Shown one piece after another: positions 1 to 58,395 of a stretch of 58,395 nt of DNA (its first letter is position 1; the number at the start of each line of letters is the position of its first letter). The DNA is from a virus. Lineage: Duplodnaviria; Caudoviricetes. Below the pieces are notes generated by a model. It was not told the origin of the DNA, searched no databases, and saw nothing but the letters and a program-made list of their open reading frames with translations. Where the stretch lies: the IMG/VR virus record IMGVR_UViG_3300022896_000001, positions 1 to 58,395 of that record; one strand, written 5' to 3'. The translations under genes and the position numbers were made by a program.

Positions 1-127
1 AGGTTCGCCAAGCTGCCCTCGACAGGCTCGCCGCCGTTGACTTCGTGCCCGATGTGGACCCGGCCCGGTACGAGCGGATGCTGTCCGCCCTGCACGACCA
101 GGAGTGGCGGCCACTGCACACCCAGGT
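1..127. repeat. Terminal 127-bp direct repeat (copy 1), circular-assembly overlap
   Basis: 1-127 is identical to 58269-58395; an ORF reads continuously across the join. Confidence 0.95.
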
Positions 128-905
128 CGACTCGAACTGGATCCGGTGGTGCGAATGGCCGGACTGCCTCCGTTCGTTCAACGTCCTCACCGGACCGGAC
201 CCGAAGACCGACGGCGCGGGCTGGATCTACCTCCGGACCGGGACGCACCTCCTGCTCTGCCCCGACCACGCGAACGCCGGCCACCGGCCGCAGCACTTCG
301 CCGACTGGAAACCGGGCGACACCACCATCAACACGTCGTGCGAGTGCGGCGAACGCGGCTACGGGCTGGCACCCGCGAGCACCACGGTGTGCGTGGAGTG
401 GTGGCGCCACCACGTCCGCCAGCTGCCGGAGCAGCCTGCCGCCGAGGCTGAGCCCGACCAGGACCTGGTGCAGCGGACTGCGCGGGAGCTGGCCGGGTTT
501 CAGCTTCGGCTCGGCCCGAACACCTTGGCGGCGATCCGTGCCGGGCAGGACCAAGTGCTGCTCACCGGCGGCGAACGGGACGACGTCGCCCGTGCCGCCG
601 TGGCCGCTCTCCACGGCGGCACCCCACCCATCCGAGAGGACTTCACCCCCATGATCGACCTCGACGCCCAGGCCCAGCGTGAACTGCTGGAGCTCGCGGC
701 CCGCGCAGTCATTGAGGACCAGTTCGCTTCCACCGGCACCGTCCAGCGCAGGTGCAGGGTCGGCTACGCCACCGCCGAGCGGCTGATGGACCAGCTGCAC
801 GAGCTCGGCGTGGTCAGCCCAAGGGAAGGCACACGTGCACGCGACGTGCTGGTGACCGTGGACCAGGTGGACGAGGTCGTCGCCCGGATCCGCGGTGCGG
901 CGTGA
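1..905 (+). CDS. Cys-rich hypothetical protein with C-terminal FtsK-gamma (winged-helix) domain; true start ATG 58241 across the circular join
   Basis: C-term AARAVIEDQFASTGTVQRRCRVGYATAERLMDQLHELGVVSPREGTRARDVL matches the FtsK gamma pattern; internal RBS GAGAGGA + in-frame ATG 651. Confidence 0.8.
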   Translation, partial: VRQAALDRLAAVDFVPDVDPARYERMLSALHDQEWRPLHTQVDSNWIRWCEWPDCLRSFNVLTGPDPKTDGAGWIYLRTGTHLLLCPDHANAGHRPQHFADWKPGDTTINTSCECGERGYGLAPASTTVCVEWWRHHVRQLPEQPAAEAEPDQDLVQRTARELAGFQLRLGPNTLAAIRAGQDQVLLTGGERDDVARAAVAALHGGTPPIREDFTPMIDLDAQAQRELLELAARAVIEDQFASTGTVQRRCRVGYATAERLMDQLHELGVVSPREGTRARDVLVTVDQVDEVVARIRGAA

Positions 906-1011
906 CCGCGGCGAGCGACCGAGCCCGCGGCGCGTGGGTCCTCGTCCGGATGCTGGCCACGATCGTCCGGTACACCGTGGGCGGCTGGCTCCAGCGGATC
1001 GGCGGCCGAAG

Positions 1012-1179
1012 ATGACCGGCACCGGCAACTTCGAGGGCGGTGCCAAGAGCCTGCTACAGCCCATCCCGCCGACCGAACTCGAAGAGCGCCGCGCGAGCCG
1101 CGTCGTGGCGGCCCGCGCGGTGGACGTGCAGGACTGCGTGCTCCTGCTGGACATGCTCGGTCTGTACCCCAAGGCGTGA
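1012..1179 (+). CDS. Small hypothetical protein (actinomycete D..LLLDMLGL-type)
   Basis: ATG overlaps the upstream stop; C-term VAARAVDVQDCVLLLDMLGL. Confidence 0.6.
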   Translation: MTGTGNFEGGAKSLLQPIPPTELEERRASRVVAARAVDVQDCVLLLDMLGLYPKA

Positions 1180-1356
1180 CCTGGCTTCGAGTGCTCCTGC
1201 GGCGCCTGATCTGGCTGCACATGGCCTGCCCGTGGTGCGGGAGGGAACTCGACACCGCACCGCTGCTCGCGAAGCCGCATGAGGTTCTTGCCTGGCACGA
1301 ACCCCGCTGCCCGGTCGAACGCTGACGAATTCGTGTGGCCTCGCGTGGCGGCTAGC

Positions 1357-1785
1357 TCAGGCGCGCGGTGCCTGCGTCTCTGGGGTCGTGTCGGCGGGCT
1401 CGTTCGACGCCTGGTGGTGGAGCTTCATCGCTTCGGAGCGGGTGCGTCGCTCTACTCCGGCGTCGTCGAGCATCCGCCTCACGGCCTTCACGCTGATGTC
1501 GTAGCGGGCGGCGAGGTCGCTGGTGGAGCGGCCGGCCTTGTAGTCCTCGACGAGGCCGTCGGGGGTGGGCAGCTTGGGCGGGGCCATGTCGCGGCGTCCC
1601 TTGCCGGGGGCGGCGGCGACCGCGGCGCGGACCTGGTCGGCGAGGTAGCGATGGCGGCCGGTGCGGCCAGTCTCGCGGTCGACGGGTTCGACGCCGAGCC
1701 GGGACATGCGTTTGCGGACGTAGTCGATGTCGATCTCGCAGTGGGCGGCGACTTCCGCGCTGGTCCACACCTCGGGGGTAGTCAT
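1357..1785 (-). CDS. Double helix-turn-helix DNA-binding protein, probable regulator of the divergent cassettes
   Basis: WTSAEVAAHCEIDIDYVRKRM and GRSTSDLAARYDISVKAVRRML HTH-like segments. Confidence 0.75.
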   Translation of the reverse strand: MTTPEVWTSAEVAAHCEIDIDYVRKRMSRLGVEPVDRETGRTGRHRYLADQVRAAVAAAPGKGRRDMAPPKLPTPDGLVEDYKAGRSTSDLAARYDISVKAVRRMLDDAGVERRTRSEAMKLHHQASNEPADTTPETQAPRA

Positions 1786-1791
1786 CCCTCA

Positions 1792-1821
1792 ATGATGTCC
1801 CATGATGGGACTGGGTTGCAA
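1792..1821 (-). promoter_or_regulatory. Probable leaderless promoter of the HTH gene containing operator GTCCC-N5-GGGAC
   Basis: Minus strand TTGCAA-N18-CATCAT-N6-ATG; GTCCCATGATGGGAC at 1797-1811. Confidence 0.55.
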
Positions 1822-1879
1822 GTGTGCTGATCAGGGGCTATGTCGGAGGTGAGATGTATTCATAGCTAAAGCATGTTTC

Positions 1880-1970
1880 GCGTCCGTTCGAGTGAACCGA
1901 GGGATAAGGCTTGCAGTATGTCCCACAGTGGGACATACTTTAGGAACAAGCAGCGAAACGAGCCAAGGAG
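1880..1970 (+). promoter_or_regulatory. Repeated promoter/operator/RBS unit, copy 1
   Basis: GCGTCCGTTCGAGTGAACCGA...TTGCAG-N17-CATACT; perfect palindrome AGTATGTCCCAC-A-GTGGGACATACT 1915-1939; AAGGAG RBS. Confidence 0.8.
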
Positions 1971-1976
1971 AACCCC

Positions 1977-2378
1977 ATGACCGCCGCCACCGCCACTGTC
2001 GCCACCACCCCCGGTCAGGCCGCCCGCCTCGCCCTGATCCACGCCGACACCGACAACCCGATCACCCTCAGCCCCCTCCCGGGCGGCCTGCTCAAGGTCA
2101 CGGAGCACGAGGACGGCGAGGAGTACTCCTCGATCCTCGACCTCGACGGCGTCCCCGTGGACCGCGCCACCGGCGACGGCGCCCAGGTCCACTTCGACAG
2201 CGAGGCGGAGGCCGTCGCGTACTTCGCCGAGCGCTTCGTCGGCGAAGGCCCCGCCGAGATCGCCCGCTACGTGGAGCTGCTCCAGGCCGACATGGTCGAG
2301 CAGGGGGAGAACCCCGACCTCTGGTGGGACGGCATCGCCGCCGGCGAGCTCGTCACGTACCTCTTCGGCCTCATCTAG
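1977..2378 (+). CDS. Small acidic hypothetical protein (N-domain shared with 2564..2965, C-domain shared with 3112..3333)
   Basis: Good RBS, GC3-rich codons, internal paralogy. Confidence 0.85.
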   Translation: MTAATATVATTPGQAARLALIHADTDNPITLSPLPGGLLKVTEHEDGEEYSSILDLDGVPVDRATGDGAQVHFDSEAEAVAYFAERFVGEGPAEIARYVELLQADMVEQGENPDLWWDGIAAGELVTYLFGLI

Positions 2379-2466
2379 CGCGCCGGGCCTGCCTGGTGGT
2401 CCGCCCTTGGCGGTGTCGGGCGGGTCCGGCGGTCGCGCCTGTGGGGTGGCTGCGCGGTGGGTTGGT

Positions 2467-2557
2467 GCGTCCGTTCGAGTGAACCGACGTGCTGGGGCTT
2501 GAAGTATGTCCCGCAATGGGGCATACTTTAGGAACAAGCAAAGAACAAGCCAAGGAG
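2467..2557 (+). promoter_or_regulatory. Repeated promoter/operator/RBS unit, copy 2
   Basis: Same 21-bp leader; TTGAAG-N17-CATACT with AAGTATGTCCC-GCAAT-GGGGCATACTT; TTAGGAACAAGC...CCAAGGAG. Confidence 0.8.
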
Positions 2558-2563
2558 CCCCCG

Positions 2564-2965
2564 ATGACCCGCACCGCCGCCCAGACCGCCCGCATCGCCC
2601 AGGCCCGCCAGGACGCCACCGCCGCCGGCACCCGCATCGCCACCCGCACCCTCCCCACCGGCCACGTCCGAGTCACCGAGCACGACGGCAACACCAAGGC
2701 CTCCCTGGACCTCGACACCGACGGCCAGTACGTCGGCCAGGCCGCCCCGGCCAAGGCAGCCAAGCTGGCCACGAAGAAGGCCACCAAGGCGGCGACGTGG
2801 ACCATCGGCGCGGACATCGCCGACCGGGTCGCCCTCACCCTGTTCAACGGCATGTCGGACGAGGTCAAGGCCGAGTTCGTCGCCACCCTCGCCCCCGAGG
2901 AGCTCGCCACCCTGAAGGACGGCCTGAAGCGGGGCCGCGAGCTCCGGGCCCGAGCCGCCCGGTAG
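2564..2965 (+). CDS. Hypothetical protein
   Basis: AAGGAG RBS + ATG 2564; LPTGHVRVTEHDG resembles LPGGLLKVTEHEDG of 1977..2378. Confidence 0.85.
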   Translation: MTRTAAQTARIAQARQDATAAGTRIATRTLPTGHVRVTEHDGNTKASLDLDTDGQYVGQAAPAKAAKLATKKATKAATWTIGADIADRVALTLFNGMSDEVKAEFVATLAPEELATLKDGLKRGRELRARAAR

Positions 2966-2970
2966 CGGGC

Positions 2971-2996
2971 GGGGCCCGCCGCCCCCGGCGGGCCCC
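2971..2996 (+). terminator. GC-rich hairpin after gene
   Basis: GGGGCCCGCCG-CCCC-CGGCGGGCCCC perfect 11-bp stem. Confidence 0.6.
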
Positions 2997-3111
2997 AAGG
3001 GCTCGGGGGAGCACGGGTGCCGGCCTCGCGTGAGACGGCGCCCAAGTGGATCGATTGCCTATGAATGTTTCGGGGTTCCGACCCCCACCACCCACAACAC
3101 AGGAGCCCCAC

Positions 3112-3333
3112 ATGCCCACGAAGAACACCGACGGCGGACTGACCTTCCTCGACACCGAAGCCGAGGCCATCGCCTACCTCGCCGAGCGGTTCCCCAACGA
3201 GCCCCCCGCCCGCATCGCCCACTTCGTCACCCTCACCCGCGCCGACATGGTCGAGCAGGAGGAGAACCCCGACCTCTGGTGGGACGGCATCGACCGCGAC
3301 GAGCTCGTCACCTACGTCTCCGGCCTCATCTAG
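3112..3333 (+). CDS. Small acidic protein, paralog of the C-domain of 1977..2378
   Basis: AGGAG RBS; shared ADMVEQ.ENPDLWWDGI...ELVTY..GLI. Confidence 0.85.
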   Translation: MPTKNTDGGLTFLDTEAEAIAYLAERFPNEPPARIAHFVTLTRADMVEQEENPDLWWDGIDRDELVTYVSGLI

Positions 3334-3425
3334 CTGGCCGGGCCCGGCGGCTCCGCCTGGACAGCACGCCACCGGACCCGGCTCCCAACACCCACTGCCC
3401 ACCAGCCCGACAGGGGACACCGATC

Positions 3426-3971
3426 ATGCCCGACCACACCACCGCAGGAGTCACTGCCGCCCTCGTCTACACCGCCCTGTTCGCCGCCCACGGACTCGGC
3501 GACCACTGGGTCCAGCGCACCTGCGACGCCCTCGGCAAAGGCGCAGCCAACCGCCGCGGCCAGCTCGCCTGCGCCTGGCACGTCACCACCTACACCCTCA
3601 CCACCACCGTCGCCGTGCTGCTCGTGATGGGACTCCCGCTCGGCGCCCACATCACCGTGGCCGGGTTCGCCGCCGGCCAAGCCTTCTCCGCGGCCACCCA
3701 CTACGCCATCGACCGCCGCTGGACACTGCTGCGCCTCGCGAACCTGACCGGCAACCGCGAGTTCCACGACCTCGGCGCACCCCGCCCACTGACCGTGCTC
3801 GCCCGCAAACGGACTCCGGTCAACGCACCCGCAGGCACCGTCCACGACGAGACGGTCGAGGTCGAGATTCCGCTGGACAACCCCACCTACTCGACCGGCG
3901 CCTACGCGCTCGACCAAGCCCTGCACGTGGCCCTGCTGTTCGTGTCCGCACTGCTGACCGCCCTCGTCTGA
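3426..3971 (+). CDS. DUF3307-like membrane protein
   Basis: AHGLGDHWVQ, THYAIDRRW and LDQALH motifs with hydrophobic helices. Confidence 0.75.
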   Translation: MPDHTTAGVTAALVYTALFAAHGLGDHWVQRTCDALGKGAANRRGQLACAWHVTTYTLTTTVAVLLVMGLPLGAHITVAGFAAGQAFSAATHYAIDRRWTLLRLANLTGNREFHDLGAPRPLTVLARKRTPVNAPAGTVHDETVEVEIPLDNPTYSTGAYALDQALHVALLFVSALLTALV

Positions 3972-4225
3972 TGGGGGGCCACTCACGGACACTGGCGGAG
4001 GTCAGGGCTGGTCGGTCGTTCCTCTGGAACTCCCAGCGGGGCTGGCTGCTCGTCGGCCCCACGGACGCCCTGACGCGCGCCGCGGCGGCCCGGCCCCGCG
4101 GGAGCATCCGGGTCTCCACGGACGCGGGCGGGACCGTCACGGTCCGGGTCATGCGCGTGGTCGGCTCGTGGACGCGTGACGGCGTCGACTACTCGACCGC
4201 CGTCTTCACCCGGCTCCCCACCTGA
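3971..4225 (+). CDS. Hypothetical protein
   Basis: TGATG coupling to upstream gene. Confidence 0.5.
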   Translation: MGGHSRTLAEVRAGRSFLWNSQRGWLLVGPTDALTRAAAARPRGSIRVSTDAGGTVTVRVMRVVGSWTRDGVDYSTAVFTRLPT

Positions 4226-4320
4226 CCGCTGCCCCTGGGTCCTTCGCTGGCCCAGGGGCAGCCCCACGCCCGCGGGACGTAGCATCCGGTCGCCCGCCAG
4301 GAACACCCCGAGGAGCCCCT

Positions 4321-4527
4321 GTGACCGCACCCGACACCACCACGCCCGACCTGGCCAGCGCCGTCGCCTACGTCCTGGTCGACCCGACCCGCAGCACCGG
4401 CACCTGGTGGGTCACCCCCGACCGGGTCGTTCACTACCAGCGGCCGACCGGCGAGTGGACGCCACCCGCGATCGTCTCCGCCGACGACATCGAGGACTCG
4501 CCGACCTGGAAGCGCGCCGACAGCTGA
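4321..4527 (+). CDS. Hypothetical protein
   Basis: GAGGAG RBS + GTG. Confidence 0.7.
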   Translation: MTAPDTTTPDLASAVAYVLVDPTRSTGTWWVTPDRVVHYQRPTGEWTPPAIVSADDIEDSPTWKRADS

Positions 4528-4538
4528 CCCCGCACAGC

Positions 4539-4575
4539 ACGAGGGCCCCACACCGCGATGGTGTGGGGCCCTCGT
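4539..4575. terminator. Bidirectional terminator-like hairpin between convergent units
   Basis: ACGAGGGCCCCACACC-GCGAT-GGTGTGGGGCCCTCGT perfect 16-bp stem. Confidence 0.75.
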
Positions 4576-4588
4576 CGTGTCCCGGGGC

Positions 4589-4912
4589 TCACCGCCGACC
4601 GGCAGGAACCTCACGCTCCTCATCCTCAAGCGGGCGCAGCGGAAGGGTCCTGGCCAGCAGCCACAGCAGTGCGTAGACGACCACCTCGACACTGGCGATC
4701 AACTGCGCCGCGCGGAACCCCGCGATGACGTGGAACCCGCCGATGAACCCCAACGCGACCAACCAGTACTTGAACCGCGCCACGGCCTCGGCGAAGCGCA
4801 GGTGCCGGGTCGTGGCCAACGTGCCGACCAGCAACAGCAACGCGAGACCCCACGCCGCCATCGTCAGCAGCGACGTGTCCAGGTCCGGGAACGGGCGCAG
4901 GTCTAAGTCCAT
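4589..4912 (-). CDS. Small membrane protein, last gene of the transfer operon
   Basis: About three hydrophobic helices. Confidence 0.7.
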   Translation of the reverse strand: MDLDLRPFPDLDTSLLTMAAWGLALLLLVGTLATTRHLRFAEAVARFKYWLVALGFIGGFHVIAGFRAAQLIASVEVVVYALLWLLARTLPLRPLEDEEREVPAGRR

Positions 4913-4949
4913 ACCCGCGAGGGTCCCTCCACCGCCGGCGGGTCGTCAA

Positions 4950-5041
4950 CCTCACCTCACCCCTCACCTCACCCCGCCACCCTGTCCCCCACCAGCAGAT
5001 ACGGGGGAGGGGGTGGGTGAGGTGAGGTCCGTGAGGTGAGG
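4950..5041. repeat. GTGAGGTGAGG repeats (2 inverted + 2 direct), candidate clt/TraB recognition sites
   Basis: CCTCACCTCAC at 4950 and 4962; GTGAGGTGAGG at 5017 and 5031. Confidence 0.7.
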
Positions 5042-7120
5042 CAGCTCGTACACCCCGATCGTCGGGTTCGCCAACCTCCCGGACAGCTTGAGGTCCGCGA
5101 GCACGTTGTTCAGCACGCCCTCGGTCGGCTCGGCGCCCGAGGCCGTCAGCCCGGCGCGGATGTCCTTGCGGCGCATCCGCCCACCGGCGTCGGTCACGAG
5201 CTGGACGATGCGGTCGCCCCACGTCAGGTCCGGTACCACCGCCTCGACGACAGGCGCGGGCAGCTCGGTCACCGGCGGCGCGGCCGGGAGCGCCTTGGGC
5301 TGAGGCATCACCTGCGCCAGGAACGCGTCCGCCTCGGCCGCGACCTCCGCCGCCTCGTCCCGCACCACCGGTGCGGGCTGACCGACACCGCGCAGGTAGT
5401 CGCGGTGCGCCGCGGTCATCCGCTGCGGGCGGTCCGCGTAGAACGCGCCCGCCGCGCGCGCCGACCCGGTATCCAGCGGGCGGCGCTGACCAGCACGAAC
5501 CCGCGCGATCTCCCGGACCGTGGGCCCGTCGTGCAGGCGCGGCTTCGCCGGGTCGGACTCCTGCGGGTAGAACAGCTTCGCGTGCACCGGGTCCCGGTGA
5601 TCCTGCACGTAGGCCTCGCCGGGGTTGTACAGGTTGGGCAGCCCGTAGAAGCGGTCGCCGAACGCTCGCCGCCGTTCGTCGCCGCTGGAGGACCGGCACA
5701 GCACGGTGACGCCCACGTTGTTCTTGATGCTGGCGGCCTCTTTGCCGAACATCTCGTGGTCGTAGTCCTGCGCCGACCACACCCAGTACACCTGCGCCGA
5801 CAGCGTCGAGCGGGCGCCGTGCCCGGTCAGCTCGGACGCGGTGTACTTGCGGCCCTCCCAGGTGATCTGCCTCGTCGTGTCCATGAGCACCCGCGGGGAC
5901 TCGGTCATCACGATCCACAAGGGGGTGAGGTCACCCTTTTGAGCTGCGGAAAGTCCCTGCCGGTAGCGGGCGACGCTCATCGCGGCGGCCATCATCTTCA
6001 GGGTGTCGTCCATGCCCTGCACCGCCCAGATCGGCAGGTCGATGTCCTCGCCGACGAACTGGTCGAGGTGGTCCTCCAGCGTTGCCCACACCTTCTCCGC
6101 GCCGCAGAACCACACCTCGCCACGCGCTTGGCCTTCAGCGACGACGACGTTCTCCAGCCCGGACTTGCCCGAGCCGGTGGGACCGACGATGACCCAGTGC
6201 TGGCGGGGGTTGACCTGCACGTCCTGGGCGCGGATGTCCAGGCCGATGGTCATCTTGTCCGGGTCGCGCGGGGTGGCGTCGAGCGCGGTGTAGGGCTTGG
6301 CCTTGGCCATGACGTCCTCGGTGGTCACGGTGACCACGACCCGCCCGGCGGCGCGCTTGGAGGTGACCTGCACCCAGTCGGTCATCATCTCCACCCCGGT
6401 CAGCGACTGGATCGTGGTCGCGATGACCTCACAGTCTGCGCTGGTCAGCGGGGTGAGGTCCTTCACCTTGAGCTTCGGGAACGGCTTGGACGGGTCGGCG
6501 GCGTGCTCGGCTTTCGCGGCGCGCTCGGCGGCCTGCAACGGGGTGAGCATCTGCAACTCCCACCAGCCGCCGTAGCCGAGCGCGCCGTCGGCGACCTGGT
6601 CGTAGTGGTCCTTGCCGATCTGGCGCAGCACTTCGGTCATCAGTCCGGCCGCGGTCGGCGGGACCTCGGCGTCCACGACGGAGGCCACATGCCGCTCGGG
6701 TACGGCGACCTGGGCGCGGGGCTTCACGTGGGTGACCTGGTAGTCCCACCACGCGGCGAGCACCCACTCCAGCGCCCCGAGCCCGACCAGCAGCCCAGCA
6801 GTCCACTGCCAGGTCCACAGGCCGTGCGGGGCGATCAGCGCCCACAGGGCGTGGGCGGTGGCCGCGGCGGTGGTGGCGCGCGCCATGTTCAGCCGGGAGC
6901 TGTAGCCGATCGCCTCGAACACCATGCCGCCGAGGAACACCGCGCGCGCCCACACAGTGACCCCGACCGCCGCGACCAGCACGACCAGCACGGCGGCCCA
7001 CGTCGGCGCGCCCAGCACGGCGGGCAGCACCGCGACCGCGCCGGTGGCGAGCATCCCCGCCAGCACGCAGACGGTCTTCGTGGAGACCTTCGGCTCGTCG
7101 TCGTCACGTCGCTGGTTCAT
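4964..7120 (-). CDS. traB: TraB-like FtsK/SpoIIIE conjugative DNA translocase
   Basis: N-terminal TM helices, Walker A GPTGSGKS, WIVMTE Walker B-like, PGEAYV motif, C-terminal wHTH (GGRMRRKDIRAGL...LNNVLADLKLSGRLANPTIGVY); GGAG RBS before ATG 7120. Confidence 0.8.
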   Translation of the reverse strand: MNQRRDDDEPKVSTKTVCVLAGMLATGAVAVLPAVLGAPTWAAVLVVLVAAVGVTVWARAVFLGGMVFEAIGYSSRLNMARATTAAATAHALWALIAPHGLWTWQWTAGLLVGLGALEWVLAAWWDYQVTHVKPRAQVAVPERHVASVVDAEVPPTAAGLMTEVLRQIGKDHYDQVADGALGYGGWWELQMLTPLQAAERAAKAEHAADPSKPFPKLKVKDLTPLTSADCEVIATTIQSLTGVEMMTDWVQVTSKRAAGRVVVTVTTEDVMAKAKPYTALDATPRDPDKMTIGLDIRAQDVQVNPRQHWVIVGPTGSGKSGLENVVVAEGQARGEVWFCGAEKVWATLEDHLDQFVGEDIDLPIWAVQGMDDTLKMMAAAMSVARYRQGLSAAQKGDLTPLWIVMTESPRVLMDTTRQITWEGRKYTASELTGHGARSTLSAQVYWVWSAQDYDHEMFGKEAASIKNNVGVTVLCRSSSGDERRRAFGDRFYGLPNLYNPGEAYVQDHRDPVHAKLFYPQESDPAKPRLHDGPTVREIARVRAGQRRPLDTGSARAAGAFYADRPQRMTAAHRDYLRGVGQPAPVVRDEAAEVAAEADAFLAQVMPQPKALPAAPPVTELPAPVVEAVVPDLTWGDRIVQLVTDAGGRMRRKDIRAGLTASGAEPTEGVLNNVLADLKLSGRLANPTIGVYELPHLTDLTSPTPSPVSAGGGQGGGVR

Positions 7121-7143
7121 CGGATACTCCCTGCTCAGACAGG

Positions 7144-7175
7144 TCGGGGGCCCGTACCGCAGCACGGGCCCCCGA
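7144..7175 (-). terminator. Hairpin upstream of traB
   Basis: TCGGGGGCCCGT-N8-ACGGGCCCCCGA. Confidence 0.5.
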
Positions 7176-7192
7176 GGTGGACGGGTGGGTGG

Positions 7193-8860
7193 TCAGTCGG
7201 CTTGCTCGGCGGAGCGGCTGGTGAAGTGCGCCGACAGGAGCCGGTTCTTCTCGGCGTCGCCCTCCAGCGCGGCGGCCTTCGCGTTGAGCTCGGTGACCCG
7301 GTCGGGGAACTTCGCCGCGGCGCGGGCGTCGGCGCGCAGCCGCTCCGCCTCCTGGACGAGGGCGAGGTGGCGGGCGGAGGCGTCGCTGGCGGCCTCGTTG
7401 AGCGCGTTCTTGCGCTCGGCCGCCGTGGACTCCTCGGTGAGGTTCTCGAAGTGGTTCGCGAAGTCGGTGACGGCGACGGTCATGGGGTCTCTCCTGGTCG
7501 TGGTGATGACGTGCGATTCGTGGTGTTCGTGCTGTTCAGGGGGGTGAGGTGAGGCATGAGGTGAGGGGTGAGGTGGAGGTGAGGGCTTGCCCTTGTCGTG
7601 GTCTCTGGGCCAGGCGTAGTCGTCGACCGTGGACTGGCCGGGCCACACGTAGTCGTCGGCGGTCTGGCCGGGCCACCAGTCGGGCATCGGGTCGGTCTCG
7701 CCCTCGTCGATGCCCGTGGTGAACTTCTTCGGCGGGCCGGGCTTGAACGGGGTCCGGAGCGCGTCGGCCACGGCGTGCCCGTCGACGGCGCGGACCTGGT
7801 TGCCGACGAACGTGGCGAACCCGGAGTACGCGCTGCGGGCTCCGCGGCCGACCAAGCGCCACGCGCCGGACGAGTCCGACGACGAGCCGTGGCCCTTGCT
7901 GCCGCCTCCCGACCCTCCCTTGCTCCCGCCCTTGCCCTTGCCGCCGCCGTTGCCTCCGGACTTGCCGCCGCCGCGGGAGCCTCCCGGCGAGCCCTTGCCC
8001 CTCCCGCCCGACGGCCTCCCGCCTCCCGTGCCGGGGCTCCCGAGCCTCCCGCCCGACACCCGGTTCAGCAGGCTCCTGCCGCGCCCGCGGGACGAGGTGC
8101 TCCCGCCTCCCGTGCCACCCTTGCTCCCACCCTTGCCCGGCCCCTTGCCGGGAGCCCTCCCGCCGGACCTCCCGCCCGACCTCCCGGTGGAGCCGTGAGC
8201 CGACCGGGCTCCCGAGACGCCACGCGGGAGGAACCTTCCGAGGCTCCCGCCCGACGACCTCCCGCCCGACCGGGAGCCTCCCGACCGGGCACCGGACCGG
8301 GAGGACAGGAGGCCGCGCGCCTTGCCCAGGAGGCCACCCCGCCGGGAGGCTCCCGGGAGCCCTCCCGCCGTGCGCCTCCCGCCGGGAGCTCCCGCCTTGG
8401 CCGGGAACCTCCCGCCCGTGAGGCTGCGAAGCCGGGAGGCGAACCTCCCGTTGCGGGCGCGCGCCAGCCCGGACCTCCCGCGGCCTCCCGCCGACCGCAG
8501 CGCACGGCCGAGGCGGGTCCCGCCCAGCGCGCGGCCGAGCCGACCCGCGCCCGCCCGACGCCCGCCACGGCCGCGGGCCAGCTGCCAGCCCAGCGCCCCC
8601 AGCCCGGCCAGCAGCACCAAGCCGCCGAGGATCAAGCCGAGGGAAGGGCTGGCCAGCGACGACACCACCACCGCGGCAACCACAAGCAGCGGCACGCCGA
8701 GCCGGAGCAGCGCGGTGGCCAGCGGGACACCGGTGGTGCCGAACGTCGGCAGACCCTCCGGCTCGTCGACCGGCGACGCGGGTGCAGCGGCTGGCGAGGT
8801 CGGTGCGGGCCGAGGGCTCAGGGTGAGCGGGGGCCGCGGCGGCGGGGTCGGGGTGCTCAT
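7193..8860 (-). CDS. Spd-like membrane protein with Gly/Arg-rich linker and C-terminal coiled coil (internal start 7483)
   Basis: Two N-terminal TM helices, low-complexity centre; AGGAGAG RBS before in-frame ATG 7483. Confidence 0.7.
   Translation of the reverse strand: MSTPTPPPRPPLTLSPRPAPTSPAAAPASPVDEPEGLPTFGTTGVPLATALLRLGVPLLVVAAVVVSSLASPSLGLILGGLVLLAGLGALGWQLARGRGGRRAGAGRLGRALGGTRLGRALRSAGGRGRSGLARARNGRFASRLRSLTGGRFPAKAGAPGGRRTAGGLPGASRRGGLLGKARGLLSSRSGARSGGSRSGGRSSGGSLGRFLPRGVSGARSAHGSTGRSGGRSGGRAPGKGPGKGGSKGGTGGGSTSSRGRGRSLLNRVSGGRLGSPGTGGGRPSGGRGKGSPGGSRGGGKSGGNGGGKGKGGSKGGSGGGSKGHGSSSDSSGAWRLVGRGARSAYSGFATFVGNQVRAVDGHAVADALRTPFKPGPPKKFTTGIDEGETDPMPDWWPGQTADDYVWPGQSTVDDYAWPRDHDKGKPSPPPHPSPHASPHPPEQHEHHESHVITTTRRDPMTVAVTDFANHFENLTEESTAAERKNALNEAASDASARHLALVQEAERLRADARAAAKFPDRVTELNAKAAALEGDAEKNRLLSAHFTSRSAEQAD
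7544..7584 (+). repeat. Second cluster of (G)TGAGGTGAGG repeats
   Basis: Copies at 7544 and 7557, degenerate copy at 7568-7584. Confidence 0.7.
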
Positions 8861-9275
8861 CCGGTCTGCTCCCGGTGCTCCTGCTCGGCGGCCTCGACGA
8901 ACTTCTTCGCCCGGGACGCCCCGATCCCGAGAGCCTTCTTCACGCGGTCGGCGGTCGGGAGCTCCCGGTGCTCCTGCTCCCAGGAAGCGATGAACTCCCG
9001 GATGTCCTCGTCGGAGCGGGAGGCCCTCATCGGGAGCACCTGGTGCTCCCGCCCCAGGGAGGCTCCCGGCTCTGCGGCAGCCTCCCGGTCGGGCTCCCGC
9101 TCGGCGGGCGGGAGCACCACGGGAGCTCCCGGCGGGAGCACGACGGCGGGAGCTTCGGGAGCCTCCTGCTTGCCGGGAGCCGGGACGCGGGCCATCACGG
9201 TCGAAGCGGGAGCCTGCTGCTCCACGGCGGGCGGGAGCACCTCCTCCTGCTCCGGGACGGCGGGAGCCTCCCGGA
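7905..9275. repeat. Dense CGGGAG(C)/(G)CTCCCG motif arrays in both orientations across two genes
   Basis: Many copies, including palindromic GGGAGCTCCC (about 8384, 8957, 9121). Confidence 0.7.
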
Positions 9276-9735
9276 CCGGCTCATCGTCCGCGCGGAGCAT
9301 GTGCAGCAAGGCCGCGGTCATCCCGACGATCGCGATCGGCAGGCACGCCACCCCGACCACGATCTGCCACGGCGCCACGCGCTGCCCGAACGTCTCCAAG
9401 AGGTGGTACGCCACCTGGCCCAGCGCGCCGAGCACGAGGGCGGTGATCCCGGAGACCATCGCGAACGTGCGGGTGCGGTCCGACATCGGCCGGGACGACA
9501 GCCACACCCCGAGCGCGTAGGCCGCGTAGGCCTCGATCCCGAGCGGGAGGGTGATCGCGGAGTTGATGACGAACTCGTCGGCGATGCCGGGCAGGAGCTT
9601 GACGGGGCCGAACCCGGCCTTCTCGCCGAGGCCGACCCACCCGGACCAGGTCGCGACGAACGCGGGCGCGGCGATGGCGATGAGCGGCCAGCGTCGGGCT
9701 CGCCCGTCAGCGGGGGTGGGCTTGGATCCGAACAT
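8857..9735 (-). CDS. SpdB2/DUF2637-like membrane protein with C-terminal HTH
   Basis: About four TM helices (AFVATWSGWVGLG, LPLGIEAYAAYALGVW); C-term PTADRVKKALGIGASRAKKF; GGAG RBS before ATG 9735. Confidence 0.75.
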   Translation of the reverse strand: MFGSKPTPADGRARRWPLIAIAAPAFVATWSGWVGLGEKAGFGPVKLLPGIADEFVINSAITLPLGIEAYAAYALGVWLSSRPMSDRTRTFAMVSGITALVLGALGQVAYHLLETFGQRVAPWQIVVGVACLPIAIVGMTAALLHMLRADDEPVREAPAVPEQEEVLPPAVEQQAPASTVMARVPAPGKQEAPEAPAVVLPPGAPVVLPPAEREPDREAAAEPGASLGREHQVLPMRASRSDEDIREFIASWEQEHRELPTADRVKKALGIGASRAKKFVEAAEQEHREQTG

Positions 9736-9758
9736 GGTGAAGGTCTCCCAGTGGTGGG

Positions 9759-10253
9759 TCAGAGGAGGCGGGCGAGGTCGCGGCCAGACACGAAGCCGTC
9801 CTCCAGCAGAGCTGCGGCCATCGCCTCGACCGCACCCCACTGCTCGACGAGCAGGTCGTAGCTCCAGGCGTAGGCCGCGTCGACGGTCAACGCGGTGAGA
9901 CGGACCAGGTCGCGGACCTTGCCCGCGTCGGAGGGGTTGTCGTACACGGCGGCCCGGCGTCGGGACTTGAAGCTGCCCCCGCAGACCGCGGCGGTCCACA
10001 GCGCTTCGGCGTCGATCCCGGCCGCGGCGATGAGCTGGTCGTCGGTGTCGTCGTAGTCCTTGGCGTCGACGAACCCTTCGACGGACCACGAGGTGAAGAA
10101 GAAGCCGGAGCGGACGGTGGTGATGCTGGCGCTGACGACGGGCAGCTCTCGTGCGAACGCGGCGAGGGCGTGCCCGGCCTCGTGGTGGGCTGCGCGTTCG
10201 CGTTGCAGTTGGAGTTGCTGCTGTTTGCCTGAGGTGAGCACGCCCGGGAGCAT
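9759..10253 (-). CDS. Stand-alone M41/FtsH-like zinc peptidase domain protein
   Basis: AAHHEAGHAL HExxH motif; downstream AAG..AE and SD motifs; ..AALLEDGFVSG end. Confidence 0.7.
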   Translation of the reverse strand: MLPGVLTSGKQQQLQLQRERAAHHEAGHALAAFARELPVVSASITTVRSGFFFTSWSVEGFVDAKDYDDTDDQLIAAAGIDAEALWTAAVCGGSFKSRRRAAVYDNPSDAGKVRDLVRLTALTVDAAYAWSYDLLVEQWGAVEAMAAALLEDGFVSGRDLARLL

Positions 10254-10340
10254 GGCGGGACCTTCCAGTTGGAGACGACTTGGTGAGGGCCCGGTCGGGG
10301 CGGGGTCTTCTTGGCGGACGGCGCCCGCCCCGACCGGGGG

Positions 10341-10607
10341 CTAGAGGGTGGAGGCGTCCGCGGCGGCGAGCAGCAGACCCGTCTCGGCGAGGCCGCGGTA
10401 CGTCCCGGCGAGCTCGGTCAGGATCGACACGCGGGCCTGGATCCGCGACTCGTTTGCGTAGAGGCCTTGGGCTTCGATGGCGGCGTGGCGGGCCAGGGTG
10501 ACCGCGGCTGCCTGGTTCTCTTCCGGGTTGGTCGGGGGCTGGTCGGCGAGGCTCTTGAGGTAGGCGCTGACGTGGCCGAGGGGGCGACTGGTGTGGGTGG
10601 TGTTCAT
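10341..10607 (-). CDS. Hypothetical protein
   Basis: GAAGGA RBS, ATGA coupling. Confidence 0.65.
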   Translation of the reverse strand: MNTTHTSRPLGHVSAYLKSLADQPPTNPEENQAAAVTLARHAAIEAQGLYANESRIQARVSILTELAGTYRGLAETGLLLAAADASTL

Positions 10608-10756
10608 TCCTTCGGTCCCAGCGTCTTGGCGACGGCGATCATCAGGGCGGGGTCCTCCTTGAAGGCGTCGAGGACCAGGTCGTTGAGGCGCTGGATGCGC
10701 CGGGAGAGATTGGCCACGGCCACGGCCACGGGGTCGGGTTGCTTGTCGGCGCTCAC
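10604..10756 (-). CDS. Hypothetical protein
   Basis: GGAG RBS + GTG 10756. Confidence 0.55.
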   Translation of the reverse strand: MSADKQPDPVAVAVANLSRRIQRLNDLVLDAFKEDPALMIAVAKTLGPKE

Positions 10757-10790
10757 GGTGTTCTCCGGTTCTGTGCGGGTGTCCTGAAGG

Positions 10791-10976
10791 TCAGTCCAGG
10801 ACGGTGACGGGGTGGTCCGGGGTGGCGGTGTAGTCGCCGCCGGTGGTGATGACGAGGAGGTCGCCATCCAGGTAGGGGGAGTCGCCGACGAGCAGGACGT
10901 GGGCGGTGTTGCCGCCGTCGGGGTTGATGATGCTGTCCCCTGCGTTGAGGTCTGCGGCGGTCTTGGTGCTGGTCAC
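10791..10976 (-). CDS. Hypothetical protein, first gene of the transfer operon
   Basis: AGGAG RBS + GTG. Confidence 0.65.
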   Translation of the reverse strand: MTSTKTAADLNAGDSIINPDGGNTAHVLLVGDSPYLDGDLLVITTGGDYTATPDHPVTVLD

Positions 10977-11024
10977 GGGTGCTCCTGCGTGGTTGACGGG
11001 TTGCGGTGTGTGCCCGGGCTAGGA

Positions 11025-11050
11025 TTGCAGACTTAGCTGTGCGCCTGCAA
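11025..11050. promoter_or_regulatory. Divergent promoter region with inverted repeat TTGCAG-N14-CTGCAA, candidate GntR operator
   Basis: Lies between the divergent tra operon and the gntR gene. Confidence 0.4.
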
Positions 11051-11083
11051 GTATGGTGCCACGAGTTGACCCGAAGGATGGCG

Positions 11084-11902
11084 ATGACCCAACCGGCCGA
11101 CGACCTCACCGCACACCTGCGGGAGCAGATCACCACTGGTGAGCTCGCTCCAGGGGACCGCCTGCCCACCGTCAAAGCCGCCCAAGACCTCTGGCGTGTC
11201 GGCGAGTCCGTCGTCCGGACCGCCTACCGCACACTGGCCGCCGAGGGCCTGGTCCGCGGGTCGCACGGCCGCGGCACGGTCGTGCTCGGCCCCGCGCTGA
11301 TCCGCATCGCCCGGCACCGGGCGATGTTCCGGGACCGGCTCGGCTACTACTTCGACCCCGAGGGCCAAGACCTGCGGCTAGTCGGGAAGCCCACCGTCGA
11401 GGTACTGCCCGCGTCCCCGGACATCGCACTCCGCCTGCAAGTGCCGCCAGGGTCGCCGGTGGTGGTGCGGGATCGGGTGCTCGGCAGGCCGGGCACGAAA
11501 CGGACCCGGCCGACGCCTCTGCAAATCGCAACCAGCTACCTGCCCGGCTGGCTCCACGCAGTGCTCCCGATCATCGGCGAGCCGATCACTGGGCCAGGTG
11601 GGATCTACGACCGGATCGAGGAGCACTTCGGGCGGCCGTTGGCGGATCCGGTGGAGGCGCAGGGGGCGGTGTCCGCGACGGCCGCCGAGGCGAAGCGACT
11701 GAACGTCCCGGCTGGGGCGGCACTGGTCCGGATCGCGCGGACGACCGCGCTGGAGGACGGGCGGCCGGTCGAGGTGAACGACACCCGCATGGACGGTGCC
11801 CGGTTCGAGACGGTGATCGTGCTGGCACGCGACGAGTCGGCAGGGTGGCCGCCGGACCCAGCTGTGGAATCACCCGTAGCACCAAGCGAGGAGAACGACT
11901 GA
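11084..11902 (+). CDS. GntR/HutC (UTRA) regulator, KorSA/TraR-like
   Basis: LREQITTGELAPGDRLPT...VRTAYRTLAAEGLV...GRGTVV; UTRA PLQIATSYLP, GPGGIY, DGRPVEV. Confidence 0.92.
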   Translation: MTQPADDLTAHLREQITTGELAPGDRLPTVKAAQDLWRVGESVVRTAYRTLAAEGLVRGSHGRGTVVLGPALIRIARHRAMFRDRLGYYFDPEGQDLRLVGKPTVEVLPASPDIALRLQVPPGSPVVVRDRVLGRPGTKRTRPTPLQIATSYLPGWLHAVLPIIGEPITGPGGIYDRIEEHFGRPLADPVEAQGAVSATAAEAKRLNVPAGAALVRIARTTALEDGRPVEVNDTRMDGARFETVIVLARDESAGWPPDPAVESPVAPSEEND

Positions 11903-11973
11903 TGTCCCGGCTGCTGCCCTAGCCGGCTACTGTCCCTCGTGGAGCGGAACTCCCCCCGACGCTCCGTCCTCAA

Positions 11974-12003
11974 GCTGCCCCCGCGCTCCCCTGCGGGGGC
12001 AGC
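11974..12003 (+). terminator. Hairpin after gntR
   Basis: GCTGCCCCCGC-N8-GCGGGGGCAGC. Confidence 0.55.
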
Positions 12004-12113
12004 GCTATGTCGTCACCGCGGCTTGCCGGTCCACACGAGACAGTTCCGTGTATCGCCACCTACTGTGGAACGCGATACACCACCGCCACGCCGCCGCCGC
12101 TTGTGAGGTCCCC

Positions 12114-12458
12114 ATGATCGAGCCCGTTTCCGTCGACCGCACGCTGGTCTTAGTCCCCAACGACCAGGCCGAGGCGATGGCCATACCGCCGGGCTCCTCC
12201 CGCATCGAGGTCGCGAACAGGCTCGGGCAACTGGTCGACCTCGCGCCGCTCATCCACGCGACCTGGGCCCTCATCGCCGAAGAGGTGACCGTCGCCGCCC
12301 GCGCCTGGACCGAGGCGCTACGCAACGTCGAAGGCCTCCCCGAGGTGCCGCCGACCGACCCGAGAGCCCGCGCGCTGTGGCTGCGTCAGCGTCGTGGCAC
12401 CGGTCCGGTCCGGCAGCGTTGTGCCCCGCGCTCGCTCGTTCCAGGGCGTGCCAGATGA
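12114..12458 (+). CDS. Hypothetical protein
   Basis: GAGG RBS; ATGA coupled to next gene. Confidence 0.6.
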   Translation: MIEPVSVDRTLVLVPNDQAEAMAIPPGSSRIEVANRLGQLVDLAPLIHATWALIAEEVTVAARAWTEALRNVEGLPEVPPTDPRARALWLRQRRGTGPVRQRCAPRSLVPGRAR

Positions 12459-13078
12459 GCCTTCTGTGCACGCACCCGGACTGCGCACCCCGACCCACAC
12501 CCCGCCCGGCCGCTGACGGCACCCGCGTCTGCCAGCCCCACACCGACCAGTTCCTCGGCCACTGCACCCTGATCCCTGACCTGTGGGCCCCGTTCCTCGA
12601 CGACGACGCCCTGATCCCCGTCAAGAGCGGCGGCGGCCGCGCGGCCCCAGGGATCGCGCTGTCCGCGCCGATCAACCTCACCGTGTTCGCCATGCTCGAC
12701 CCCCGCACCTCGTGGGCCGAGCCCGGCGATCTCCTCAACCCGCCACGGGCGCTCGGGGAGATCGCGGCACAGGCCCTGCTCGACGCGACGGGCCAGCTAC
12801 GCAGCATCGGGGGGTTCAGCGTCGCCGAGTCGTGCCAGATCCTCGGACGCTCGCAGCTGACCCGCTGGGCCCTCGCGCAGGAGTGGGCTGGGCGGATGTG
12901 CTGGACCGTCGGCTTGGTCTACCAACTGCTCGCCGGGCTGTCGGGGGAGCACCGGCCCCGCGCGGTCGGCGACTGCCCGGACTGCCCCGGACGACTCCGG
13001 CCGATCCCCACCGGCGCACGGTGCGGGGCCTGCGGGCACACCGTGGGCGGCTTCCAACTCCTCGGGAGGACAGCGTGA
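12455..13078 (+). CDS. Zn-finger-containing prophage protein, possible late regulator
   Basis: CxxxxC/CxxH N-term; CPDC and CGAC C-term; position upstream of terminase. Confidence 0.6.
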   Translation: MSLLCTHPDCAPRPTPRPAADGTRVCQPHTDQFLGHCTLIPDLWAPFLDDDALIPVKSGGGRAAPGIALSAPINLTVFAMLDPRTSWAEPGDLLNPPRALGEIAAQALLDATGQLRSIGGFSVAESCQILGRSQLTRWALAQEWAGRMCWTVGLVYQLLAGLSGEHRPRAVGDCPDCPGRLRPIPTGARCGACGHTVGGFQLLGRTA

Positions 13079-13287
13079 GCGACCGGAGTTGGATCAACAC
13101 GCCGTTGGCCGACATCGCACGGCAGCTGGTTGCGGACGCCACTGCTCAGCTGCCGGTCGGCTCGCGCCTCATCCCCGACGACGCCGTGGTCGTGGTGCGG
13201 CAGAACAGCGTGGAGGTCCGAGTGCACGCACCGAACCCCTACGGCAAGCGCCTCCCTGGCTACCCCGAGGCGGTGCCCCGTGGATGA
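13075..13287 (+). CDS. Hypothetical protein
   Basis: GGAGG RBS, GTGA overlap. Confidence 0.55.
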   Translation: MSDRSWINTPLADIARQLVADATAQLPVGSRLIPDDAVVVVRQNSVEVRVHAPNPYGKRLPGYPEAVPRG

Positions 13288-13645
13288 CCAGATCGTTCGA
13301 CTCACCTGGGACGGCAAGCTCGTCACCGCGCCCGCAGGCACGAACAAGTGCGCGCAGACGGTCGGCCGACCTCACTGGTCCGACTTGACCCACCGCCTCG
13401 CCTACGCCGACAACCCCGGCCCGATGGTCCAACTCCTGACCGGGTGTGGACATCGTGCGCACCGCTTCGTGCTGGAGACCGAGGGGAAGCAAGTCGACTG
13501 CCCGAACTGTCTGGCGAACGGCGAGCTCGCGGCAGACCTCGAAGAGGGGCTGGCGCAGGCCCGAGCAGGCGACACGGTGCCCGCCGAGACGATCGCCGAT
13601 GACCTCCAGCGGCGGCGAGAAGCTGGCGAGGACCCCCGTGGATGA
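13280..13645 (+). CDS. Hypothetical protein
   Basis: Overlapping-gene chain; CxxC. Confidence 0.55.
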   Translation: MDDQIVRLTWDGKLVTAPAGTNKCAQTVGRPHWSDLTHRLAYADNPGPMVQLLTGCGHRAHRFVLETEGKQVDCPNCLANGELAADLEEGLAQARAGDTVPAETIADDLQRRREAGEDPRG

Positions 13646-13940
13646 CGCCGTCGCGCAGCAGCTGATCGAGGACATGGCGGCGAAGTGGGTCGCGGACACG
13701 ACGCTGGAGCTGCCGTCCAGCCTGCCCCCTGCACCCATCGACCCGGTCGAGATGCTCAGGGAGGTGGACCGGCTGCTAGACCGGCTCCCGATCGTGGTGT
13801 GCTCCGCCGAGGACGAGCAACGCGTCCGCGCATCGATCCCGTGGGACGCCCCGATGCGCGTGCAGGTCGACAGCCAGTTCGCCGCGCCGGGCACGGCGTA
13901 CGTGATCAACCCGGAGGGACTGCTCCCATGGACGACCTAG
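13638..13940 (+). CDS. Hypothetical protein
   Basis: GAGGA RBS + GTG. Confidence 0.55.
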   Translation: MDDAVAQQLIEDMAAKWVADTTLELPSSLPPAPIDPVEMLREVDRLLDRLPIVVCSAEDEQRVRASIPWDAPMRVQVDSQFAAPGTAYVINPEGLLPWTT

Positions 13941-14209
13941 TGGTGTGGCTGCGCGCCCAGATCGCTGCTGCCGAGGCCAGCGCTCGCACCGACGAGTGGA
14001 ACCGCCCCCACGGGTCACGCTGCGGCATCACGGCCGACAACCTCCCGGAGTGCGACTGCGACTACTGGAAGACCGTGCTGGCCCAGTGCGAGGCGCACGA
14101 GATGGTCCTGAGACTGGCTGAAACCGTGTATGTCGGCTATGCCGCAGTCCGCGCTGTCGGCTTGGCCTACCAGCACAACCCCGGCTACCGCGAGGAGTGG
14201 AAGCCGTGA
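13928..14209 (+). CDS. DUF6221-like actinophage protein
   Basis: MDDLVVWLRAQI...VLAQCEA...AYQHNPGYREEW pattern. Confidence 0.7.
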   Translation: MDDLVVWLRAQIAAAEASARTDEWNRPHGSRCGITADNLPECDCDYWKTVLAQCEAHEMVLRLAETVYVGYAAVRAVGLAYQHNPGYREEWKP

Positions 14210-14409
14210 TGACCCTCGCGCCGCGCTGGTCGGAGTCCAGTGGCGAAACGCCCATCCAGCACTGGCGGCGAACCCATCCCGGCGTGGACCTGGAGCGTTG
14301 GGTGGTCGCGTGGTCTGCGCTGGACAGCATTCAGTCGGACTGGGAGTACCGCAACGGGGCGCTCGCCCTGCCGGAGAAGTACACGGGCCAGCGCGGGTGG
14401 TGGCTGTGA
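14209..14409 (+). CDS. Hypothetical protein
   Basis: TGATG coupling. Confidence 0.5.
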   Translation: MTLAPRWSESSGETPIQHWRRTHPGVDLERWVVAWSALDSIQSDWEYRNGALALPEKYTGQRGWWL

Positions 14410-14696
14410 GCCCCTACCTCTCGGCCGACCTCGCCGTGCTGCTGCTCCACCAGGAGGCGACCCGCACAGGGGACGTCCGCCTGCGCATCAAGGCCGCGAC
14501 CCTCTACCAGTGGGTGCGCCGACAGCACATCGTCTACGACCGGGCCCGTGGCGGCTTCGACGTGGCGAGCATCGTGGAGTACGTGACCAAGCGGCCCGCG
14601 CGGGGCCAGCGGGCGCGCCGTGTTGACCAAGCTCGAAGCGAGGTGTCAGAATCCCGCGCAGCACCACCCGTGTGCGACGACCTCAAAGCCTCGTAG
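14406..14696 (+). CDS. HTH DNA-binding protein (MerR/excisionase-like), possible late regulator
   Basis: IKAATLYQWVRRQHI...FDVASI. Confidence 0.6.
   Translation: MSPYLSADLAVLLLHQEATRTGDVRLRIKAATLYQWVRRQHIVYDRARGGFDVASIVEYVTKRPARGQRARRVDQARSEVSESRAAPPVCDDLKAS
14623..14652 (+). promoter_or_regulatory. Candidate late promoter
   Basis: TTGACC-N18-CAGAAT. Confidence 0.45.
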
Positions 14697-14697
14697 C

Positions 14698-14734
14698 TGA
14701 AGCCCCCGGAGACCCACTGGGTCCGGGGGCTTCA
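14698..14734 (+). terminator. Hairpin ahead of the packaging genes
   Basis: TGAAGCCCCCGGA...TCCGGGGGCTTCA 13-bp stem. Confidence 0.65.
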
Positions 14735-14868
14735 CTCGTTCCCGGAGCCTGGCGGTAACCGGGGACGTGCCCGGCAGGGGAAACGCAGGGGAAGCAGACC
14801 CCTGCCGGGCCCATCTTGGGATGCCACCTGCGGAAACGCCGCACCCGGAGGTACCGGGGGGAACGCTC

Positions 14869-15285
14869 ATGCCCCCACGTATCGACGACGGCCGACGCGC
14901 CGCGATCATCGCCGACATCCAGGCAGGCTCGAAGTCAGCCCGCCAGATCGCGAAGGACCACGGGGTCAGCGCCAGCCTCGTCAGCAAAATCGCAGGTGAC
15001 GAGCATGTGCACGGTGCGTTTGAACGTGCACAGACCAAAAAGGCGCGCGAGGCGCTCACAGAGGACAGCAAGGCGATCAGGGCGCAGCTGGCGGCCCGAA
15101 GCCTGACCGACGCTGACATCCTGCGGCAGCGGGCGCTCAAGTCGGAGAGTGCCCGCGACGCCAGGGACTACGCCACGGCGTTCGCGATCTTCGTCGACAA
15201 GCACCTCGTGCTCGACGCCCACGACTCCGACACCCACGGCCTGTCCGACGTCGATGCCTGGCTGGATCACCTCACCGGCGACTGA
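14869..15285 (+). CDS. terS: Terminase small subunit
   Basis: N-terminal HTH (SARQIAKDHGVSASLVSKI); directly upstream of terL. Confidence 0.75.
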   Translation: MPPRIDDGRRAAIIADIQAGSKSARQIAKDHGVSASLVSKIAGDEHVHGAFERAQTKKAREALTEDSKAIRAQLAARSLTDADILRQRALKSESARDARDYATAFAIFVDKHLVLDAHDSDTHGLSDVDAWLDHLTGD

Positions 15286-15299
15286 CCGGGGAGGGTGCG

Positions 15300-16571
15300 A
15301 TGCCGACGCAGCCGCTCGGAGGGAAGGCCCGCGAGTCGGTCCGGCAGGCCACAGCGCGCGGGAACTTGTGGGAGGGCGCGGTCCGGTCGTCGAAGACCGT
15401 GTCGTCGATCGTGCGGTGGCTGAAGTACGTGCGGAACGGGCCGCCAGGCGCGCTGCTGATGGTCGGGAAGACCGAGCGGACGCTGAAGCGGAACATCATC
15501 GACCCGATCCAGGCCATGGTCGGGGTGAAGCGGTGCCGGTTCAAGGTCGGCGTCGGCGAGCTGGAGTTGTTCGGCCGGACGATCTACGTGGTTGGCGCGA
15601 ACGACGAGCGGTCCAGCGACAAGATCAAGGGCCTGACGCTGTCCGGGGCGTACTGCGACGAGCTCACCACCTACCCCGAGTCGTTCTTCTCGATGCTCAC
15701 CACCCGCCTCTCCGTGCCGGGCGCGCAGTGGTTCGCGACAACGAACCCCGAGGGCCCTGGCCACTGGGTGAAGAAGAAGTACGTCGACCGCGCGAAGCTC
15801 CGCATCACCCGCGACGGCCAGATCGTCCGCTCCGACGACCCGACGGCGCTGGACCTGCACACCTTCGCGTTCCAGCTCGCCGACAACCCCACCCTGCCCG
15901 CGGCGTACGTCGAGGAGCTGAAGCGGGAATACGTCGGCCTGTTCTACCGGCGGTACGTGCTCGGCGAGTGGTGCCTGGCCGAGGGCGTTGTCTACGACAT
16001 GTGGGACCCCGACAAGCACGTGGTCACCACAGCCCAGATGCCCGCGATCAGCAGGCACATCGCGCTCGGCATCGACTACGGCACGGTCAACCCGTTCGCC
16101 GGGCTACTGCTCGGGTTGGGCGCTGACCAGCGGCTGTACCTGACCAACGAGTACCGGTACGACTCGAAGGCTCAGCGGCGGTCGTTGACGGACGCGGAGT
16201 ACTCGCGGGAGCTGACCCTGTGGCTGGACAAGCTCCAGGTGTTCCCCGAGTGGACAGCGGTCGACCCCAGCGCGGCGTCGTTCGTGCAGCAGCTCTACCG
16301 CGACGGCCGGGTCACCCCGACCCTCGCGAACAACTCCGTGATCGACGGCATCCGGCAGCTGTCGTCCCTGCTCGCGACCGACCGGCTTCGGGTGCACGAC
16401 TCGTGCAAGGGGTGGATCGAGGAGATCCCCGGCTACTCGTGGGACCCGAAGAAGGCACTTCGAGGCGAAGACGCGCCGATCAAGGTCGGCGACCACTCGC
16501 TCGACGCGGGCCGGTACGCGGTCCACACCACCGAAGCCATCTGGCATGGCCAACTCAAGGAGGCAGCGTGA
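15300..16571 (+). CDS. terL: Terminase large subunit (PBSX-type)
   Basis: GAVRSSKT Walker A, AYCDE Walker B, TTNP, GIDYG, VDPSA, DHSLDAGRY nuclease motifs. Confidence 0.97.
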   Translation: MPTQPLGGKARESVRQATARGNLWEGAVRSSKTVSSIVRWLKYVRNGPPGALLMVGKTERTLKRNIIDPIQAMVGVKRCRFKVGVGELELFGRTIYVVGANDERSSDKIKGLTLSGAYCDELTTYPESFFSMLTTRLSVPGAQWFATTNPEGPGHWVKKKYVDRAKLRITRDGQIVRSDDPTALDLHTFAFQLADNPTLPAAYVEELKREYVGLFYRRYVLGEWCLAEGVVYDMWDPDKHVVTTAQMPAISRHIALGIDYGTVNPFAGLLLGLGADQRLYLTNEYRYDSKAQRRSLTDAEYSRELTLWLDKLQVFPEWTAVDPSAASFVQQLYRDGRVTPTLANNSVIDGIRQLSSLLATDRLRVHDSCKGWIEEIPGYSWDPKKALRGEDAPIKVGDHSLDAGRYAVHTTEAIWHGQLKEAA

Positions 16572-16744
16572 CCCCGCAGGAAGCAGCCGCGAAGGCAGCA
16601 GAGGTGCTGGCCAAGGCCGAAACGGACATCGACCGCGGCAACGGGCCCGCTCGGGCGCACGCGCTCCGATGCGTCGCTGACGGCTGGACGCAGCTCGCCG
16701 TAGTGCTCGCGACGCACCCGAGCACGGTCGGGAAAGCCAGCTGA
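16568..16744 (+). CDS. Hypothetical protein
   Basis: AAGGAGG RBS, GTGA overlap. Confidence 0.65.
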   Translation: MTPQEAAAKAAEVLAKAETDIDRGNGPARAHALRCVADGWTQLAVVLATHPSTVGKAS

Positions 16745-16971
16745 TGGCCCCGCTGCCCGCGCGGATCACCCGCCGCAAGGTGCTCGAAGCACTCGACGTC
16801 CTCGGCATCCCGCACACCGACGTGTGCGTGGTCGAGTTGGGCCTGCACGAGGTCACGGTGCGGGAGCTGATGAAGCCCGAGACCAAGGCCGAGGGCGACA
16901 AGGTGCGCGTCGAGCGGGTCACGGTCATCCCGACCGGCGTGCTGCGAGTCTCGCGAGGCGACATTGCCTAA
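16744..16971 (+). CDS. Hypothetical protein
   Basis: TGATG coupling. Confidence 0.6.
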   Translation: MAPLPARITRRKVLEALDVLGIPHTDVCVVELGLHEVTVRELMKPETKAEGDKVRVERVTVIPTGVLRVSRGDIA

Positions 16972-17182
16972 GCGCCAGCGGTTCGCCACCCGCGACGAGC
17001 TGGCCGAGCTGGTCCGGCAGTACCTCGTCGAGCACTGCGACGGCGCCTACGCCGCCGACACGGTCACGGACGACGTGCTGAACGCGCTCGACCACCTCGG
17101 CGTGCCGATCGAAGCCCTCGTCAAGATCACCGTCACCGAGCCCACCCCCAAGGTGGAGTTCCGTGAGCCGCGAAGGGAGTAG
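16964..17182 (+). CDS. Hypothetical protein
   Basis: GAGG RBS, overlap chain. Confidence 0.55.
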   Translation: MPKRQRFATRDELAELVRQYLVEHCDGAYAADTVTDDVLNALDHLGVPIEALVKITVTEPTPKVEFREPRRE

Positions 17183-17184
17183 TT

Positions 17185-18786
17185 GTGCCGCTCCCCACCG
17201 GAGGCGATACCCAGTGGCCGCCGAAGGCCCTGGACGAGGTGTTCAGCACGGTCGACGTGTGGGACGCCTGGTACTCCGGGGGCCCGGACAAGCTCGCTGA
17301 GGTCTACGGCGACGGCTCCAGCGGCGGGTTCGACTCGGTCAGCCGCGCCAGGCTCCGCAACCGGCCCGCGCAGTTCAGCGGCGGCGTGAAGGGCCGGGTG
17401 GCTAGGTGGTTCTGGGGCGCGCCGACCCTGGCCGGTGAGCCGCGGACCAAGCTCCACATCCCGCTGGCCTCGGACATCGCCGCCAAGAGCGCGAAGCTCC
17501 TGTTCGCCGAGCCTCCGACGTTCAAGGTCGAGGACGCCGCCACACAGAAGGTGCTGGACGACGTCGTCGAGCAGGCGCTGCACGCCCGCCTGCTCGAAGC
17601 CGCTGACGCGTGCGCCGGGCTCGGCGGGGTGTACCTGCGGCTGGTGTGGGACACAGAGATCAGCCCGCTGCCGTGGCCGCAGGTCGTCCACGCCGACGCC
17701 GCAGTGCCGGAGTGGCGCGGTGGCAGGCTCAAGGCGGTCACGTTCTGGCGGATCGTCGACCAGACCGACAGCCAGGTGTGGCGGCACCTGGAGCGGCACG
17801 AGGCCGGACGGATCCTGCACGGCCTCTACGAGGGCACGCACGACCACCTCGGTCGGAAGATCCCGCTCACCGAGCAGGAAGCCACCGCAGACCTAGTCGA
17901 CCAGCTCACCGACGGCGACGAGATCCTCACCGGCGTCGACAAGGCCACCGCCTGGTACGTCCCGAACATCCGACCCAACCGGCTGTGGCGCACCAACCCT
18001 GCCGCCGCCGAGCTCGGCCGCGCGGACATCTCCGGCGCCGAGGGAGCGCTCGATAAGCTCGACGAGACGTGGACCAGTTGGATGCGGGACATCCGGCTCG
18101 CGAAGGGCCGTGTGTTCGTCGCCGAGTCCTACCTGCGCACCACCGGGCCGGGCCAGGGCGCGTACTTCGACGCTGACCAGGAGATCTACGCGTCGCTGAA
18201 CATGCTGCCGCAGGCTGGCAACAACGCGCCGATCACGCTCAACCAGTTCGCGATCCGCGTCGAGGAGCACGCCCGCACGGCTGAGGAGCTGACCAAGGTC
18301 ATCCTCCGCTCGGCGGGGTACAGCGCCCAGACGTTCGGCATGAGTGGCGATGTCGCCATCACGGCCACCGAGGTCACCGCCAAGGAGCGCGACAGCTTCC
18401 TGACCCGGTCGCACAAGCTCCTGTACTGGAACCCGGTGCTGGCCGACCTGCTGGAAACCCTGCTCGCGGTGTACGCCGGGCCCGTGCTCAAGGGCAAGGT
18501 CACCCCGGAGCGTCCACAGATCGAGTGGCCGGACGGCGTGGCCACCGACCCGGAGCAGCAGGCCCGCACCATCCAACTGCTTGACGCCGCCGGTTCCGTG
18601 TCGACCGAGACGAAGGTCCGGATGCTGCACCCGGACTGGGAGGACAAGCAGGTCGACGAAGAGGTCGAGGCGATCAAGGGCCCCCCGCTGGAGGACCCAG
18701 GGTCGTTCACCGGCGGGCCACCGATCAACGTCAAGGGCCCGCAGCCCCCAGGCGACACCCCACCTGGCGAGGAGCCGCCACCGTGA
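17185..18786 (+). CDS. Portal protein (SPP1/A118-like)
   Basis: 533 aa after terL; LHIPLASDIA..SA.LLF.EPP, LDETWTSWMRDIRLAK, IRVEEH, GYSAQTFG. Confidence 0.93.
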   Translation: MPLPTGGDTQWPPKALDEVFSTVDVWDAWYSGGPDKLAEVYGDGSSGGFDSVSRARLRNRPAQFSGGVKGRVARWFWGAPTLAGEPRTKLHIPLASDIAAKSAKLLFAEPPTFKVEDAATQKVLDDVVEQALHARLLEAADACAGLGGVYLRLVWDTEISPLPWPQVVHADAAVPEWRGGRLKAVTFWRIVDQTDSQVWRHLERHEAGRILHGLYEGTHDHLGRKIPLTEQEATADLVDQLTDGDEILTGVDKATAWYVPNIRPNRLWRTNPAAAELGRADISGAEGALDKLDETWTSWMRDIRLAKGRVFVAESYLRTTGPGQGAYFDADQEIYASLNMLPQAGNNAPITLNQFAIRVEEHARTAEELTKVILRSAGYSAQTFGMSGDVAITATEVTAKERDSFLTRSHKLLYWNPVLADLLETLLAVYAGPVLKGKVTPERPQIEWPDGVATDPEQQARTIQLLDAAGSVSTETKVRMLHPDWEDKQVDEEVEAIKGPPLEDPGSFTGGPPINVKGPQPPGDTPPGEEPPP

Positions 18787-19049
18787 CCGGCATGGACCAC
18801 AGCCTCAGGGACGTCACCGTCCCGGATTTGATCGACACCCTCCGCGACGCCGAGGACCACCTCGACGTTGTCCAGCCCGGAGCCCTCCGCGAACCGCTTT
18901 CCCTGTGGTTCCTTGCCACCCTGGAGCAGGCCAAGCGTGAGCGCTGGACACAGCTGATGGGCAAGCCCGTCGTGGCTGTCTGGAACGCCGCCCGCGCCGT
19001 GCTCGACCAAACCGATGAGGTGCAGGGCCAGGTGGACGTCGGGGGGTAA
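18783..19049 (+). CDS. Hypothetical protein
   Basis: GTGA overlap. Confidence 0.55.
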   Translation: MTGMDHSLRDVTVPDLIDTLRDAEDHLDVVQPGALREPLSLWFLATLEQAKRERWTQLMGKPVVAVWNAARAVLDQTDEVQGQVDVGG

Positions 19050-19054
19050 ACCCC

Positions 19055-20608
19055 ATGCCGGTCGATCGCACCCTCGGCTCCGAACTCGCGGACACCGTCA
19101 CAGCCCTGTACGCCGAGGCTGAGCTGGTGCTGACGAAGCAGATCGCGAAGCAGGTCGGCACCGGGCTGGGCTCTCCGGACTGGGCAGAGCAGCGGCTCGC
19201 CAGGGTCGGGGAGATGCGGCGCATCGCCGAGCGGATCACCGCGCGCCTGGCCGCCGACACGACCGGCAAGGTGGCCGAAGCGGTCGCGACGGCGTACCAG
19301 CGCGGCGGCGAGAACGCCCTCTCTGAGGTGGCGAAGCTCAGCGGCGCTCGCCCCGGCGCGGCTGCGGCCATCCGGGGCGAGCTGACCGGGTCAGCCGCGG
19401 TACAGCGACTCGTGACCGCTCTGGTCACACGGCTCGGCGGCACGCACCTGAAGATCGTCCGCGAGACCGTCGACACGTACCGGCAGGTCATCTCCAGCAC
19501 CGTCGCCTCAGGCACCCTGCAAGGGACCGAGACGCGGCGCGAGGCGGCGCAGCGGGCGATGAAGAAGTTCGCCGCCGAGGGCATCACGGGGTTCGAGGAC
19601 AAGTCGGGCCGCCAGTGGCAGCTCTCCTCGTACGTGGAGATGGCCACCCGGACCGGTACGGCGCAGGCTGCGGTGGAAGGGCACCTCGACCGGCTCGAAG
19701 GCCTCGACATCGACTTGGTGATCGTCAGCAACGCTCCGCAGGAGTGCAAGCGGTGCCGCCCGTGGGAGGGGAAGGTTCTCGCTCGCCGCGGGCCGCATGG
19801 CCGGCGCACGGTGGAGGTCGAGCACTCGACCATCGATGACCTGATGATCGAGGTCGAGATCGCGGGCACTGTCGACGAGGCTGTGGCTGACGGGTTCATG
19901 CACCCGAACTGCCGCCACTCCCTGTCGGCGTACCTGCCGGGTGTCACCAAGCCGATCACGAACACCGAGGACCCCGACGGCGACAAGGCCCGGCAGAAGC
20001 AGCGCCTGCTGGAGCGCAACATCCGGGCCGCGAAGATGGACGAGGCCGCTGCCCTCGGCCCGGAGCAGGCAGCCGAGGCCCGCGTCGCGATCAAGGCGGC
20101 GAACAAGCGGCTCCTACAGCACCTCGACGAGAACCCGTCGCTGAAGCGCCTGAAGTACCGGGAGCAGATCGGCGCGGGCAACCTGCCCACCAAGGGCACC
20201 TCCGACGCGGGCGTACGTGGCCCGCTGGAGGCCGCGCCCAAGTCGAAGCCCGCGGCCGCACCGAAGGCAGCGTCCAAGCCAGCACCGGCCAAGCCGAAGC
20301 CTGCGACCGCCGCGAAGCCCGCGGCCCCGGTCAAGCCGCCAGCACCCAAGCCCCCAGCGGCGAAGAAGCCTGCCGCGGTCGCGCCGAAGCCTCAGGCTCC
20401 GAAGCCTGTGCAGCCAGAGCGGCTCGCCGACGCGCTCGCCATGGGCCGCTCCAAACCCGCCGACCTCACCGTCAACGAGTTGCACGCAGCCGACAGGGAG
20501 TTCGCGAGGCGGGCTGCTGAATTGGGCAAGTCCGACAAGGTCGGACGCACCCACAGGAAAATCAAGAACGAGCTGCTTCGCCGTGCCAAGGAGGCGATGG
20601 GGTTCTAG
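19055..20608 (+). CDS. Phage minor capsid protein with Lys/Ala/Pro-rich tail
   Basis: GRQWQLSSYVEMATRT, CKRCRPWEGKV, HPNCRH, QKQRLLERNIR. Confidence 0.9.
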   Translation: MPVDRTLGSELADTVTALYAEAELVLTKQIAKQVGTGLGSPDWAEQRLARVGEMRRIAERITARLAADTTGKVAEAVATAYQRGGENALSEVAKLSGARPGAAAAIRGELTGSAAVQRLVTALVTRLGGTHLKIVRETVDTYRQVISSTVASGTLQGTETRREAAQRAMKKFAAEGITGFEDKSGRQWQLSSYVEMATRTGTAQAAVEGHLDRLEGLDIDLVIVSNAPQECKRCRPWEGKVLARRGPHGRRTVEVEHSTIDDLMIEVEIAGTVDEAVADGFMHPNCRHSLSAYLPGVTKPITNTEDPDGDKARQKQRLLERNIRAAKMDEAAALGPEQAAEARVAIKAANKRLLQHLDENPSLKRLKYREQIGAGNLPTKGTSDAGVRGPLEAAPKSKPAAAPKAASKPAPAKPKPATAAKPAAPVKPPAPKPPAAKKPAAVAPKPQAPKPVQPERLADALAMGRSKPADLTVNELHAADREFARRAAELGKSDKVGRTHRKIKNELLRRAKEAMGF

Positions 20609-20627
20609 GCCCAGGCCAGGGCCGGGC

Positions 20628-20676
20628 GGCTGGCGTGCCACCCGACGAACTCGGAGCGTCGGGTGGCACGCCAGCC
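20628..20676. terminator. Perfect 20-bp hairpin between convergent genes
   Basis: GGCTGGCGTGCCACCCGACG-N9-CGTCGGGTGGCACGCCAGCC. Confidence 0.75.
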
Positions 20677-20692
20677 AGGGGCTTCGGCGTAG

Positions 20693-21133
20693 CTAGCCGA
20701 CCAGCTTCGCCAACTCCTGCTCATACCTCGGCCGGTCCTCGGCTGGGGTCCTTGCCGCCGTGTAGGACAGCACGACCATGCCGCGCTGGTGGGTCTCACC
20801 GTTCGCCGTGTACTTCGCCGCGGCGGCCGTGTCGTCGAACGTCAGCACAGTCACCGCGTCCGTGGTGACCATCTCTCGGCACCCCAGCGTCGGGCAGTTC
20901 TTGCTGTTGTCCCGCGGCGACGGCGCCGGTAACCCGGCCGCGGCGAACGCGTCCACCACCTGCTGTGCGGACACGGCCGCCGCCGCGGCAGGCGCTGCCG
21001 ACGACACCGGCGCTGCCGCCGAGACCTCCGAACTGCCTCCCGGCGTCAGCCGGTCGACCTTGTCGCTGATCCCGGCACAGCCCGAGACCAGCACGAGCAC
21101 TCCTATGACTACCGCTCCGATTGCTCTGTTCAC
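20693..21133 (-). CDS. Lipoprotein moron
   Basis: Signal peptide with lipobox LVSGC; antisense within the head operon. Confidence 0.8.
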   Translation of the reverse strand: MNRAIGAVVIGVLVLVSGCAGISDKVDRLTPGGSSEVSAAAPVSSAAPAAAAAVSAQQVVDAFAAAGLPAPSPRDNSKNCPTLGCREMVTTDAVTVLTFDDTAAAAKYTANGETHQRGMVVLSYTAARTPAEDRPRYEQELAKLVG

Positions 21134-21210
21134 GCCTGGCTATCGGAGCGGCAGAACTCACCGCTACACCCCCGGCCGGTTGACCCGGCCTCGCCGCCCC
21201 AGGAGGGCAC

Positions 21211-22005
21211 ATGCACGCCAAGATCGGGACGACTGACTCGTCCACCCTGCCCATTCACCCCACCACCGGGCTCCGCGCGCTCGCCATCGGCCGCCGTGGC
21301 CCCGTGTGGCCTGTCCTCGGCGGCAACGGGGAGGGCGACGGCAACACCGGCGACATCCCGGCGGACGACACCGGCGACGACGCGGACACCACGGGCGACC
21401 AAGGCACTGGCGGGACGGACTCCGGCCAGGACAAGGGCACCCAGAAGGACACGGACGCGGCCAAGGCGGAAGCCAAGGAGGTCAAGGACCTCCCGTCGTG
21501 GGCCCAGAAGATCGTCCGCGAGTCGCGCAAGCAGGCCGCTGACGAGCGCGGGAAGGTCGCGGCAGCCGAGAAGGCGCGCCAGGACACGCTCGACAGCATC
21601 GCGGTTGCTCTCGGCCTGAAGAAGGGCGACGAGGTCGACCCGAAGAAGCTCGCCGACCAGCTCACCGCAGAACGCGATAAGGCCGCCACCGCCGCGGCCA
21701 GCGCCCAGCAGGAGCTGGCGATCTACCGGGCCGCCGACAAGCACGGCGCCGACCCGAACGCACTGACCGACTCGCGCGAGTTCCTCAAGGCCGTCAGTGA
21801 GCTTGACGCCACCGACAAGGACTACGCGAAGGACCTCGCGGAGCTGATCAAGCAGCGCGTGAAGGACAACCCGACTCGGTACGCCCGCGAGGCCCCGAAG
21901 ACGAAGAAGTCGGGCAGCGCGGACGACATGAACGGCGGCAAGGGCAGCGGCGGCCCCCGCCCCACCTCGCTACACGCAGCGCTCGAAGCGCGCAACAAGA
22001 CCTGA
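21211..22005 (+). CDS. Capsid scaffolding protein
   Basis: Acidic N-term, LPSWAQK, coiled coil, LTDSREF; precedes capsid. Confidence 0.85.
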   Translation: MHAKIGTTDSSTLPIHPTTGLRALAIGRRGPVWPVLGGNGEGDGNTGDIPADDTGDDADTTGDQGTGGTDSGQDKGTQKDTDAAKAEAKEVKDLPSWAQKIVRESRKQAADERGKVAAAEKARQDTLDSIAVALGLKKGDEVDPKKLADQLTAERDKAATAAASAQQELAIYRAADKHGADPNALTDSREFLKAVSELDATDKDYAKDLAELIKQRVKDNPTRYAREAPKTKKSGSADDMNGGKGSGGPRPTSLHAALEARNKT

Positions 22006-22024
22006 CCGATAGAAGAGAGGCAGC

Positions 22025-23092
22025 ATGCCCATCACCCTGGCGCAGGCGCAGATCAACGCCCGCGACGACATCGACCACGCGGTCATCGACAACCTGCGGC
22101 GCTACTCGTGGCTGTGGGACCAGATCATCTGGGACGACACGGTCACGCCCGGCACGGGTGGTGCCAGCCTCACCTACGGCTACACCCTGCTCACCGCGGC
22201 GCGGCAGGGCCAGTTCCGGCAGATCAACCAGGAGTACACCGCCCAGTCGGCCAGCCGCGAGCAGCGCTCGACGACGCTGAAGCCGTTCGGTGGCGCGTAC
22301 ACCCTGGACCGCATCCTGCGCGGGTTGGGCCCGGCTGCGACGAACGAGGAGACGTTCCAGACGCAGCAGCTTATGAAGGGCGCGACGACCAGCCTCATGG
22401 TCGAGATCGTCAACGGCGACACCGCGGTGAACACCGCCGGGTTCGACGGCCTGGACAAGCTGCTCACCGGTCAGGCCACCGAGTACACGCCCAACAGCGG
22501 CGGCACCGCGTACACGTCGTGGGCGCCCGGCGCGATCGACACGCAGGAGAAGGCCAACCTCCAGCTGGACATCCTGGAGGAGTGGCTGTCCTCCATCACC
22601 CCGTCCATCGTGGGCGGCGGCGACATGAGCGCGGACGCCGGTCTGCCCGGCGGTGTGAAGGCCATCCTGGGCAACACCAAGTCCATCACCCGCCTCAAGG
22701 CGCTGGCGCGGTGGGCGAACCTGCACACCTCCACGCTGGAGACTTTCGGCGGCGTGCAGCGCCGGGTCGAGCGGTACGGCGAGTGGGTGCTCCAGGACAT
22801 CGGCGACAACGCCCTCGGGTCGGCGCCGGTCATCCCGATCGAGACCCGCGACCCGGACGGCGTCGGCGGTGGCGGCAACATCACCAACCTCACCGACCTC
22901 TACGCGGTGTCGTTCGGCCTGGACGCGTTCCACGGCGCGTCCATGGCGGGCAAGCCGCTCGTCGCCTACTACCCGCCGGAGTGGAACACCCCCGGCGCGG
23001 TCAAGACCGGCGAGCTGGAGATCGGCCCCGGCGCGATGATCCTGCGCAACACCAAGGCCTGTGGCGTCCTGCGCAACGTGAAGGTGGCGTGA
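22025..23092 (+). CDS. Major capsid protein
   Basis: MPITLAQA, FRQINQEY, LKPFGGAYTLDR, GFDGLDK, GVLRNVKV. Confidence 0.92.
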   Translation: MPITLAQAQINARDDIDHAVIDNLRRYSWLWDQIIWDDTVTPGTGGASLTYGYTLLTAARQGQFRQINQEYTAQSASREQRSTTLKPFGGAYTLDRILRGLGPAATNEETFQTQQLMKGATTSLMVEIVNGDTAVNTAGFDGLDKLLTGQATEYTPNSGGTAYTSWAPGAIDTQEKANLQLDILEEWLSSITPSIVGGGDMSADAGLPGGVKAILGNTKSITRLKALARWANLHTSTLETFGGVQRRVERYGEWVLQDIGDNALGSAPVIPIETRDPDGVGGGGNITNLTDLYAVSFGLDAFHGASMAGKPLVAYYPPEWNTPGAVKTGELEIGPGAMILRNTKACGVLRNVKVA

Positions 23093-23094
23093 CC

Positions 23095-23490
23095 ATGACC
23101 GACTACCGGATCACCTCGCCCGACCCCGCGTTCAACGGCGTTGTCGGCGACGGCGTCGTGTTCAGCAAGGGCGTGGCGCTGCTGTCGGTGGACCACGACG
23201 CCGACCGCGTCGACGGCGCCACCAACCTCCCGGCTGGCGCGGCCGCGCTGGCGTACTTCAAGCGCCGCGGCTACGGCATCGAGGACGTCACCGTCCCCGA
23301 GCGCCCGGTCGCAGTCGACGAGGCGCCGCCGCCGAAGGAGCCGAAGCTCCCGTCGAAGACGGCGACCAAGGCCGACTGGGTGGCGCACGCCGTCTCCCTG
23401 AAGCCCGAGGACGGCGGCCTGACCGAGGCCGAAGCCAACGCCCTGACCCGCGACCAGCTCGCCGAGAAGTACACGGAGGTAGCGAAGTGA
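23095..23490 (+). CDS. Head-associated protein
   Basis: ALAYFKRRGY and ATKADWVAHA...LTRDQL motifs after capsid. Confidence 0.7.
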   Translation: MTDYRITSPDPAFNGVVGDGVVFSKGVALLSVDHDADRVDGATNLPAGAAALAYFKRRGYGIEDVTVPERPVAVDEAPPPKEPKLPSKTATKADWVAHAVSLKPEDGGLTEAEANALTRDQLAEKYTEVAK

Positions 23491-24074
23491 CCACCCTCGG
23501 CCGTCACCCCGGCGTTGTGCGGGACAGTCCGGTCTTCGACCAGGCCTACGCCGACCTGCCCGGCGTCTCCCAGTCCGCGTTCGTCCGCTCGAACATTCCG
23601 GTGTGGGCGTGCGTCTCCGACCTCGCCGCGACCGGCACCGGTGTCGCCATCGGCACCTGGGTGTTCCTCCGCGCGGGAGACGTCGTCACGAGCCTGTCGT
23701 TCGTGGCGGGCAACACCGCGCTCGCGTCCGGCACTGCCGGGTGGCACGCGCTGTACGACTCGACCGGCGCGCTGCTGCGGCAGTCCGCCGCTCAGGGCGC
23801 GACGGCGTGGGCGGCGAACACCGCGAGGAAGCTCGCGCTGACCTCGCCGTACACGATCACCACGGACGGCTGGTACATCGTGGCCACGTCGACCACGGCA
23901 TCCACCGTCCAGACCCTCATCGGCTGCGCCCCGATCGTCACCGCCACCGGCGCGGCGTTCACCGGGTCGCTGCCGCTCGGGTTCACGTTCGGTTCCGCCA
24001 CCGGCGACGTCGCCCCGGCGACCACCGGCACGCGGACCGCCGTGGCGAAGTGCCCGCTGGCGCTCGTCAGCTGA
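23487..24074 (+). CDS. Putative structural/decoration protein
   Basis: Thr/Ala-rich beta-type sequence, GGAGG RBS. Confidence 0.65.
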   Translation: MTTLGRHPGVVRDSPVFDQAYADLPGVSQSAFVRSNIPVWACVSDLAATGTGVAIGTWVFLRAGDVVTSLSFVAGNTALASGTAGWHALYDSTGALLRQSAAQGATAWAANTARKLALTSPYTITTDGWYIVATSTTASTVQTLIGCAPIVTATGAAFTGSLPLGFTFGSATGDVAPATTGTRTAVAKCPLALVS

Positions 24075-24149
24075 TCCCGCTCACCGCGTAGGGCCCGGCC
24101 GGACTACTCCCCGGTCGGGCCCTACGCGCTGCCCCTGGAAGGACCAGAT

Positions 24150-24491
24150 GTGACGACTTACGAACGTGTCGTCGACGGCAAGGTCGTCGAGCGCGTCACG
24201 CCGCTGGACGGAAGCCACGAGGACACCCGGATCGGCTGCCTGGTGCTCGAAGGCGGCAGCGACTGGCGAGTCGAGGGCAACCCGGTGGCCCCGCCGACGA
24301 CGCCCGAGGACAACCCGCCGCCCCAGGTGGACGGCACCCCGGAGAACACCCCCGGCGCGGGCAGCGCCACCGACGACGCCAGCGCGGCTGGCACGAGCAC
24401 GAGCGAGGGCACCGATGGCGCGGACCGCACTGACGGCGACGGAGCTGGCGACGACGGGGACAAGCCCCGCAGCGATCGACGTCGCCGCTGA
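24150..24491 (+). CDS. Hypothetical protein
   Basis: GAAGGA RBS + GTG. Confidence 0.6.
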   Translation: MTTYERVVDGKVVERVTPLDGSHEDTRIGCLVLEGGSDWRVEGNPVAPPTTPEDNPPPQVDGTPENTPGAGSATDDASAAGTSTSEGTDGADRTDGDGAGDDGDKPRSDRRRR

Positions 24492-24762
24492 GGTCACCGA
24501 CGGGAACTACTTCACCTACAAGGCCCACAGGTTCGTCTACGTGCTCAACGGCGACGACGCGGCGTTGACGGTGACGATCCCGACGCCCGGCACGATCGGC
24601 CGCGGCGCGCTGACCATCGCCGACACCGCGGTGACGATCCCCGCGGGTGAGTACCGGCTGATCCCGTTCGGGCTGGAGCACAAGCAGGCCGACAGCACCG
24701 TCCACGTCAACTACGCAGGCACCACCCCCGTCGGGGTCATGGTCGCCGTGCTCGACGCGTAG
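24415..24762 (+). CDS. Putative structural protein (overlaps upstream gene by 77 bp)
   Basis: MARTALT...DGNYF...VLNGD...VTIPAG pattern. Confidence 0.7.
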   Translation: MARTALTATELATTGTSPAAIDVAAEVTDGNYFTYKAHRFVYVLNGDDAALTVTIPTPGTIGRGALTIADTAVTIPAGEYRLIPFGLEHKQADSTVHVNYAGTTPVGVMVAVLDA

Positions 24763-24771
24763 GAGGCGGCG

Positions 24772-25233
24772 ATGGGCAACGGTGTTTTCAACATCTCCAA
24801 GGGCCTCTGGCGCTACTACCTCGGCCTGCCCGCCACGAACGACGCGCTCGTGGTGGTGCTGCTGAAGAGCACGGGGCTCGTCGCGGACAGCGCGCTGGCC
24901 GACTACGACGACCTCACCGCGCTGCTCGCGGGGGCATCGGACGAGGCCGACTTCACCGGCTACGCCCGGAAGTCCATCACCTCCGGGATCACGATCACCG
25001 TGGACGACCCGAACGACCGGGTGGACGGCGACATCCCCGACCAGGTGTGGAGCACCGCGGGCGGCGCGACGAACAACACCCTCGGGAAGCTGATCGTCTG
25101 CTACGACCCGGACACCACCGGCGGCACCGACGCGGACCTGATCCCGTTGACGTTCCACGACTTCACCGCCACGACCGACGGCAACCCGCTCACCGCCCAG
25201 GTGGCCACAGCAGGCCTGGTCCGCGCGGCCTGA
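24772..25233 (+). CDS. Putative structural protein
   Basis: AGGAGG RBS; EADFTGYARK...IPLTFHDF. Confidence 0.7.
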   Translation: MGNGVFNISKGLWRYYLGLPATNDALVVVLLKSTGLVADSALADYDDLTALLAGASDEADFTGYARKSITSGITITVDDPNDRVDGDIPDQVWSTAGGATNNTLGKLIVCYDPDTTGGTDADLIPLTFHDFTATTDGNPLTAQVATAGLVRAA

Positions 25234-25245
25234 TCGGGGGTCTCG

Positions 25246-26157
25246 GTGACCGACTACTCGATCTGGCCAGCGACCAGCGGGCCGGGCGCGTCCAGCGCGG
25301 ACAGCCCGGTGACGCTGGGCACCGAGTTCTACGTGACCAGCCCGGTGTGGCTGCTCGCCATCCGGTTCTGGCGTGCTGACACAGGCATCACCGGCGCGGT
25401 CGCCGGGCGGGTGTGGAAGGCCACCAACAGCACGTCCGGCACGGCGGTGTCCGGAGCGGACGCGGCGTTCTCGCTCAGTGGCACCGGATGGCAGCGCGCG
25501 AACGTCGCCGTTCCGGTGCCTCTGCTCCCGTCCAACAAGTACAAGGCCAGCTGCTTCTTCCCGTCCGGCTACTCGGCGACCGGCGCGTACTGGGCCAGCG
25601 GCGGCGGCGCGAGCGACATCGTCAACGGGCCGCTCGTCGCGCCGAACAAGAGCAATAGCGTCGGCGGCGACACGCAGGGCTGCTTCGGCTACGGCGCGTC
25701 CATCACCTACCCAGCCAACGGCTCCGGCTCCGGCGCTTGCTACTGGGTCGACGTCGTCGTCACCGACGTAGACCCGTTCGCCGGTCAGACGATCGTCCTC
25801 GGCCAAGCCATCGAGACCACCACCGCGGGCGCTGTCGCCCCGGCGCGCGCGGTGGTCCTCGGCCAGGCACTGGAGACCGACACGGCGCAGGCGATCACCG
25901 GCGCGCGCGCTGTGCTGCTCGGCCAGGCTCAGGAAGCGGACACCGCGACATCCTTCGCCGCGGCGCGGGCGGTGCTGCTGGGCCAAGCGGCCGAGACCAG
26001 CACCGGCCAGGCCGTCACCCCGGCTCGTTCCGTGCCGCTGGGGCAAGCGGTGGAGACCGACACCGCGCGGACCGTCCTGCCCGTGAGGGCCACCGTCGTG
26101 CCCGGCGTGCTCGCTGCCTCGTCGTCGGTCGCTCGCCTGTCCGCCACCAGCAGGTAA
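25246..26157 (+). CDS. DUF4082-like domain protein with LGQAxET repeats
   Basis: VTLGTEF, IRFW, GWQ, CYWVDV motifs; five LGQA repeats. Confidence 0.7.
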   Translation: MTDYSIWPATSGPGASSADSPVTLGTEFYVTSPVWLLAIRFWRADTGITGAVAGRVWKATNSTSGTAVSGADAAFSLSGTGWQRANVAVPVPLLPSNKYKASCFFPSGYSATGAYWASGGGASDIVNGPLVAPNKSNSVGGDTQGCFGYGASITYPANGSGSGACYWVDVVVTDVDPFAGQTIVLGQAIETTTAGAVAPARAVVLGQALETDTAQAITGARAVLLGQAQEADTATSFAAARAVLLGQAAETSTGQAVTPARSVPLGQAVETDTARTVLPVRATVVPGVLAASSSVARLSATSR

Positions 26158-26167
26158 AGGGGGCCGC

Positions 26168-26845
26168 GTGACCAACGTCGACGTCGGCGACTACGCCACC
26201 ATCACGCTCACGGTCGACCCTGCCGACGCGACCACGGTCGCCGCGGCAACGGTCACGTCCCCGCTCGGGGTGGCATCGACCCCCACGACCACCCCGAGCG
26301 GGGACTTCAAGACCTGGACCGCAGTCATCCCCATCACCCTGCCCGGCATCTGGAACGTCCGCTGGGTCGTCACCGGCGTCGGCGCGGGTGCCGAGCAGTC
26401 CGCGATCATCGCGTCGCCCACGAACCCCATCGCCACCGGCCAGCGGATCTACGCCACCACCGTGGACCTCGCGAACCACCTGCACGGCCCACCACCAGCC
26501 GACGCGCAGCGGAAGTTGGCGCGGGCGTCGCGCCGGATCGGGAACTTGATCCGGACCGCGGTGTACGACGCCGACTCGGTCACCGGGATGCCGACCGACG
26601 CGACGATCCTCGCCGCGGTGCGGGACGCGACGTGCGCGCTGGTCGAGTGGTGGGGCGAGACCGGCGACGAGACCGGAGCGGCTGCCCAGATGCAGTCGGT
26701 GTCCATCGGCTCGGTCAGCCTCGGCCGCGGCTACAGCGGTGCCGGGTCCGCCACGGGCGCCGACCAGACGATGTCGGCCGAGGCGATCGAGTTCCTCCGG
26801 GACGCCGGGCTGATCTCCACCGACGTGTACAGCGCTGGCTACTGA
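26168..26845 (+). CDS. Head-tail connector with N-terminal Ig-like extension
   Basis: YAT..DL, LARASRRI, RDATCALVEWW, SVSIGSVS, AIEFLRDAGL. Confidence 0.8.
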   Translation: MTNVDVGDYATITLTVDPADATTVAAATVTSPLGVASTPTTTPSGDFKTWTAVIPITLPGIWNVRWVVTGVGAGAEQSAIIASPTNPIATGQRIYATTVDLANHLHGPPPADAQRKLARASRRIGNLIRTAVYDADSVTGMPTDATILAAVRDATCALVEWWGETGDETGAAAQMQSVSIGSVSLGRGYSGAGSATGADQTMSAEAIEFLRDAGLISTDVYSAGY

Positions 26846-26854
26846 GGAGGCGCT

Positions 26855-27169
26855 GTGGGCTCGATCCCTGGGTACCTCCTGCGCCACACCGCGACCATCG
26901 AGCCCTACCTCGGCGCGGGAGCGCACGGGGACCTCTTCGGTCCGCCGGTCACGGTGGCGTGCTTCGCCGACGACAAGCGCCGGCGGGTCCGCTCAGCGGG
27001 CGGTGACGAGGTCATCTCCGAAACCACCCTCTACTGCCGCCTCGACACCGACGCCCCGGCCGGGTCGCGAGTCGCGGTCAACGGCCGCACCACCCACGTC
27101 ATCCAGGCCCTGCGGCGCGACGGCGGCGGCCTCCCCACTCCGGACCACCTGGAGGTGGTGCTGCAGTGA
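26855..27169 (+). CDS. Head closure protein
   Basis: Position and size; RVRSAGGDEVIS, PAGSRV, PDHLEV. Confidence 0.75.
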   Translation: MGSIPGYLLRHTATIEPYLGAGAHGDLFGPPVTVACFADDKRRRVRSAGGDEVISETTLYCRLDTDAPAGSRVAVNGRTTHVIQALRRDGGGLPTPDHLEVVLQ

Positions 27170-27513
27170 AGCGCGTCAAGACCACCATGTCGTTCACCGC
27201 AGCCACCGCCAAGGCGCGAGCGGGCGCAGCCCGCGGGCTCGGCTTGGCGATGGAGCACCTGCTCACCGAATCCCGCAAGCAGGTGCCGCTGGAGGAAGGC
27301 ACGCTCGAACGCTCCGGAGCGGCCATCACCGACGCCGACGCGCTCCGCGGCGCGGTCTCCTACGACACCAAGTACGCCGTGCGCCAGCACGAGGAACTCG
27401 ACTGGCGGCACGACGAGGGCCGCAAGGCGAAGTACCTCGAAGACCCCTTGAACCAAGAGGGCGCGACGATGCTCGCGCTGGTGGCCGCCCAGACCAGGCG
27501 GGCACTGCGGTGA
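27166..27513 (+). CDS. Neck/tail completion protein (HK97 gp10-like)
   Basis: VPLEEGTLERSG, YDTKYAVRQHE, AKYLE. Confidence 0.8.
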   Translation: MKRVKTTMSFTAATAKARAGAARGLGLAMEHLLTESRKQVPLEEGTLERSGAAITDADALRGAVSYDTKYAVRQHEELDWRHDEGRKAKYLEDPLNQEGATMLALVAAQTRRALR

Positions 27514-27935
27514 CCCTCCTCGAAGAACTGGCGCTGCTGCTGGAAGAACTCGGGCTCGGCACGTACAAGCCTGACGACGTCAACGGCACGATCTTCTTCC
27601 CTGCCCTGCCCGACAGCCCGGACACGTGCATGGCGATCGCACGCTACGGCGGCACCGAGTCATCCAGCCGCGACCCGTTCGACGAGCCCCGCATCCAGAC
27701 CCGCCACCGCGGCACCGCCACGGACGCCCGGTCCGCCGAGGCGTCCGCGCAAGCCACCTACGACGCGCTGCACGGCCTCGGCATGCGCACGTTGGCGGGC
27801 GGCACCGAGTTGCAGCTGGCGATCGGCATCGGCTCCGGCCCGGAGTACATGGGCCGCGACGAGAACCGGCGCCACGAGTACGTCACGAACTTCCGCGTCG
27901 AGGTGCAGCGCCCGCTGCTCTCCCGCCCCCAGTGA
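27510..27935 (+). CDS. Tail terminator protein
   Basis: LPDSPD...MGRDENRRHEYVTNF. Confidence 0.8.
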   Translation: MTLLEELALLLEELGLGTYKPDDVNGTIFFPALPDSPDTCMAIARYGGTESSSRDPFDEPRIQTRHRGTATDARSAEASAQATYDALHGLGMRTLAGGTELQLAIGIGSGPEYMGRDENRRHEYVTNFRVEVQRPLLSRPQ

Positions 27936-27950
27936 GAGAGGGACATCCCC

Positions 27951-28403
27951 ATGGTCATGGTGAAGGTCAACGCGCGCGACCAGGTCGTCCAGGTCGCCGA
28001 AGCCGACGGCACCACGTGGACCGAGATCGGCAACCTCGCGACGATCGGGTTCAACCCCGGCGAGAACGAGGAGACCGTCGACACCACGGTGATGGAGTCC
28101 GACGGCAACTACGAGGAAGAGGTCATGCAGCGCGGCAAGTCGCTGAGCCTCGAAGGCATGAAGACCAAGGACCGCACCACCGGCGCGAAGGACCCCGGCC
28201 AGGCGCGCTGTGAGGTCCTCGGCGTTGCAAAGGGCTACGACTCGCTCGGGAAGATCCGGTTCCGGGACGTCATGGACGCCGACTGGGAGATCTGGAACGC
28301 CACCTTCAAGCTCGGCGAGCAGGGCGGCGGCACCAACGACAAGTCCGCGTGGGCCTGCACCGTGACCCGCTCCGGCCCGTCGACCACTGCGGCGGTGGCG
28401 TAG
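27951..28403 (+). CDS. Major tail (tube) protein
   Basis: Position; DPGQ, GGGTNDKSAW, RSG. Confidence 0.8.
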   Translation: MVMVKVNARDQVVQVAEADGTTWTEIGNLATIGFNPGENEETVDTTVMESDGNYEEEVMQRGKSLSLEGMKTKDRTTGAKDPGQARCEVLGVAKGYDSLGKIRFRDVMDADWEIWNATFKLGEQGGGTNDKSAWACTVTRSGPSTTAAVA

Positions 28404-28924
28404 TGGCAGGGGTCGACGAGCAGGACATCGCGGTCGACTTCGACGAGGCGTGGGACGAGGAAGACGCGAAGGCCCCGGTCATCAGGATCAAGGGCGAGCT
28501 CATCCGACTGCCGCACGCGATGCCCGCCAAGCTCGTGCTGTTCGTGACCAGAGCGAAGGCCGGAGCCGAGGAAGCGAAGCGCGACAACAGGACCACCAAG
28601 AGGGCGAAGGCTGCCGTTGAGGACCCGAAGCGTGAGGTCAAGGTCACCGAGATCGTGGACCTCGCCGGGATGCTGATCGGCCGGGAGCGGGTCCAGGGCT
28701 ACATCGACGGCGGCATGTCGTTCGAGCGGGTCGGCGAGATCATGCGTCGCTGCATGGCCGTCTACCGCAAGGACAAGAGCGACGACGAGGACGGCCAGGG
28801 GGAAGCGAAGGCCCCGAAGGAGGAGACGGGGACCACCTCCTCCGGCTCGTCCTCAAGTACTGGGGCCTCCTCGTCGCCGACTGGCGCCGCGAGTACCACG
28901 GAGCCGATCTCCACGCCGAGCTGA
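28403..28924 (+). CDS. Tail assembly chaperone (gpG-like)
   Basis: Between tail tube and tape measure. Confidence 0.8.
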   Translation: MAGVDEQDIAVDFDEAWDEEDAKAPVIRIKGELIRLPHAMPAKLVLFVTRAKAGAEEAKRDNRTTKRAKAAVEDPKREVKVTEIVDLAGMLIGRERVQGYIDGGMSFERVGEIMRRCMAVYRKDKSDDEDGQGEAKAPKEETGTTSSGSSSSTGASSSPTGAASTTEPISTPS

Positions 28925-29073
28925 ACAACGGTCTGAGCTGGACCCGCTTCCGGTTCTACCTCACAGGCCTCTCCGACCAGTCCCGATGGCGGGCGATCGC
29001 CAGCAAGGAACCCGTCGTCCTGTCCGGCCAAGCCGGACGTGACGCGCTGCGCGCCTACACGAGAGGCGGGTGA
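28798..29073 (+). CDS. -1 frameshift extension of the tail chaperone (gpGT-like)
   Basis: Slippery G-GGG-GAA at 28798-28804; -1 frame reads ...KYWGLLVADWRREY...LSWTRF...GLSDQSRW to TGA 29073. Confidence 0.85.
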   Translation, partial: GGSEGPEGGDGDHLLRLVLKYWGLLVADWRREYHGADLHAELNNGLSWTRFRFYLTGLSDQSRWRAIASKEPVVLSGQAGRDALRAYTRGG

Positions 29074-29079
29074 GCGGTC

Positions 29080-32000
29080 ATGGACGTCGGTGAGCTCGTC
29101 GGCTACATGCAGATCAAGGACGACGACTGGAAGGGCGGACTCGCCAGCGCCGACCGGGCGATGTCCAGCTTCACCAGCTCGGTGGACAGCGATCTGGACG
29201 ACCTGGAGCAGTCGTTCCGGCGCGCTGACAAGGAAATGCTCGACGACATGGAACGCGCGTTCCAGGAGTTGGACAACGTCGTCGAGGAAGCGTTCCGCGA
29301 AGCCGAGGCCGCCGCCGAGCAAGGCAGCAAGAAGGTCGGCAAGCAGCTCGAACAGGGCATCGACGGCGGCATGGACGGCGCCAAGCAGGCCGCGCGCCGC
29401 GGCGGCGAAGGCGCGGGCGCGGAGTTCGGCGGCGGCATGGGCCACGCCGGCGGTGCTGGTGCTGAGGCCGCGGGCATGGACATGATGGGTGCCCTCAAGG
29501 GCCTGGGGTGGGCCGCGGTCGGTGCCGCGATCGGCGCGGTCCTGATGGACGGGTTCACCCAGGCGCTCGACGCGGACAAGGCCAACGCGAAGCTGTCCGC
29601 CCAGCTCGGTGCCACGCCGGAGATGGCTGCGGACTTCGGCGGCATCGCCGGGCGCCTGTACGCGGACGCCTACGGGGAGAACATCTCCGACATCAACACC
29701 GCGCTCAAGGCGGTGTGGCAGTCCGGGCTGGTCCCGGAGGACGAGTCCGTCGAGGCCATCCAGCACATCACGGCGACCGCGATGGACTTCGCCTCGGCGA
29801 TGGACCAGGACGTAGAGAAGGCGGTCCGCGCCGCCGCGAAGATGATCAAAACCGGGTTGGCCGAGAACGGTGACGAGGCCTTCGACATCCTCACCCGCGG
29901 CATGCAGCAGGGCGCCAACGACGCCGACGACCTGCTCGACACCTTCGCCGAGTACCCGACCATGTTCCGCGACCTCGGCCTCGACGGCGAGACCGCGATG
30001 GGCATGCTGTCGCAGGGCCTGCGCGCCGGTGCGCGCGACGCGGACACCGTGGCGGACGCGCTCAAGGAGTTCGCGATCCGCGCCCAGGACGGTTCCAAGA
30101 CGTCCGCTGAGGGCTTCAAAGCCATCGGGATGTCCGCCGAGGAGATGACCGCGAAGGTCGCCCGCGGCGGCCCGGAAGCGGCCGAGGCGCTGGACCAGGT
30201 GCTCGACGGCCTTCGCGCCATGGAAGACCCGGTCGCACGCAACGCCGCCGCCGTCGCGCTGTTCGGTACCAAGGCCGAGGACCTCGGTGACGCGCTGTTC
30301 TCGATCGACCCGTCGACCGCAGTCGCGGCCCTCGGCAACGTCGAGGGCGCCGCAGCGAGAATGGGCGACACCCTGCACGACAACGCCTCCAGCAAGATCG
30401 AGGCGTTCAAGCGCGGCATGCAGCAGGGCTTGGTCGACTTCATCGGCGGCCAGGTGCTGCCCGTGCTGGAAGACCTGATCGACGGGCTCCAACTGTCCGG
30501 CGCAGGCGAGGCGCTCGGCGCGATCGTCGGCAAGATCCGCGAGTTCATCGGCGGCATCGTCGATGACATCCGCACCTGGGTGTCCACCCACCAGGAGCAG
30601 ATCGACCAGATCGTCGCGCAGGCGCAGAAGCTCAAGGACCGGGTCGTCGCCTACTACTCCGAGCTGGTCGACTTCGTATCGCAGCTGTGGGAGAGCGGCG
30701 GCTCCGACTGGCTCGACACGGTCGCCAACCACGTCGAGGGCCTGCTCAAGATCGTCAACGGCCTGGTCGGCTCCGTGATGGGCCTGTTCCGATATTTCCA
30801 AGGGGTCTTGCACGGCGACTTCGGCGAGATGTGGGAGGGCCTGAAGCAGATCGCGCGCAGCGGCGGCGAGTTCCTCGTCGGCCTGGTCGACGTTCTCGTA
30901 GGCAACATCGTCGAGGCCTTCGGCGGCAACTGGCAGTCCATTAAGGACGGTGCGCGCGACGCCTGGGAGGCCGTGCTCGGGTTCTTCCGCGGCGCCGGCG
31001 AGAAGGCCATGGCTGCGCTGGCGTGGGTGCAGGCGCTCCCCGGCAAGTTCGCGGAGTGGTTCGGCCAGGCGAAGGACTGGGCGGCCCGGAAGCTCGACGA
31101 GCTGGTCGTCTGGATCGGCGAGCTGCCAGCGAAGATCCTCGAGAAGCTGGCCAGCCTCGGCGCGATGGTCGGCGAGGCGTTCAGCGCGGCACTGACGGCG
31201 GCGAAGTGGGTGGTGACCGAAGGCGTCCAGTGGGTGATCGCCGAGTTCATCGCGCTGCCGTTCCAGATCGTCGCGGGCGTTCAAGCGCTGGGCGGGCTGC
31301 TCAGCCAGTGGATGTCGGACGCCTGGGACTGGGTGGTGGCGACCGCGTCCGCGAAGATCGACGAGTTCCTGGCGTGGGCGGCAGCGCTGCCGGGCCGCAT
31401 CATCGACTCGGTGTCGGAGTTCGGCGCCATGGCCGGCCAGTGGGCGTCCGACTCGTGGCAGACGGCGAAGGACTGGGCCGAGCAGAAGGGCTCCGAGTTC
31501 GTCGTCTGGGCGGCTGGCTTGCCCGGCCGGCTCATCAACGCGGTGTCCGAACTCAACGACCGGGTCGGCCGGTGGGCTCGCGACGCGTGGCAGAACGCCA
31601 AGGACGGAGCCGTCGAGAAGGGTGGCGAGCTGGTCGACTGGGCCCAGGGCTTGCCCGGCCGGATCGTGTCGGCCATCGGCGACCTCAGCGGCAAGCTTCT
31701 GCAGGCGGGCAAGGACATCATCAACGGCTTGCTCAACGGCATCAAGCAGGCCGCCCAGGGCGTGTTCGACTACGTCGGCGGGATCGCGGACAAGATCGCC
31801 GCGCTCAAGGGGCCGCTTCCCTACGACCGGAAGCTCCTGATCCCCGCCGGGCAGGCGATCATGCAAGGCCTGCTCGGCGGCCTCAAGAGCCAGGAGACCG
31901 AGCTGTTCGGCTGGGTGTCGAAGCTCGGCGACCGGCTCAGCGTGGCCGGTTCGATGACCGCGACCCTCACTCCACCCGCGGTCGACATCACCAAGCCCGA

Positions 32001-32154
32001 CGGCGCGACCTCGAAGCCGTGGACCGGTTGGCCAGGCGACGACCCGCGCGGCGGCGCGCTGACCATCGGCACCTTCAACGCCTACAACAGCGCGTCGCCG
32101 AGCGAGGTCAGCGAAGAGCTGCTCTGGCACTCGAAGTCCACCAAGGGGGTCTGA
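29080..32154 (+). CDS. Tape measure protein
   Basis: 1024 aa; DLLDTFAEY, ADALKEFAIR, ALFGTKAEDLG; Trp-periodic repeats. Confidence 0.95.
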   Translation: MDVGELVGYMQIKDDDWKGGLASADRAMSSFTSSVDSDLDDLEQSFRRADKEMLDDMERAFQELDNVVEEAFREAEAAAEQGSKKVGKQLEQGIDGGMDGAKQAARRGGEGAGAEFGGGMGHAGGAGAEAAGMDMMGALKGLGWAAVGAAIGAVLMDGFTQALDADKANAKLSAQLGATPEMAADFGGIAGRLYADAYGENISDINTALKAVWQSGLVPEDESVEAIQHITATAMDFASAMDQDVEKAVRAAAKMIKTGLAENGDEAFDILTRGMQQGANDADDLLDTFAEYPTMFRDLGLDGETAMGMLSQGLRAGARDADTVADALKEFAIRAQDGSKTSAEGFKAIGMSAEEMTAKVARGGPEAAEALDQVLDGLRAMEDPVARNAAAVALFGTKAEDLGDALFSIDPSTAVAALGNVEGAAARMGDTLHDNASSKIEAFKRGMQQGLVDFIGGQVLPVLEDLIDGLQLSGAGEALGAIVGKIREFIGGIVDDIRTWVSTHQEQIDQIVAQAQKLKDRVVAYYSELVDFVSQLWESGGSDWLDTVANHVEGLLKIVNGLVGSVMGLFRYFQGVLHGDFGEMWEGLKQIARSGGEFLVGLVDVLVGNIVEAFGGNWQSIKDGARDAWEAVLGFFRGAGEKAMAALAWVQALPGKFAEWFGQAKDWAARKLDELVVWIGELPAKILEKLASLGAMVGEAFSAALTAAKWVVTEGVQWVIAEFIALPFQIVAGVQALGGLLSQWMSDAWDWVVATASAKIDEFLAWAAALPGRIIDSVSEFGAMAGQWASDSWQTAKDWAEQKGSEFVVWAAGLPGRLINAVSELNDRVGRWARDAWQNAKDGAVEKGGELVDWAQGLPGRIVSAIGDLSGKLLQAGKDIINGLLNGIKQAAQGVFDYVGGIADKIAALKGPLPYDRKLLIPAGQAIMQGLLGGLKSQETELFGWVSKLGDRLSVAGSMTATLTPPAVDITKPDGATSKPWTGWPGDDPRGGALTIGTFNAYNSASPSEVSEELLWHSKSTKGV

Positions 32155-32155
32155 C

Positions 32156-33064
32156 GTGCCCGCTGGCGACCTCCTCGACCGTGACAACCAGGTCGAGTGG
32201 CGGGGAGTGCTGCTCGGCTCCGGCACGCCGTACCGGAGCATCTCGCTGGAGGGCTGGCAAGATCTGCCAGCCCTCCGCGGAACCAACCAGGTGCTGTCCG
32301 GGTTCCACGGCAACCGGCCCGGCCAGTTGACCGCCGACCAGCGCACCGTGACCTTGAACTTCAGGCTCTCGCAGCGCCTCGCAGACTTCCGGGCCTCGGT
32401 GGCCGAGCTGCGCAGGCTCACCGCGCCGACAGAGAACCCCGTCGAGGAAGCGCTCGCGGTCCAGATCGACGGGCAGAAGTACCTGGTGATGGCCCGCTGC
32501 CACCGGCGCGCGATCCCCACCGACAAGCACTACGCCATCGGCCACACCGTGGGCGCGGTGCAGTGGGTGTCCACCAACCCGCGGCAGTGGTTGTTGCCGC
32601 GCAAGACCGCGCAGGCGAAGCTCGCGACCGACCCCACCGGCGGCCTGGTGTTCCCGCTGGTGTTCCCGCTCGACTTCGGGCAGGCCACCAGCGGCGGCGG
32701 CTTCCCCGCGCCACTGGAGAACACGGGCTCGGTGGACTCGTGGCCGATCTGGCGGATCACCGGGCCGTGCACCGGGCCCGTGATCACCGACCTCACCACG
32801 GGCGCGTCGCAACTGCGCTTCAACCCCGACTGGCAGATCCCCGCCGGCCAAGTCGTGGAGATCGACACCCGGCCCGGCGTGCGCACGGTGACCTTCGTCG
32901 ACCCGACCACGTTCGCGAGCCTCGACATCAGCGCCTCCGCCCAACTGTGGACGCGCCAGTGGTTCCCCATCCCCGCGGGCGGTTCGGTCCGCGTGGGCTT
33001 CACCGCCGGGTCCTACGAGGCAGCCGCCGCGCTGGACGCCCTCTGGTACGACGAGAACATGTGA
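32156..33064 (+). CDS. Distal tail protein
   Basis: GLVFPLVFPLDFG, NTG..WP...GP. Confidence 0.8.
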   Translation: MPAGDLLDRDNQVEWRGVLLGSGTPYRSISLEGWQDLPALRGTNQVLSGFHGNRPGQLTADQRTVTLNFRLSQRLADFRASVAELRRLTAPTENPVEEALAVQIDGQKYLVMARCHRRAIPTDKHYAIGHTVGAVQWVSTNPRQWLLPRKTAQAKLATDPTGGLVFPLVFPLDFGQATSGGGFPAPLENTGSVDSWPIWRITGPCTGPVITDLTTGASQLRFNPDWQIPAGQVVEIDTRPGVRTVTFVDPTTFASLDISASAQLWTRQWFPIPAGGSVRVGFTAGSYEAAAALDALWYDENM

Positions 33065-33073
33065 GGTGTTGAC

Positions 33074-34348
33074 GTGGGAGAACGCGTGACCTGGGCGGTG
33101 TCCCACAGCCCTGGTGTGCTGACCACGGTGGACGCGCGGCACGCCTTCGCGTCGCTGTGGTGGGGCGGGTCGACCGCGACCGGCAAGCGGGTCGGGAAGA
33201 TCCCGCACTACACCGACCCGCTGAAGGTGTCCGCCAGTTCGCCGACGCCGGACGGGTTCGTGCACGTGAACCCCGGCCACATGCTGTCGATGGGCACCAG
33301 GTCCGTCGCGGCGTACATCCACACGCTGGACGCGGTCAAGGACATCAACATCTTGTCCACCCCGGCGCACGCGTCGCTCACCCGCTACGACCTGATCGTC
33401 GCGCAGCAGTCCGACGAGTCGCACTCCGACGCGAACAACGCGTGGTGGATCGGGCCGATCCGCGGCACGCCGTCGGCCACGCCGACCGACCCCGTGGTGA
33501 ACACGACCAACGGCGCACCCACCAACTCGCCGGACTACGTGGTGCTGGCGCGGGTCACCGTGCCGTCCACCGCGAGCAGCGCGGGCATCCTGCCCGGCAA
33601 CGTGACCCAGCTGCTGACCGCGTTCACCGTGCCGATCGGCGCGGTCCTGCCGGTCGCCGACCAGACCGAACGCGACGCGCTGATCGGCACCCGCCACGAC
33701 GGCATGGTCGTGTGGCGCAAGGACACGCACTGGCTGGAGGTCTTCGACGGCACCGCGTTCCGGGTGCAGGGCCTCGCGATCTGCAACTCGGCGGCCGACC
33801 GGGCGACGAAGGTCACGCACCCGCAGGAGGGCACGGAGTCCTACCTCAAGGACACCGACCTGCGGTACGTCTACGACGGCGCTGTGTGGGTGCCCGAGCG
33901 GACGCTCGCGGGCCGGATCGCCAGCGGCTCGGGCTTCATCAACTCGGGGATCGACGACAGCCCCGAGGTCAACATCGCCAAGGTCCAGATCGAGAACTAC
34001 CGGGTCTCCAGCGGCCACTTCTACATGCTGTCGGCGAACATCTTCTGGAACTTCTCCACCGTGGTGGCCGGCGACTCGTACGTGGTGCGGGTTCGCAAGG
34101 ACACTGCCGTGTCCGGCACGATCATCGCCGAGTGGATCGCCCGCCCCGTCGACGCCAGCGCGTTCGACGAGTCCGAGTCGTTCAACCAGCCCTGGAAGGC
34201 CACAGCCGACGACACCGACGCGGACTTCTACCTGTCCGTCGTCCGGGTCGCGGGCTCAGGCTCGATCAACGTGAACGGCGACCGGCGCACGGCATTCTGG
34301 ATCACCGACCTCGGCGGTGACACCACGCTGTGGTCGGAGGTGCCGTAG
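33074..34348 (+). CDS. Minor tail / receptor-binding protein
   Basis: RYDLIVA, LARVTVP, ERDAL repeats typical of actinophage minor tails. Confidence 0.75.
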   Translation: MGERVTWAVSHSPGVLTTVDARHAFASLWWGGSTATGKRVGKIPHYTDPLKVSASSPTPDGFVHVNPGHMLSMGTRSVAAYIHTLDAVKDINILSTPAHASLTRYDLIVAQQSDESHSDANNAWWIGPIRGTPSATPTDPVVNTTNGAPTNSPDYVVLARVTVPSTASSAGILPGNVTQLLTAFTVPIGAVLPVADQTERDALIGTRHDGMVVWRKDTHWLEVFDGTAFRVQGLAICNSAADRATKVTHPQEGTESYLKDTDLRYVYDGAVWVPERTLAGRIASGSGFINSGIDDSPEVNIAKVQIENYRVSSGHFYMLSANIFWNFSTVVAGDSYVVRVRKDTAVSGTIIAEWIARPVDASAFDESESFNQPWKATADDTDADFYLSVVRVAGSGSINVNGDRRTAFWITDLGGDTTLWSEVP

Positions 34349-35518
34349 ATGGCGCTCCCGGTCTACACCTACGAGATCCGGGACCTCCGCTCGAACGTGC
34401 TGCTGGAGGAGCTGCCTCTGGCGGACACGTCGTGGACGAAGTGCCTCAACGACACATCGTCGTTCTCCGGCTCACTGGGGCTGCCGCTGCTGGACTCCCT
34501 CGGAGGCCTGCGGGACGCCTACGAGCTCACCACCCCCGCGCACACCTGCGTGTACGTGTACCGAGACGCACGGCCGATCTGGGGCGGCGTGATCTGGACG
34601 TCGGTCTACGACTCGTCAACCGGGAAGCTCTCCATCGGCGCAGCGGACTGGTGGTCCCTGCTCGACCACCGCAAGATCCTGCCGGTCCTCGCGGCCGAGG
34701 CGTTCACGGACACCTCCATGGTGGCCCAGCTGTCGACCAACTTCAACGGGGTCGACCAGAACGCGATCGCCCGCGGCCTGCTCACCCAAGCGCAGGCACA
34801 CACCGGGGGCGACCTCGGCATCGTGGCCACCACGTCGAACTCGTCCATCCTCCGGGACCGCACCTACCCCGGCTTCTCGATGACGTCCCTCGGCGAGGCC
34901 TACCGGCAGTTGAGCCAGGTGATCGACGGCCCGGACATCCGGTTCGACGTCGCCATCCAGCGTGACGACGACGGCGCCCCGATCCGGCAGATGCTCATCG
35001 GCGACCCGCTGCTCGGCGCAGTCGGTTCCAACCACGTGTGGGAGTACGGGGGGAACGTCGCGAACTACACCTGGCCGCGGGACGCCACCCGGCAGCGGAC
35101 CCGCAGCTTCGCGATCGGCGAGGGCTCGGACCAGCTCACCCCGATCGGGGTCTACGAGGACACGAGCCTCTACGAGAACGGGTGGCCGCTCCTCGAAGAC
35201 GACACCGGCTACGACCGCACCAGCGGCGCCACGGACACGCTGCACGACCACGCGATGTCCGACCAGCAGATCGTGAAGCTCCCCGTCGTGCTGCCGACGC
35301 TGACCGTGAAGGGCGAAGCAGCGCCGACGGTCGCCGAGATCGCGCCCGGCGACGACGGCCGCGTGGTCATCTCCGACCACTTCCACGGCTACGCCCCGCC
35401 GCAGGGCCGCCGCGGGCTGGACACGCGGATGCGGCTGATCCGGATGGCGGTGAAGCCGACCGACGCGGGCGAGGAGGCGGTGCTGACGATGTCTCCGCTG
35501 CTGGATGACGTGGCCTGA
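34349..35518 (+). CDS. Minor tail (hub, Gp37-like) protein
   Basis: ELPL, YRDARPIWGGVIW, DQNAIAR.L, IDGPD. Confidence 0.8.
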   Translation: MALPVYTYEIRDLRSNVLLEELPLADTSWTKCLNDTSSFSGSLGLPLLDSLGGLRDAYELTTPAHTCVYVYRDARPIWGGVIWTSVYDSSTGKLSIGAADWWSLLDHRKILPVLAAEAFTDTSMVAQLSTNFNGVDQNAIARGLLTQAQAHTGGDLGIVATTSNSSILRDRTYPGFSMTSLGEAYRQLSQVIDGPDIRFDVAIQRDDDGAPIRQMLIGDPLLGAVGSNHVWEYGGNVANYTWPRDATRQRTRSFAIGEGSDQLTPIGVYEDTSLYENGWPLLEDDTGYDRTSGATDTLHDHAMSDQQIVKLPVVLPTLTVKGEAAPTVAEIAPGDDGRVVISDHFHGYAPPQGRRGLDTRMRLIRMAVKPTDAGEEAVLTMSPLLDDVA

Positions 35519-36252
35519 TGGCACCGAACAACCAACCCCAGGACACCGCGTCGAAGGTGATCGAGCTGGAGCGGCTGATCAAGCAGGTCCGGGACCGGGT
35601 CGGCAACGTGTCCGCGTTCGTCGGCCAGGGCGGGCTGACGATCGGCGACAACGGCGCGCTGCGGATGGTCGACGACGCGGGCGTCGAGATCCTCTATCTC
35701 GGTCCGGACGCCCAGGGCAACCAGGTGCTCCGGATCAAGCGCGACGGCGGCAGCTACGTGCTGTACACGGCGTTCACGTCGAACGGAAACCAGTACTGGA
35801 GGATGACCGACCGGTTCAACCGCGAGCTGTTCTCCGACGACGCGACCACCGGCGGGATGGCCCGCCCGTACCTGCCGGTGCAGCTGTTCGCGAAGTTCTC
35901 CATGGCCGCGTCGTCGCTCTACTCGTACATGAACGTGGCCGTGTCGTCGCTCGCGGCCGAGACCACGCTGTGGGAGGGCCGGATCGGGCTGGTCTCGCAC
36001 CCGTACTTCAGCCTCAGCGGAATCTGGGGCACGGCCAGCGGCACGAACTCCACGATCTTCCGGGCCCGCGTGAACGGCACCGAGGCCGGAACGTGGACGT
36101 CCACGACGCTGGAAAACAACATGAAGGGCCCGTTCTACGCGGGCACCTGGCTGGGGCTGCAAGAGGTGCCGGTCACCATCACGGCGATCGCGACCGGCAG
36201 CGGCGCGGTGGCGTGCCAGCCGTTCAACTGGACCCAGCGCCAGTCGCCCTAG
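35518..36252 (+). CDS. Minor tail protein
   Basis: N-terminal coiled coil then beta-rich body; TGATG coupling. Confidence 0.7.
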   Translation: MAPNNQPQDTASKVIELERLIKQVRDRVGNVSAFVGQGGLTIGDNGALRMVDDAGVEILYLGPDAQGNQVLRIKRDGGSYVLYTAFTSNGNQYWRMTDRFNRELFSDDATTGGMARPYLPVQLFAKFSMAASSLYSYMNVAVSSLAAETTLWEGRIGLVSHPYFSLSGIWGTASGTNSTIFRARVNGTEAGTWTSTTLENNMKGPFYAGTWLGLQEVPVTITAIATGSGAVACQPFNWTQRQSP

Positions 36253-36254
36253 CC

Positions 36255-36659
36255 CTAGCCCTCGATCGGGTCCGGTGCGGGCAGCGGCTCGGGCGGCAAC
36301 GGCGCGGGCGCGGTCTCCGTGCTCGCCGGGTCGAACGGGCTCACCGGGTAGTCGACGCCCGGCACGGTGATCGACGGCTGTGGCGGCACGACCGGCGCTT
36401 CCGGCTCGGTGGTCTCCGGCGCTGGCGGGGTGGGCACGTTCTCCGTGGTCGTCACCGGAGCCACGGTAGTCGGCGTCAACGTGACCGTGGTGGCGGCGAC
36501 CGACGTGTCGACGTCGGCCTCCATACGGTCGGCCTGGTCGACGACCACGCCCTGGATCTGGCCGCCGTCAGGCTGGCTCGCGGCGACAGCGACACCGGTC
36601 GCAACGGCACCCGCGGCGACCAGGCCTACGGCGGTGAGGGCGATCCGGCGACCGTGCAC
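36255..36659 (-). CDS. Secreted/surface Pro-Thr-rich moron protein
   Basis: GAAGGAG RBS, signal-like N-terminus, antisense orientation. Confidence 0.7.
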   Translation of the reverse strand: MHGRRIALTAVGLVAAGAVATGVAVAASQPDGGQIQGVVVDQADRMEADVDTSVAATTVTLTPTTVAPVTTTENVPTPPAPETTEPEAPVVPPQPSITVPGVDYPVSPFDPASTETAPAPLPPEPLPAPDPIEG

Positions 36660-36779
36660 AGCAACTCCTTCAGGTGCGCGCCCGTGCGGCGCTGTGGCTG
36701 ATGTATCGCCACAGGCGCGCGAGCGCTACAGCGCATCCGCAGGCACCACCCCATGGCACGACAACTTGAGGAGGGGTGA

Positions 36780-37016
36780 GTGGGTGACTGGGTTGCGCTT
36801 CTGCCAGCCATTGCGCTCGTTATCGGCTCCGCCGGATCGGCCACGGCCGCGGTCATCACCGCGCTGCGGTCCGCGCCGAGGGAGCGCAAGCAGGCCGCAA
36901 AGCGAGCCGTGGAGCGATTCGCTGAAGCGGCCTCCGATGGCGAGATCACTGAAGACGAGCTGGCCGAGATCGCCAAAGCGTTCAACGAGGAAGACAAAGC
37001 AGGGGGCGAGTCGTGA
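36780..37016 (+). CDS. Small membrane protein (lysis region)
   Basis: GAGGAGG RBS; one TM helix. Confidence 0.65.
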   Translation: MGDWVALLPAIALVIGSAGSATAAVITALRSAPRERKQAAKRAVERFAEAASDGEITEDELAEIAKAFNEEDKAGGES

Positions 37017-37699
37017 CCTCTGACCACGTCAACCGAACGGTCGTCGAGCCAGCGGCGGACGACGCTGCGGTGCCGGGGACGCGACGCACCATCATCACGC
37101 TCGCCGTGGTGGCCGTCGTGCTCGCCGCTGGCGCGGTGGCATTGGTGCTGATGTACCGCAGCGACTCCCGCAACCTGGAGGCCGCGCTCCGCGGTGACAT
37201 CACGTCGCTGTCGGGTCAGGTCCGCCAGCTCGGTGGGACACCTGTGGTCACCGCGCCTGGTGCCCCCGGTGCCCCCGGCGCTCCCGGCACGGACGGTGCC
37301 GATGGGCGTGCTGGCGTGGACGGGCGCGACGGCACGAACGGCGTGGACGGCCTCACCCCGCAGTGCCTCGGCGAGCCCCGCCAGTGCCGCGGGGCCGACG
37401 GCCAAGACGGGGCTGACGCTACCGGCGAACCGGGACCACCGGGCCAAGACGCGACAGGAGCGCCAGGACCACCGGGGCTTGATGCCACCGGCGTTCCCGG
37501 GCCGCCCGGCGACAAGGGCGAACCCGGCAGCCCAGGGCAGAACGGCGTGCCTCCAGCCGGGTGGACGTGGATCGACGGCGACGGCCGCCAGCAGTCCTGC
37601 GCGCGTGACTCCGGCAGCCCGGACACCGCGCCGACCTACACGTGCACCGCGCCATCACCGGAGCCGACTGGGCTCCCGATCTTGAGGAGCAGCCCATGA
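37013..37699 (+). CDS. Membrane-anchored collagen-like protein
   Basis: TM helix followed by Gly-X-Y repeats. Confidence 0.8.
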   Translation: MTSDHVNRTVVEPAADDAAVPGTRRTIITLAVVAVVLAAGAVALVLMYRSDSRNLEAALRGDITSLSGQVRQLGGTPVVTAPGAPGAPGAPGTDGADGRAGVDGRDGTNGVDGLTPQCLGEPRQCRGADGQDGADATGEPGPPGQDATGAPGPPGLDATGVPGPPGDKGEPGSPGQNGVPPAGWTWIDGDGRQQSCARDSGSPDTAPTYTCTAPSPEPTGLPILRSSP

Positions 37700-38742
37700 C
37701 CGCACCCGAGTACCTGATCGACATATCCAGCTACAACGCGGTGAATGACTGGAACGCCGTGCGCGCCAACGGGATCGTCGGCGCGAGCATCAAGGTCAGC
37801 CAGCAGGTCAACTATCTGAACCCGCTGTGCGGCGCTCAGGTGGCCGGCGCGCGGGCCGCGGGCGTCGCGCCGGGCGGCTACCACTTCGGCGACCCGCGCG
37901 TCTCGGCCGCGGCACAGGCGTCGTACTTCGTGAAGAACGCCCGCCCGCACGGCCTGTTCAACGACGACGCGCTGGCGCCGATGTACGACGCCGAGAACTG
38001 GGAGGGCGGCGGCCTCATCTGGCCGAACCCGAAGACCCTGAACGCGCACATCGCCGAGCACATCCGCGTGGTGCGCGAGGAGACCGGCGTCCGGAAGCAC
38101 CTGGTCTACGGCTCGCTGTCCTGGTGGGGCTCATGGATCGACCCGGACCTGTGGGCCGACGAGGACGTGCTGCTGTGGATCGCGGTCTACAACGGCCGGC
38201 CGGGTGACCTTCAGGGCTGGTCGCACCCGCTGGACGCGGTGCACCAGTACACGTCGGCCGGGTCCGTACCGGGCATCCCCGGCTCCGTCGACAAGAACAC
38301 CACGCTCCGAGACCGCCGGATCGGCGACCTCACGATCAAGGGCAAGGAGAACGACATGCAGCTGACCGACCGCATGAAGAACGCCTGGGGCGGCACGCCG
38401 ACCTTGGAGGAGGTGTTCCGGTACATCGACCTGCGAGGCTCGCAGAACTGGGAGTCCAACCAGCGCCAGGAGGTCGCGCTCGCGGCGCTCCAGACCGGCC
38501 TGGCGGCCGTCGCGCAGGACGCGAACATCACGCCCGACCGCTTGCAGGCGATCATGGACGTCTCGATCACCGAGGGTCTGGCCCGCATCAAGGACGAGAT
38601 GACGGAGCAGAACCGCGTGGTGGTCGGCGAAGTTATCCGCGCCGAACTGGGCGAGGACAACGAGGAGCAGGCGCAGCGCATCCTCGCCGCGATCGCCCGT
38701 CAGCTCTCCGGCGTCGCGACCCCGCCGAGCGTGGGCCAGTGA
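37696..38742 (+). CDS. Endolysin, GH25 muramidase with helical C-terminal domain
   Basis: IDISSYN, GGYHF, YDAE, LWIAVY, HQYTSAGSVPGI..VDKN. Confidence 0.92.
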   Translation: MTAPEYLIDISSYNAVNDWNAVRANGIVGASIKVSQQVNYLNPLCGAQVAGARAAGVAPGGYHFGDPRVSAAAQASYFVKNARPHGLFNDDALAPMYDAENWEGGGLIWPNPKTLNAHIAEHIRVVREETGVRKHLVYGSLSWWGSWIDPDLWADEDVLLWIAVYNGRPGDLQGWSHPLDAVHQYTSAGSVPGIPGSVDKNTTLRDRRIGDLTIKGKENDMQLTDRMKNAWGGTPTLEEVFRYIDLRGSQNWESNQRQEVALAALQTGLAAVAQDANITPDRLQAIMDVSITEGLARIKDEMTEQNRVVVGEVIRAELGEDNEEQAQRILAAIARQLSGVATPPSVGQ

Positions 38743-39104
38743 GCGCCGTGAAGCTGTCCCGCGATCCGGCCGTCGTCGTCGAGGCGCTCGTCGCTTCGGG
38801 GCTCGGCGTGCTGCTGCTGTTCGGCCTGCCGGACAGCGTCGAGCCGTACTACTCCGCGGTGATCCTCGCGATCGGCGGCCTGCTCACCGCGGCGTGGGTG
38901 AAGAAGGAGAAGGTGCTGCCCGCGGTCGTGGGCTTCATCAAGGCGGTGTTCGCGCTCGTCGTCGGGCTCGGGGTCGCTGTCGACCCGAACGTCGAGGTCG
39001 GCGTCATCATGGTCATCTCGGCGCTGGCCACGTTCTTCGTGCGCACCCAGGCCACCGCCCCGGTCACGGTCGACGGCGTCGTGCTGTCGTCCCGCTCAGC
39101 CTGA
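38739..39104 (+). CDS. Holin
   Basis: About four TM helices right after the endolysin; RDPA start, RTQATAP end. Confidence 0.75.
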   Translation: MSAVKLSRDPAVVVEALVASGLGVLLLFGLPDSVEPYYSAVILAIGGLLTAAWVKKEKVLPAVVGFIKAVFALVVGLGVAVDPNVEVGVIMVISALATFFVRTQATAPVTVDGVVLSSRSA

Positions 39105-39143
39105 CCGGGCCCGCTCCACACCTCGAGCCCCCTCAGGCTCACC

Positions 39144-39187
39144 AAGACGCCCCCAGCTTCCGGTCACCCGGAGGCTGGGGGCGTTTT
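39144..39187 (+). terminator. Intrinsic terminator ending the late operon
   Basis: ACGCCCCCAGCTTCCGG...CCGGAGGCTGGGGGCGT followed by T-run. Confidence 0.75.
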
Positions 39188-39254
39188 GTCGTCGCGCCAG
39201 CAGGCCTGTCGAGCGGGCCGTGAGGGCGGCTGAACAGGGCGTTTTCAGTGGGTA

Positions 39255-39509
39255 TGCCTCACGCCTGCCTCACGCCCCGGCCTGCGAGCCCTCCCCTCTG
39301 AGGAGTTCTCGCAGGCCAGAGCAACTGCGGTGGGGCCGGAGAGACTCGAACTCTCACTGGCACGGACCTAGTTGCACCATATACCGCAGTCTTCCGCAAC
39401 TTGGCGCGCTCTCCACCCGTGGTCAACACGGCGGTCCGCTACGCCGTCCGCGATGAACCGCAGTCCGCCGCAACCGCTCTCAATGAGGTTGCCTCACCCG
39501 GTGCCTCAC
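39255..39509. other. attP region with arm-type sites
   Basis: Paired TGCCTCAC repeats at 39255/39266 and 39490/39502 flank the tRNA-like core. Confidence 0.75.
39329..39370 (-). other. attP core = 3' half of tRNA-Leu(TAG)
   Basis: Minus strand TAGGT-CCGTG-CCAGT-GAGAG-TTCGAGT-CTCTC-CGGCCCC-ACC: anticodon, T-arm and acceptor 3' strand; 5' half absent. Confidence 0.8.
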
Positions 39510-40629
39510 GCCCCATGTGCGAGGTGATCGCGTCCCGCACCGTCCCGTACCCCTCGTCGGACAGGTGCGCGTACCGCTTCGACACCTCCCACGAGGAGTG
39601 CCCCATCACTCGAGCCAGCTCGGCGAAGCTCACTCCCCTCTGGATGAGCCACGAGGCGTAGGTGTGGCGCAGATCGTGCACCCGCACACGGCCGCGCAGC
39701 TTCGCCAACTGGACCGCCGGGGTGAGGATGTAGCGGCCGAACTGTGACGACTTCAGCGGGCTGCCCTTGGGGCCGCGGAACACCAGCGCACCGCCGGGGC
39801 AACTGCCGGCCAGGTGCGGAACACCGCACTGGTCGACCTCGGGGAGCGCATCGACGTGTGCTTGCAGGCGGGCGGCGATGTCCGAGGGGAGAGGCACGTA
39901 GCGCTTCTCCTTGTCCTTCGGCACAGGCTTGATCACCCCGTCTTTCTGGTCGTACTGCTCCACCACCAGCAGGCCCCCGTTGCGGGTGTCGATGCGAGGG
40001 ATGTGCAAGCCCGCGAGTTCGCCCGCGCGCAGCCCGGTCGTCACTGCGGTCCAGGTGATCAGGGCGTTGAAGTCGGTCATGAAGTGGGCAGCGGCCTCGA
40101 CCTCGGCGGGGGTGAGGTAGCGCTCCAGTGCGTCGGGAAGGTCCGGCCACTCCAGGCCCTTGACCTCGTTGACGTGTAGGCGCTTGTCCTCGACGGCGGC
40201 GTTGATCGACGCGACGAACGTCTGCACCGCGAGCCGGATCGTCCACGGGCTGCGGGGGTTGCTCGCGCCTGCCCGGGGCTCCTTCTGCAGTCGCTTCACC
40301 CACGCTCGGCCGCGGCGGGCAGTGATGTCCTTCAGGGGAGTGTTCTCCCAGTAGGGGAGGATGTGCAGCCGCGCTGTCGAGCGGTACTCACGCTCGGTGG
40401 ACGTCGCGACCTGGTGGGACTCGATCCACAGGTCGAACCACGAGCCGTAGTCGAGCTTGGCTTGCTTCGGGTCGATAGCGCCCGGCGTGCGCTGCTCGTC
40501 CTCCATGGCGCCGGCCTTGCGCAGCGCCTCGGCCTTGGTGTCGAAGGTGCCTGGTACGTAGCTTTTTCCCCGGTCGCCGCGGTAGCAGCCGCGGAACCGG
40601 CCCGACGGTAACTCCTGAGCCCAAGCCAT
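39439..40629 (-). CDS. int: Tyrosine integrase
   Basis: TGLRAGELAGL, HDLRHTYAS, MGHSS...RYAH. Confidence 0.97.
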   Translation of the reverse strand: MAWAQELPSGRFRGCYRGDRGKSYVPGTFDTKAEALRKAGAMEDEQRTPGAIDPKQAKLDYGSWFDLWIESHQVATSTEREYRSTARLHILPYWENTPLKDITARRGRAWVKRLQKEPRAGASNPRSPWTIRLAVQTFVASINAAVEDKRLHVNEVKGLEWPDLPDALERYLTPAEVEAAAHFMTDFNALITWTAVTTGLRAGELAGLHIPRIDTRNGGLLVVEQYDQKDGVIKPVPKDKEKRYVPLPSDIAARLQAHVDALPEVDQCGVPHLAGSCPGGALVFRGPKGSPLKSSQFGRYILTPAVQLAKLRGRVRVHDLRHTYASWLIQRGVSFAELARVMGHSSWEVSKRYAHLSDEGYGTVRDAITSHMGREAPGEATSLRAVAADCGSSRTA

Positions 40630-41021
40630 CACGCCACCCTTCTTCGTCTGGCCAGTTGCAAAGCGAGCCGAGCCACGGACGTGTCGATGCCCAGGTGGTT
40701 GGCCAGGTGTTCGGCGGAGGTGGTCGACGGGAAGGAATCGGGGGGCGCCAAGAGCAGGGCGGTCTCCCTCAGGACCCTGGCCTCCTCCCAGGCGACCTCG
40801 TCAACGAAGCCCGGCCCGCGGCGCAGGTGTACCAATTCGTGCATTAATGCGGATGAAAAAAGGGGGAGATCCGCGTGTCGCGCGATGGTGATCGTGTTGC
40901 TCGGGTAGTGGATATGGCCGTGCCGCGAGGGCGGCAAATCCGCCTTCCGGACGCACAGTTCGGGGACGGCGTCCAGTGCCTCGTGGAGGGCTGCGATCAC
41001 TACTGCGTGGGCTGGGCTCAT
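40629..41021 (-). CDS. ImmA/IrrE-family metallopeptidase (anti-repressor)
   Basis: ALMHELVHLRRG HExxH...EE; located between repressor and integrase. Confidence 0.8.
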   Translation of the reverse strand: MSPAHAVVIAALHEALDAVPELCVRKADLPPSRHGHIHYPSNTITIARHADLPLFSSALMHELVHLRRGPGFVDEVAWEEARVLRETALLLAPPDSFPSTTSAEHLANHLGIDTSVARLALQLARRRRVA

Positions 41022-41118
41022 AGAGTTACCTTGCGCCTATCCGGTATGGAATTTGACGCATTCAGGCGCCTGAATCGGTTCCGCTTGACCCGGTCGGACC
41101 AATGGTGTCAATCGTCCG

Positions 41119-41541
41119 TCACGGACCGTCTGCACCATTTGGGGGATCTTCATCCCAGGACGCTTCGCTTACGCGGGCCCGACCGATAGGTGTCACCGTA
41201 GCTTGCGTTCGTGTCGGTGTCTGCGCGTTGATCAGTCTCAAAAATTCTCGACCCAGGGTCACGATGATGCGCCTTTGCTCTGGGCCCAGTGCAGCGAACT
41301 CGGGAGGGAGGACGAATGGCGGATCGGCTTCCTTAATGCCTGCCAGTCGGAAGAGCCGGTCGAGCGAGAGGCCGAGTTTCCCGGCGACCGTCTCCAGTGT
41401 GTCGGCTCCGGGTTCTGCGGTGCCGTCGAGCAGCCTCTTGGCTGTGGTGATCGGGACACCTGCGTGTCGTGCGAACGGCCGTGGGCCGCTGATCCCCCGC
41501 TCTCGGGCTACCTCGCTGAGGTAGTCACTCAGTGCACTCAC
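41119..41541 (-). CDS. Immunity repressor (XRE HTH)
   Basis: FARHAGVPITTAKRLLDG..EP..DTLETVAGKLG; divergent from cro. Confidence 0.85.
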   Translation of the reverse strand: MSALSDYLSEVARERGISGPRPFARHAGVPITTAKRLLDGTAEPGADTLETVAGKLGLSLDRLFRLAGIKEADPPFVLPPEFAALGPEQRRIIVTLGREFLRLINAQTPTRTQATVTPIGRARVSEASWDEDPPNGADGP

Positions 41542-41696
41542 AGGGTCACATCCTCACGCTGATGGGGTGTGGCTGTCTACGCCGCCGCAACGCCTACCGA
41601 GACGCTGTTTCGTTCAGATTATGGACCAGCGGTCCACCGCGCGTGAGGCAAGCGCAGGTCAGGCATGCACTAACCAGGTCCGCTGGCGGGTCATGT

Positions 41697-41746
41697 CGTA
41701 CCGCGTTTCGCTAAGGCTTGCGAAACGCGGTACGGGCGCTTACTCT
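41697..41746 (+). promoter_or_regulatory. Early rightward promoter overlapped by a perfect inverted-repeat operator
   Basis: TTGCGA-N17-TACTCT (41718-41746); CGTACCGCGTTTCGC-N8-GCGAAACGCGGTACG (41697-41734). Confidence 0.8.
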
Positions 41747-41783
41747 TCACGGCGTAGCCCGAGTCGTTCAGGAAGGGGGCAGC

Positions 41784-42041
41784 GTGAAGCTCAAGGTGTC
41801 CGCAAACCTGGTGTTCTGCATGGAGGACCGCGGCATCGGCGTCCGCGAGCTCGCGGGCCGCGTCCCGTGCTCGCCCGGCACTATCAGCAAGCTGTGCAAC
41901 GGCCTTCAGATGTCCACGACCGAGCGCATCGCGAAAGCGATCGAGCGGGAGTTGCGCGTGAAGGACGAGGCGCTTTTTGTCATGGCCTCAACGTTCCGCG
42001 TTCCGGGCGAGGAAGCGGCACGCGGAACGGATGCGGCATGA
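41784..42041 (+). CDS. Cro-like HTH protein
   Basis: GVRELAGRVPCSPGTISKLCNG...AKAIEREL. Confidence 0.85.
   Translation: MKLKVSANLVFCMEDRGIGVRELAGRVPCSPGTISKLCNGLQMSTTERIAKAIERELRVKDEALFVMASTFRVPGEEAARGTDAA
41992..42029. promoter_or_regulatory. Operator copy 2
   Basis: CGTTCCGCGTTCC-N12-GGCACGCGGAACG. Confidence 0.65.
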
Positions 42042-42262
42042 ACTGGCTCACGGTCAAAGACACCGCCAAGTACTCCGGTTGGTCGGTACGCACGATCGAG
42101 AGCGCGGTAGCCGACGGGTCACTCCATTCCCATCAGCGAGTTCAGCGCGGCAAGCGACGACTGGCCGAATCGGCTGTGGACGCCTGGATACGCGGCGAAA
42201 ACGAGCAGGCACAGGAGCGCGCGTGCGGATGCGCTGGCTTGAGGGCGGTCCGCTCGGCCTGA
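42038..42262 (+). CDS. xis: Excisionase-like HTH protein
   Basis: WLTVKDTAKYSGWSVRTI...GSL...AVDAWIRG. Confidence 0.75.
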   Translation: MNWLTVKDTAKYSGWSVRTIESAVADGSLHSHQRVQRGKRRLAESAVDAWIRGENEQAQERACGCAGLRAVRSA

Positions 42263-42346
42263 AAACGAAGAAGTCGCCTGCGTGCCGTGGCCGCGGCACT
42301 GCAGACGACTCCATCTCACAGCTTTAACCGCAAAGGAAGCTACTCA

Positions 42347-43255
42347 ATGTCACAGCATGGTCTCACAGAGTCGGACCCGTTGGCCAACCAGAACCCACCG
42401 GCCCCCGATGACGCCCCAGATCTCGGCACGGATCTGGGTAGAAAGCTGAACGCGCTGGCCATCAAGGCCGCCGTGGCACGGCGGAGCAAGGCTCGCGCTA
42501 TCGAGGCGGAGCGGGTGGCGACGGCTGCGGTCGTGGCGGCGTACGGCGCGGAAGGACGAAAGCAGGCCGCTGACCCATCCGGGTCGGGTCGGGTCATCTC
42601 GCAGGTCACCGTGGACAAGGCGGGCTACAAGGCCACGGTCACCGACCCGAAGGAGGTCGAGCAGTGGGTGCGAAAGAAGTACCCCGAGAAGTTGCAGAAG
42701 AAGACGCGCATCGTTCCCGGCCAAGAAGAGGCCGTCATCCTCGCGCTCCGCCAGTACGCGGGGTTCCTGCTCGAGGAGTACGAGGACATCCCTGACTACG
42801 TCATCAGCGGGCTGCTGTCGAAGTGCGAGCAGGCACACAAGCCGATGGGGTGGGGCGGCGAGATCGACGACGACGCCCCGCCCGGCATCAAGGTGGAACC
42901 GCGCTCGCTCGGGGTGACCATCACCTACCGGGACGCGGACCTGATCGACGACCTGATTAAGCGGGGCGTTATCGACCACGAGGGCAACGTCCTCGCCCGC
43001 GACAGTCGACCCCGTCAGTGGGGTCCGGGTGACGAGCCGCCCGCTGGCGTCGACGTCGTCCACAACCCAAACGCGACCGGCAAGTCGGACCTGTCGTTAG
43101 CACTGCGCGGTCCGAACGGCCTGTGGGCTTGGTGCTGGAGCACCGACGAAGTGGATCCGCCGTACTCCCAGACGTGGGACCAGTTGTTCTACGACACCAC
43201 TGACGGGCCGCTGGTCGAGGGCAAGCCTGCCTTTCTCACTGCCGGTGGTGCGTGA
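42347..43255 (+). CDS. Hypothetical protein
   Basis: AAAGGAAG RBS + ATG. Confidence 0.7.
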   Translation: MSQHGLTESDPLANQNPPAPDDAPDLGTDLGRKLNALAIKAAVARRSKARAIEAERVATAAVVAAYGAEGRKQAADPSGSGRVISQVTVDKAGYKATVTDPKEVEQWVRKKYPEKLQKKTRIVPGQEEAVILALRQYAGFLLEEYEDIPDYVISGLLSKCEQAHKPMGWGGEIDDDAPPGIKVEPRSLGVTITYRDADLIDDLIKRGVIDHEGNVLARDSRPRQWGPGDEPPAGVDVVHNPNATGKSDLSLALRGPNGLWAWCWSTDEVDPPYSQTWDQLFYDTTDGPLVEGKPAFLTAGGA

Positions 43256-44418
43256 TGGCCGAGCTGAGAACCCGCCGCCCCACGGGCGAGCCGACGTGGA
43301 CGCGTGTGCTGCTTTCCGGGCTGGACGGCACCGACGCGCCGTGGATGGGCGCGGAGCTGTCCGCTGACGAGCGGCTCGCCGCCACGTACTGGCTCCAGGT
43401 CGGCGGCGATGGGGCGGACCTCTACGCGGCCGCGCCCGGGGCCTCCTACGAGATCCTCGTGCACGACGGCACGTGGGTGGGGATCTGCGAGCAGCTTGCC
43501 GCCGCGCTGGCCGTCGCGACGGAGGCCGGGGTGGCAAGCGCCTTGGTCGTCAACGGGATGAGCGCGCTGTGGGCGATGCTCCAGGACGTCATCGACCGTC
43601 GCGCCCGGCGCCGGGAAGGCAACGCGCTGATATCGCGAGGCCTGGACCCGAGCGCGGCGTACTCCTCGGAGATCGAGGTGCCGCTGCTGGGCGACCAGTG
43701 GTCGTTGGTGAACCGCCGACACGACTCGTTCATGGAGATGGTCGACGCCTGGCCCGGCCCGGTGGTGCTCATCGCGCGGGACAAGGTGACTGCGGACGGC
43801 CGCCGGTACACCAAGGCGCACGAGTCGATCAGCGAGCACTGCACGGCATGGGTCCGGCTCACCCCTGAGCAGGACCCGGAGATCGTCAAGCTGAACACCG
43901 CGCTTTACCGGTACGCCGACAAGGACACGCGCGCCCGGCTGCGCGGCGAGTTCAGCCTGCCGCGGCTGATCTGGGAGTGGTCGGGGTGCACGGTGGACAC
44001 CCGCGCTCCGGACGTGGTGGCGTTGGACGGGGACCAGGTGCTGCCCGGCGAGCAGGCTCCGCCGCGGGTAGCGCTGCCCAGTGAGCCGAAGCGCACCCGG
44101 CGGACCGCCGCCACGCCGCCGCCCGGCGATGCCTCGGCACCAGCGGCCGACGCGACCCAAGGCGCGCGGGCGGTGGCTGATCTCGTGCAGGAGTTGCTGG
44201 AGCTGGACGACCGCGGACGCACTACCGAGGTGTGGAACCGGACGACCCTGTTCGACGCGGTGCGGGAGTCCGCCGACGTGTCCGGGCTGCTGCGCGATGT
44301 CGAGCTGGAGCGGCTCGGTGCGCCGAAGCCGTACCCGTTGCGGCAGTTCGGGACCGATGCCTGCCAGTTGGTGATGAAGACCGGCCAGGCCCTGCGTCCC
44401 GCGCTGGTGGAGTCATGA
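43255..44418 (+). CDS. AAA/RecA-like ATPase homolog with degenerate Walker motifs
   Basis: LRTRRPTG...HDGTW...LWAMLQD...WPGPVVLIAR family pattern; GLDGTDAP at Walker A. Confidence 0.65.
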   Translation: MAELRTRRPTGEPTWTRVLLSGLDGTDAPWMGAELSADERLAATYWLQVGGDGADLYAAAPGASYEILVHDGTWVGICEQLAAALAVATEAGVASALVVNGMSALWAMLQDVIDRRARRREGNALISRGLDPSAAYSSEIEVPLLGDQWSLVNRRHDSFMEMVDAWPGPVVLIARDKVTADGRRYTKAHESISEHCTAWVRLTPEQDPEIVKLNTALYRYADKDTRARLRGEFSLPRLIWEWSGCTVDTRAPDVVALDGDQVLPGEQAPPRVALPSEPKRTRRTAATPPPGDASAPAADATQGARAVADLVQELLELDDRGRTTEVWNRTTLFDAVRESADVSGLLRDVELERLGAPKPYPLRQFGTDACQLVMKTGQALRPALVES

Positions 44419-44675
44419 GCGGGCGGCACGTCGCGTGCTGCGACGACCACAAGGCCATCGGGTGCTGCGGGGCCGACTGTTCCCCGTGCTGCCTGTCGTG
44501 CCCGTCCTGCCCTGTCGTGGCCGGGCTGACTGCGACGGACCGGGAAGCGCTCGGCGAACTGTGCGGGCTGTACGCGGGAGCCCAGCCCGGTGTGCGGGTT
44601 CGGGTAGCGCGGTCGCCGTGGACGGTGAGCGAGGCCGGTCCTGGGTGGGCTCGACTCGCCGGGGTGTTGCTGTGA
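44415..44675 (+). CDS. Cys-rich hypothetical protein
   Basis: ATGA overlap; CC..DCSPCC.SCPSCP. Confidence 0.55.
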   Translation: MSGRHVACCDDHKAIGCCGADCSPCCLSCPSCPVVAGLTATDREALGELCGLYAGAQPGVRVRVARSPWTVSEAGPGWARLAGVLL

Positions 44676-45160
44676 AGCGCACCCCGCTGAAGCGGAAGAC
44701 CTCGCTGACGCGCACCGCGTTCCCCTCCCGAGGGAAGCCGCTCCCGCAGCGCGCGGCACCGCTCAAGGCGAAGCGGCCCAAGAAGGCGGCCACGGCGGTC
44801 GAGCAGCCGGACGGCGTCGGTGAGCGCGTCGCGAAGGACCGGGCCCGGAGGCGCGCGGTCGGCCTGTGTGAGATCCGGCTGGTCGGGTGCTTCGGCCGTG
44901 GCAAGGACTTCCACCATCGCCTGCTCAGCGGGCAGGGCGGGCTGTGGCAGGCCAGCAACGGCTTGTTCCTGTGCCGCTGGTGCCACGAAGCCGTGACGAA
45001 CACGCGCGGCAACCGGGCGCTGTACGAGGCGAACGGCTGGCTGATCCGGGCCAACACCGTGCCCGCGATCGTTCCCGCCACCGTGCCGGTGCTGCTGTGG
45101 AACGACACGCGGGTGCTGCTCGACGACGTCGGCGACTACCTGCCGGTGCGCGCGGGATGA
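44672..45160 (+). CDS. HNH endonuclease
   Basis: CEI...C...HHR...SQGG-like...SNGLFLCRWCH. Confidence 0.8.
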   Translation: MKRTPLKRKTSLTRTAFPSRGKPLPQRAAPLKAKRPKKAATAVEQPDGVGERVAKDRARRRAVGLCEIRLVGCFGRGKDFHHRLLSGQGGLWQASNGLFLCRWCHEAVTNTRGNRALYEANGWLIRANTVPAIVPATVPVLLWNDTRVLLDDVGDYLPVRAG

Positions 45161-45423
45161 GCCGCCGACGCTCGATGCCCGCGGCCGTCGCCCCGGCGGC
45201 CGCGCGGTCGGACTGGCGGCTGTGGCGGGCGTGCTGGGAAGGCCGTGAACCGGCCGATGCGCTGCCTACTCAGGACCGCGAGGACCTGGTGTGGCAGCTG
45301 CACCAGCGCGGGTGGTCCGACGAGCAGATCGCCGACCACACACGGATGACCGAGTACACGACCGCCCGTATCCGCGCCCGGCTCGGACTCGCCGAGCACG
45401 GGCCTGCCGCTGCCGCTAGCTAG
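45157..45423 (+). CDS. Small HTH protein
   Basis: GWSDEQIADHTRMTEYTTARIRARLGL. Confidence 0.7.
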   Translation: MSRRRSMPAAVAPAAARSDWRLWRACWEGREPADALPTQDREDLVWQLHQRGWSDEQIADHTRMTEYTTARIRARLGLAEHGPAAAAS

Positions 45424-45457
45424 GCCGCTGAATCAACGACAGAAGGAGGTGAACAGC

Positions 45458-46216
45458 GTGAGCCACCAGGCCGTCACGTGGGCGCTTTACGAGTCGCCCA
45501 TGCTGCTCACCGCGGCTGGCAAGCCGGACACCACTGCGCGGTTCGTGCTCGTGGTGTACGCGGAGCGCGCGGACAAGGACGGCTGCAACGCGTACCCCGG
45601 CCCCGCTTACGTCAAGTTCGCCACTGGCTTGGACGTGCGGACGGTCGAGCGCGCGGTGCGACGCCTGGAGGACGCGGCCCTGTTGATCCGCGATGGGCTG
45701 ACCGCGAAGGGCGCTGTGCGATGGCGGCTGGATCTCACTGTGAAGCGTCCAGCAAGCGACTGGGCCGAGATCGAAGCGGCTCAGGCAGCGGAGCGGGAAG
45801 CGACTGCGGAGCGGGTTCGGAGGCATCGCACGAAGGCCTCTGTAACGGACGCAGAATCCGTTACAGGCTCAGCGGTAACGGATTCTGCGTCCGTACGTAA
45901 CGGACGCAGAATCCGTTCTGTAACGGACGCAGCGCCGGGGGAACCACCAGAGGAACCACCAGGTGAACCGTTCGGGGGCACGCTGCCCCCGGACCCCCTG
46001 CGCACCGACGCGCCGCAAGCGGCTTGTCGGACCGATCTGGAACCGGAACCTGAGCGATCCAAGACGACCTCTACGGGACTCGATCGGGAAAGTCCGGTAC
46101 CCAGCGCGCGAGCGCGCTGCGCCGCGCACCCGCTGCTCGCGGCCGGGCGTGGCCCGGACGGCAAGCCCCTCTGCACGTTCTGCCGTCGGGTCGAGCAACT
46201 GGCGGCGGCGTCATGA
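45458..46216 (+). CDS. Replication initiator (N-terminal wHTH) with internal origin
   Basis: AVTWAL...RFVLVVYAERAD...AYPG...TGLDVRTVERAVRRLE; internal iterons. Confidence 0.8.
   Translation: MSHQAVTWALYESPMLLTAAGKPDTTARFVLVVYAERADKDGCNAYPGPAYVKFATGLDVRTVERAVRRLEDAALLIRDGLTAKGAVRWRLDLTVKRPASDWAEIEAAQAAEREATAERVRRHRTKASVTDAESVTGSAVTDSASVRNGRRIRSVTDAAPGEPPEEPPGEPFGGTLPPDPLRTDAPQAACRTDLEPEPERSKTTSTGLDRESPVPSARARCAAHPLLAAGRGPDGKPLCTFCRRVEQLAAAS
45841..45932. repeat. Iterons / putative origin of replication
   Basis: GTAACGGACGCAGAATCCGTT at 45842 and 45897, inverted at 45875, partial at 45920. Confidence 0.8.
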
Positions 46217-46521
46217 CCGAGCACTTGGCGACCGTCCGACCGCTGCGCCCACGGAGGTGCTCCGACATGCCCGACCGCTACGGCGACGACCCGACCGCAC
46301 CGGACCCGGCCGAACACCGGTGCTTCAACGGCTGGCTCAACGACCGCCTCACCGCCGACAACCCTCGGCCCTGCCCGGTGTGCAAGCCCGATCGCACGCC
46401 TGCCGCGCGGCGGGCATACCTCCGGCGGCTGCTCGGCAAGCCGAACCCCGCGCCGGAACCGGCAGCGGCATCCGAGCTGGAGCCACTCGACTGGTCCGGC
46501 CGCCGCACCCGCCGAACCTGA
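46213..46521 (+). CDS. Zn-binding hypothetical protein
   Basis: HRCFNGW...PCPVCKP. Confidence 0.55.
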   Translation: MTEHLATVRPLRPRRCSDMPDRYGDDPTAPDPAEHRCFNGWLNDRLTADNPRPCPVCKPDRTPAARRAYLRRLLGKPNPAPEPAAASELEPLDWSGRRTRRT

Positions 46522-46591
46522 CCGCCCTGCACATCCATGACACCGCCGTCCGGCCGCCCAGGGTGGCCCAGGAAGCCACGAAAGGAATCCG

Positions 46592-47122
46592 ATGACCTTC
46601 GCTGTACCCCGGCCCGACTCGGATCGTCCAGAGCCCGCCACGGTTCAGGTTGCTGAAGCCAACGCCGCACTCCGCGCGCTCGCCCGGCAGCGCCCCAGCA
46701 CACGCACGCACTCCTGGATCCCTGTCCCCGACGACCGCGTCGAGTGGTCTTCGGCAGAGGGCGTGTGGAAGCCCGCAGTGGTCGAGCGGGTCACGATCTC
46801 CCGCGCGGACACGGTGGCGCGGATCGTGCTGGACGAGAACGGGCGCCTGCTCGTGGCAGGGCTGGAGCACCTCCGGCCGTCGCCCACCGCGCCGGCCACC
46901 CACGCCGCTGAGGAGAACCCCCGAGTGAACGACACCAGCACAAGCCTCGTGGACGCCGTCGCGGCAGCGGCCCCGACGCTCACCAAGCGCGAGGCCCGAG
47001 ACGCCACCGCCGCGCTGCTCCGGAAGCTGTCCGAGTTCATGGACGAGGACGAGTCCGACGAGGGCTGGCCCGAGGCTGACGACCTGCTCATGCTGGCCGA
47101 CGACATCGAGGCCCGGGCATGA
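46592..47122 (+). CDS. Hypothetical protein (internal RBS + GTG 46925)
   Basis: AAAGGA RBS. Confidence 0.65.
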   Translation: MTFAVPRPDSDRPEPATVQVAEANAALRALARQRPSTRTHSWIPVPDDRVEWSSAEGVWKPAVVERVTISRADTVARIVLDENGRLLVAGLEHLRPSPTAPATHAAEENPRVNDTSTSLVDAVAAAAPTLTKREARDATAALLRKLSEFMDEDESDEGWPEADDLLMLADDIEARA

Positions 47123-47439
47123 GCGCGGGCGCCTTCGGGCGGTTCCTGAGAGCCGGGCAGGGAGGGCTGATCGCGGCCGCCGCGGTGCTGTACGGCTCGG
47201 TGGGCTGGGCCGGTCGGCTCGGCGGACGTGACCAGCACGCCACCGTGGCCGACCCTGACGGCTACACCCCAGGCGGCGATGACTGGGCTACCGACAACCC
47301 CGCCACCCACGTGCCAGCAGAGGACGAGTGGTTCCCGGTGGGCCGGCCGATCGACCCGGCTCGCCGAGCTGGCGACGCGGCACCGCAGCCGCAGCCACGC
47401 GCGCCGTGGTGGCGCAGGCTCCTCGGCAGGCTCCGGTGA
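47119..47439 (+). CDS. Hypothetical protein
   Basis: ATGA overlap. Confidence 0.55.
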   Translation: MSAGAFGRFLRAGQGGLIAAAAVLYGSVGWAGRLGGRDQHATVADPDGYTPGGDDWATDNPATHVPAEDEWFPVGRPIDPARRAGDAAPQPQPRAPWWRRLLGRLR

Positions 47440-47714
47440 CCACCGCCGTGACGATCCCGGCCTGGCTCGCGTGCCTCGTCATCCTCTTCGCCACCTTCGG
47501 CGCGTACGCCGTGCTCTTCCTTCTGCAGCAGGCCATCGAGTCCTTCAGGGAGTTCATGGCTGCTCGTCGTGACTACTACCGCCTGGAGGCGAAGAAGATG
47601 ACCAGCCCAGCGGACCCGCCGCCCGAGCCCGCCCCGGTCGGTAGCCCCGAAGGAGCCGACCGGCTGCGCGCCGCGATGGATGACCACGATGCCGACACCC
47701 GCGAGGAGAACTGA
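47436..47714 (+). CDS. Membrane protein
   Basis: GTGA overlap, one TM helix. Confidence 0.6.
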   Translation: MTTAVTIPAWLACLVILFATFGAYAVLFLLQQAIESFREFMAARRDYYRLEAKKMTSPADPPPEPAPVGSPEGADRLRAAMDDHDADTREEN

Positions 47715-48472
47715 TGTCCGTCCGGATGCTCACCAAGGACCTGCTGGCCTTGCTCGACGACCTCATGCTCACCGCTCAGGCCGAGCCTGGCGGCGCGGGC
47801 TACGCCGGGATGCTCTTGCACACCAGCCGCGTCAACGAGGGCGACGACCCCGGCGCCGCGAAGAACTGCCTCGTCGGCACCTCCACCAACGGCGAGATCA
47901 TCGGCCACACCTGGACCGAGGCAGGCGGACACCTCCCCGCCACCCTGCTCCCCGTCCGCTACGTCACCCCGCTCCGCCTGGCCCTCGGGAAGCTCTTCAA
48001 CAAGGACACCAAGGAAACCCACGTCACCGACATCCGACGCGAGGGCGACCACATCGTCATCGCGGAAGACCCGGACCTGTTCGGCGGAGGCTGGTCCCAG
48101 CAGTTCGCCTACGGCGACCTCGACCACTGGCCGCGCAGCGTCTTCCCCCTGCTTGCGCAGATCAACCTCGTCGCGCCCACCACCCTGCGCCCGGTCGAGA
48201 ACCGCACCGACTTCCCCGCACGCCGACTCGCCCCGTTCGTCACCATCGCCGGACGCCGCAGCGGCGAGCTGTCCTTGTACCGCTGCCACCAGTCGCTGAA
48301 CGTGCACGTCCAGGTCGGCTGGCAGTACCGCGGCCTGCTCGTCCCGTCGACCGGTTGGAACGACAGCTCGGGGGAGGGTGGCTCACCGGACTGCGGGGTG
48401 TACGCCGCGGACCTCCCGGCAATCGTGACGGCAGAGGACACGTCGAGAAAGCCTGAGCCAGCACCGGCATAA
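47714..48472 (+). CDS. Hypothetical protein, possibly beta-clamp-like fold
   Basis: GAGGAG RBS; LVGTSTNG...HVQVGWQYRGLLVP end. Confidence 0.55.
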   Translation: MSVRMLTKDLLALLDDLMLTAQAEPGGAGYAGMLLHTSRVNEGDDPGAAKNCLVGTSTNGEIIGHTWTEAGGHLPATLLPVRYVTPLRLALGKLFNKDTKETHVTDIRREGDHIVIAEDPDLFGGGWSQQFAYGDLDHWPRSVFPLLAQINLVAPTTLRPVENRTDFPARRLAPFVTIAGRRSGELSLYRCHQSLNVHVQVGWQYRGLLVPSTGWNDSSGEGGSPDCGVYAADLPAIVTAEDTSRKPEPAPA

Positions 48473-48475
48473 CGA

Positions 48476-48509
48476 AGCGGCCCCCATCCCTGCCGGGGTG
48501 GGGGCCGCT
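48476..48509. terminator. Hairpin between convergent genes
   Basis: AGCGGCCCCCA...TGGGGGCCGCT. Confidence 0.65.
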
Positions 48510-48524
48510 CGGGTGTGGGCGGGG

Positions 48525-48752
48525 TTAAACCTTGGCGGTGCGCCGCGGCAGCACGCCGGCGTCCTCGGCGGCGTTGCGGATACGGCGGACGGTTTCGCGG
48601 TCGGTCCCGACACGGCGCGCGATGTCCATCGTCTGCTCACCTCTGGCGTAGGCCGCGACGACGGCGGCCTTCATCTCGGCGTGCAGGGTTTCGGCCCTGG
48701 TTCTGGCGCTGCGGTACGCGCGGCCGATACGTACCAGGTCGTCTTCATCCAT
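48525..48752 (-). CDS. Small HTH regulator
   Basis: AYARGEQTMDIARRVGTDRETVRRI. Confidence 0.75.
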   Translation of the reverse strand: MDEDDLVRIGRAYRSARTRAETLHAEMKAAVVAAYARGEQTMDIARRVGTDRETVRRIRNAAEDAGVLPRRTAKV

Positions 48753-48778
48753 GAGGCCGATGCTCCCATGGAGACGTT

Positions 48779-48844
48779 GGCCTAGCAAGTAGGCCGATCC
48801 TGTCGGCGTAACCAGTTGACAGGCCTGACAGGTAGGCCTACGGT
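48779..48844 (+). promoter_or_regulatory. Strong promoter with two GGCCTR-N5-TAGGCC operators
   Basis: TTGACA-N17-TACGGT (48816-48844) whose spacer is GGCCTG-ACAGG-TAGGCC; second site GGCCTA-GCAAG-TAGGCC at 48779-48795. Confidence 0.8.
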
Positions 48845-48871
48845 ATTGGCATGACAACCGAGGAGGTACCG

Positions 48872-49312
48872 ATGACCGCCACCGCCCAGGACAACCGCCA
48901 GGCGGACCCCTCGGCTTTCGCCATGCCCGAAACGTTCCGCGTTCCACGAATCAGCGCGGAACGCGGAACGGCTTCCACTCGGCCGATCGTGGTCGACAAC
49001 GCCCGCTTCGCCTGGACCAACCAGAACAGCGGCGTCCTCAACGCCCTCCACCCCGACCTCGTCTTCGACTACCGCGAAGCCCTCGACACCGCCGCCATCA
49101 ACCGGCTCGGCCCGCTGCTCGCCCAGGTCTGGGCAGAGCGCGGCTACACCGTCCAGTGGGGCACCTACGACCAGGCCCACGACCAGCTCCGCGGCATGGA
49201 CCGCGCCACCTACTGGGCCGTCATCGACGACGCCTGCTCGCGCCTCGACGTCGACCAGCTCGTCCGCGACGCCGACCTCGTCGACCTCCAGCGCTCCCTC
49301 TACAGCGACTGA
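48872..49312 (+). CDS. Hypothetical protein (alternative leaderless start 48851)
   Basis: GAGGAGG RBS. Confidence 0.75.
   Translation: MTATAQDNRQADPSAFAMPETFRVPRISAERGTASTRPIVVDNARFAWTNQNSGVLNALHPDLVFDYREALDTAAINRLGPLLAQVWAERGYTVQWGTYDQAHDQLRGMDRATYWAVIDDACSRLDVDQLVRDADLVDLQRSLYSD
48933..48970. promoter_or_regulatory. Operator copy 3 (intragenic)
   Basis: Perfect CGTTCCGCGTTCC-N12-GGAACGCGGAACG. Confidence 0.7.
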
Positions 49313-49351
49313 CCCCGCCCGGACGCCTCACCGTCCAGGAAGGACACCCCG

Positions 49352-49537
49352 ATGCTGAACACCCTCGCAGACCTCATCTCCGACCGCCTCGACGAGATGG
49401 CCGCGCACGACTGCAACGAGCAGCACGTCGACGGCCTCCGCGCCCACCTCGACATCCTGCTCGCCACCAGCGCCGACCTCACCGCGTTCGCCGACGAGCT
49501 CGACATCACCGTCCCGGCCCTCGCGGCGGTGGCGTGA
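49352..49537 (+). CDS. Small acidic protein
   Basis: GAAGGA RBS. Confidence 0.7.
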   Translation: MLNTLADLISDRLDEMAAHDCNEQHVDGLRAHLDILLATSADLTAFADELDITVPALAAVA

Positions 49538-49685
49538 TGGGCGCCCACTCCGCCCGCCTCCTCGACACGGGCGACACCACCCCGGTCCTGGACACCCGCC
49601 TGACCCTGCTGGCCACGGACCGGAAGGCCGCTCTCGCCACCGCCCGCACCCTCGCCGCCGACGTCCGCACCGGACGCGTGACCCG

Positions 49686-49973
49686 ATGAGCCGCCTCATC
49701 CCCGCCGCGCTGGAGAAGCGCTACGAGACCGCCCGCGACCGCTTGTCCGAGGTGCTCGCCCTGACCCCGACTGACGAGGCAGCCCTGATCGCCAAGTACC
49801 GGGACTCGGTCGCGGCGTGGGGCGAGATGGTCGACGTGTACGCGGAAGCGGGTCGGCTCCCGTCGGTCGGCACCGGGCTGCTGTGGTCGGCGCTGTACGA
49901 CGCCGGGACGTACGCCCGTAACCGGCGCGCCGAGGCTGAGCGCGAGCTGGCGACGCTGGGCGGCAAGTCGTGA
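49686..49973 (+). CDS. Hypothetical protein
   Basis: ATGA overlap chain. Confidence 0.65.
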   Translation: MSRLIPAALEKRYETARDRLSEVLALTPTDEAALIAKYRDSVAAWGEMVDVYAEAGRLPSVGTGLLWSALYDAGTYARNRRAEAERELATLGGKS

Positions 49974-50173
49974 CCGCCCGCGCCACGGTGTCTGTGGACC
50001 TCGGCAACCGGTCCGCCACCGTCGTCGACTCCGACGGCACCCACCAAGGCACCTGGTCCGACACCACCCGGTCCACTGCGGCTGACCGGATCGCCGCGGA
50101 TGGCTGGAAGTTCGCCGACGACTACGGCTGGCGGATGACACCCGACGGCGGTGTCCGCGAGGTCGTCCGGTGA
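49970..50173 (+). CDS. Hypothetical protein
   Basis: GTGA overlap. Confidence 0.6.
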   Translation: MTARATVSVDLGNRSATVVDSDGTHQGTWSDTTRSTAADRIAADGWKFADDYGWRMTPDGGVREVVR

Positions 50174-50330
50174 CCGCCGACGAGGCGGGTCGGGACCGGC
50201 AGCGGCAGTTCGACCTCGAACAGGCCGCCAACGCCAAGCGCCTCGAAAAGCACGGGGCCGCACTCCTCGAAAAGTACGGGCCGCAGAAGTACTTCGCCTG
50301 GCAGCAGGCCACCAAGGAAGCAGGAACCCG

Positions 50331-50522
50331 ATGACCACCACCGCGCCGGCCACCCACTGGGCTCGCGTCCGCCGCGCCGCCGGGACCTTCTGCCTCGTCC
50401 CCGCGTTCCTCGCCGCGCTCGCCCTCGGCCCCTTCGAGAGGCAGTGGACCTGGCCCCGCGCCATCACCGTCGGTGTCGTCTGCGAACTCGCCGCCCTCGG
50501 CCTCGTCCTGGTCACCCGATGA
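50331..50522 (+). CDS. Small membrane protein
   Basis: Two hydrophobic segments. Confidence 0.55.
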   Translation: MTTTAPATHWARVRRAAGTFCLVPAFLAALALGPFERQWTWPRAITVGVVCELAALGLVLVTR

Positions 50523-50836
50523 ACCCCGACCCCGCCGGCCCCTGGGGCGTGATCGCCGTCGTGATCCTCGTGGTCCTCGGCGTCAGCGCCGCCACCTGCG
50601 CCCTCGCCGTCGTCGTCGGACGAGCCCTCCGCCGCTCCCGCCTACACCACGAGCAGGCCCACGGCACCGGTCACGTCCACGACAACACCAGCCGCCTCTG
50701 GAACGAAGGCCCCGACGGGCTCTACGACCTCGACGGCTCCGCCGACCCGGCCGACCAGTCCTGGACCTACGACCAACTCGACCGCGTCCACGGACCACTC
50801 ATCCCCGCCGCGCCCACCAGACAGGACACCCCGTGA
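50519..50836 (+). CDS. Membrane protein
   Basis: ATGA overlap, one TM helix. Confidence 0.6.
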   Translation: MNPDPAGPWGVIAVVILVVLGVSAATCALAVVVGRALRRSRLHHEQAHGTGHVHDNTSRLWNEGPDGLYDLDGSADPADQSWTYDQLDRVHGPLIPAAPTRQDTP

Positions 50837-51045
50837 ACCTCCCCATCCGCCCCGCAGACCTCCCCGCCACCGCCGACCGCTGGACCGACACCGCCGGATC
50901 CGTGTGGGCCGACGCCGGCGGCGACGACCTCCTCCTCATCGAGCACGGCGGCACCCCGGTCCCGTTCGCCGACCCCACCCCGAGGGCAACGGTCACCCGC
51001 CAGTGGGGCCCGCTGACCCCGGCAAGACCCGCGGTGTCCGCGTGA
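50833..51045 (+). CDS. Hypothetical protein
   Basis: AGGA RBS, GTGA overlap; W.D..G..W...WGPLT motif also seen at the end of the upstream gene. Confidence 0.55.
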   Translation: MNLPIRPADLPATADRWTDTAGSVWADAGGDDLLLIEHGGTPVPFADPTPRATVTRQWGPLTPARPAVSA

Positions 51046-51425
51046 TCCGCGTCCTCGGCACGGCCGTGGTCCTCGCGTGGTTCGCCGGGACCGCGGTCCT
51101 CGCTCACGCCGCGGCCGTCGAAACCCACCCGGCCCCGCTTCCCGCCGGGTACGTCCTGGCCCACGCCCGCATCTCGTGCGCCGTCGACCGGTTCGACACC
51201 GCCGAGCAGACCCGCGTGTTCCGGGCCTCCGACCTGTCCGCCACCGCGCTGCGCTGCGTCCTGGACGCCGTCGGTGCCCCGTCCTACGTCGCCACCGACA
51301 TCGCCCGCACCCGCACCCCGATGCAGACCTCCACCGCCTCCTGGGGCACCGCTACCGCCACCTGGTACCGCGACCCCGAGTCCGGTGTGGACGTCACCAT
51401 CCGCATGACAGGAACCGCGCCGTGA
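51042..51425 (+). CDS. Putative secreted protein
   Basis: Signal-like N-terminus; CVLDAVGAP...TASWG..ATWYRDPESG. Confidence 0.6.
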   Translation: MIRVLGTAVVLAWFAGTAVLAHAAAVETHPAPLPAGYVLAHARISCAVDRFDTAEQTRVFRASDLSATALRCVLDAVGAPSYVATDIARTRTPMQTSTASWGTATATWYRDPESGVDVTIRMTGTAP

Positions 51426-51977
51426 CCCGCCTCCCCGTTCCGGTCGCCTGCGCGAGGTGCCAGTTCAACCACCACTGCCCCTCGTGCCGGTCGTGCTAAC
51501 CCACCCACACCGACACCTGCCCGTACCACCCGTCCCGCCGGAAGCCGCCAGAGCCGGACGCGTGCGCCGCCTGCAACACCCCGGAGCGCAGCCACTACTC
51601 CCGCTGGTCGCCCGACGTCCGCTGGCACGTGTGGATCGCCCCGCGTAACGAGACCCGCAAGGCCCGCATGCTCGCCCGCCGTAGCACCAGTTCACCGCAC
51701 GCATAACCCCGCCGCACACCTGCGGCCCCCGAACTCAGAAAGGCATCGCCATGGCGCTCGTCGAGAAGCAGTGCTCCCGCTGTCACCGATGGTCGTGGGA
51801 CAGCCAGACCGGCTCCTACAACGAAACCTGCACCCGTGACGGAAAACCCTGCGACACCAACGGTGGCACGTGGGTCGACGGCCTTCCGCAGTAGATGACC
51901 GGGTCCGGTGGCAGGTGACTCGCCTGCCACCGGACCCCGAACCCACCCGCCTCCCACCTCACCCCGAAAGGCCCGCG

Positions 51978-52598
51978 ATGACCGAGCCCACCGTCACCCC
52001 GCCCGTGGCTGGCGCTTCCAGCGTTCCCGATGACGTCGTGGAGATCGCTCTCGCTGCCAGCCTCGAACACGAGGTGCTCAACCCAGGGGATGGGGCGTTC
52101 GCCCGGCTCCGTGCCGCGATCGCCGCTGCCCGCCCGCACCTGACCGCCGAGCGGGACGCGGAGAACACCCGACTCCGGGCCGAGAACGAGCAGTTGCGCC
52201 GGATCACCGCCGAGGTCTCCCGCCTGCGCTGGCTGACCGACAAGGACGGGCCGGTCGTGCACGCGCTGGGCCAGATCGAGGTCATGACCGCACGCCTCGA
52301 AGGCGTCACCGACACCGCTCGGTTGCTCGACTTTGCCGAGGTGGAGCAGGTCTACCGCATCGCTGGCGACGCGATCGCCGTGCTGGCCGACCCCGCCCCG
52401 GAGCCAGCCGCCGAGGCGCCCGAACCCGAGATCGACGAGACCGACCCCGCCTACTGCCCCTCCGCCCTGTCCAGCGACGACCGCCACAGCAGCGACTACC
52501 TCAAGCGCGGATGGGCCTGCCAGTGGTGCGGCGCAGAACCCGTCGAAGCCGACCCCGCCCCGTCCCCCCCCACCGCACAGGAGACCCCCGATGCCTGA
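51978..52598 (+). CDS. Coiled-coil hypothetical protein
   Basis: GAAAGG RBS. Confidence 0.65.
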   Translation: MTEPTVTPPVAGASSVPDDVVEIALAASLEHEVLNPGDGAFARLRAAIAAARPHLTAERDAENTRLRAENEQLRRITAEVSRLRWLTDKDGPVVHALGQIEVMTARLEGVTDTARLLDFAEVEQVYRIAGDAIAVLADPAPEPAAEAPEPEIDETDPAYCPSALSSDDRHSSDYLKRGWACQWCGAEPVEADPAPSPPTAQETPDA

Positions 52599-52929
52599 GC
52601 AGACCGACGCCGACCGCTTCATCGCGGCGATCACCGCAGCAGACGAGCAGGCAGACCCGGACGACACGTTCCGGGACACGATCGCCGCCGACCCCGACGC
52701 CCACCAGGTCGCTTCCTGGACGGTTCACATCGCCCGTTGGTACCGGCGGATCGCCACCGTCTACCGCTGCCCCGACGGGACGTTCGCCGCCGTAGAGGAG
52801 AACCACGGCGCGACGGAGGAGCAGGAGTCCGACCCGTGCGCGACCGCCTACGTGGTCGAGCCCTACGAGGTGACGGTCACGAGGTACCGCAAGCCCGCTT
52901 CCCCGTCCGCCCCCGAGGAGCAGCAGTGA
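52591..52929 (+). CDS. Acidic phage protein
   Basis: RW...VY...GATEEQE...VEPYEVTVTRY. Confidence 0.7.
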   Translation: MPEQTDADRFIAAITAADEQADPDDTFRDTIAADPDAHQVASWTVHIARWYRRIATVYRCPDGTFAAVEENHGATEEQESDPCATAYVVEPYEVTVTRYRKPASPSAPEEQQ

Positions 52930-53486
52930 GCACCCCCGAGACCACGGTCGAAATGCGCGAGTGGCTGATCCGTGGCGAGACCATCGCCGACGACCAGGCC
53001 GAGTACGGGCTGACCGTGTTCGTCCGCGCCGACGACGTCCACGAGATCATCCGCGCCTACCTTGTCGCCAACGGCCTGCCCGTGCCCGCCCCGTCCTCCG
53101 TGGACACCCCGGCGGACACCCCAGCACCACGAGTGTGGCGGGCGGGCGACAAGGCCGTCTGGCGCGGCCGCGTGGTCACCATCGCAGGCGTCCACAGCGA
53201 CGGCGAACACGTCGCCCTGCACGACTTCGACAGCCTGCTGCTCGACCGCGACATCACCGAACTGTCCGAAGTCCCGCCCCGACACCGCTGGCACGTGAAC
53301 CAGCGCGTCGAGATCCACAACGCCATCACCGGCACGTGGTCCCCGGCCACCCTCACCGTCGTTGGCAGCGTCACCGTCCCGTTCGAGGCCGTGCTCGACG
53401 ACGGACCAGCGTGCCGGTTCTACAACGCCAGCCCCTCCCACCTCCGTCCGCTGTCCGAGGTCCCCGCGGGCGGTGGGCAGCCATGA
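52926..53486 (+). CDS. Hypothetical protein with SH3-like repeats
   Basis: GAGGAG RBS; WRAGDKAVW / WHVNQRVEI. Confidence 0.6.
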   Translation: MSTPETTVEMREWLIRGETIADDQAEYGLTVFVRADDVHEIIRAYLVANGLPVPAPSSVDTPADTPAPRVWRAGDKAVWRGRVVTIAGVHSDGEHVALHDFDSLLLDRDITELSEVPPRHRWHVNQRVEIHNAITGTWSPATLTVVGSVTVPFEAVLDDGPACRFYNASPSHLRPLSEVPAGGGQP

Positions 53487-53767
53487 CCGCAGGCGTCGTC
53501 CAGCTCGCGTTGCTCGACCTCGCAGACCTCGCCCCCCGCGTCTGGCACCACCACCGCGACGTCCCCCAGGGCGAACCCGGACTCGTCGTCCGCGACCACC
53601 ACGGACACCGCGCCCGCAACGTCTCCCCTGGCCGGTGGCTGTGGACCAGCCAGCCCCGCTGCGACGGCACCTACCTCGACCGCGAGCACTGGGTGACGGG
53701 AGACCCCTGGTACTGGCCCTCGTACTTGCAGTTCCCCGTGACCGAGCAGCCTGCGGTCGCGGCGTGA
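53483..53767 (+). CDS. Hypothetical protein
   Basis: ATGA overlap. Confidence 0.55.
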   Translation: MTAGVVQLALLDLADLAPRVWHHHRDVPQGEPGLVVRDHHGHRARNVSPGRWLWTSQPRCDGTYLDREHWVTGDPWYWPSYLQFPVTEQPAVAA

Positions 53768-53799
53768 CCGCGGCACCCCCAAACCGAGAGGACACACCG

Positions 53800-54147
53800 A
53801 TGCCCGACCGCCCCCGCATCGTCTGCCTGTGCGGCTCCATGCGCTTCGAAGAGCAGATGCGCGAAGCCGCCCGCGTCGAGTCCATCAACGGCCTGATCGT
53901 CGTCGGCCCGATGGTCAACATGAAGCACCCGCACCCACTGTGGGACGAGACCGCCGACGTCGAGCAGATCAAGACGGACCTCGACGCCCTGCACAAGCGG
54001 AAGATCGACCTCGCCGACGAGATCCTGGTGGTGTCGGACGAGACCGGCTACGTCGGCGACTCCACCCGCAGCGAGATCGCCTACGCCCACGCGCTGGGCA
54101 AGCCGGTCCGGGAGTTCCGCATGGCTGCCCCGGCGGTGACCGGGTGA
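53800..54147 (+). CDS. Nucleoside 2-deoxyribosyltransferase-like (NDT fold) protein
   Basis: VCLCGSMRF, KIDLADEILVV, GYVGDSTRSEIAYA..LGKPV. Confidence 0.7.
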   Translation: MPDRPRIVCLCGSMRFEEQMREAARVESINGLIVVGPMVNMKHPHPLWDETADVEQIKTDLDALHKRKIDLADEILVVSDETGYVGDSTRSEIAYAHALGKPVREFRMAAPAVTG

Positions 54148-55553
54148 CCGACCCCGCCTCCGCCGACGACCTCCGCGACCGGCTCTCCGAGCACCTCGAA
54201 CGCACCATGCCGAAGTCAGCGTCCGGCTACCAGACCTACCTCCAGGACGAGATGTACTTCGGGCTGGCCGGGTTCATCGAGGCCGAGGTGGAAGCACGGG
54301 TGCTGGCCGAGCATCAGACCGACGTGGCCCGCCTCACCGACGAGAAGACCGCAGCGCACACCCGGAACGCCGTCCTCCGCTCCGAGCACCGCACCGAGGT
54401 CGAGCGGCTGCGTGCCGCAATGGCCCGTCTCGTGCTGACCGCCACCGACTCGTGGTCAGCGGTCGACGCCGACTTGGACGCCCAAGTGCAGGCGGCCGAA
54501 GCGGCGATCCGAGAGGCGCGCGACACGGCCACGTCGATGACGGCCGAGTCGTGGGCCTTGATGCGCCGCCAGCGGGACGCGCTGTCCAGCCTGCTGCGCG
54601 ACATGGCCCGCCGAGCGGTCCACGAGCGGCAGATGAAGCAGGAGGCCGTCGACGCGTTCGCCCGCCTGTCGGGGGGCAATACCCCCGCAGACGCGGAGGA
54701 GTTGCGTATCCGGATCGCCGAGCACGTCTCCGGCCTCTGCTGCACGCCGACCACGCTGTGCCCGCTGTGCGCGGTCAAGGTGGACGACATCGCCACAGCG
54801 GTCGAGCCGTTGCTGGCCGGACTTCGCAGCGATCGGGCCACGGCGCGGGACGAGTACGTCGCGGTCGGCGTGGACCTCGACCACGCGACCGACCGATTGT
54901 CCGACATGGTCGCCGATGCGGGCCTCGCTCGCCCCGAGTCGCTCGCTGAGGCGCTGGACGCCGTGTACGCGCTGATCTCCTCGCCGGGTTGGGGGTCGGC
55001 TGTCGCCACCCCCGGACAAGGCGCGAGCCCCAGGCCCCTCCATCCGGAGGGATCTCCTGAGGCTCACTTCCAGACGCACCGCAGTTCGGCTGGCAACACC
55101 ACCGAGGGTACCCCGGCTGTCGCCACCCCCGCCGACACACAGGCGGGCCAACTCCAAGCGTCCTCCAACTTGCTCCAAGCCTTGCAGCAAGCGCTGGCCA
55201 AGCCGGATGGCGACCTCTACCGCAAAGCCCACGGCTGGTTCGAGGAACCGCTGAACCGGACCGACCCGCAGAGCGCCACCGACGTGGCCGCCAGCGCGGT
55301 CATGTGGTTCCTGCGGCACTGGAAGGACCGGACTCCGCCGCTGTGCAGCACGCTGCCCCTTGGGCAGGAATGTCCCGGCCGCCCGAGGGTCGAGTGCTCG
55401 CGCTGCACCACCCCCGCCCCGTCCGCTGGGGGTGCCGACACCGAGGACGAGAGGGAGCGGGAGGCACGAGAAGACGCCGAGGACCGCGAGCAGCACGCGA
55501 CGCTCAACCCGCCGATGGCTGCCCGCACGGCACCTCCGGGACCGACGACGTGA
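54144..55553 (+). CDS. Large mosaic coiled-coil hypothetical protein
   Basis: GTGA overlaps at both ends. Confidence 0.6.
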   Translation: MTDPASADDLRDRLSEHLERTMPKSASGYQTYLQDEMYFGLAGFIEAEVEARVLAEHQTDVARLTDEKTAAHTRNAVLRSEHRTEVERLRAAMARLVLTATDSWSAVDADLDAQVQAAEAAIREARDTATSMTAESWALMRRQRDALSSLLRDMARRAVHERQMKQEAVDAFARLSGGNTPADAEELRIRIAEHVSGLCCTPTTLCPLCAVKVDDIATAVEPLLAGLRSDRATARDEYVAVGVDLDHATDRLSDMVADAGLARPESLAEALDAVYALISSPGWGSAVATPGQGASPRPLHPEGSPEAHFQTHRSSAGNTTEGTPAVATPADTQAGQLQASSNLLQALQQALAKPDGDLYRKAHGWFEEPLNRTDPQSATDVAASAVMWFLRHWKDRTPPLCSTLPLGQECPGRPRVECSRCTTPAPSAGGADTEDEREREAREDAEDREQHATLNPPMAARTAPPGPTT

Positions 55554-56281
55554 CCGCCCTCAACGAGCCGCCCGCCGGATACGCCGAGTTGCTGCGCATC
55601 CTCGCCAACCTGCCGCTGCTCGTGCTGGAGAAGCGGCGACGACTCGGCCTGTCCCAGCGGGCGGCAGCCGACCAGACCGGGCTGACGTTCTCCACCATCT
55701 GCCGCGCCGAGCAGGGCTACGACATGCGCCTGTCGACCGCGATGGAGCTCCTGGAATGGGTCGGCCGCTCCGACATTCCGCCCGCTCCGCCTGCCCCACC
55801 GAGAGGATCAAGCCTGATGCCTGACCTGCTCAGCCTCAACCCGCGCACCACCGACCTGATCAACCTCACCCCCCACGCCATCCGGCTCTACCACCACACC
55901 GCGCCGGACACCCTGGATAACGACTGGGACTTCCTCGTGCTCACGGTCGACCCGTCCGGCAGGACCGCCCGCCTGGCCGAGCGTTCGGTAGCGCTGCGCC
56001 ACACCGCGATGGAGAGCTACACGCAGGGCGACGTGAGCATCCCTGTCGAGTCGGTCGAGTACGGGCAGGTCGTCGGGCTACCGGAGGAGCAGTCGGGCGT
56101 GCTGCTGATCGTGCCGCCGGTGACCGCTTTGGCGGTGCTGGCGACCGGCGGCCGTGACGACCTGCTGGTGCCGTGGCGGCAAGTCCGCAACGTCAGCGGC
56201 ACGGTCATCGGCTGCCGAGCGTTCGCCCACCCGTTCACCGCTGTGTCGTCCCCTTCCCCCACCGAGAGGACCACGTCGTGA
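55550..56281 (+). CDS. XRE HTH fused in frame to an INLTPH-motif phage domain (internal start 55817)
   Basis: RRRLGLSQRAAADQTGLTFSTICRAEQG; LINLTPH...GLPE...RDDLLVP...VIGC. Confidence 0.7.
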   Translation: MTALNEPPAGYAELLRILANLPLLVLEKRRRLGLSQRAAADQTGLTFSTICRAEQGYDMRLSTAMELLEWVGRSDIPPAPPAPPRGSSLMPDLLSLNPRTTDLINLTPHAIRLYHHTAPDTLDNDWDFLVLTVDPSGRTARLAERSVALRHTAMESYTQGDVSIPVESVEYGQVVGLPEEQSGVLLIVPPVTALAVLATGGRDDLLVPWRQVRNVSGTVIGCRAFAHPFTAVSSPSPTERTTS

Positions 56282-56496
56282 AGTGGGTCAACCGCAACGA
56301 GGACAAGCCTCACCGCTGCCCCGAGTGCCACAGCATCGCCACCTGGGACCGCCGCTCCCACGGCCCCCGCACGCGAGTCGTCTGCCCTTCCGGGTGTGGC
56401 GTCCAGTGGCGGATGGGCGACCGGCTCACCCGGAAGCTCGATCTCTGGTGGAAGCGCCGCGACTCCGGCGGCCTCTGCATCCAGCCGAACCGATGA
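56278..56496 (+). CDS. Zn-ribbon small protein
   Basis: GAGAGGA RBS; CPEC...CPSGC. Confidence 0.6.
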   Translation: MKWVNRNEDKPHRCPECHSIATWDRRSHGPRTRVVCPSGCGVQWRMGDRLTRKLDLWWKRRDSGGLCIQPNR

Positions 56497-56521
56497 CCCC
56501 CACCGAGAGGACCGACAAGCC

Positions 56522-56731
56522 GTGAGCACCGAAACGATGATGCCCAGCGACCTCGAAGACGCCGTGCAGGTCGTCCTTGACCAGCTGTCCAACGAGGTCG
56601 ACGAGGCCACCGTCCGCGAGCACCTGGAGGCCGACGGCTGGACCCCGTCCGACGCGCAGGTCCGCGACGTCCTGAAGGGCGTGCTGCACAACCTGACCGG
56701 GTTGTCGTCCCCTCCCCGACAGGAGGGATGA
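56522..56731 (+). CDS. Small acidic protein
   Basis: GAGAGGA RBS + GTG. Confidence 0.6.
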   Translation: MSTETMMPSDLEDAVQVVLDQLSNEVDEATVREHLEADGWTPSDAQVRDVLKGVLHNLTGLSSPPRQEG

Positions 56732-56735
56732 GGAC

Positions 56736-57176
56736 GTGAAGACGCTGACGATCAGGCAGCCGTGGGCTTGGGCTGTGGCGAAGGGCATCAAGCCCATCGA
56801 GAACCGCGGCTGGACGACGAACTACCGCGGCACGCTCGCGATCCACGCCGCAGCCCGGTGGGATGACGAGGCGGAGGAAGCGCTGCGCGAGGTCGTGCAG
56901 CGCGCCCGAACCCAGGGCGCGGTCCTGCCGCGCACGCTCGCGGACGACTTTCCCCTCAGCTCCCTCGGCGCGGTCGTGGCGATCGCCGACCTGATGGACA
57001 TCTGCACCCAGCTCGACGGCCAGTGCGACTGCGGGCCGTGGGCGCAGATCGGACAGAACCACTGGCAGCTGGCCAACGTCCAGCCGCTCAGCGAGGCAGT
57101 CCCGGCGAAGGGGCGACTCGGGCTGTGGGAGCTGGACATCGACCTGTCCAGCCTGCTCGTCGGAGGTCGGCAGTGA
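56736..57176 (+). CDS. ASCH domain protein
   Basis: LTIRQPWAWAV..GIKPIENRGW..YRG.LAIHA...KGRLGLW. Confidence 0.9.
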   Translation: MKTLTIRQPWAWAVAKGIKPIENRGWTTNYRGTLAIHAAARWDDEAEEALREVVQRARTQGAVLPRTLADDFPLSSLGAVVAIADLMDICTQLDGQCDCGPWAQIGQNHWQLANVQPLSEAVPAKGRLGLWELDIDLSSLLVGGRQ

Positions 57177-57333
57177 CCGCGGTCTGGCACGCCTGCGACA
57201 CCTGCGGTGCTCGGCCCTGCCAAGGCGGGTGCCGCCGACGTACCGATGCCACCGGAAAAGCGCGCCACGGGTGCGCCGACATCCGCGCCTGCGTGCGCGT
57301 CTTCGATGGCCCTAACAAAGGAAGGCCCCGACC

Positions 57334-57582
57334 ATGACCACACCTGAAGCCCCGACCGAGCTGGAGCAACTGGTGCGCGCGGCCCGCCTGGTCATCGACA
57401 CCCAGTTCGGCTCGCCCAGCATGCTGAAGCGGAAGCTGTTCATCACCTACGACGAGGCCGCCCGGCTGCTGGGCGAGCTGGCGCGCTACGGCGTCGTCGG
57501 CCCGCCAGCGGCCACCCGCAAGGTCCTCGTCCCCTGCGGCCAGCTCGACGAAGTCGTCGACCAGATCCGCGGCGTCCGATGA
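57334..57582 (+). CDS. Stand-alone FtsK-gamma domain protein
   Basis: AARLVIDTQFGSPSMLKRKLFITYDEAARLLGELARYGVVGP..ATRKVL. Confidence 0.8.
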   Translation: MTTPEAPTELEQLVRAARLVIDTQFGSPSMLKRKLFITYDEAARLLGELARYGVVGPPAATRKVLVPCGQLDEVVDQIRGVR

Positions 57583-58241
57583 CCGCCCCCGGCAGCAGCC
57601 CGCACACGACCCGGCTCTCCGCGGCGGAACTGGGCGACCGGCTCCGCGCCAGCCGGTTGAACATCGGCCTGAGTCAGCAGAACGTGACCGACCGGATCGG
57701 CATCGGGCGGTCGGCGCTCTCCGACGTCGAGCACGGTCAACGGGCCGTGAGCGCACTGGAGCTGAAGGCCTTGGCCGCGCTCTACCAGGTGGACGTGGAC
57801 GACCTGCTCGGCGACGGGCTGCCTGCGGCAGCTGCTCCTCCAGTTCCCTCACCGGTGGTGCTCGGCGTCGGAGGCCCCGGCTACGTCGCCCTCAACAGCT
57901 TCGGCGCGCTCGTGCGCGAGGCCTACGACCACGTTCCCTACCTCGTCGGGTCCGCGGTGCGCGGTAAGACCTGGCGCGACGTCGACGTCCGCCTGATCCT
58001 CCCCGACGACGAGTTCGCCGCCATGTTCGGCGACGCCCCGTGGGGACTGAACCCGCTGTTCTGCCTGCTGTCCGCAGGCATCTCCGCGTGGGGCAAAGAA
58101 CTCACGTCGTTGCCGATCGACTTCCAGTTCCAGCCGCAGACCCACGCCAACGCGAAGTACTCCGGCGCCCGACAGCCGCTGGGGATCTGGTCCACCAGGT
58201 TGTCCGCCACCACCGACAACCCCACCAGCACGGAGTACTGA
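57579..58241 (+). CDS. XRE HTH fused to a nucleotidyltransferase-like domain
   Basis: GLSQQNV..IGIGRSALSDVEHGQR; YLVGSAVRGKTWRDVDVRLIL...PIDFQ. Confidence 0.75.
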   Translation: MTAPGSSPHTTRLSAAELGDRLRASRLNIGLSQQNVTDRIGIGRSALSDVEHGQRAVSALELKALAALYQVDVDDLLGDGLPAAAAPPVPSPVVLGVGGPGYVALNSFGALVREAYDHVPYLVGSAVRGKTWRDVDVRLILPDDEFAAMFGDAPWGLNPLFCLLSAGISAWGKELTSLPIDFQFQPQTHANAKYSGARQPLGIWSTRLSATTDNPTSTEY

Positions 58242-58268
58242 TGCTTTCACCCCTCAGCACACCCGCTC

Positions 58269-58395
58269 AGGTTCGCCAAGCTGCCCTCGACAGGCTCGCC
58301 GCCGTTGACTTCGTGCCCGATGTGGACCCGGCCCGGTACGAGCGGATGCTGTCCGCCCTGCACGACCAGGAGTGGCGGCCACTGCACACCCAGGT
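58269..58395. repeat. Terminal 127-bp direct repeat (copy 2)
   Basis: Identical to 1-127. Confidence 0.95.

Follow-up and report, generated by a model that had tools for sequence, protein, structure and literature searches.

The window analysed here, a stretch of 58,395 nucleotides, is the complete circular 58-kb genome of a temperate tailed phage of high-GC soil bacteria, the host of which is probably a Pseudonocardiaceae-type actinomycete. Between the end of its early operon on one side and a minus-strand block encoding an FtsK/TraB-like ATPase on the other lies a cassette of small genes headed by a divergent gene for a protein with two HTH modules. An original prediction, made from the sequence alone, took this cassette for an operator-controlled array with Acr/Aca-like architecture, which raises the question of how the genes are controlled and whether their products act against host defence. 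In the reading that we favour and consider fairly probable, the cassette is a small, self-contained accessory regulon of a temperate actinophage, gated by an autorepressor that would allow a burst of expression and then shut it off.

Genomic position of the cassette

The main immunity region of the phage, at 39.4-42.3 kb, encodes an integrase, an HExxH protein, an XRE-like repressor and a Cro-like HTH_31 protein, and a separate HTH_17 Xis-like gene adjoins cro. This integrase/repressor/Cro switch is canonical and is distant from the cassette. The palindrome that characterises the cassette (see below) was not found there in a 19-mer scan, the sole match in the region having 3 mismatches.

The cassette had been likened to the anti-defence genes of plasmid leading regions and had been said to abut a transfer module. 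The former analogy is not borne out, as the DNA is the genome of a temperate tailed phage and not a plasmid, and the latter claim holds in part. The FtsK/TraB-like gene (4964-7165, minus strand) encodes a 733-aa membrane ATPase and is divergent from a gene for a GntR/UTRA regulator (11006-11902), which is located apart from the cassette and lacks the cassette palindrome. With these two genes the minus-strand block looks like a kor/tra module of actinomycetes, but a tblastn search of 72,556 plasmids detected no match to the FtsK/TraB-like protein. In Pfam, matches of this protein at E 0.1 or better were to weak P-loop families only, and no sequence match was found in the PDB. Its feature and structure neighbours in the Atlas were actinobacterial FtsK_SpoIIIE clusters, which serve as a lead only.

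Regulator gene, duplicated promoter unit and putative operators

The regulator gene (1357-1785, minus strand; GC3 0.91) encodes a 142-aa protein with a pI of 8.8 and two HTH modules at approximately residues 8-58 and 75-108. Its N-terminal part matched phrog_34233, phrog_57 and PADLOC mad1, and this module resembles HTHs of the excisionase/MerR type, judging from its matches to mad1 and to the HTH termini of families of terminase-small and HNH proteins. The Pfam HTH matches were confined to residues 77-119 and were all under the cut-off. An AF2 model placed helices in the two modules with low confidence (pLDDT 61). No full-length relative was detected among 5.8 billion proteins, where the regulator itself was the sole match in a word search. 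The best matches in 401 genomes (E 4e-9 to 6e-8) covered residues 1-73 only, and C-terminal matches in these genomes covered only residues ~68-133. The putative promoter of the gene (1792-1821, minus strand) consists of TTGCAA (1821-1816), an 18-nt spacer and CATCAT (1797-1792). The ATG follows 6 nt past this -10 hexamer, with no SD sequence and no in-frame start upstream; hence the regulator mRNA, as judged by its predicted start, is probably leaderless.

The original prediction also described a promoter unit duplicated before two small genes, and this was confirmed. A unit of ~97 nt is present in two copies located 587-588 nt apart, each before one of two paralogous genes, ORF1 and ORF2. In each copy a 21-nt distal box is followed by a -35-like hexamer, by a spacer and -10 that contain a palindrome, by TTAGGAACAAGC and by AAGGAG. 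The distal boxes (1880-1900 and 2467-2487, both plus strand) are identical at 21/21 positions, and the segments that follow are 88% identical over 50 nt (1908-1957 and 2496-2545) and 79% identical over 38 nt (1957-1994 and 2544-2581). Counted per segment, identical columns amount to 21/22 in the box, 40/44 from the -35 to TTAGGAACAAGC and 17/25 in the remaining 5'UTR, as compared with 115/209 in the coding part and 6/30 upstream of the box. Conservation is hence far stronger in the regulatory part than in the genes, the paralogy of which evidently goes back to a 587-nt tandem duplication that included the promoter. The 21-mer box occurs twice against 0 expected occurrences, and exact TTAGGAACAAGC also occurs twice.

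The putative promoters P1 (1911-1939, plus strand; TTGCAG, 17-nt spacer, CATACT) and P2 (2499-2527, plus strand; TTGAAG, 17-nt spacer, CATACT) were read by eye, in register with the other promoters. As a generic sigma-70 scan requiring at least 9/12 called no promoter in positions 1-12000, their hexamers are weak matches; TTGCAG agrees with TTGACA at 3/6 positions. A search for RNA runs containing this DNA found none. The conserved TTAGGAACAAGC downstream of P1 leads into an A-rich 5'UTR (1940-1976, plus strand) with AAGGAG at 1965-1970. This leader is unstructured, its fold energy of -2.8 kcal/mol being not better than that of shuffles, and folding against shuffles revealed no structured RNA motif in the 5'UTRs. 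Distal box 1 holds GTTC-N4-GAAC, centred at ~-55 relative to the predicted start, and through the identical boxes a second factor, possibly an activator, may control both P1 and P2.

The inverted repeat GTCCC-N5-GGGAC is exact at 1797-1811 and 1920-1934 and has 1 mismatch at 2508-2522. Its predicted presence in the promoter of the divergent two-HTH gene was thus upheld, in register with P1 and P2. The putative operator O_H (1797-1811) in the regulator gene promoter reads GTCCCAT-G-ATGGGAC, O1 (1915-1939) is a perfect palindrome with 12-nt arms, a 1-nt centre and 48% GC, and O2 (2503-2527) is an imperfect copy of O1 with the core GTCCCGCAATGGGGC. Each spans the spacer and the -10-like hexamer, and the inverted repeat therefore lies inside the putative core promoter. 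The three promoters align in register with 22/42 columns invariant, all within 730 nt. The loose core is not rare by itself (4 matches against 7.9 expected). An extended 19-mer matched at these three positions, with 2, 0 and 1 mismatches, and nowhere else in the 58-kb genome at up to 2 mismatches. A form with 16 specified bases was found in 0/401 Pseudonocardiaceae genomes, which argues for a phage-encoded binder and not a host one. The half-site centres, as read from the sequence, are 10 bp apart, a distance that suits a dimeric HTH protein. At the sequence level, this layout supports an autorepressor with two further targets.

In another reading, which we consider very unlikely, the adjacent HTH protein does not bind the palindromes; these would serve a different phage or host factor or form RNA hairpins, and the HTH gene would have an unrelated role such as that of an excisionase-like accessory protein. 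The resemblance of the N-terminal module to excisionase/MerR-type HTHs would agree with this, as would the arm change in O2, which keeps a G-U pair when read as RNA, and the distal box, which represents at least one more site type. However, the palindrome is also present in the promoter of the HTH gene itself in the same register, and as RNA it would fall upstream of the predicted transcript starts. Moreover, the search of 401 host-family genomes did not find it, which speaks against a widespread host regulator, and the separate Xis-like gene is present beside cro. In the actinophage phiC31, the main repressor binds conserved inverted repeats spread over the early region. The cassette shares with it a repeated, highly conserved promoter/operator unit, but its three sites are clustered and lie apart from the main switch.

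On the autorepressor reading, the two-HTH protein, most likely as a dimer, would bind the GTCCC-N5-GGGAC palindromes, which overlap the spacer and -10 in P1, in P2 and in the promoter of the regulator gene. Once bound there it would block RNA polymerase, thereby capping its own amount and silencing ORF1 and ORF2. Where the regulator is missing from the cell, on fresh entry of the DNA or after loss of the repressor, P1 and P2 would fire, and the short unstructured leaders with AAGGAG would give strong translation of ORF1 and ORF2. Expression would then drop as the repressor builds up, resulting in a burst followed by shut-off.

Cargo genes and related phages

Only ORF1 and ORF2 are directly behind an operator. 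ORF1 (1977-2378, plus strand; GC3 0.98) encodes a 133-aa protein with a pI of 4.05, consisting of domain A (a helix and three strands) and domain B (a three-helix bundle). Its AF2 pLDDT was 73.5, with ~90 for domain B, and structure comparison found no known fold. The ORF2 product (2564-2965, plus strand), also of 133 aa, has a pI of 9.98 and an Ala/Lys-rich basic linker, and its domain A is 37% identical to that of ORF1. ORF3 (3112-3333, plus strand; 73 aa, pI 4.10) is domain B by itself, 66% identical to the ORF1 C-terminus. Domain B is rare, with three other 50%-identity clusters among 1.84 billion representatives. A GC-rich hairpin 3' of ORF1 (2384-2428, plus strand; z -2.1) and another 3' of ORF2 (2970-2996, plus strand) with a perfect 11-bp stem, all GC, are possible terminators and may cut ORF3 to ORF6 off from operator control.

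The remaining genes are one for a DUF3307-type membrane protein of 181 aa (3426-3971, plus strand), which is the sole hydrophobic cargo protein, and the orphans ORF5 (3971-4225, plus strand; 84 aa, pI 11.86, GC3 0.94) and ORF6 (4321-4527, plus strand; 68 aa, pI 4.33, GC3 0.96). A strong hairpin between convergent genes follows (4528-4586; 16-bp perfect stem, -53.3 kcal/mol, z -6.4) and is a predicted bidirectional terminator. ORF3, the DUF3307 gene, ORF5 and ORF6, which end at this hairpin, would be expressed by read-through from P1/P2 or from a promoter of their own that was not recognised. The Pfam score for DUF3307 (PF11750), 23.8 bits, is marginally above the gathering cut-off of 23.0, and the assignment is further supported by pairwise homologue matches and by a match to phrog_2470 (E 2e-14), the only one of the cargo in PHROGs. 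No family match was found for ORF1, ORF2, ORF3, ORF5 or ORF6 in Pfam, NCBIfam, PHROGs or PADLOC. The products had been described as small and partly very acidic, and the acidity applies to ORF1, ORF3 and ORF6 but not to ORF2 and ORF5. The cargo proteins, which are orphan, small and in part very acidic, are read as accessory, with host-interaction or establishment functions that may, as one candidate among several, include anti-defence.

The pair of a domain-B gene and a DUF3307 gene recurs at the same genomic slot in the relatives L003 and L005, which thus retain part of the cargo, a three-helix domain-B protein and a DUF3307 membrane protein, behind different palindromes. In L005, a divergent gene for a 62-aa RHH-like protein takes the place of the regulator. 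Two related palindromes lie in the 119-nt intergenic region and none elsewhere in 10 kb (0.09 expected), followed by the domain-B gene, DUF3307 (67% identical) and WhiB. In L003, a perfect AT-rich palindrome with 15-nt arms is immediately 5' of the domain-B gene. Both encode ~700-aa proteins on the opposite strand downstream of the pair; that of L005 gave no significant alignment with the FtsK/TraB-like protein and that of L003 is 23% identical to it (E 6e-4). In L006, DUF3307 directly follows the early operon without a regulator, as an ordinary member of that operon, and gating is therefore not universal for DUF3307 cargo. The regulator before the conserved cargo has evidently been swapped, being a two-HTH protein here, RHH-like in L005 and missing in L006. 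DUF3307 was also found in Streptomyces phages of ~82 kb and on a Nocardiopsis plasmid, where it lies near an annotated conjugative-transfer gene.

Anti-defence and other roles of the cassette

That the cassette is a true anti-defence locus, with ORF1, ORF2, ORF3 and perhaps others inhibiting host CRISPR-Cas, restriction or other immunity on entry, is doubtful. Here the two-HTH protein is cast as a new Aca-like repressor that prevents harmful over-expression. As in the proposed reading of the cassette, acr-aca loci, in which Aca1-Aca14 repress anti-CRISPR promoters, combine a small DNA-binding repressor with inverted repeats within the core promoter, self-regulation with control of further neighbouring promoters, and small orphan cargo, and in both cases relatives differ in the fold of the regulator, which may be HTH or RHH (PMC13551039; PMC9410906; PMC12282945). 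One Aca can control neighbouring operons and RHH-type Aca exist (PMC13551039; PMC9410906), and the RHH-like L005 regulator is comparable to the published RHH type (PMC13551039). The burst-then-shut-off architecture with inverted repeats within putative core promoters also agrees, three cargo proteins are small acidic orphans, and the regulator/operator part differs among relatives, as arms-race loci would. Unlike aca, which is downstream in the same operon, the regulator gene is on the opposite strand and divergent from P1; it encodes two different HTH modules in one chain, an additional identical distal box is present, the 5'UTRs carry no structured RNA motif, and the host is an actinomycete. 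The Acr/Aca comparison is thus plausible for the promoter palindrome logic but does not extend to membership, as the regulator is not co-operonic, the cargo is orphan, and Pfam and NCBIfam revealed no Aca homology, giving generic HTH matches only, all below curated cut-offs. The cargo bears no likeness to any described family in Pfam, NCBIfam, PHROGs or PADLOC or to any fold compared, acidity by itself is weak evidence, and the conserved partners, DUF3307 and, in relatives, WhiB, point equally to host takeover. It is unlikely that the cassette represents the first case in an actinomycete phage of an anti-defence island with Acr/Aca logic, comprising a new two-HTH Aca-like autorepressor and two new inhibitor families. 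One of these families would be the acidic three-helix proteins of domain B and the other their fusions to domain A, and relatives would be able to exchange the regulator module, HTH or RHH. Adjoining a TraB-type DNA-transfer module, such an island could be of use in infection and also when the same element passes from cell to cell.

A secondary immunity region resembling immI of P22, in which the small acidic proteins would be antirepressors or modulators of the lysis-lysogeny switch, silenced in lysogens by a maintenance repressor (two-HTH here, RHH in L005), is quite improbable. In P22, Mnt and Arc are RHH proteins controlling ant, and the mnt/arc-ant unit is a second self-contained regulatory unit apart from the main repressor, with divergent promoters, a common operator and a small repressor. 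The cassette is similarly a separate, divergently regulated small operon in a phage that is temperate, and the main repressor/Cro region is distant from it. Its syntenic relative L005 has an RHH-like regulator, and small acidic proteins could bind a DNA-binding repressor. Nevertheless, no Ant or KilA-type domain was found in Pfam or PHROGs, the regulator is an HTH protein with two duplicated target promoters, DUF3307 is an ordinary early-operon gene in L006, and no link joins the cargo to the XRE-like repressor. We also give little credence to a kil-kor-like part of the adjacent TraB-type module, which would serve establishment or intramycelial spread and be induced zygotically in recipients under a Kor-like repressor. 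The cassette adjoins the FtsK/TraB-like block with its GntR/UTRA regulator, the ~700-aa proteins of L003 and L005 are in a comparable position, and DUF3307 occurs near the transfer gene on the Nocardiopsis plasmid. The regions between kor and tra in AICEs and in plasmids of Streptomyces contain inverted repeats to which Kor repressors bind, and the Spd proteins there are of small size (PMC2440964). The KorA/KorSA/TraR type resembles the cassette in a repressor gene divergent from its targets, an intergenic inverted repeat, a place next to an FtsK/TraB-like gene and, putatively here, self-regulation and zygotic induction (PMC2440964). However, Kor belongs to the GntR family and the product of 1357-1785 has no GntR or UTRA match in Pfam, the element is a tailed phage, and the cargo is not recognisably tra or spd, DUF3307 being its only hydrophobic protein and occurring also in the ~82-kb Streptomyces phages. 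Furthermore, the TraB-like gene is outside the cassette on the other strand and without a plasmid match, and the L005/L003 proteins are at best weakly similar to its product.

The autorepressor-gated accessory regulon, if true, would provide a compact repressor/operator pair with three natural sites of graded symmetry and a second conserved box, as well as two protein families that are very rare and that a temperate actinophage produces in a gated burst. If the cargo consists of ordinary early accessory genes, the cassette would be a routine mosaic module. The comparison of the slot here and in L005 and L006 is a small, clean case of regulator swapping before conserved cargo. To our knowledge, the proteins with which actinomycete phages counter defence, inactivate repressors or take over the host are poorly charted, and regulated orphan cassettes of this kind are a rational place to search for them.

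Promoter units and palindromes

All of the sequence features described in the original prediction were found: the duplicated units, the palindromes and the related site in the promoter of the divergent HTH gene. Three blocks, spaced 587-588 nt apart, are common to the two units (1880-1976 and 2467-2563). The first is a 21-nt box (1880-1900 and 2467-2487) that is identical in both; the second, of 50 nt (88% identity), includes a -35-like hexamer, the palindrome, a -10-like hexamer and TTAGGAACAAGC; and the third, of 38 nt (79% identity), carries AAGGAG and the start codon. As judged by segment, 21/22 columns are identical in the box, 40/44 in the promoter-operator block and 17/25 in the remainder of the leader; the coding sequence has only 115/209, and the stretch before the box 6/30. 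The 21-mer and TTAGGAACAAGC are each confined to these two units.

The core GTCCC-N5-GGGAC is present at 1797-1811 (O_H), 1920-1934 (within O1) and, with one mismatch, 2508-2522 (within O2). This loose core is not rare alone (4 matches observed vs 7.9 expected), and the extended form of the palindrome, with up to two mismatches, occurs at exactly the same three sites. A form with 16 specified bases was found in none of 401 Pseudonocardiaceae genomes. The palindrome at O1 is perfect, with arms of 12 nt, and its G+C content is only 48%. As shuffled sequences gave arms of up to 15 nt, a perfect 12-nt-arm palindrome is not in itself extraordinary at 70% GC, and the argument is therefore based on the recurrence and register of the palindrome, not on O1 by itself. 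A whole-genome listing of inverted repeats was uninformative.

The three promoter regions align in a single register, 22 of the 42 columns being invariant, with a common pattern of CTTG.A, a spacer, GTCCC-N5-GGG(A/G)CAT and then TT.AGG. Hexamers read by eye define the putative promoters P1 (TTGCAG, 17 nt, CATACT) and P2 (TTGAAG, 17 nt, CATACT) of the two units, and P_hth (TTGCAA, 18 nt, CATCAT) of the HTH gene; these hexamers are weak, and no promoter was called across this region by a generic promoter scan. Given that P_hth has only 6 nt between the -10 and the ATG, no Shine-Dalgarno sequence and no upstream in-frame start, the mRNA of the HTH gene is probably leaderless. The leaders of ORF1 (1977-2378) and ORF2 (2564-2965), the genes that follow the two units, are unstructured. 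Hairpins lie 3' of both genes, and the cassette block ends in a very strong hairpin at 4528-4586 (z -6.4).

The 21-nt box, centred near -55, includes GTTC-N4-GAAC, a motif confined to the two copies of the box, and was found in none of 5 comparison loci. The actinobacterial LexA box is GAAC-N4-GTTC, with the halves in the opposite order, and this identification was thus ruled out. The box could be a second site for the two-module regulator, or an activator site.

The regulator and its proposed action

The HTH gene (1357-1785, minus strand) encodes a regulator of 142 aa with two helix-turn-helix modules. For the N-terminal module, matches were to phage HTH families, PADLOC mad1 and gp23 of phage Ignacio, and the C-terminal module was recognised through a series of sub-threshold Pfam HTH matches over residues 77-119. 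A single-sequence AF2 model places helices in both modules, with low confidence, and prediction of a homodimer gave a score of 0.01, which speaks neither for nor against a dimer. No full-length relative was found, as a word search over 5.8 billion proteins returned the query only; partial matches were present in 40/401 genomes, the best covering residues 1-73 only, and a scan of viral contigs gave no match. Phage Ignacio gp23 was rejected as a counterpart, since only its N-terminal HTH matches and no GTCCC palindrome lies near it. PADLOC gave only two matches in the region, both to components of the MADS system: mad1 (E 1.6e-6) for the N-terminus of the regulator, and mad8 (E 7.4e-6) for the P-loop region of the product of 4964-7165; these probably reflect generic domain similarity.

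Palindromes of one type extend over the spacer and -10 at three promoters, including that of the adjacent DNA-binding protein itself. The simplest mechanism would be steric repression by the regulator at all three. Binding would be as a dimer, given the 10-bp distance between half-site centres, and would lead to negative autoregulation and to shut-off of P1 and P2, which would fire when the regulator is absent and close as it accumulates. Promoter activity and all later steps are inferred, and this model of regulator-gated autorepression with P1/P2 shut-off is considered somewhat probable. A like logic of burst and then shut-off applies to Aca-controlled acr operons, for which control of neighbouring operons and RHH-type regulators are described (PMC13551039, PMC9410906, PMC12282945), and to the kil-kor systems of actinomycete conjugative elements (PMC2440964). 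A literature search for the conserved inverted repeats of phiC31 returned nothing relevant.

The phage genome and the neighbouring block

The array had been likened to plasmid leading-region genes, and this analogy is not upheld, as the molecule is a temperate phage, not a plasmid. The single contig of 58,395 nt is the entire record for the phage genome. Its last ~127 nt (58269-58395) repeat the first ~127 nt (1-127), and one gene, with a C-terminal FtsK-gamma domain, crosses the junction; the record is therefore a circular assembly of ~58.3 kb. The G+C content is ~70% along the whole genome. FtsK-gamma winged-helix domains are encoded by two separate genes, 57334-57582 and 58241-905, besides the TraB-like protein described below. 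A complete tailed-phage late region was identified on the plus strand using PHROGs, including the large terminase (15300-16571), portal (17185-18786), major head protein (22025-23092), tape measure (29080-32154), endolysin (37642-38742) and holin (38739-39104), together with a tyrosine integrase on the minus strand (39439-40632). An HExxH (ImmA-like) protein (40629-41021) and an XRE-like repressor candidate (41119-41541), both read by eye, lie next to the integrase and are divergent from genes for a Cro-like HTH_31 protein (41784-42041) and an HTH_17 Xis-like protein (42038-42262). Together with the integrase, they form a canonical lysogeny switch (39439-42262). The palindrome TGGACC-AGC-GGTCCA at ~41623-41637 is a likely operator of this switch.

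The early operon runs from ~41.8 kb through the junction to 1325. No hairpin lies in the interval (1325-1357) between this point and the regulator gene, which converges on the operon, so that early transcripts may extend across the regulator gene in antisense; a strong hairpin is present at this position in a syntenic metagenome contig, L005. Also in the early region are two adjoining palindromes with an 18-nt word in common, one perfect with arms of 18 nt (45877-45917, 54% G+C) and the other with arms of 10 nt (45840-45866), and this pair could be an origin or a further early-region operator.

The DNA is from leaf-litter metagenome runs. One run under a second study code includes short, low-depth contigs identical to the phage (window 1-12000 compared), and the phage was therefore present in more than one leaf-litter library. 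Two DNA runs gave contigs of the same phage only, and so nothing comparative, and no RNA run was listed among the runs with phage DNA.

The cassette had also been described as adjoining a transfer module. The adjacency is real, and transfer itself is a lead only. The minus-strand block at 4589-10976 encodes a TraB-like membrane P-loop protein of 733 aa (4964-7165), as well as Gly/Ser/Arg-rich ORFs and membrane ORFs, and a gene for a GntR/UTRA regulator (11006-11902) is divergent from it. In the Atlas, the neighbours of the 733-aa protein belong to FtsK/SpoIIIE clusters of actinobacteria, some of which have a winged-helix domain at the C-terminus. An 11-12-nt CCTCACCTCAC motif is present four times at the 3' end of its gene (4949-5041), twice in direct and twice in inverted orientation, and these copies form a candidate clt-like recognition site. 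Streptomyces plasmids have a kor-traB-clt layout, which the block, the GntR gene and the CCTCACCTCAC repeats resemble; an apparent actinomycete kor/tra module thus lies within a tailed-phage genome at 4589-11902. However, the 733-aa protein had no Pfam FtsK match, no PDB match and no tblastn match in plasmids. A scan of viral contigs also gave no match. Its relatives, all named hypothetical, are found on other metagenome contigs (81-90% identity) and in Saccharothrix and Actinosynnema genomes (42-50%). Given these, and a related cargo locus in Umezawaea, the host is probably a Pseudonocardiaceae-type actinomycete.

Cargo proteins and their conservation

ORF1 and ORF2 are paralogues, with 37% identity (E 2e-6) in the N-terminal domain A. 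The C-terminal domain B of ORF1 is 66% identical (E 2e-30) to the entire ORF3 (3112-3333), and the C-terminus of ORF2 also aligns with domain B (MAFFT), which suggests that the duplication took in the complete unit with its promoter. In the AF2 model of ORF1 (pLDDT 73.5), a helix and three strands are followed by a confident three-helix bundle. The model had no Foldseek match in PDB or BFVD at E 0.001 or better and no meaningful fold neighbour in VIA (best Z 4.8). A word-index search with ORF1 returned the query only, tblastn against phages and plasmids gave no match, and neither ORF1 nor the domain-B alignment had a match in scans of viral contigs. For ORF2, an Atlas search gave no usable feature match, and every structure TM score was <0.5. 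The two domains of ORF2 are joined by a basic Ala/Lys-rich linker (AKAAKLATKKATKAA, 2720-2800) that resembles the tails of actinobacterial nucleoid proteins. An exhaustive HMMER search of 1.84 billion representatives found domain B in only three other clusters (68-69 aa); two further matches, to long repetitive proteins, were regarded as spurious. The gene at 3426-3971 encodes a DUF3307 membrane protein, for which plasmid matches by blastn are true homologues, and ORF5 (3971-4225) and ORF6 (4321-4527) are orphans.

In L005, a small ORF 47% identical to that at 1012-1176 is followed by the hairpin and a divergent 62-aa gene, the product of which has a ribbon-helix-helix look and a weak VapB_antitoxin match. 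The 119-nt intergenic region contains two related palindromes that are unique to it within the 10-kb locus (3 matches vs 0.09 expected, two of the 3 being both strands of one site), and beyond it lie a domain-B gene, DUF3307 (67% identity) and WhiB. In the Umezawaea tangerina genome (L003), a perfect AT-rich palindrome with 15-nt arms lies just upstream of a domain-B gene, which is followed by WhiB and a DUF3307-like gene. In a 58-kb IMG/VR contig (L006), the early-operon genes are followed directly by DUF3307 (57% identity), with neither a regulator nor a domain-B gene. As judged by comparison of these three loci, the domain-B and DUF3307 pair is conserved at this slot, and the regulator, along with its sites, can be replaced or is absent.

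An anti-defence role for the cargo, as originally proposed, is unlikely, as nothing specific was found to support it, and host takeover fits the conserved partners, a membrane protein and, in the relatives, WhiB, equally well. Other options are that the cargo acts as an immI-like antirepressor or is linked in function to the TraB-like module next to it. Thus, the observation behind the original prediction is confirmed and its interpretation is borne out in part only. The cassette is best read as an accessory regulon that a temperate phage keeps under repressor control, a known kind of system, made in this case of orphan proteins.

Follow-up and report, generated by a model that had tools for sequence, protein, structure and literature searches.

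The Streptomyces plasmid-phage pZL12, described by Zhong and colleagues in 2010 in J Bacteriol, is reported to spread both as virions and by Tra-type conjugation. AICEs, in comparison, range in size from about 9 to 24 kb. In a study on plasmid transfer, Spd homologues carried by actinophages were proposed to help spread phage DNA, and TraB was described as acting in intramycelial spreading as well (Thoma et al., 2015; PMC4447253). The Thermobifida phage P1312 "behaved as a lytic" phage and its FtsK-like ORF63 was read by its authors as serving DNA segregation, and the text of that paper contains no word starting with 'conjug' (PMC4569894).

The window, i.e., the whole stretch of 58,395 nucleotides analyzed here, originates from a leaf-litter metagenome. 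A repeat search revealed that it is a circular contig of 58,268 bp with a 127-bp overlap of its ends (1-127 = 58269-58395), and the idea of a prophage lying between junctions was abandoned for this virus record. Head, tail, lysis and integration genes were recovered with Pfam and PHROGs, in line with the sequence-only reading of an apparently intact phage, and the virion and lysis genes occupy about 24 kb (Table 1). The module at 4589-11902 lies between early genes and packaging genes. The data support that one circular molecule carries a complete temperate siphophage and a GntR-controlled operon. The circle represents the full genome of a temperate siphophage whose host is a high-GC actinomycete, and on balance we lean toward the reading that its module is of the plasmid-type conjugative kind and works by the mechanism proposed below. 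No second integrase, RepSA/Prim-pol or ParA was matched in scans that covered 70 called ORFs with Pfam, 43 with PHROGs and 19 with NCBIfam. Of 51 repeat families, the 20 largest included no direct repeat flanking the module. These results agree with the view that no AICE was inserted here as a separate element, while the label 'AICE hybrid' was dropped, since an AICE replication module was not found in the same scans.

Table 1. Coordinates, strand and basis of assignment of the features of the window.
Feature	Position	Strand	Basis
Hairpin, 27-nt arms, 85% complementary, 5-nt loop	4528..4586		inverted-repeat search
Small membrane protein, 107 aa, last gene of the operon	4589..4912	-	GC3 0.90; three hydrophobic segments
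Imperfect palindrome, 4 + 3 CCTCACC copies, spanning the translocase stop codon	4945..5045		copies at 4950-4973 (+) and 5016-5041 (-)
TM / FtsK-like motor / winged-helix dsDNA translocase, Tra(TraB)-type, 718 aa (P0002)	4964..7120	-	AF2, Foldseek, profiles
555-aa protein: N-terminal TM hairpin, Gly/Arg/Ser-rich middle, conserved C-terminal coiled-coil	7193..8860	-	translation
292-aa multi-TM protein, C-terminal HTH-like tail	8857..9735	-	
Putative stand-alone M41 (FtsH protease domain)-like protein, 164 aa, HEAGH	9759..10253	-	Pfam, Atlas
Three small ORFs (88, 87, 61 aa), operon head	10341..10976	-	GC3 0.92, 0.82, 0.94
Divergent promoter/operator region, operon vs GntR gene	10977..11077		sequence read
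GntR/UTRA (HutC-type) regulator, Kor/TraR-like by position	11078..11902	+	Pfam GntR 1.1e-14, UTRA 3e-19
Virion and lysis genes	14767..39104	+	Pfam, PHROGs, tblastn to annotated phages
TerL	15300-16571	+	
Portal	17185-18786	+	
MuF-like	19055-20608	+	
Scaffold	21211-22005	+	
Major head	22025-23092	+	
Major tail	27951-28403	+	
TMP	29080-32154	+	
Minor tails	32156-36252	+	
GH25 lysin	37642-38742	+	
Holin	38739-39104	+	
tRNA 3'-end-like stretch, candidate attP core, just downstream of integrase	~39327-39365		sequence read
Tyrosine integrase	39439..40632	-	Pfam Phage_integrase 3.4e-22

In the AF2 model of the 718-aa translocase, which is of mediocre quality (mean pLDDT 61.6), four N-terminal helices precede an alpha/beta core, and the C-terminus forms a helical bundle. 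The first Foldseek match of the model was the E. coli FtsK motor (2ius; E 2.4e-10, prob 1.00), followed by the conjugative coupling protein TcpA (6o1x). Among PDB sequences, a 52-sequence profile of the family matched EccC (1.1e-11), FtsK (1.8e-8) and the winged helix of RPA32 (4e-4), and with hhalign it was aligned to pZL12.71c (98.15%, E 6.6e-14, 426 columns) and to pIJ101 Tra (92.1%, E 6.3e-7, 186 columns). These searches uphold the proposed build of TM segments, FtsK motor and winged helix. A local 82-sequence HMM run on 1539 ORFs recovered pZL12.71c (2.9e-14) and an NBC_01483 plasmid protein (3.1e-15). The protein showed no FtsK_SpoIIIE match in Pfam, PHROGs or NCBIfam and no PF01580 match, and tblastn returned zero matches in plasmid or phage collections at E 1e-5; homology to Tra proteins thus rests on profile methods, which support its placement as a distant relative by descent of the bona fide Tra proteins known from Streptomyces. 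All 52 family members have an unchanged Walker A and catalytic Glu. Walker B is DE in the wider family, while its aspartate is replaced by Thr (T406-E407) in all 9 of 9 close relatives, down to 45% identity.

All of the previously described module genes are present, but the term 'Spd-like' applied to the two larger membrane proteins is a positional one, as neither the 555-aa nor the 292-aa protein has detectable homology to pIJ101 SpdA/SpdB/KilB, DUF2637 or pZL12.72c/73c. In the Saccharothrix module, the former has a homologue (phmmer E 2.8e-29, 33-sequence set). The latter belongs to a family that is large in actinomycetes (1839 homologues at E<=0.001 among 7993 scored), Sigma70_r4_2 being matched in 5 and DUF2637 in 0 of 27 relatives. 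Concerning the regulator, its ORF was called at 11006-11902, and reading of the sequence places the true start likely at 11078; it is 34% identical to pZL12.80, and in the 33-sequence set it matched pZL12.80 (phmmer E 6.9e-29) and pIJ101 KorA (E 4.9e-11). An inverted-repeat search found no strong palindrome in the divergent region next to it. The 107-aa protein and the three small ORFs had no family match in the Pfam, PHROGs and NCBIfam scans, and the last two of these ORFs overlap, so that one is perhaps mis-called. For the 164-aa protein, the Pfam M41 match is below the cut-off (E 0.0016), and comparison with M41 domains gave an Atlas feature score of 0.96 and a structure TM of 0.70-0.77; an M41-like protease domain is taken as a lead. 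The hairpin, situated between convergent genes, is likely a bidirectional terminator closing the leftward operon.

The palindrome at the end of the translocase gene folds as DNA with -39.7 kcal/mol for 125 nt, and a second CCTCACC cluster is located at 7543-7584 within the 555-aa gene. Such clusters have two conserved locations, common to the window, L008 and Saccharothrix, whose locus L001 has the motif at the place equivalent to the palindrome. CCTCACC is also enriched throughout the coding strands (44 found vs 14.7 expected). We infer that the palindrome is a candidate clt, and it could alternatively be a mere terminator or attenuator. According to the mechanism that we propose, relief of GntR repression in a lysogen or an episome-carrying hypha would allow expression of the operon, and the translocase would form a membrane ring. 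Its winged helix would bind the repeated CCTCACC at its own 3' end, and the double-stranded phage circle would be pumped into a neighboring hypha or compartment, with the accompanying membrane proteins filling the roles of plasmid Spd proteins. In this manner the phage may move between hyphae free of virions.

Co-occurrence of phage genes with a traB-type gene, for which the sequence-only reading suggested a survey, was also seen in cultured Saccharothrix xinjiangensis, where a translocase 48% identical to that of the window and the conserved middle gene reside in a complete prophage. Its further genes include TerL, portal, HK97 capsid, TMP, RecT/YqaJ, repressor and integrase. Pieces 90-94% like the module and like TerL/portal came from an independent soil metagenome (X2). 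The gene order of the module, divergent GntR included, recurs in pZL12 and in a related 88-kb Streptomyces plasmid (NZ_CP109440). The plasmid-like contig G367:C1 carries ParA, a divergent GntR, a small gene and then genes for 646, 546, and 764 aa, the translocase family being present, and no phage gene was found in its 16 proteins scanned.

It is possible, though in our view unlikely, that the module works within one mycelium only, its translocase and membrane proteins passing replicating or episomal phage DNA across hyphal cross-walls to adjacent compartments and enlarging the infected or lysogenised zone with no true conjugation to other strains. The proposal on actinophage Spd homologues and the part of TraB in intramycelial spreading (PMC4447253) are in favor of this, as are the related translocases of isolated phages, including P1312 with its lytic behavior (PMC4569894). 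However, a divergent GntR gene together with homology to pZL12.71c and pIJ101 Tra is what characterizes inter-mycelial transfer loci, and the translocase family is also found on the ParA-bearing contig mentioned above. Within-mycelium spread and conjugation are compatible rather than exclusive. Less probable is a SpoIIIE/FtsK-like role, by which an episomal phage genome would be cleared or segregated through closing septa, e.g., during sporulation, in substitution for missing ParAB. Against it speak the integrase of the window, its tRNA-like attP candidate and the integrated state of its Saccharothrix relative. An integrated prophage would already be served by chromosomal FtsK, and transfer genes are the usual targets of Kil-Kor-like GntR control. 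These points have to be weighed against the lack of a ParA/ParB match among the scanned window ORFs, in contrast to pZL12, the Foldseek proximity to the FtsK motor, the Pfam FtsK_gamma domains in two other window proteins, and the segregation role proposed in the P1312 paper (PMC4569894).

We assign a similarly low probability to the module being captured plasmid or AICE cargo, either inactive here or with another role, e.g., superinfection exclusion or defence. The module is accessory, since the phage pMLP1 lacks a family translocase even though 13 of the 72 tested proteins of the window have counterparts there, including head, packaging, TMP and integrase proteins, and the replaced Walker B aspartate may also point to inactivity. 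Nevertheless, the Thr variant is kept in the close relatives, neither Walker A nor the catalytic Glu varies across the family members, every module gene is open with high GC3, and the module, the middle gene and the DNA motif are all retained in the prophage with the 48%-identical translocase. Finally, Logan contigs of the probable source run, tiled over 1-20000, showed an even depth of 50-55, with breaks at about 2.3, 3.3, and 10.3 kb. A single 29-kb contig starts at 10284 and extends beyond 20000, and thus connects the small operon genes and GntR with TerL, portal and the first part of MuF. The break at 10284-10313 falls within the module, and its sides, of similar depth, are joined there only via a 30-bp overlap. 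Although this is a metagenome assembly with contig breaks, a chimera of a plasmid/AICE fragment and a phage is highly improbable in view of the even depth, the contig tying GntR and operon head to the packaging genes, the closed circle, the uniform GC (~0.70-0.75 over the region), and the translocase-phage linkage in the cultured Saccharothrix genome and pZL12-type replicons.

As far as known systems are concerned, the AICEs pSAM2, SLP1, and pMEA300 resemble the window in having a tyrosine integrase that uses a tRNA-type site, one FtsK-like Tra, GntR and a circular excised form, with sizes given as 10.9, 13.3, and 17.3 kb (PMC2440964). Their replication relies on RepSA, RepAM or Prim-pol and they lack virion genes, whereas the window, as scanned, is the opposite on both counts. 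Among isolated phages, the one nearest to the window in its virion module is the Micromonospora phage pMLP1 (CP058906; capsid 56%, TerL 50%, portal 45%, MuF 43%, TMP 32%, integrase 26%), which differs in its size of 43 kb and in the absence of the family translocase (0 HMM matches at E<=10). The isolated Streptomyces phage Hiyaa (gp102) and its relatives Galactica, Keanu, and Spocter, likewise isolates, encode an annotated 'FtsK-like DNA translocase' of ~700 aa that is matched by the family HMM (E 1.1e-16), and their portals are 43-45% identical to that of the window; however, they measure 81-83 kb, and their annotation places no GntR or matching membrane-protein trio beside the translocase. 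P1312 (KT021004) is an isolated 60-kb actinophage whose 680-aa ORF63 is recovered by the family HMM (E 2.1e-20) and whose neighboring gene holds a TM domain 48.7% identical to that of the 292-aa protein, but the order is 064, FtsK-like 063, 062, its recombinase is of the serine type, and the annotation of the vicinity lists no GntR.

The Streptomyces plasmids pIJ101 and pSVH1 share with the window a membrane-anchored FtsK-like Tra/TraB motor with a C-terminal DNA-recognition domain. Their divergent GntR gene (TraR/KorA) forms a Kil-Kor layout and clt has the same place as the window repeats, at the 3' end of the translocase gene (PMC4447253, PMC3583192). In pIJ101, tra is the gene nearest to the divergent promoter and precedes spdA, spdB, and kilB, while the window translocase is next to last. 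Our verdict is that the window is a real phage with a Tra-type module, a new member of a kind of element known since pZL12. What the analysis establishes is its gene content, fold, homology, synteny and circularity, together with recurrence of the combination in another phage. Its novelty had been overstated, given the like module and order of pZL12, the translocases of P1312 and Hiyaa, and the 2015 proposal by Thoma et al.. Compared with the window, pZL12/phiZL12 (GQ919031) likewise combines head, tail and integrase/recombinase genes with a transfer locus of small genes, membrane protein 73c, large 72c, the 725-aa FtsK-like 71c and the divergent GntR gene 80. On the other hand, pZL12 is a 90-kb replicon with ParA/ParB and plasmid maintenance, while the window has 58 kb, no ParAB match, a tyrosine integrase and the tRNA-like attP candidate; only two tail proteins are common to their structural genes (27-29%), the translocases are not linked by BLAST, and the two accessory membrane proteins have no detectable homology. 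If the proposed mechanism holds, the phage would spread in two ways, by virions and by Tra-type conjugation, as is reported for pZL12.

The 718-aa translocase of the module was left unnamed by Pfam, PHROGs and NCBIfam, which yielded a weak P-loop (ABC_tran) match only. Neither PF01580 nor FtsK_gamma was matched in Pfam, a phmmer search of the PDB returned nothing but SufC (E 0.4), and tblastn against 72,556 plasmids and 50,697 phage records gave no match at E 1e-5. A word-indexed search recovered nine proteins, including the window's own: five from metagenome contigs with 81-89% identity and three with 45-48%, one of which comes from Saccharothrix xinjiangensis. In an exhaustive profile search the family grew to 179 representatives of clusters at E<=1e-3, of which 93 passed E<=1e-30; most of them measure 650-800 aa. 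When 59 of these relatives were scanned against Pfam, FtsK_SpoIIIE was touched by 12 (E<=0.001), with four above the 24-bit cut-off; matches to PadR and AbiEi_4 were also found among the relatives.

The AlphaFold model of the translocase, built from nine sequences, was mediocre in confidence (mean pLDDT 61.6). It has four N-terminal helices (residues 14-36, 40-64, 73-99 and 104-130), next an alpha/beta core and, at the C-terminus, a bundle of helices; hydrophobic segments in the sequence likewise mark an N-terminal membrane anchor. In Foldseek the top-ranked structure was the FtsK motor (2ius, E 2.4e-10, probability 1.00), with TcpA, a coupling protein of conjugation, and EccC/EssC behind it. 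A family profile of 52 sequences (A2) matched EccC (1.1e-11) and Pseudomonas FtsK (1.8e-8) among PDB sequences, and its positions 589-694 matched the winged helix of RPA32 (E ~4e-4). The three C-terminal helices of the model, at 634-680 (pLDDT 63-76), may belong to a winged-helix DNA-recognition domain, for which this region is a candidate. G318 and K319 of Walker A, as well as E407, are invariant in the 52 family sequences; Walker B reads Thr-Glu (residues 406-407) in all nine close relatives and Asp-Glu in the consensus of the wider family.

The sequence-only reading had proposed that 4964-7120 be compared with both TraB and chromosomal FtsK, and the comparison favoured the former. In hhalign, A2 aligned with pZL12.71c, the FtsK-like protein encoded by pZL12, a plasmid-phage from Streptomyces (GQ919031, deposited as 'Streptomyces phage ZL12'), at 98.15% (E 6.6e-14) over 426 columns that span the motor and the C-terminal domain, and with pIJ101 Tra at 92.1% (E 6.3e-7) over 186 columns of the motor only. 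A local HMM of 82 full-length members detected pZL12.71c (2.9e-14) and its homologue on the plasmid of Streptomyces NBC_01483 (3.1e-15) among 1539 ORFs, with no match to pIJ101 Tra at E<=1. From these alignments we conclude that the protein is a divergent membrane translocase of the Tra/TraB type and, because the FtsK_gamma and PF01580 matches are missing, not a chromosomal FtsK. The window's DNA may well undergo conjugation-type transfer, a function of the module that is suggested by its homology and synteny to pZL12.

Features of the window by position, with the Tra-type module first and the phage genes after it
Feature	Position	Strand	Remark
Three small ORFs	from 10976	-	head of operon
164-aa HEAGH protein		-	
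292-aa multi-TM protein		-	
555-aa protein		-	TM hairpin, Gly/Arg/Ser-rich middle, coiled-coil end
718-aa translocase	4964-7120	-	
107-aa membrane protein	down to 4589	-	last operon gene
Hairpin	4528-4586		27-nt arms; after 107-aa gene
GntR/UTRA gene	likely start 11078	+	divergent from operon
TerL	15300-16571		
Portal	17185-18786		SPP1-type
Minor capsid	19055-20608		MuF-like
Scaffold	21211-22005		
Major head	22025-23092		phrog_212, E 1.7e-53
Major tail	27951-28403		
Tape measure	29080-32154		
Minor tails	32156-36252		
GH25 lysin	37642-38742		
Holin	38739-39104		
Tyrosine integrase	39439-40632		
tRNA 3'-end-like stretch	about 39327-39365		T-arm and acceptor 3' strand; directly downstream of integrase; by eye

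ORF calls and Pfam reproduced the operon and its divergent GntR gene as they had been described from sequence. The "Spd-like" label attached to two of the membrane proteins turned out to be positional only: phmmer comparison of the 555-aa, 292-aa and 107-aa proteins with SpdA, SpdB and KilB of pIJ101 gave no match at E<=0.01. The 292-aa protein did not match DUF2637 (PF10935) at E<=10, and neither did any of 27 relatives scanned, five of which matched a Sigma70_r4_2 HTH. Its hhalign probability against the DUF2637 protein of the NBC plasmid was 0.5%, and that against pZL12.73c was insignificant; only its last 66 aa resemble the DUF2637 protein of Saccharothrix (E 1e-7). Its family is large and spread among actinomycetes (1839 matches at E<=0.001 among 7993 scored), and the one phage record that it matched was P1312 of Thermobifida, with 48.7% identity over the TM part. 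The 555-aa protein is homologous to a 571-aa protein of Saccharothrix (E 2.8e-29 in a set of 33 sequences), while phmmer found no match to pZL12.72c or to the 614-aa protein of the NBC plasmid. The HEAGH protein resembles a stand-alone FtsH-protease (M41)-like domain, which we offer as a lead only.

The regulator is 34% identical to pZL12.80. In the same 33-sequence set it matched pZL12.80 at E 6.9e-29 and pIJ101 KorA at E 4.9e-11, and by this relationship the divergent GntR/UTRA gene is a candidate for Kil-Kor control of the TraR/KorA kind. Sequence reading and a repeat search revealed no clear operator palindrome in its intergenic region. Elsewhere in the window, two 50-nt copies of one element, 88% alike and each enclosing a near-perfect palindrome, lie upstream of + strand genes (1908-1957 and 2496-2545); the element is possibly the operator of one of the window's regulators. 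The genes at 1977-2378 and 3046-3333 are paralogous (2174-2389 against 3129-3344, 216 nt, 79%).

A candidate site of action for the translocase was found at the 3' end of its own gene. An imperfect palindrome (4945-5045; DNA fold -39.7 kcal/mol) is formed by the last 100 nt of the gene and the stop codon, with four copies of CCTCACC in one arm and three in the other, and a second cluster of five copies lies in the 555-aa gene (7543-7584). The Saccharothrix locus has CCTCACC at both of these positions; L008, a short metagenome locus whose 3' end is missing, has it at the upstream one; the translocase 3' ends of pZL12, the NBC plasmid and G367:C1 (a ParA-bearing contig with the same cassette) differ from that of the window. 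Conservation of the palindrome accounts for the conserved, low-confidence peptide tail at the C-terminus of the translocase. On the window's coding strands the motif is enriched throughout (44 copies against 14.7 +/- 3.7 expected, a number reached in 0 of 100 shuffles), so that only the tight clusters carry weight. Known clt regions contain direct 8-bp repeats bound by TraB, as stated in passages of Thoma et al. (2015; PMC4447253). The palindrome is a candidate clt as judged from its sequence; alternatively, it could be a terminator or attenuator.

Clusters of CGGGAGC and of CTCCCGCC at 7.9-9.3 kb were also considered as clt and were set aside as low-complexity Pro/Gly/Ala coding sequence. This interval holds 29 of the 52 copies of CGGGAGC/GCTCCCG on the circle, with dense clusters at 8868-9267 and 7922-8388. 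Both membrane-protein genes are Pro/Ala/Gly-rich where the clusters fall, and the copies point either way and use two frames.

The window is the virus record itself, a single contig whose first 127 bases are the same as its last 127 in a repeat comparison, and for this reason it represents a circular assembly of 58,268 bp. Its G+C content is ~0.70 throughout, and genes were called by third-position G+C. Family scans covered 70 ORFs with Pfam, 43 with PHROGs and 19 with NCBIfam, in addition to a further PHROGs set; a tRNA scan and Rfam gave no match in the window. The complete phage gene set claimed from sequence was borne out by Pfam and PHROGs, which revealed a full siphophage complement of terminase, portal, head, tail, lysis and integrase genes (see table). 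The tRNA-like stretch next to the integrase gene is, from its sequence, a candidate attP core. With tblastn the portal matched 163 phage records, every one below 60% identity, the best being Picard/Mojorita-type Streptomyces phages (46%); the capsid matched 35 records, led by Micromonospora phage pMLP1 (56%). Homologues of 13 of the 72 window proteins tested are present in pMLP1, and since this closest isolated phage is without a family translocase, the module is accessory.

Contigs of the probable source run, a leaf-litter metagenome, tile window positions 1-20000 at an even depth of 50-55. One of 7,051 bp covers 3263-10313, and another of 29,077 bp runs from 10284 to beyond 20000 (the comparison covered 1-20000), and therefore links the operon's small genes and GntR to TerL, the portal gene and the start of the MuF gene. 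At 10.3 kb the two contigs are joined by a 30-bp overlap. A second, independent soil metagenome contains pieces ~90-94% alike to the module and to TerL/portal/MuF (depth 8-15), none of which bridges the two regions. We consider chimeric assembly at 10.3 kb unlikely, and the window is very probably the genome of a real phage that carries a module of the Tra type.

Several further features of this genome were recorded. Two proteins contain an FtsK_gamma winged helix: one of 310 aa (Pfam E 4.5e-19), whose gene crosses the origin of the circle (58241-58395 continuing in 128-905), and one of 82 aa (57334-57582; E 2.3e-12). These are KOPS-reader-like domains encoded by phage early genes. The gene at 47714-48472 matches the N-terminal part of phrog_6152, the same PHROG as the FtsK_gamma proteins. 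An ORF at 37013-37699 (+), which slightly overlaps the start of the lysin gene, encodes a TM segment and collagen-like Gly-X-Y repeats, and the tape measure gene contains a 132-nt tandem repeat (70% alike) with related 46-nt copies (31353-31616). A DUF4082 protein (Pfam E 1.1e-20) is encoded amid the head-tail genes at 25246-26157; a homologous domain terminates a 744-aa protein encoded on the margin of the prophage in Saccharothrix.

That prophage lies in S. xinjiangensis JCM 12329, where the translocase homologue is accompanied by a DUF2637 protein and the 571-aa protein. Extension of the locus to 102 kb revealed TerL (phrog_38, 5e-65), portal, HK97-type capsid, a 1297-aa tape measure, minor tails, RecT, YqaJ, an HTH repressor, a metalloprotease and an integrase (phrog_1, 2.4e-28), with dnaG beyond. 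By its gene content the locus is a complete-looking integrated prophage of ~70 kb, at ~25-100 kb of contig G001:C5 (L035, L034, L001, L032) and ending beside dnaG. As in the window, the integrase is followed by early genes, then by the module and the virion genes, and nine window proteins have homologues in it.

Among deposited phages, pZL12.71c matched eight records that represent six distinct phages, namely ZL12, Galactica, Hiyaa, Spocter, Keanu and Thermobifida P1312; the family HMM also picked out ORF63 of P1312 (2.1e-20) and gp102 of Hiyaa (1.1e-16). In the text of their paper (PMC4569894), the P1312 authors assign ORF63 to DNA segregation, and no word beginning with 'conjug' occurs there. 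Scans with the family profile A1 gave 83 pattern matches in viral contigs, none confirmed, and one short locus (L008) in metagenome contigs; a scan of genome contigs gave one locus, that of S. xinjiangensis. Matches to the translocase family at E<=1e-8 were present in 16 of 401 sampled genomes of the class, being full-length and strong in two and, in G015, weak and partial. The cassette also occurs on the 44.6-kb contig G367:C1, where a ParA gene and a divergent GntR/UTRA gene are followed by a small gene, genes for 646-aa and 546-aa proteins and a 764-aa translocase (E 3.7e-216); no phage genes are visible among the 16 proteins scanned. This contig contains an exact 11.9-kb direct duplication (1-11890 and 19059-30949; L029, L030) whose end lies 26 bp beyond the translocase gene; this may be a tandem element or may have arisen in assembly.

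Homologous membrane translocases are found in unrelated virion lineages: the window with its pMLP1-like head, the Saccharothrix prophage with an HK97-type head, the pZL12 group, phages like Hiyaa, and P1312. A tentative proposal, which we hold with some doubt, is that Tra-type modules recur under selection among temperate phages whose hosts are mycelial actinomycetes, pZL12 being no isolated case, and that they mark a general virion-independent route between hyphae. Should the module function as it does in pZL12, a temperate mycelial phage could spread in two ways, as virions and by pumping of dsDNA of the Tra type. The hyphal route, if real, would be blind to receptor resistance, and would bear on how prophages move in soil actinomycetes despite resistance at the receptor level. 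The line between AICE and prophage would be blurred, integrative, conjugative phages being one outcome, with consequences for the exchange of modules between AICEs and phages and for the reading of 'FtsK-like DNA translocase' genes in deposited actinophages. The S. xinjiangensis prophage provides a cultured system, and the CCTCACC palindrome a concrete candidate binding site.

With respect to known systems, the layout of pIJ101, in which korA (GntR) is divergent from tra, spdA, spdB and kilB, is the classical one. The window resembles AICEs in having an integrase, a candidate tRNA-type attachment site and a single FtsK-like Tra. RepSA, RepAM, other Rep families, Prim-pol and ParAB gave no family match among the ORFs scanned (70 with Pfam, 43 with PHROGs and 19 with NCBIfam), and the window therefore fails a defining feature of AICEs as well as the plasmid-maintenance feature of pZL12; a novel replication initiator may be present among its unassigned early proteins. 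The proposed phage-AICE hybrid consequently stands as regards integrase, tRNA-like site and translocase, but not as regards an AICE replication module.

In our open-access-based literature search, no survey of TraB-type modules as a recurrent phage feature was found. It did turn up citations of pZL12, a remark by Thoma et al., the P1312 paper and PhiNon1, which is described as 'reminiscent of pZL12' in passages of PMC5431353 that do not mention tra. The portal of the window, searched in the plasmid collection, led to Streptomyces plasmids of 88-93 kb. One of them, NZ_CP109440 of NBC_01483, carries virion genes, ParA and integrase together, with a leftward operon of small genes, DUF2637, 614-aa and 725-aa proteins and a divergent GntR gene. 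In the plasmid collection, 34 records from actinomycetes contain relatives of pZL12.71c, many of them labelled DNA translocase FtsK. pZL12 itself follows the order of NZ_CP109440, with 73c (membrane), 72c and 71c ('similar to cell division FtsK/SpoIIIE'), the small genes 74c-79c and, divergent from them, gene 80 for a GntR protein; a traA-traC locus is reportedly named in the abstract of Zhong et al. from 2010. Like the window, pZL12 is a single replicon on which a tra locus stands beside virion genes, whereas it differs in having ParA/ParB. The concept of a phage with a transfer module has therefore been known since pZL12 (2010), and what the window adds is recurrence and testable parts.
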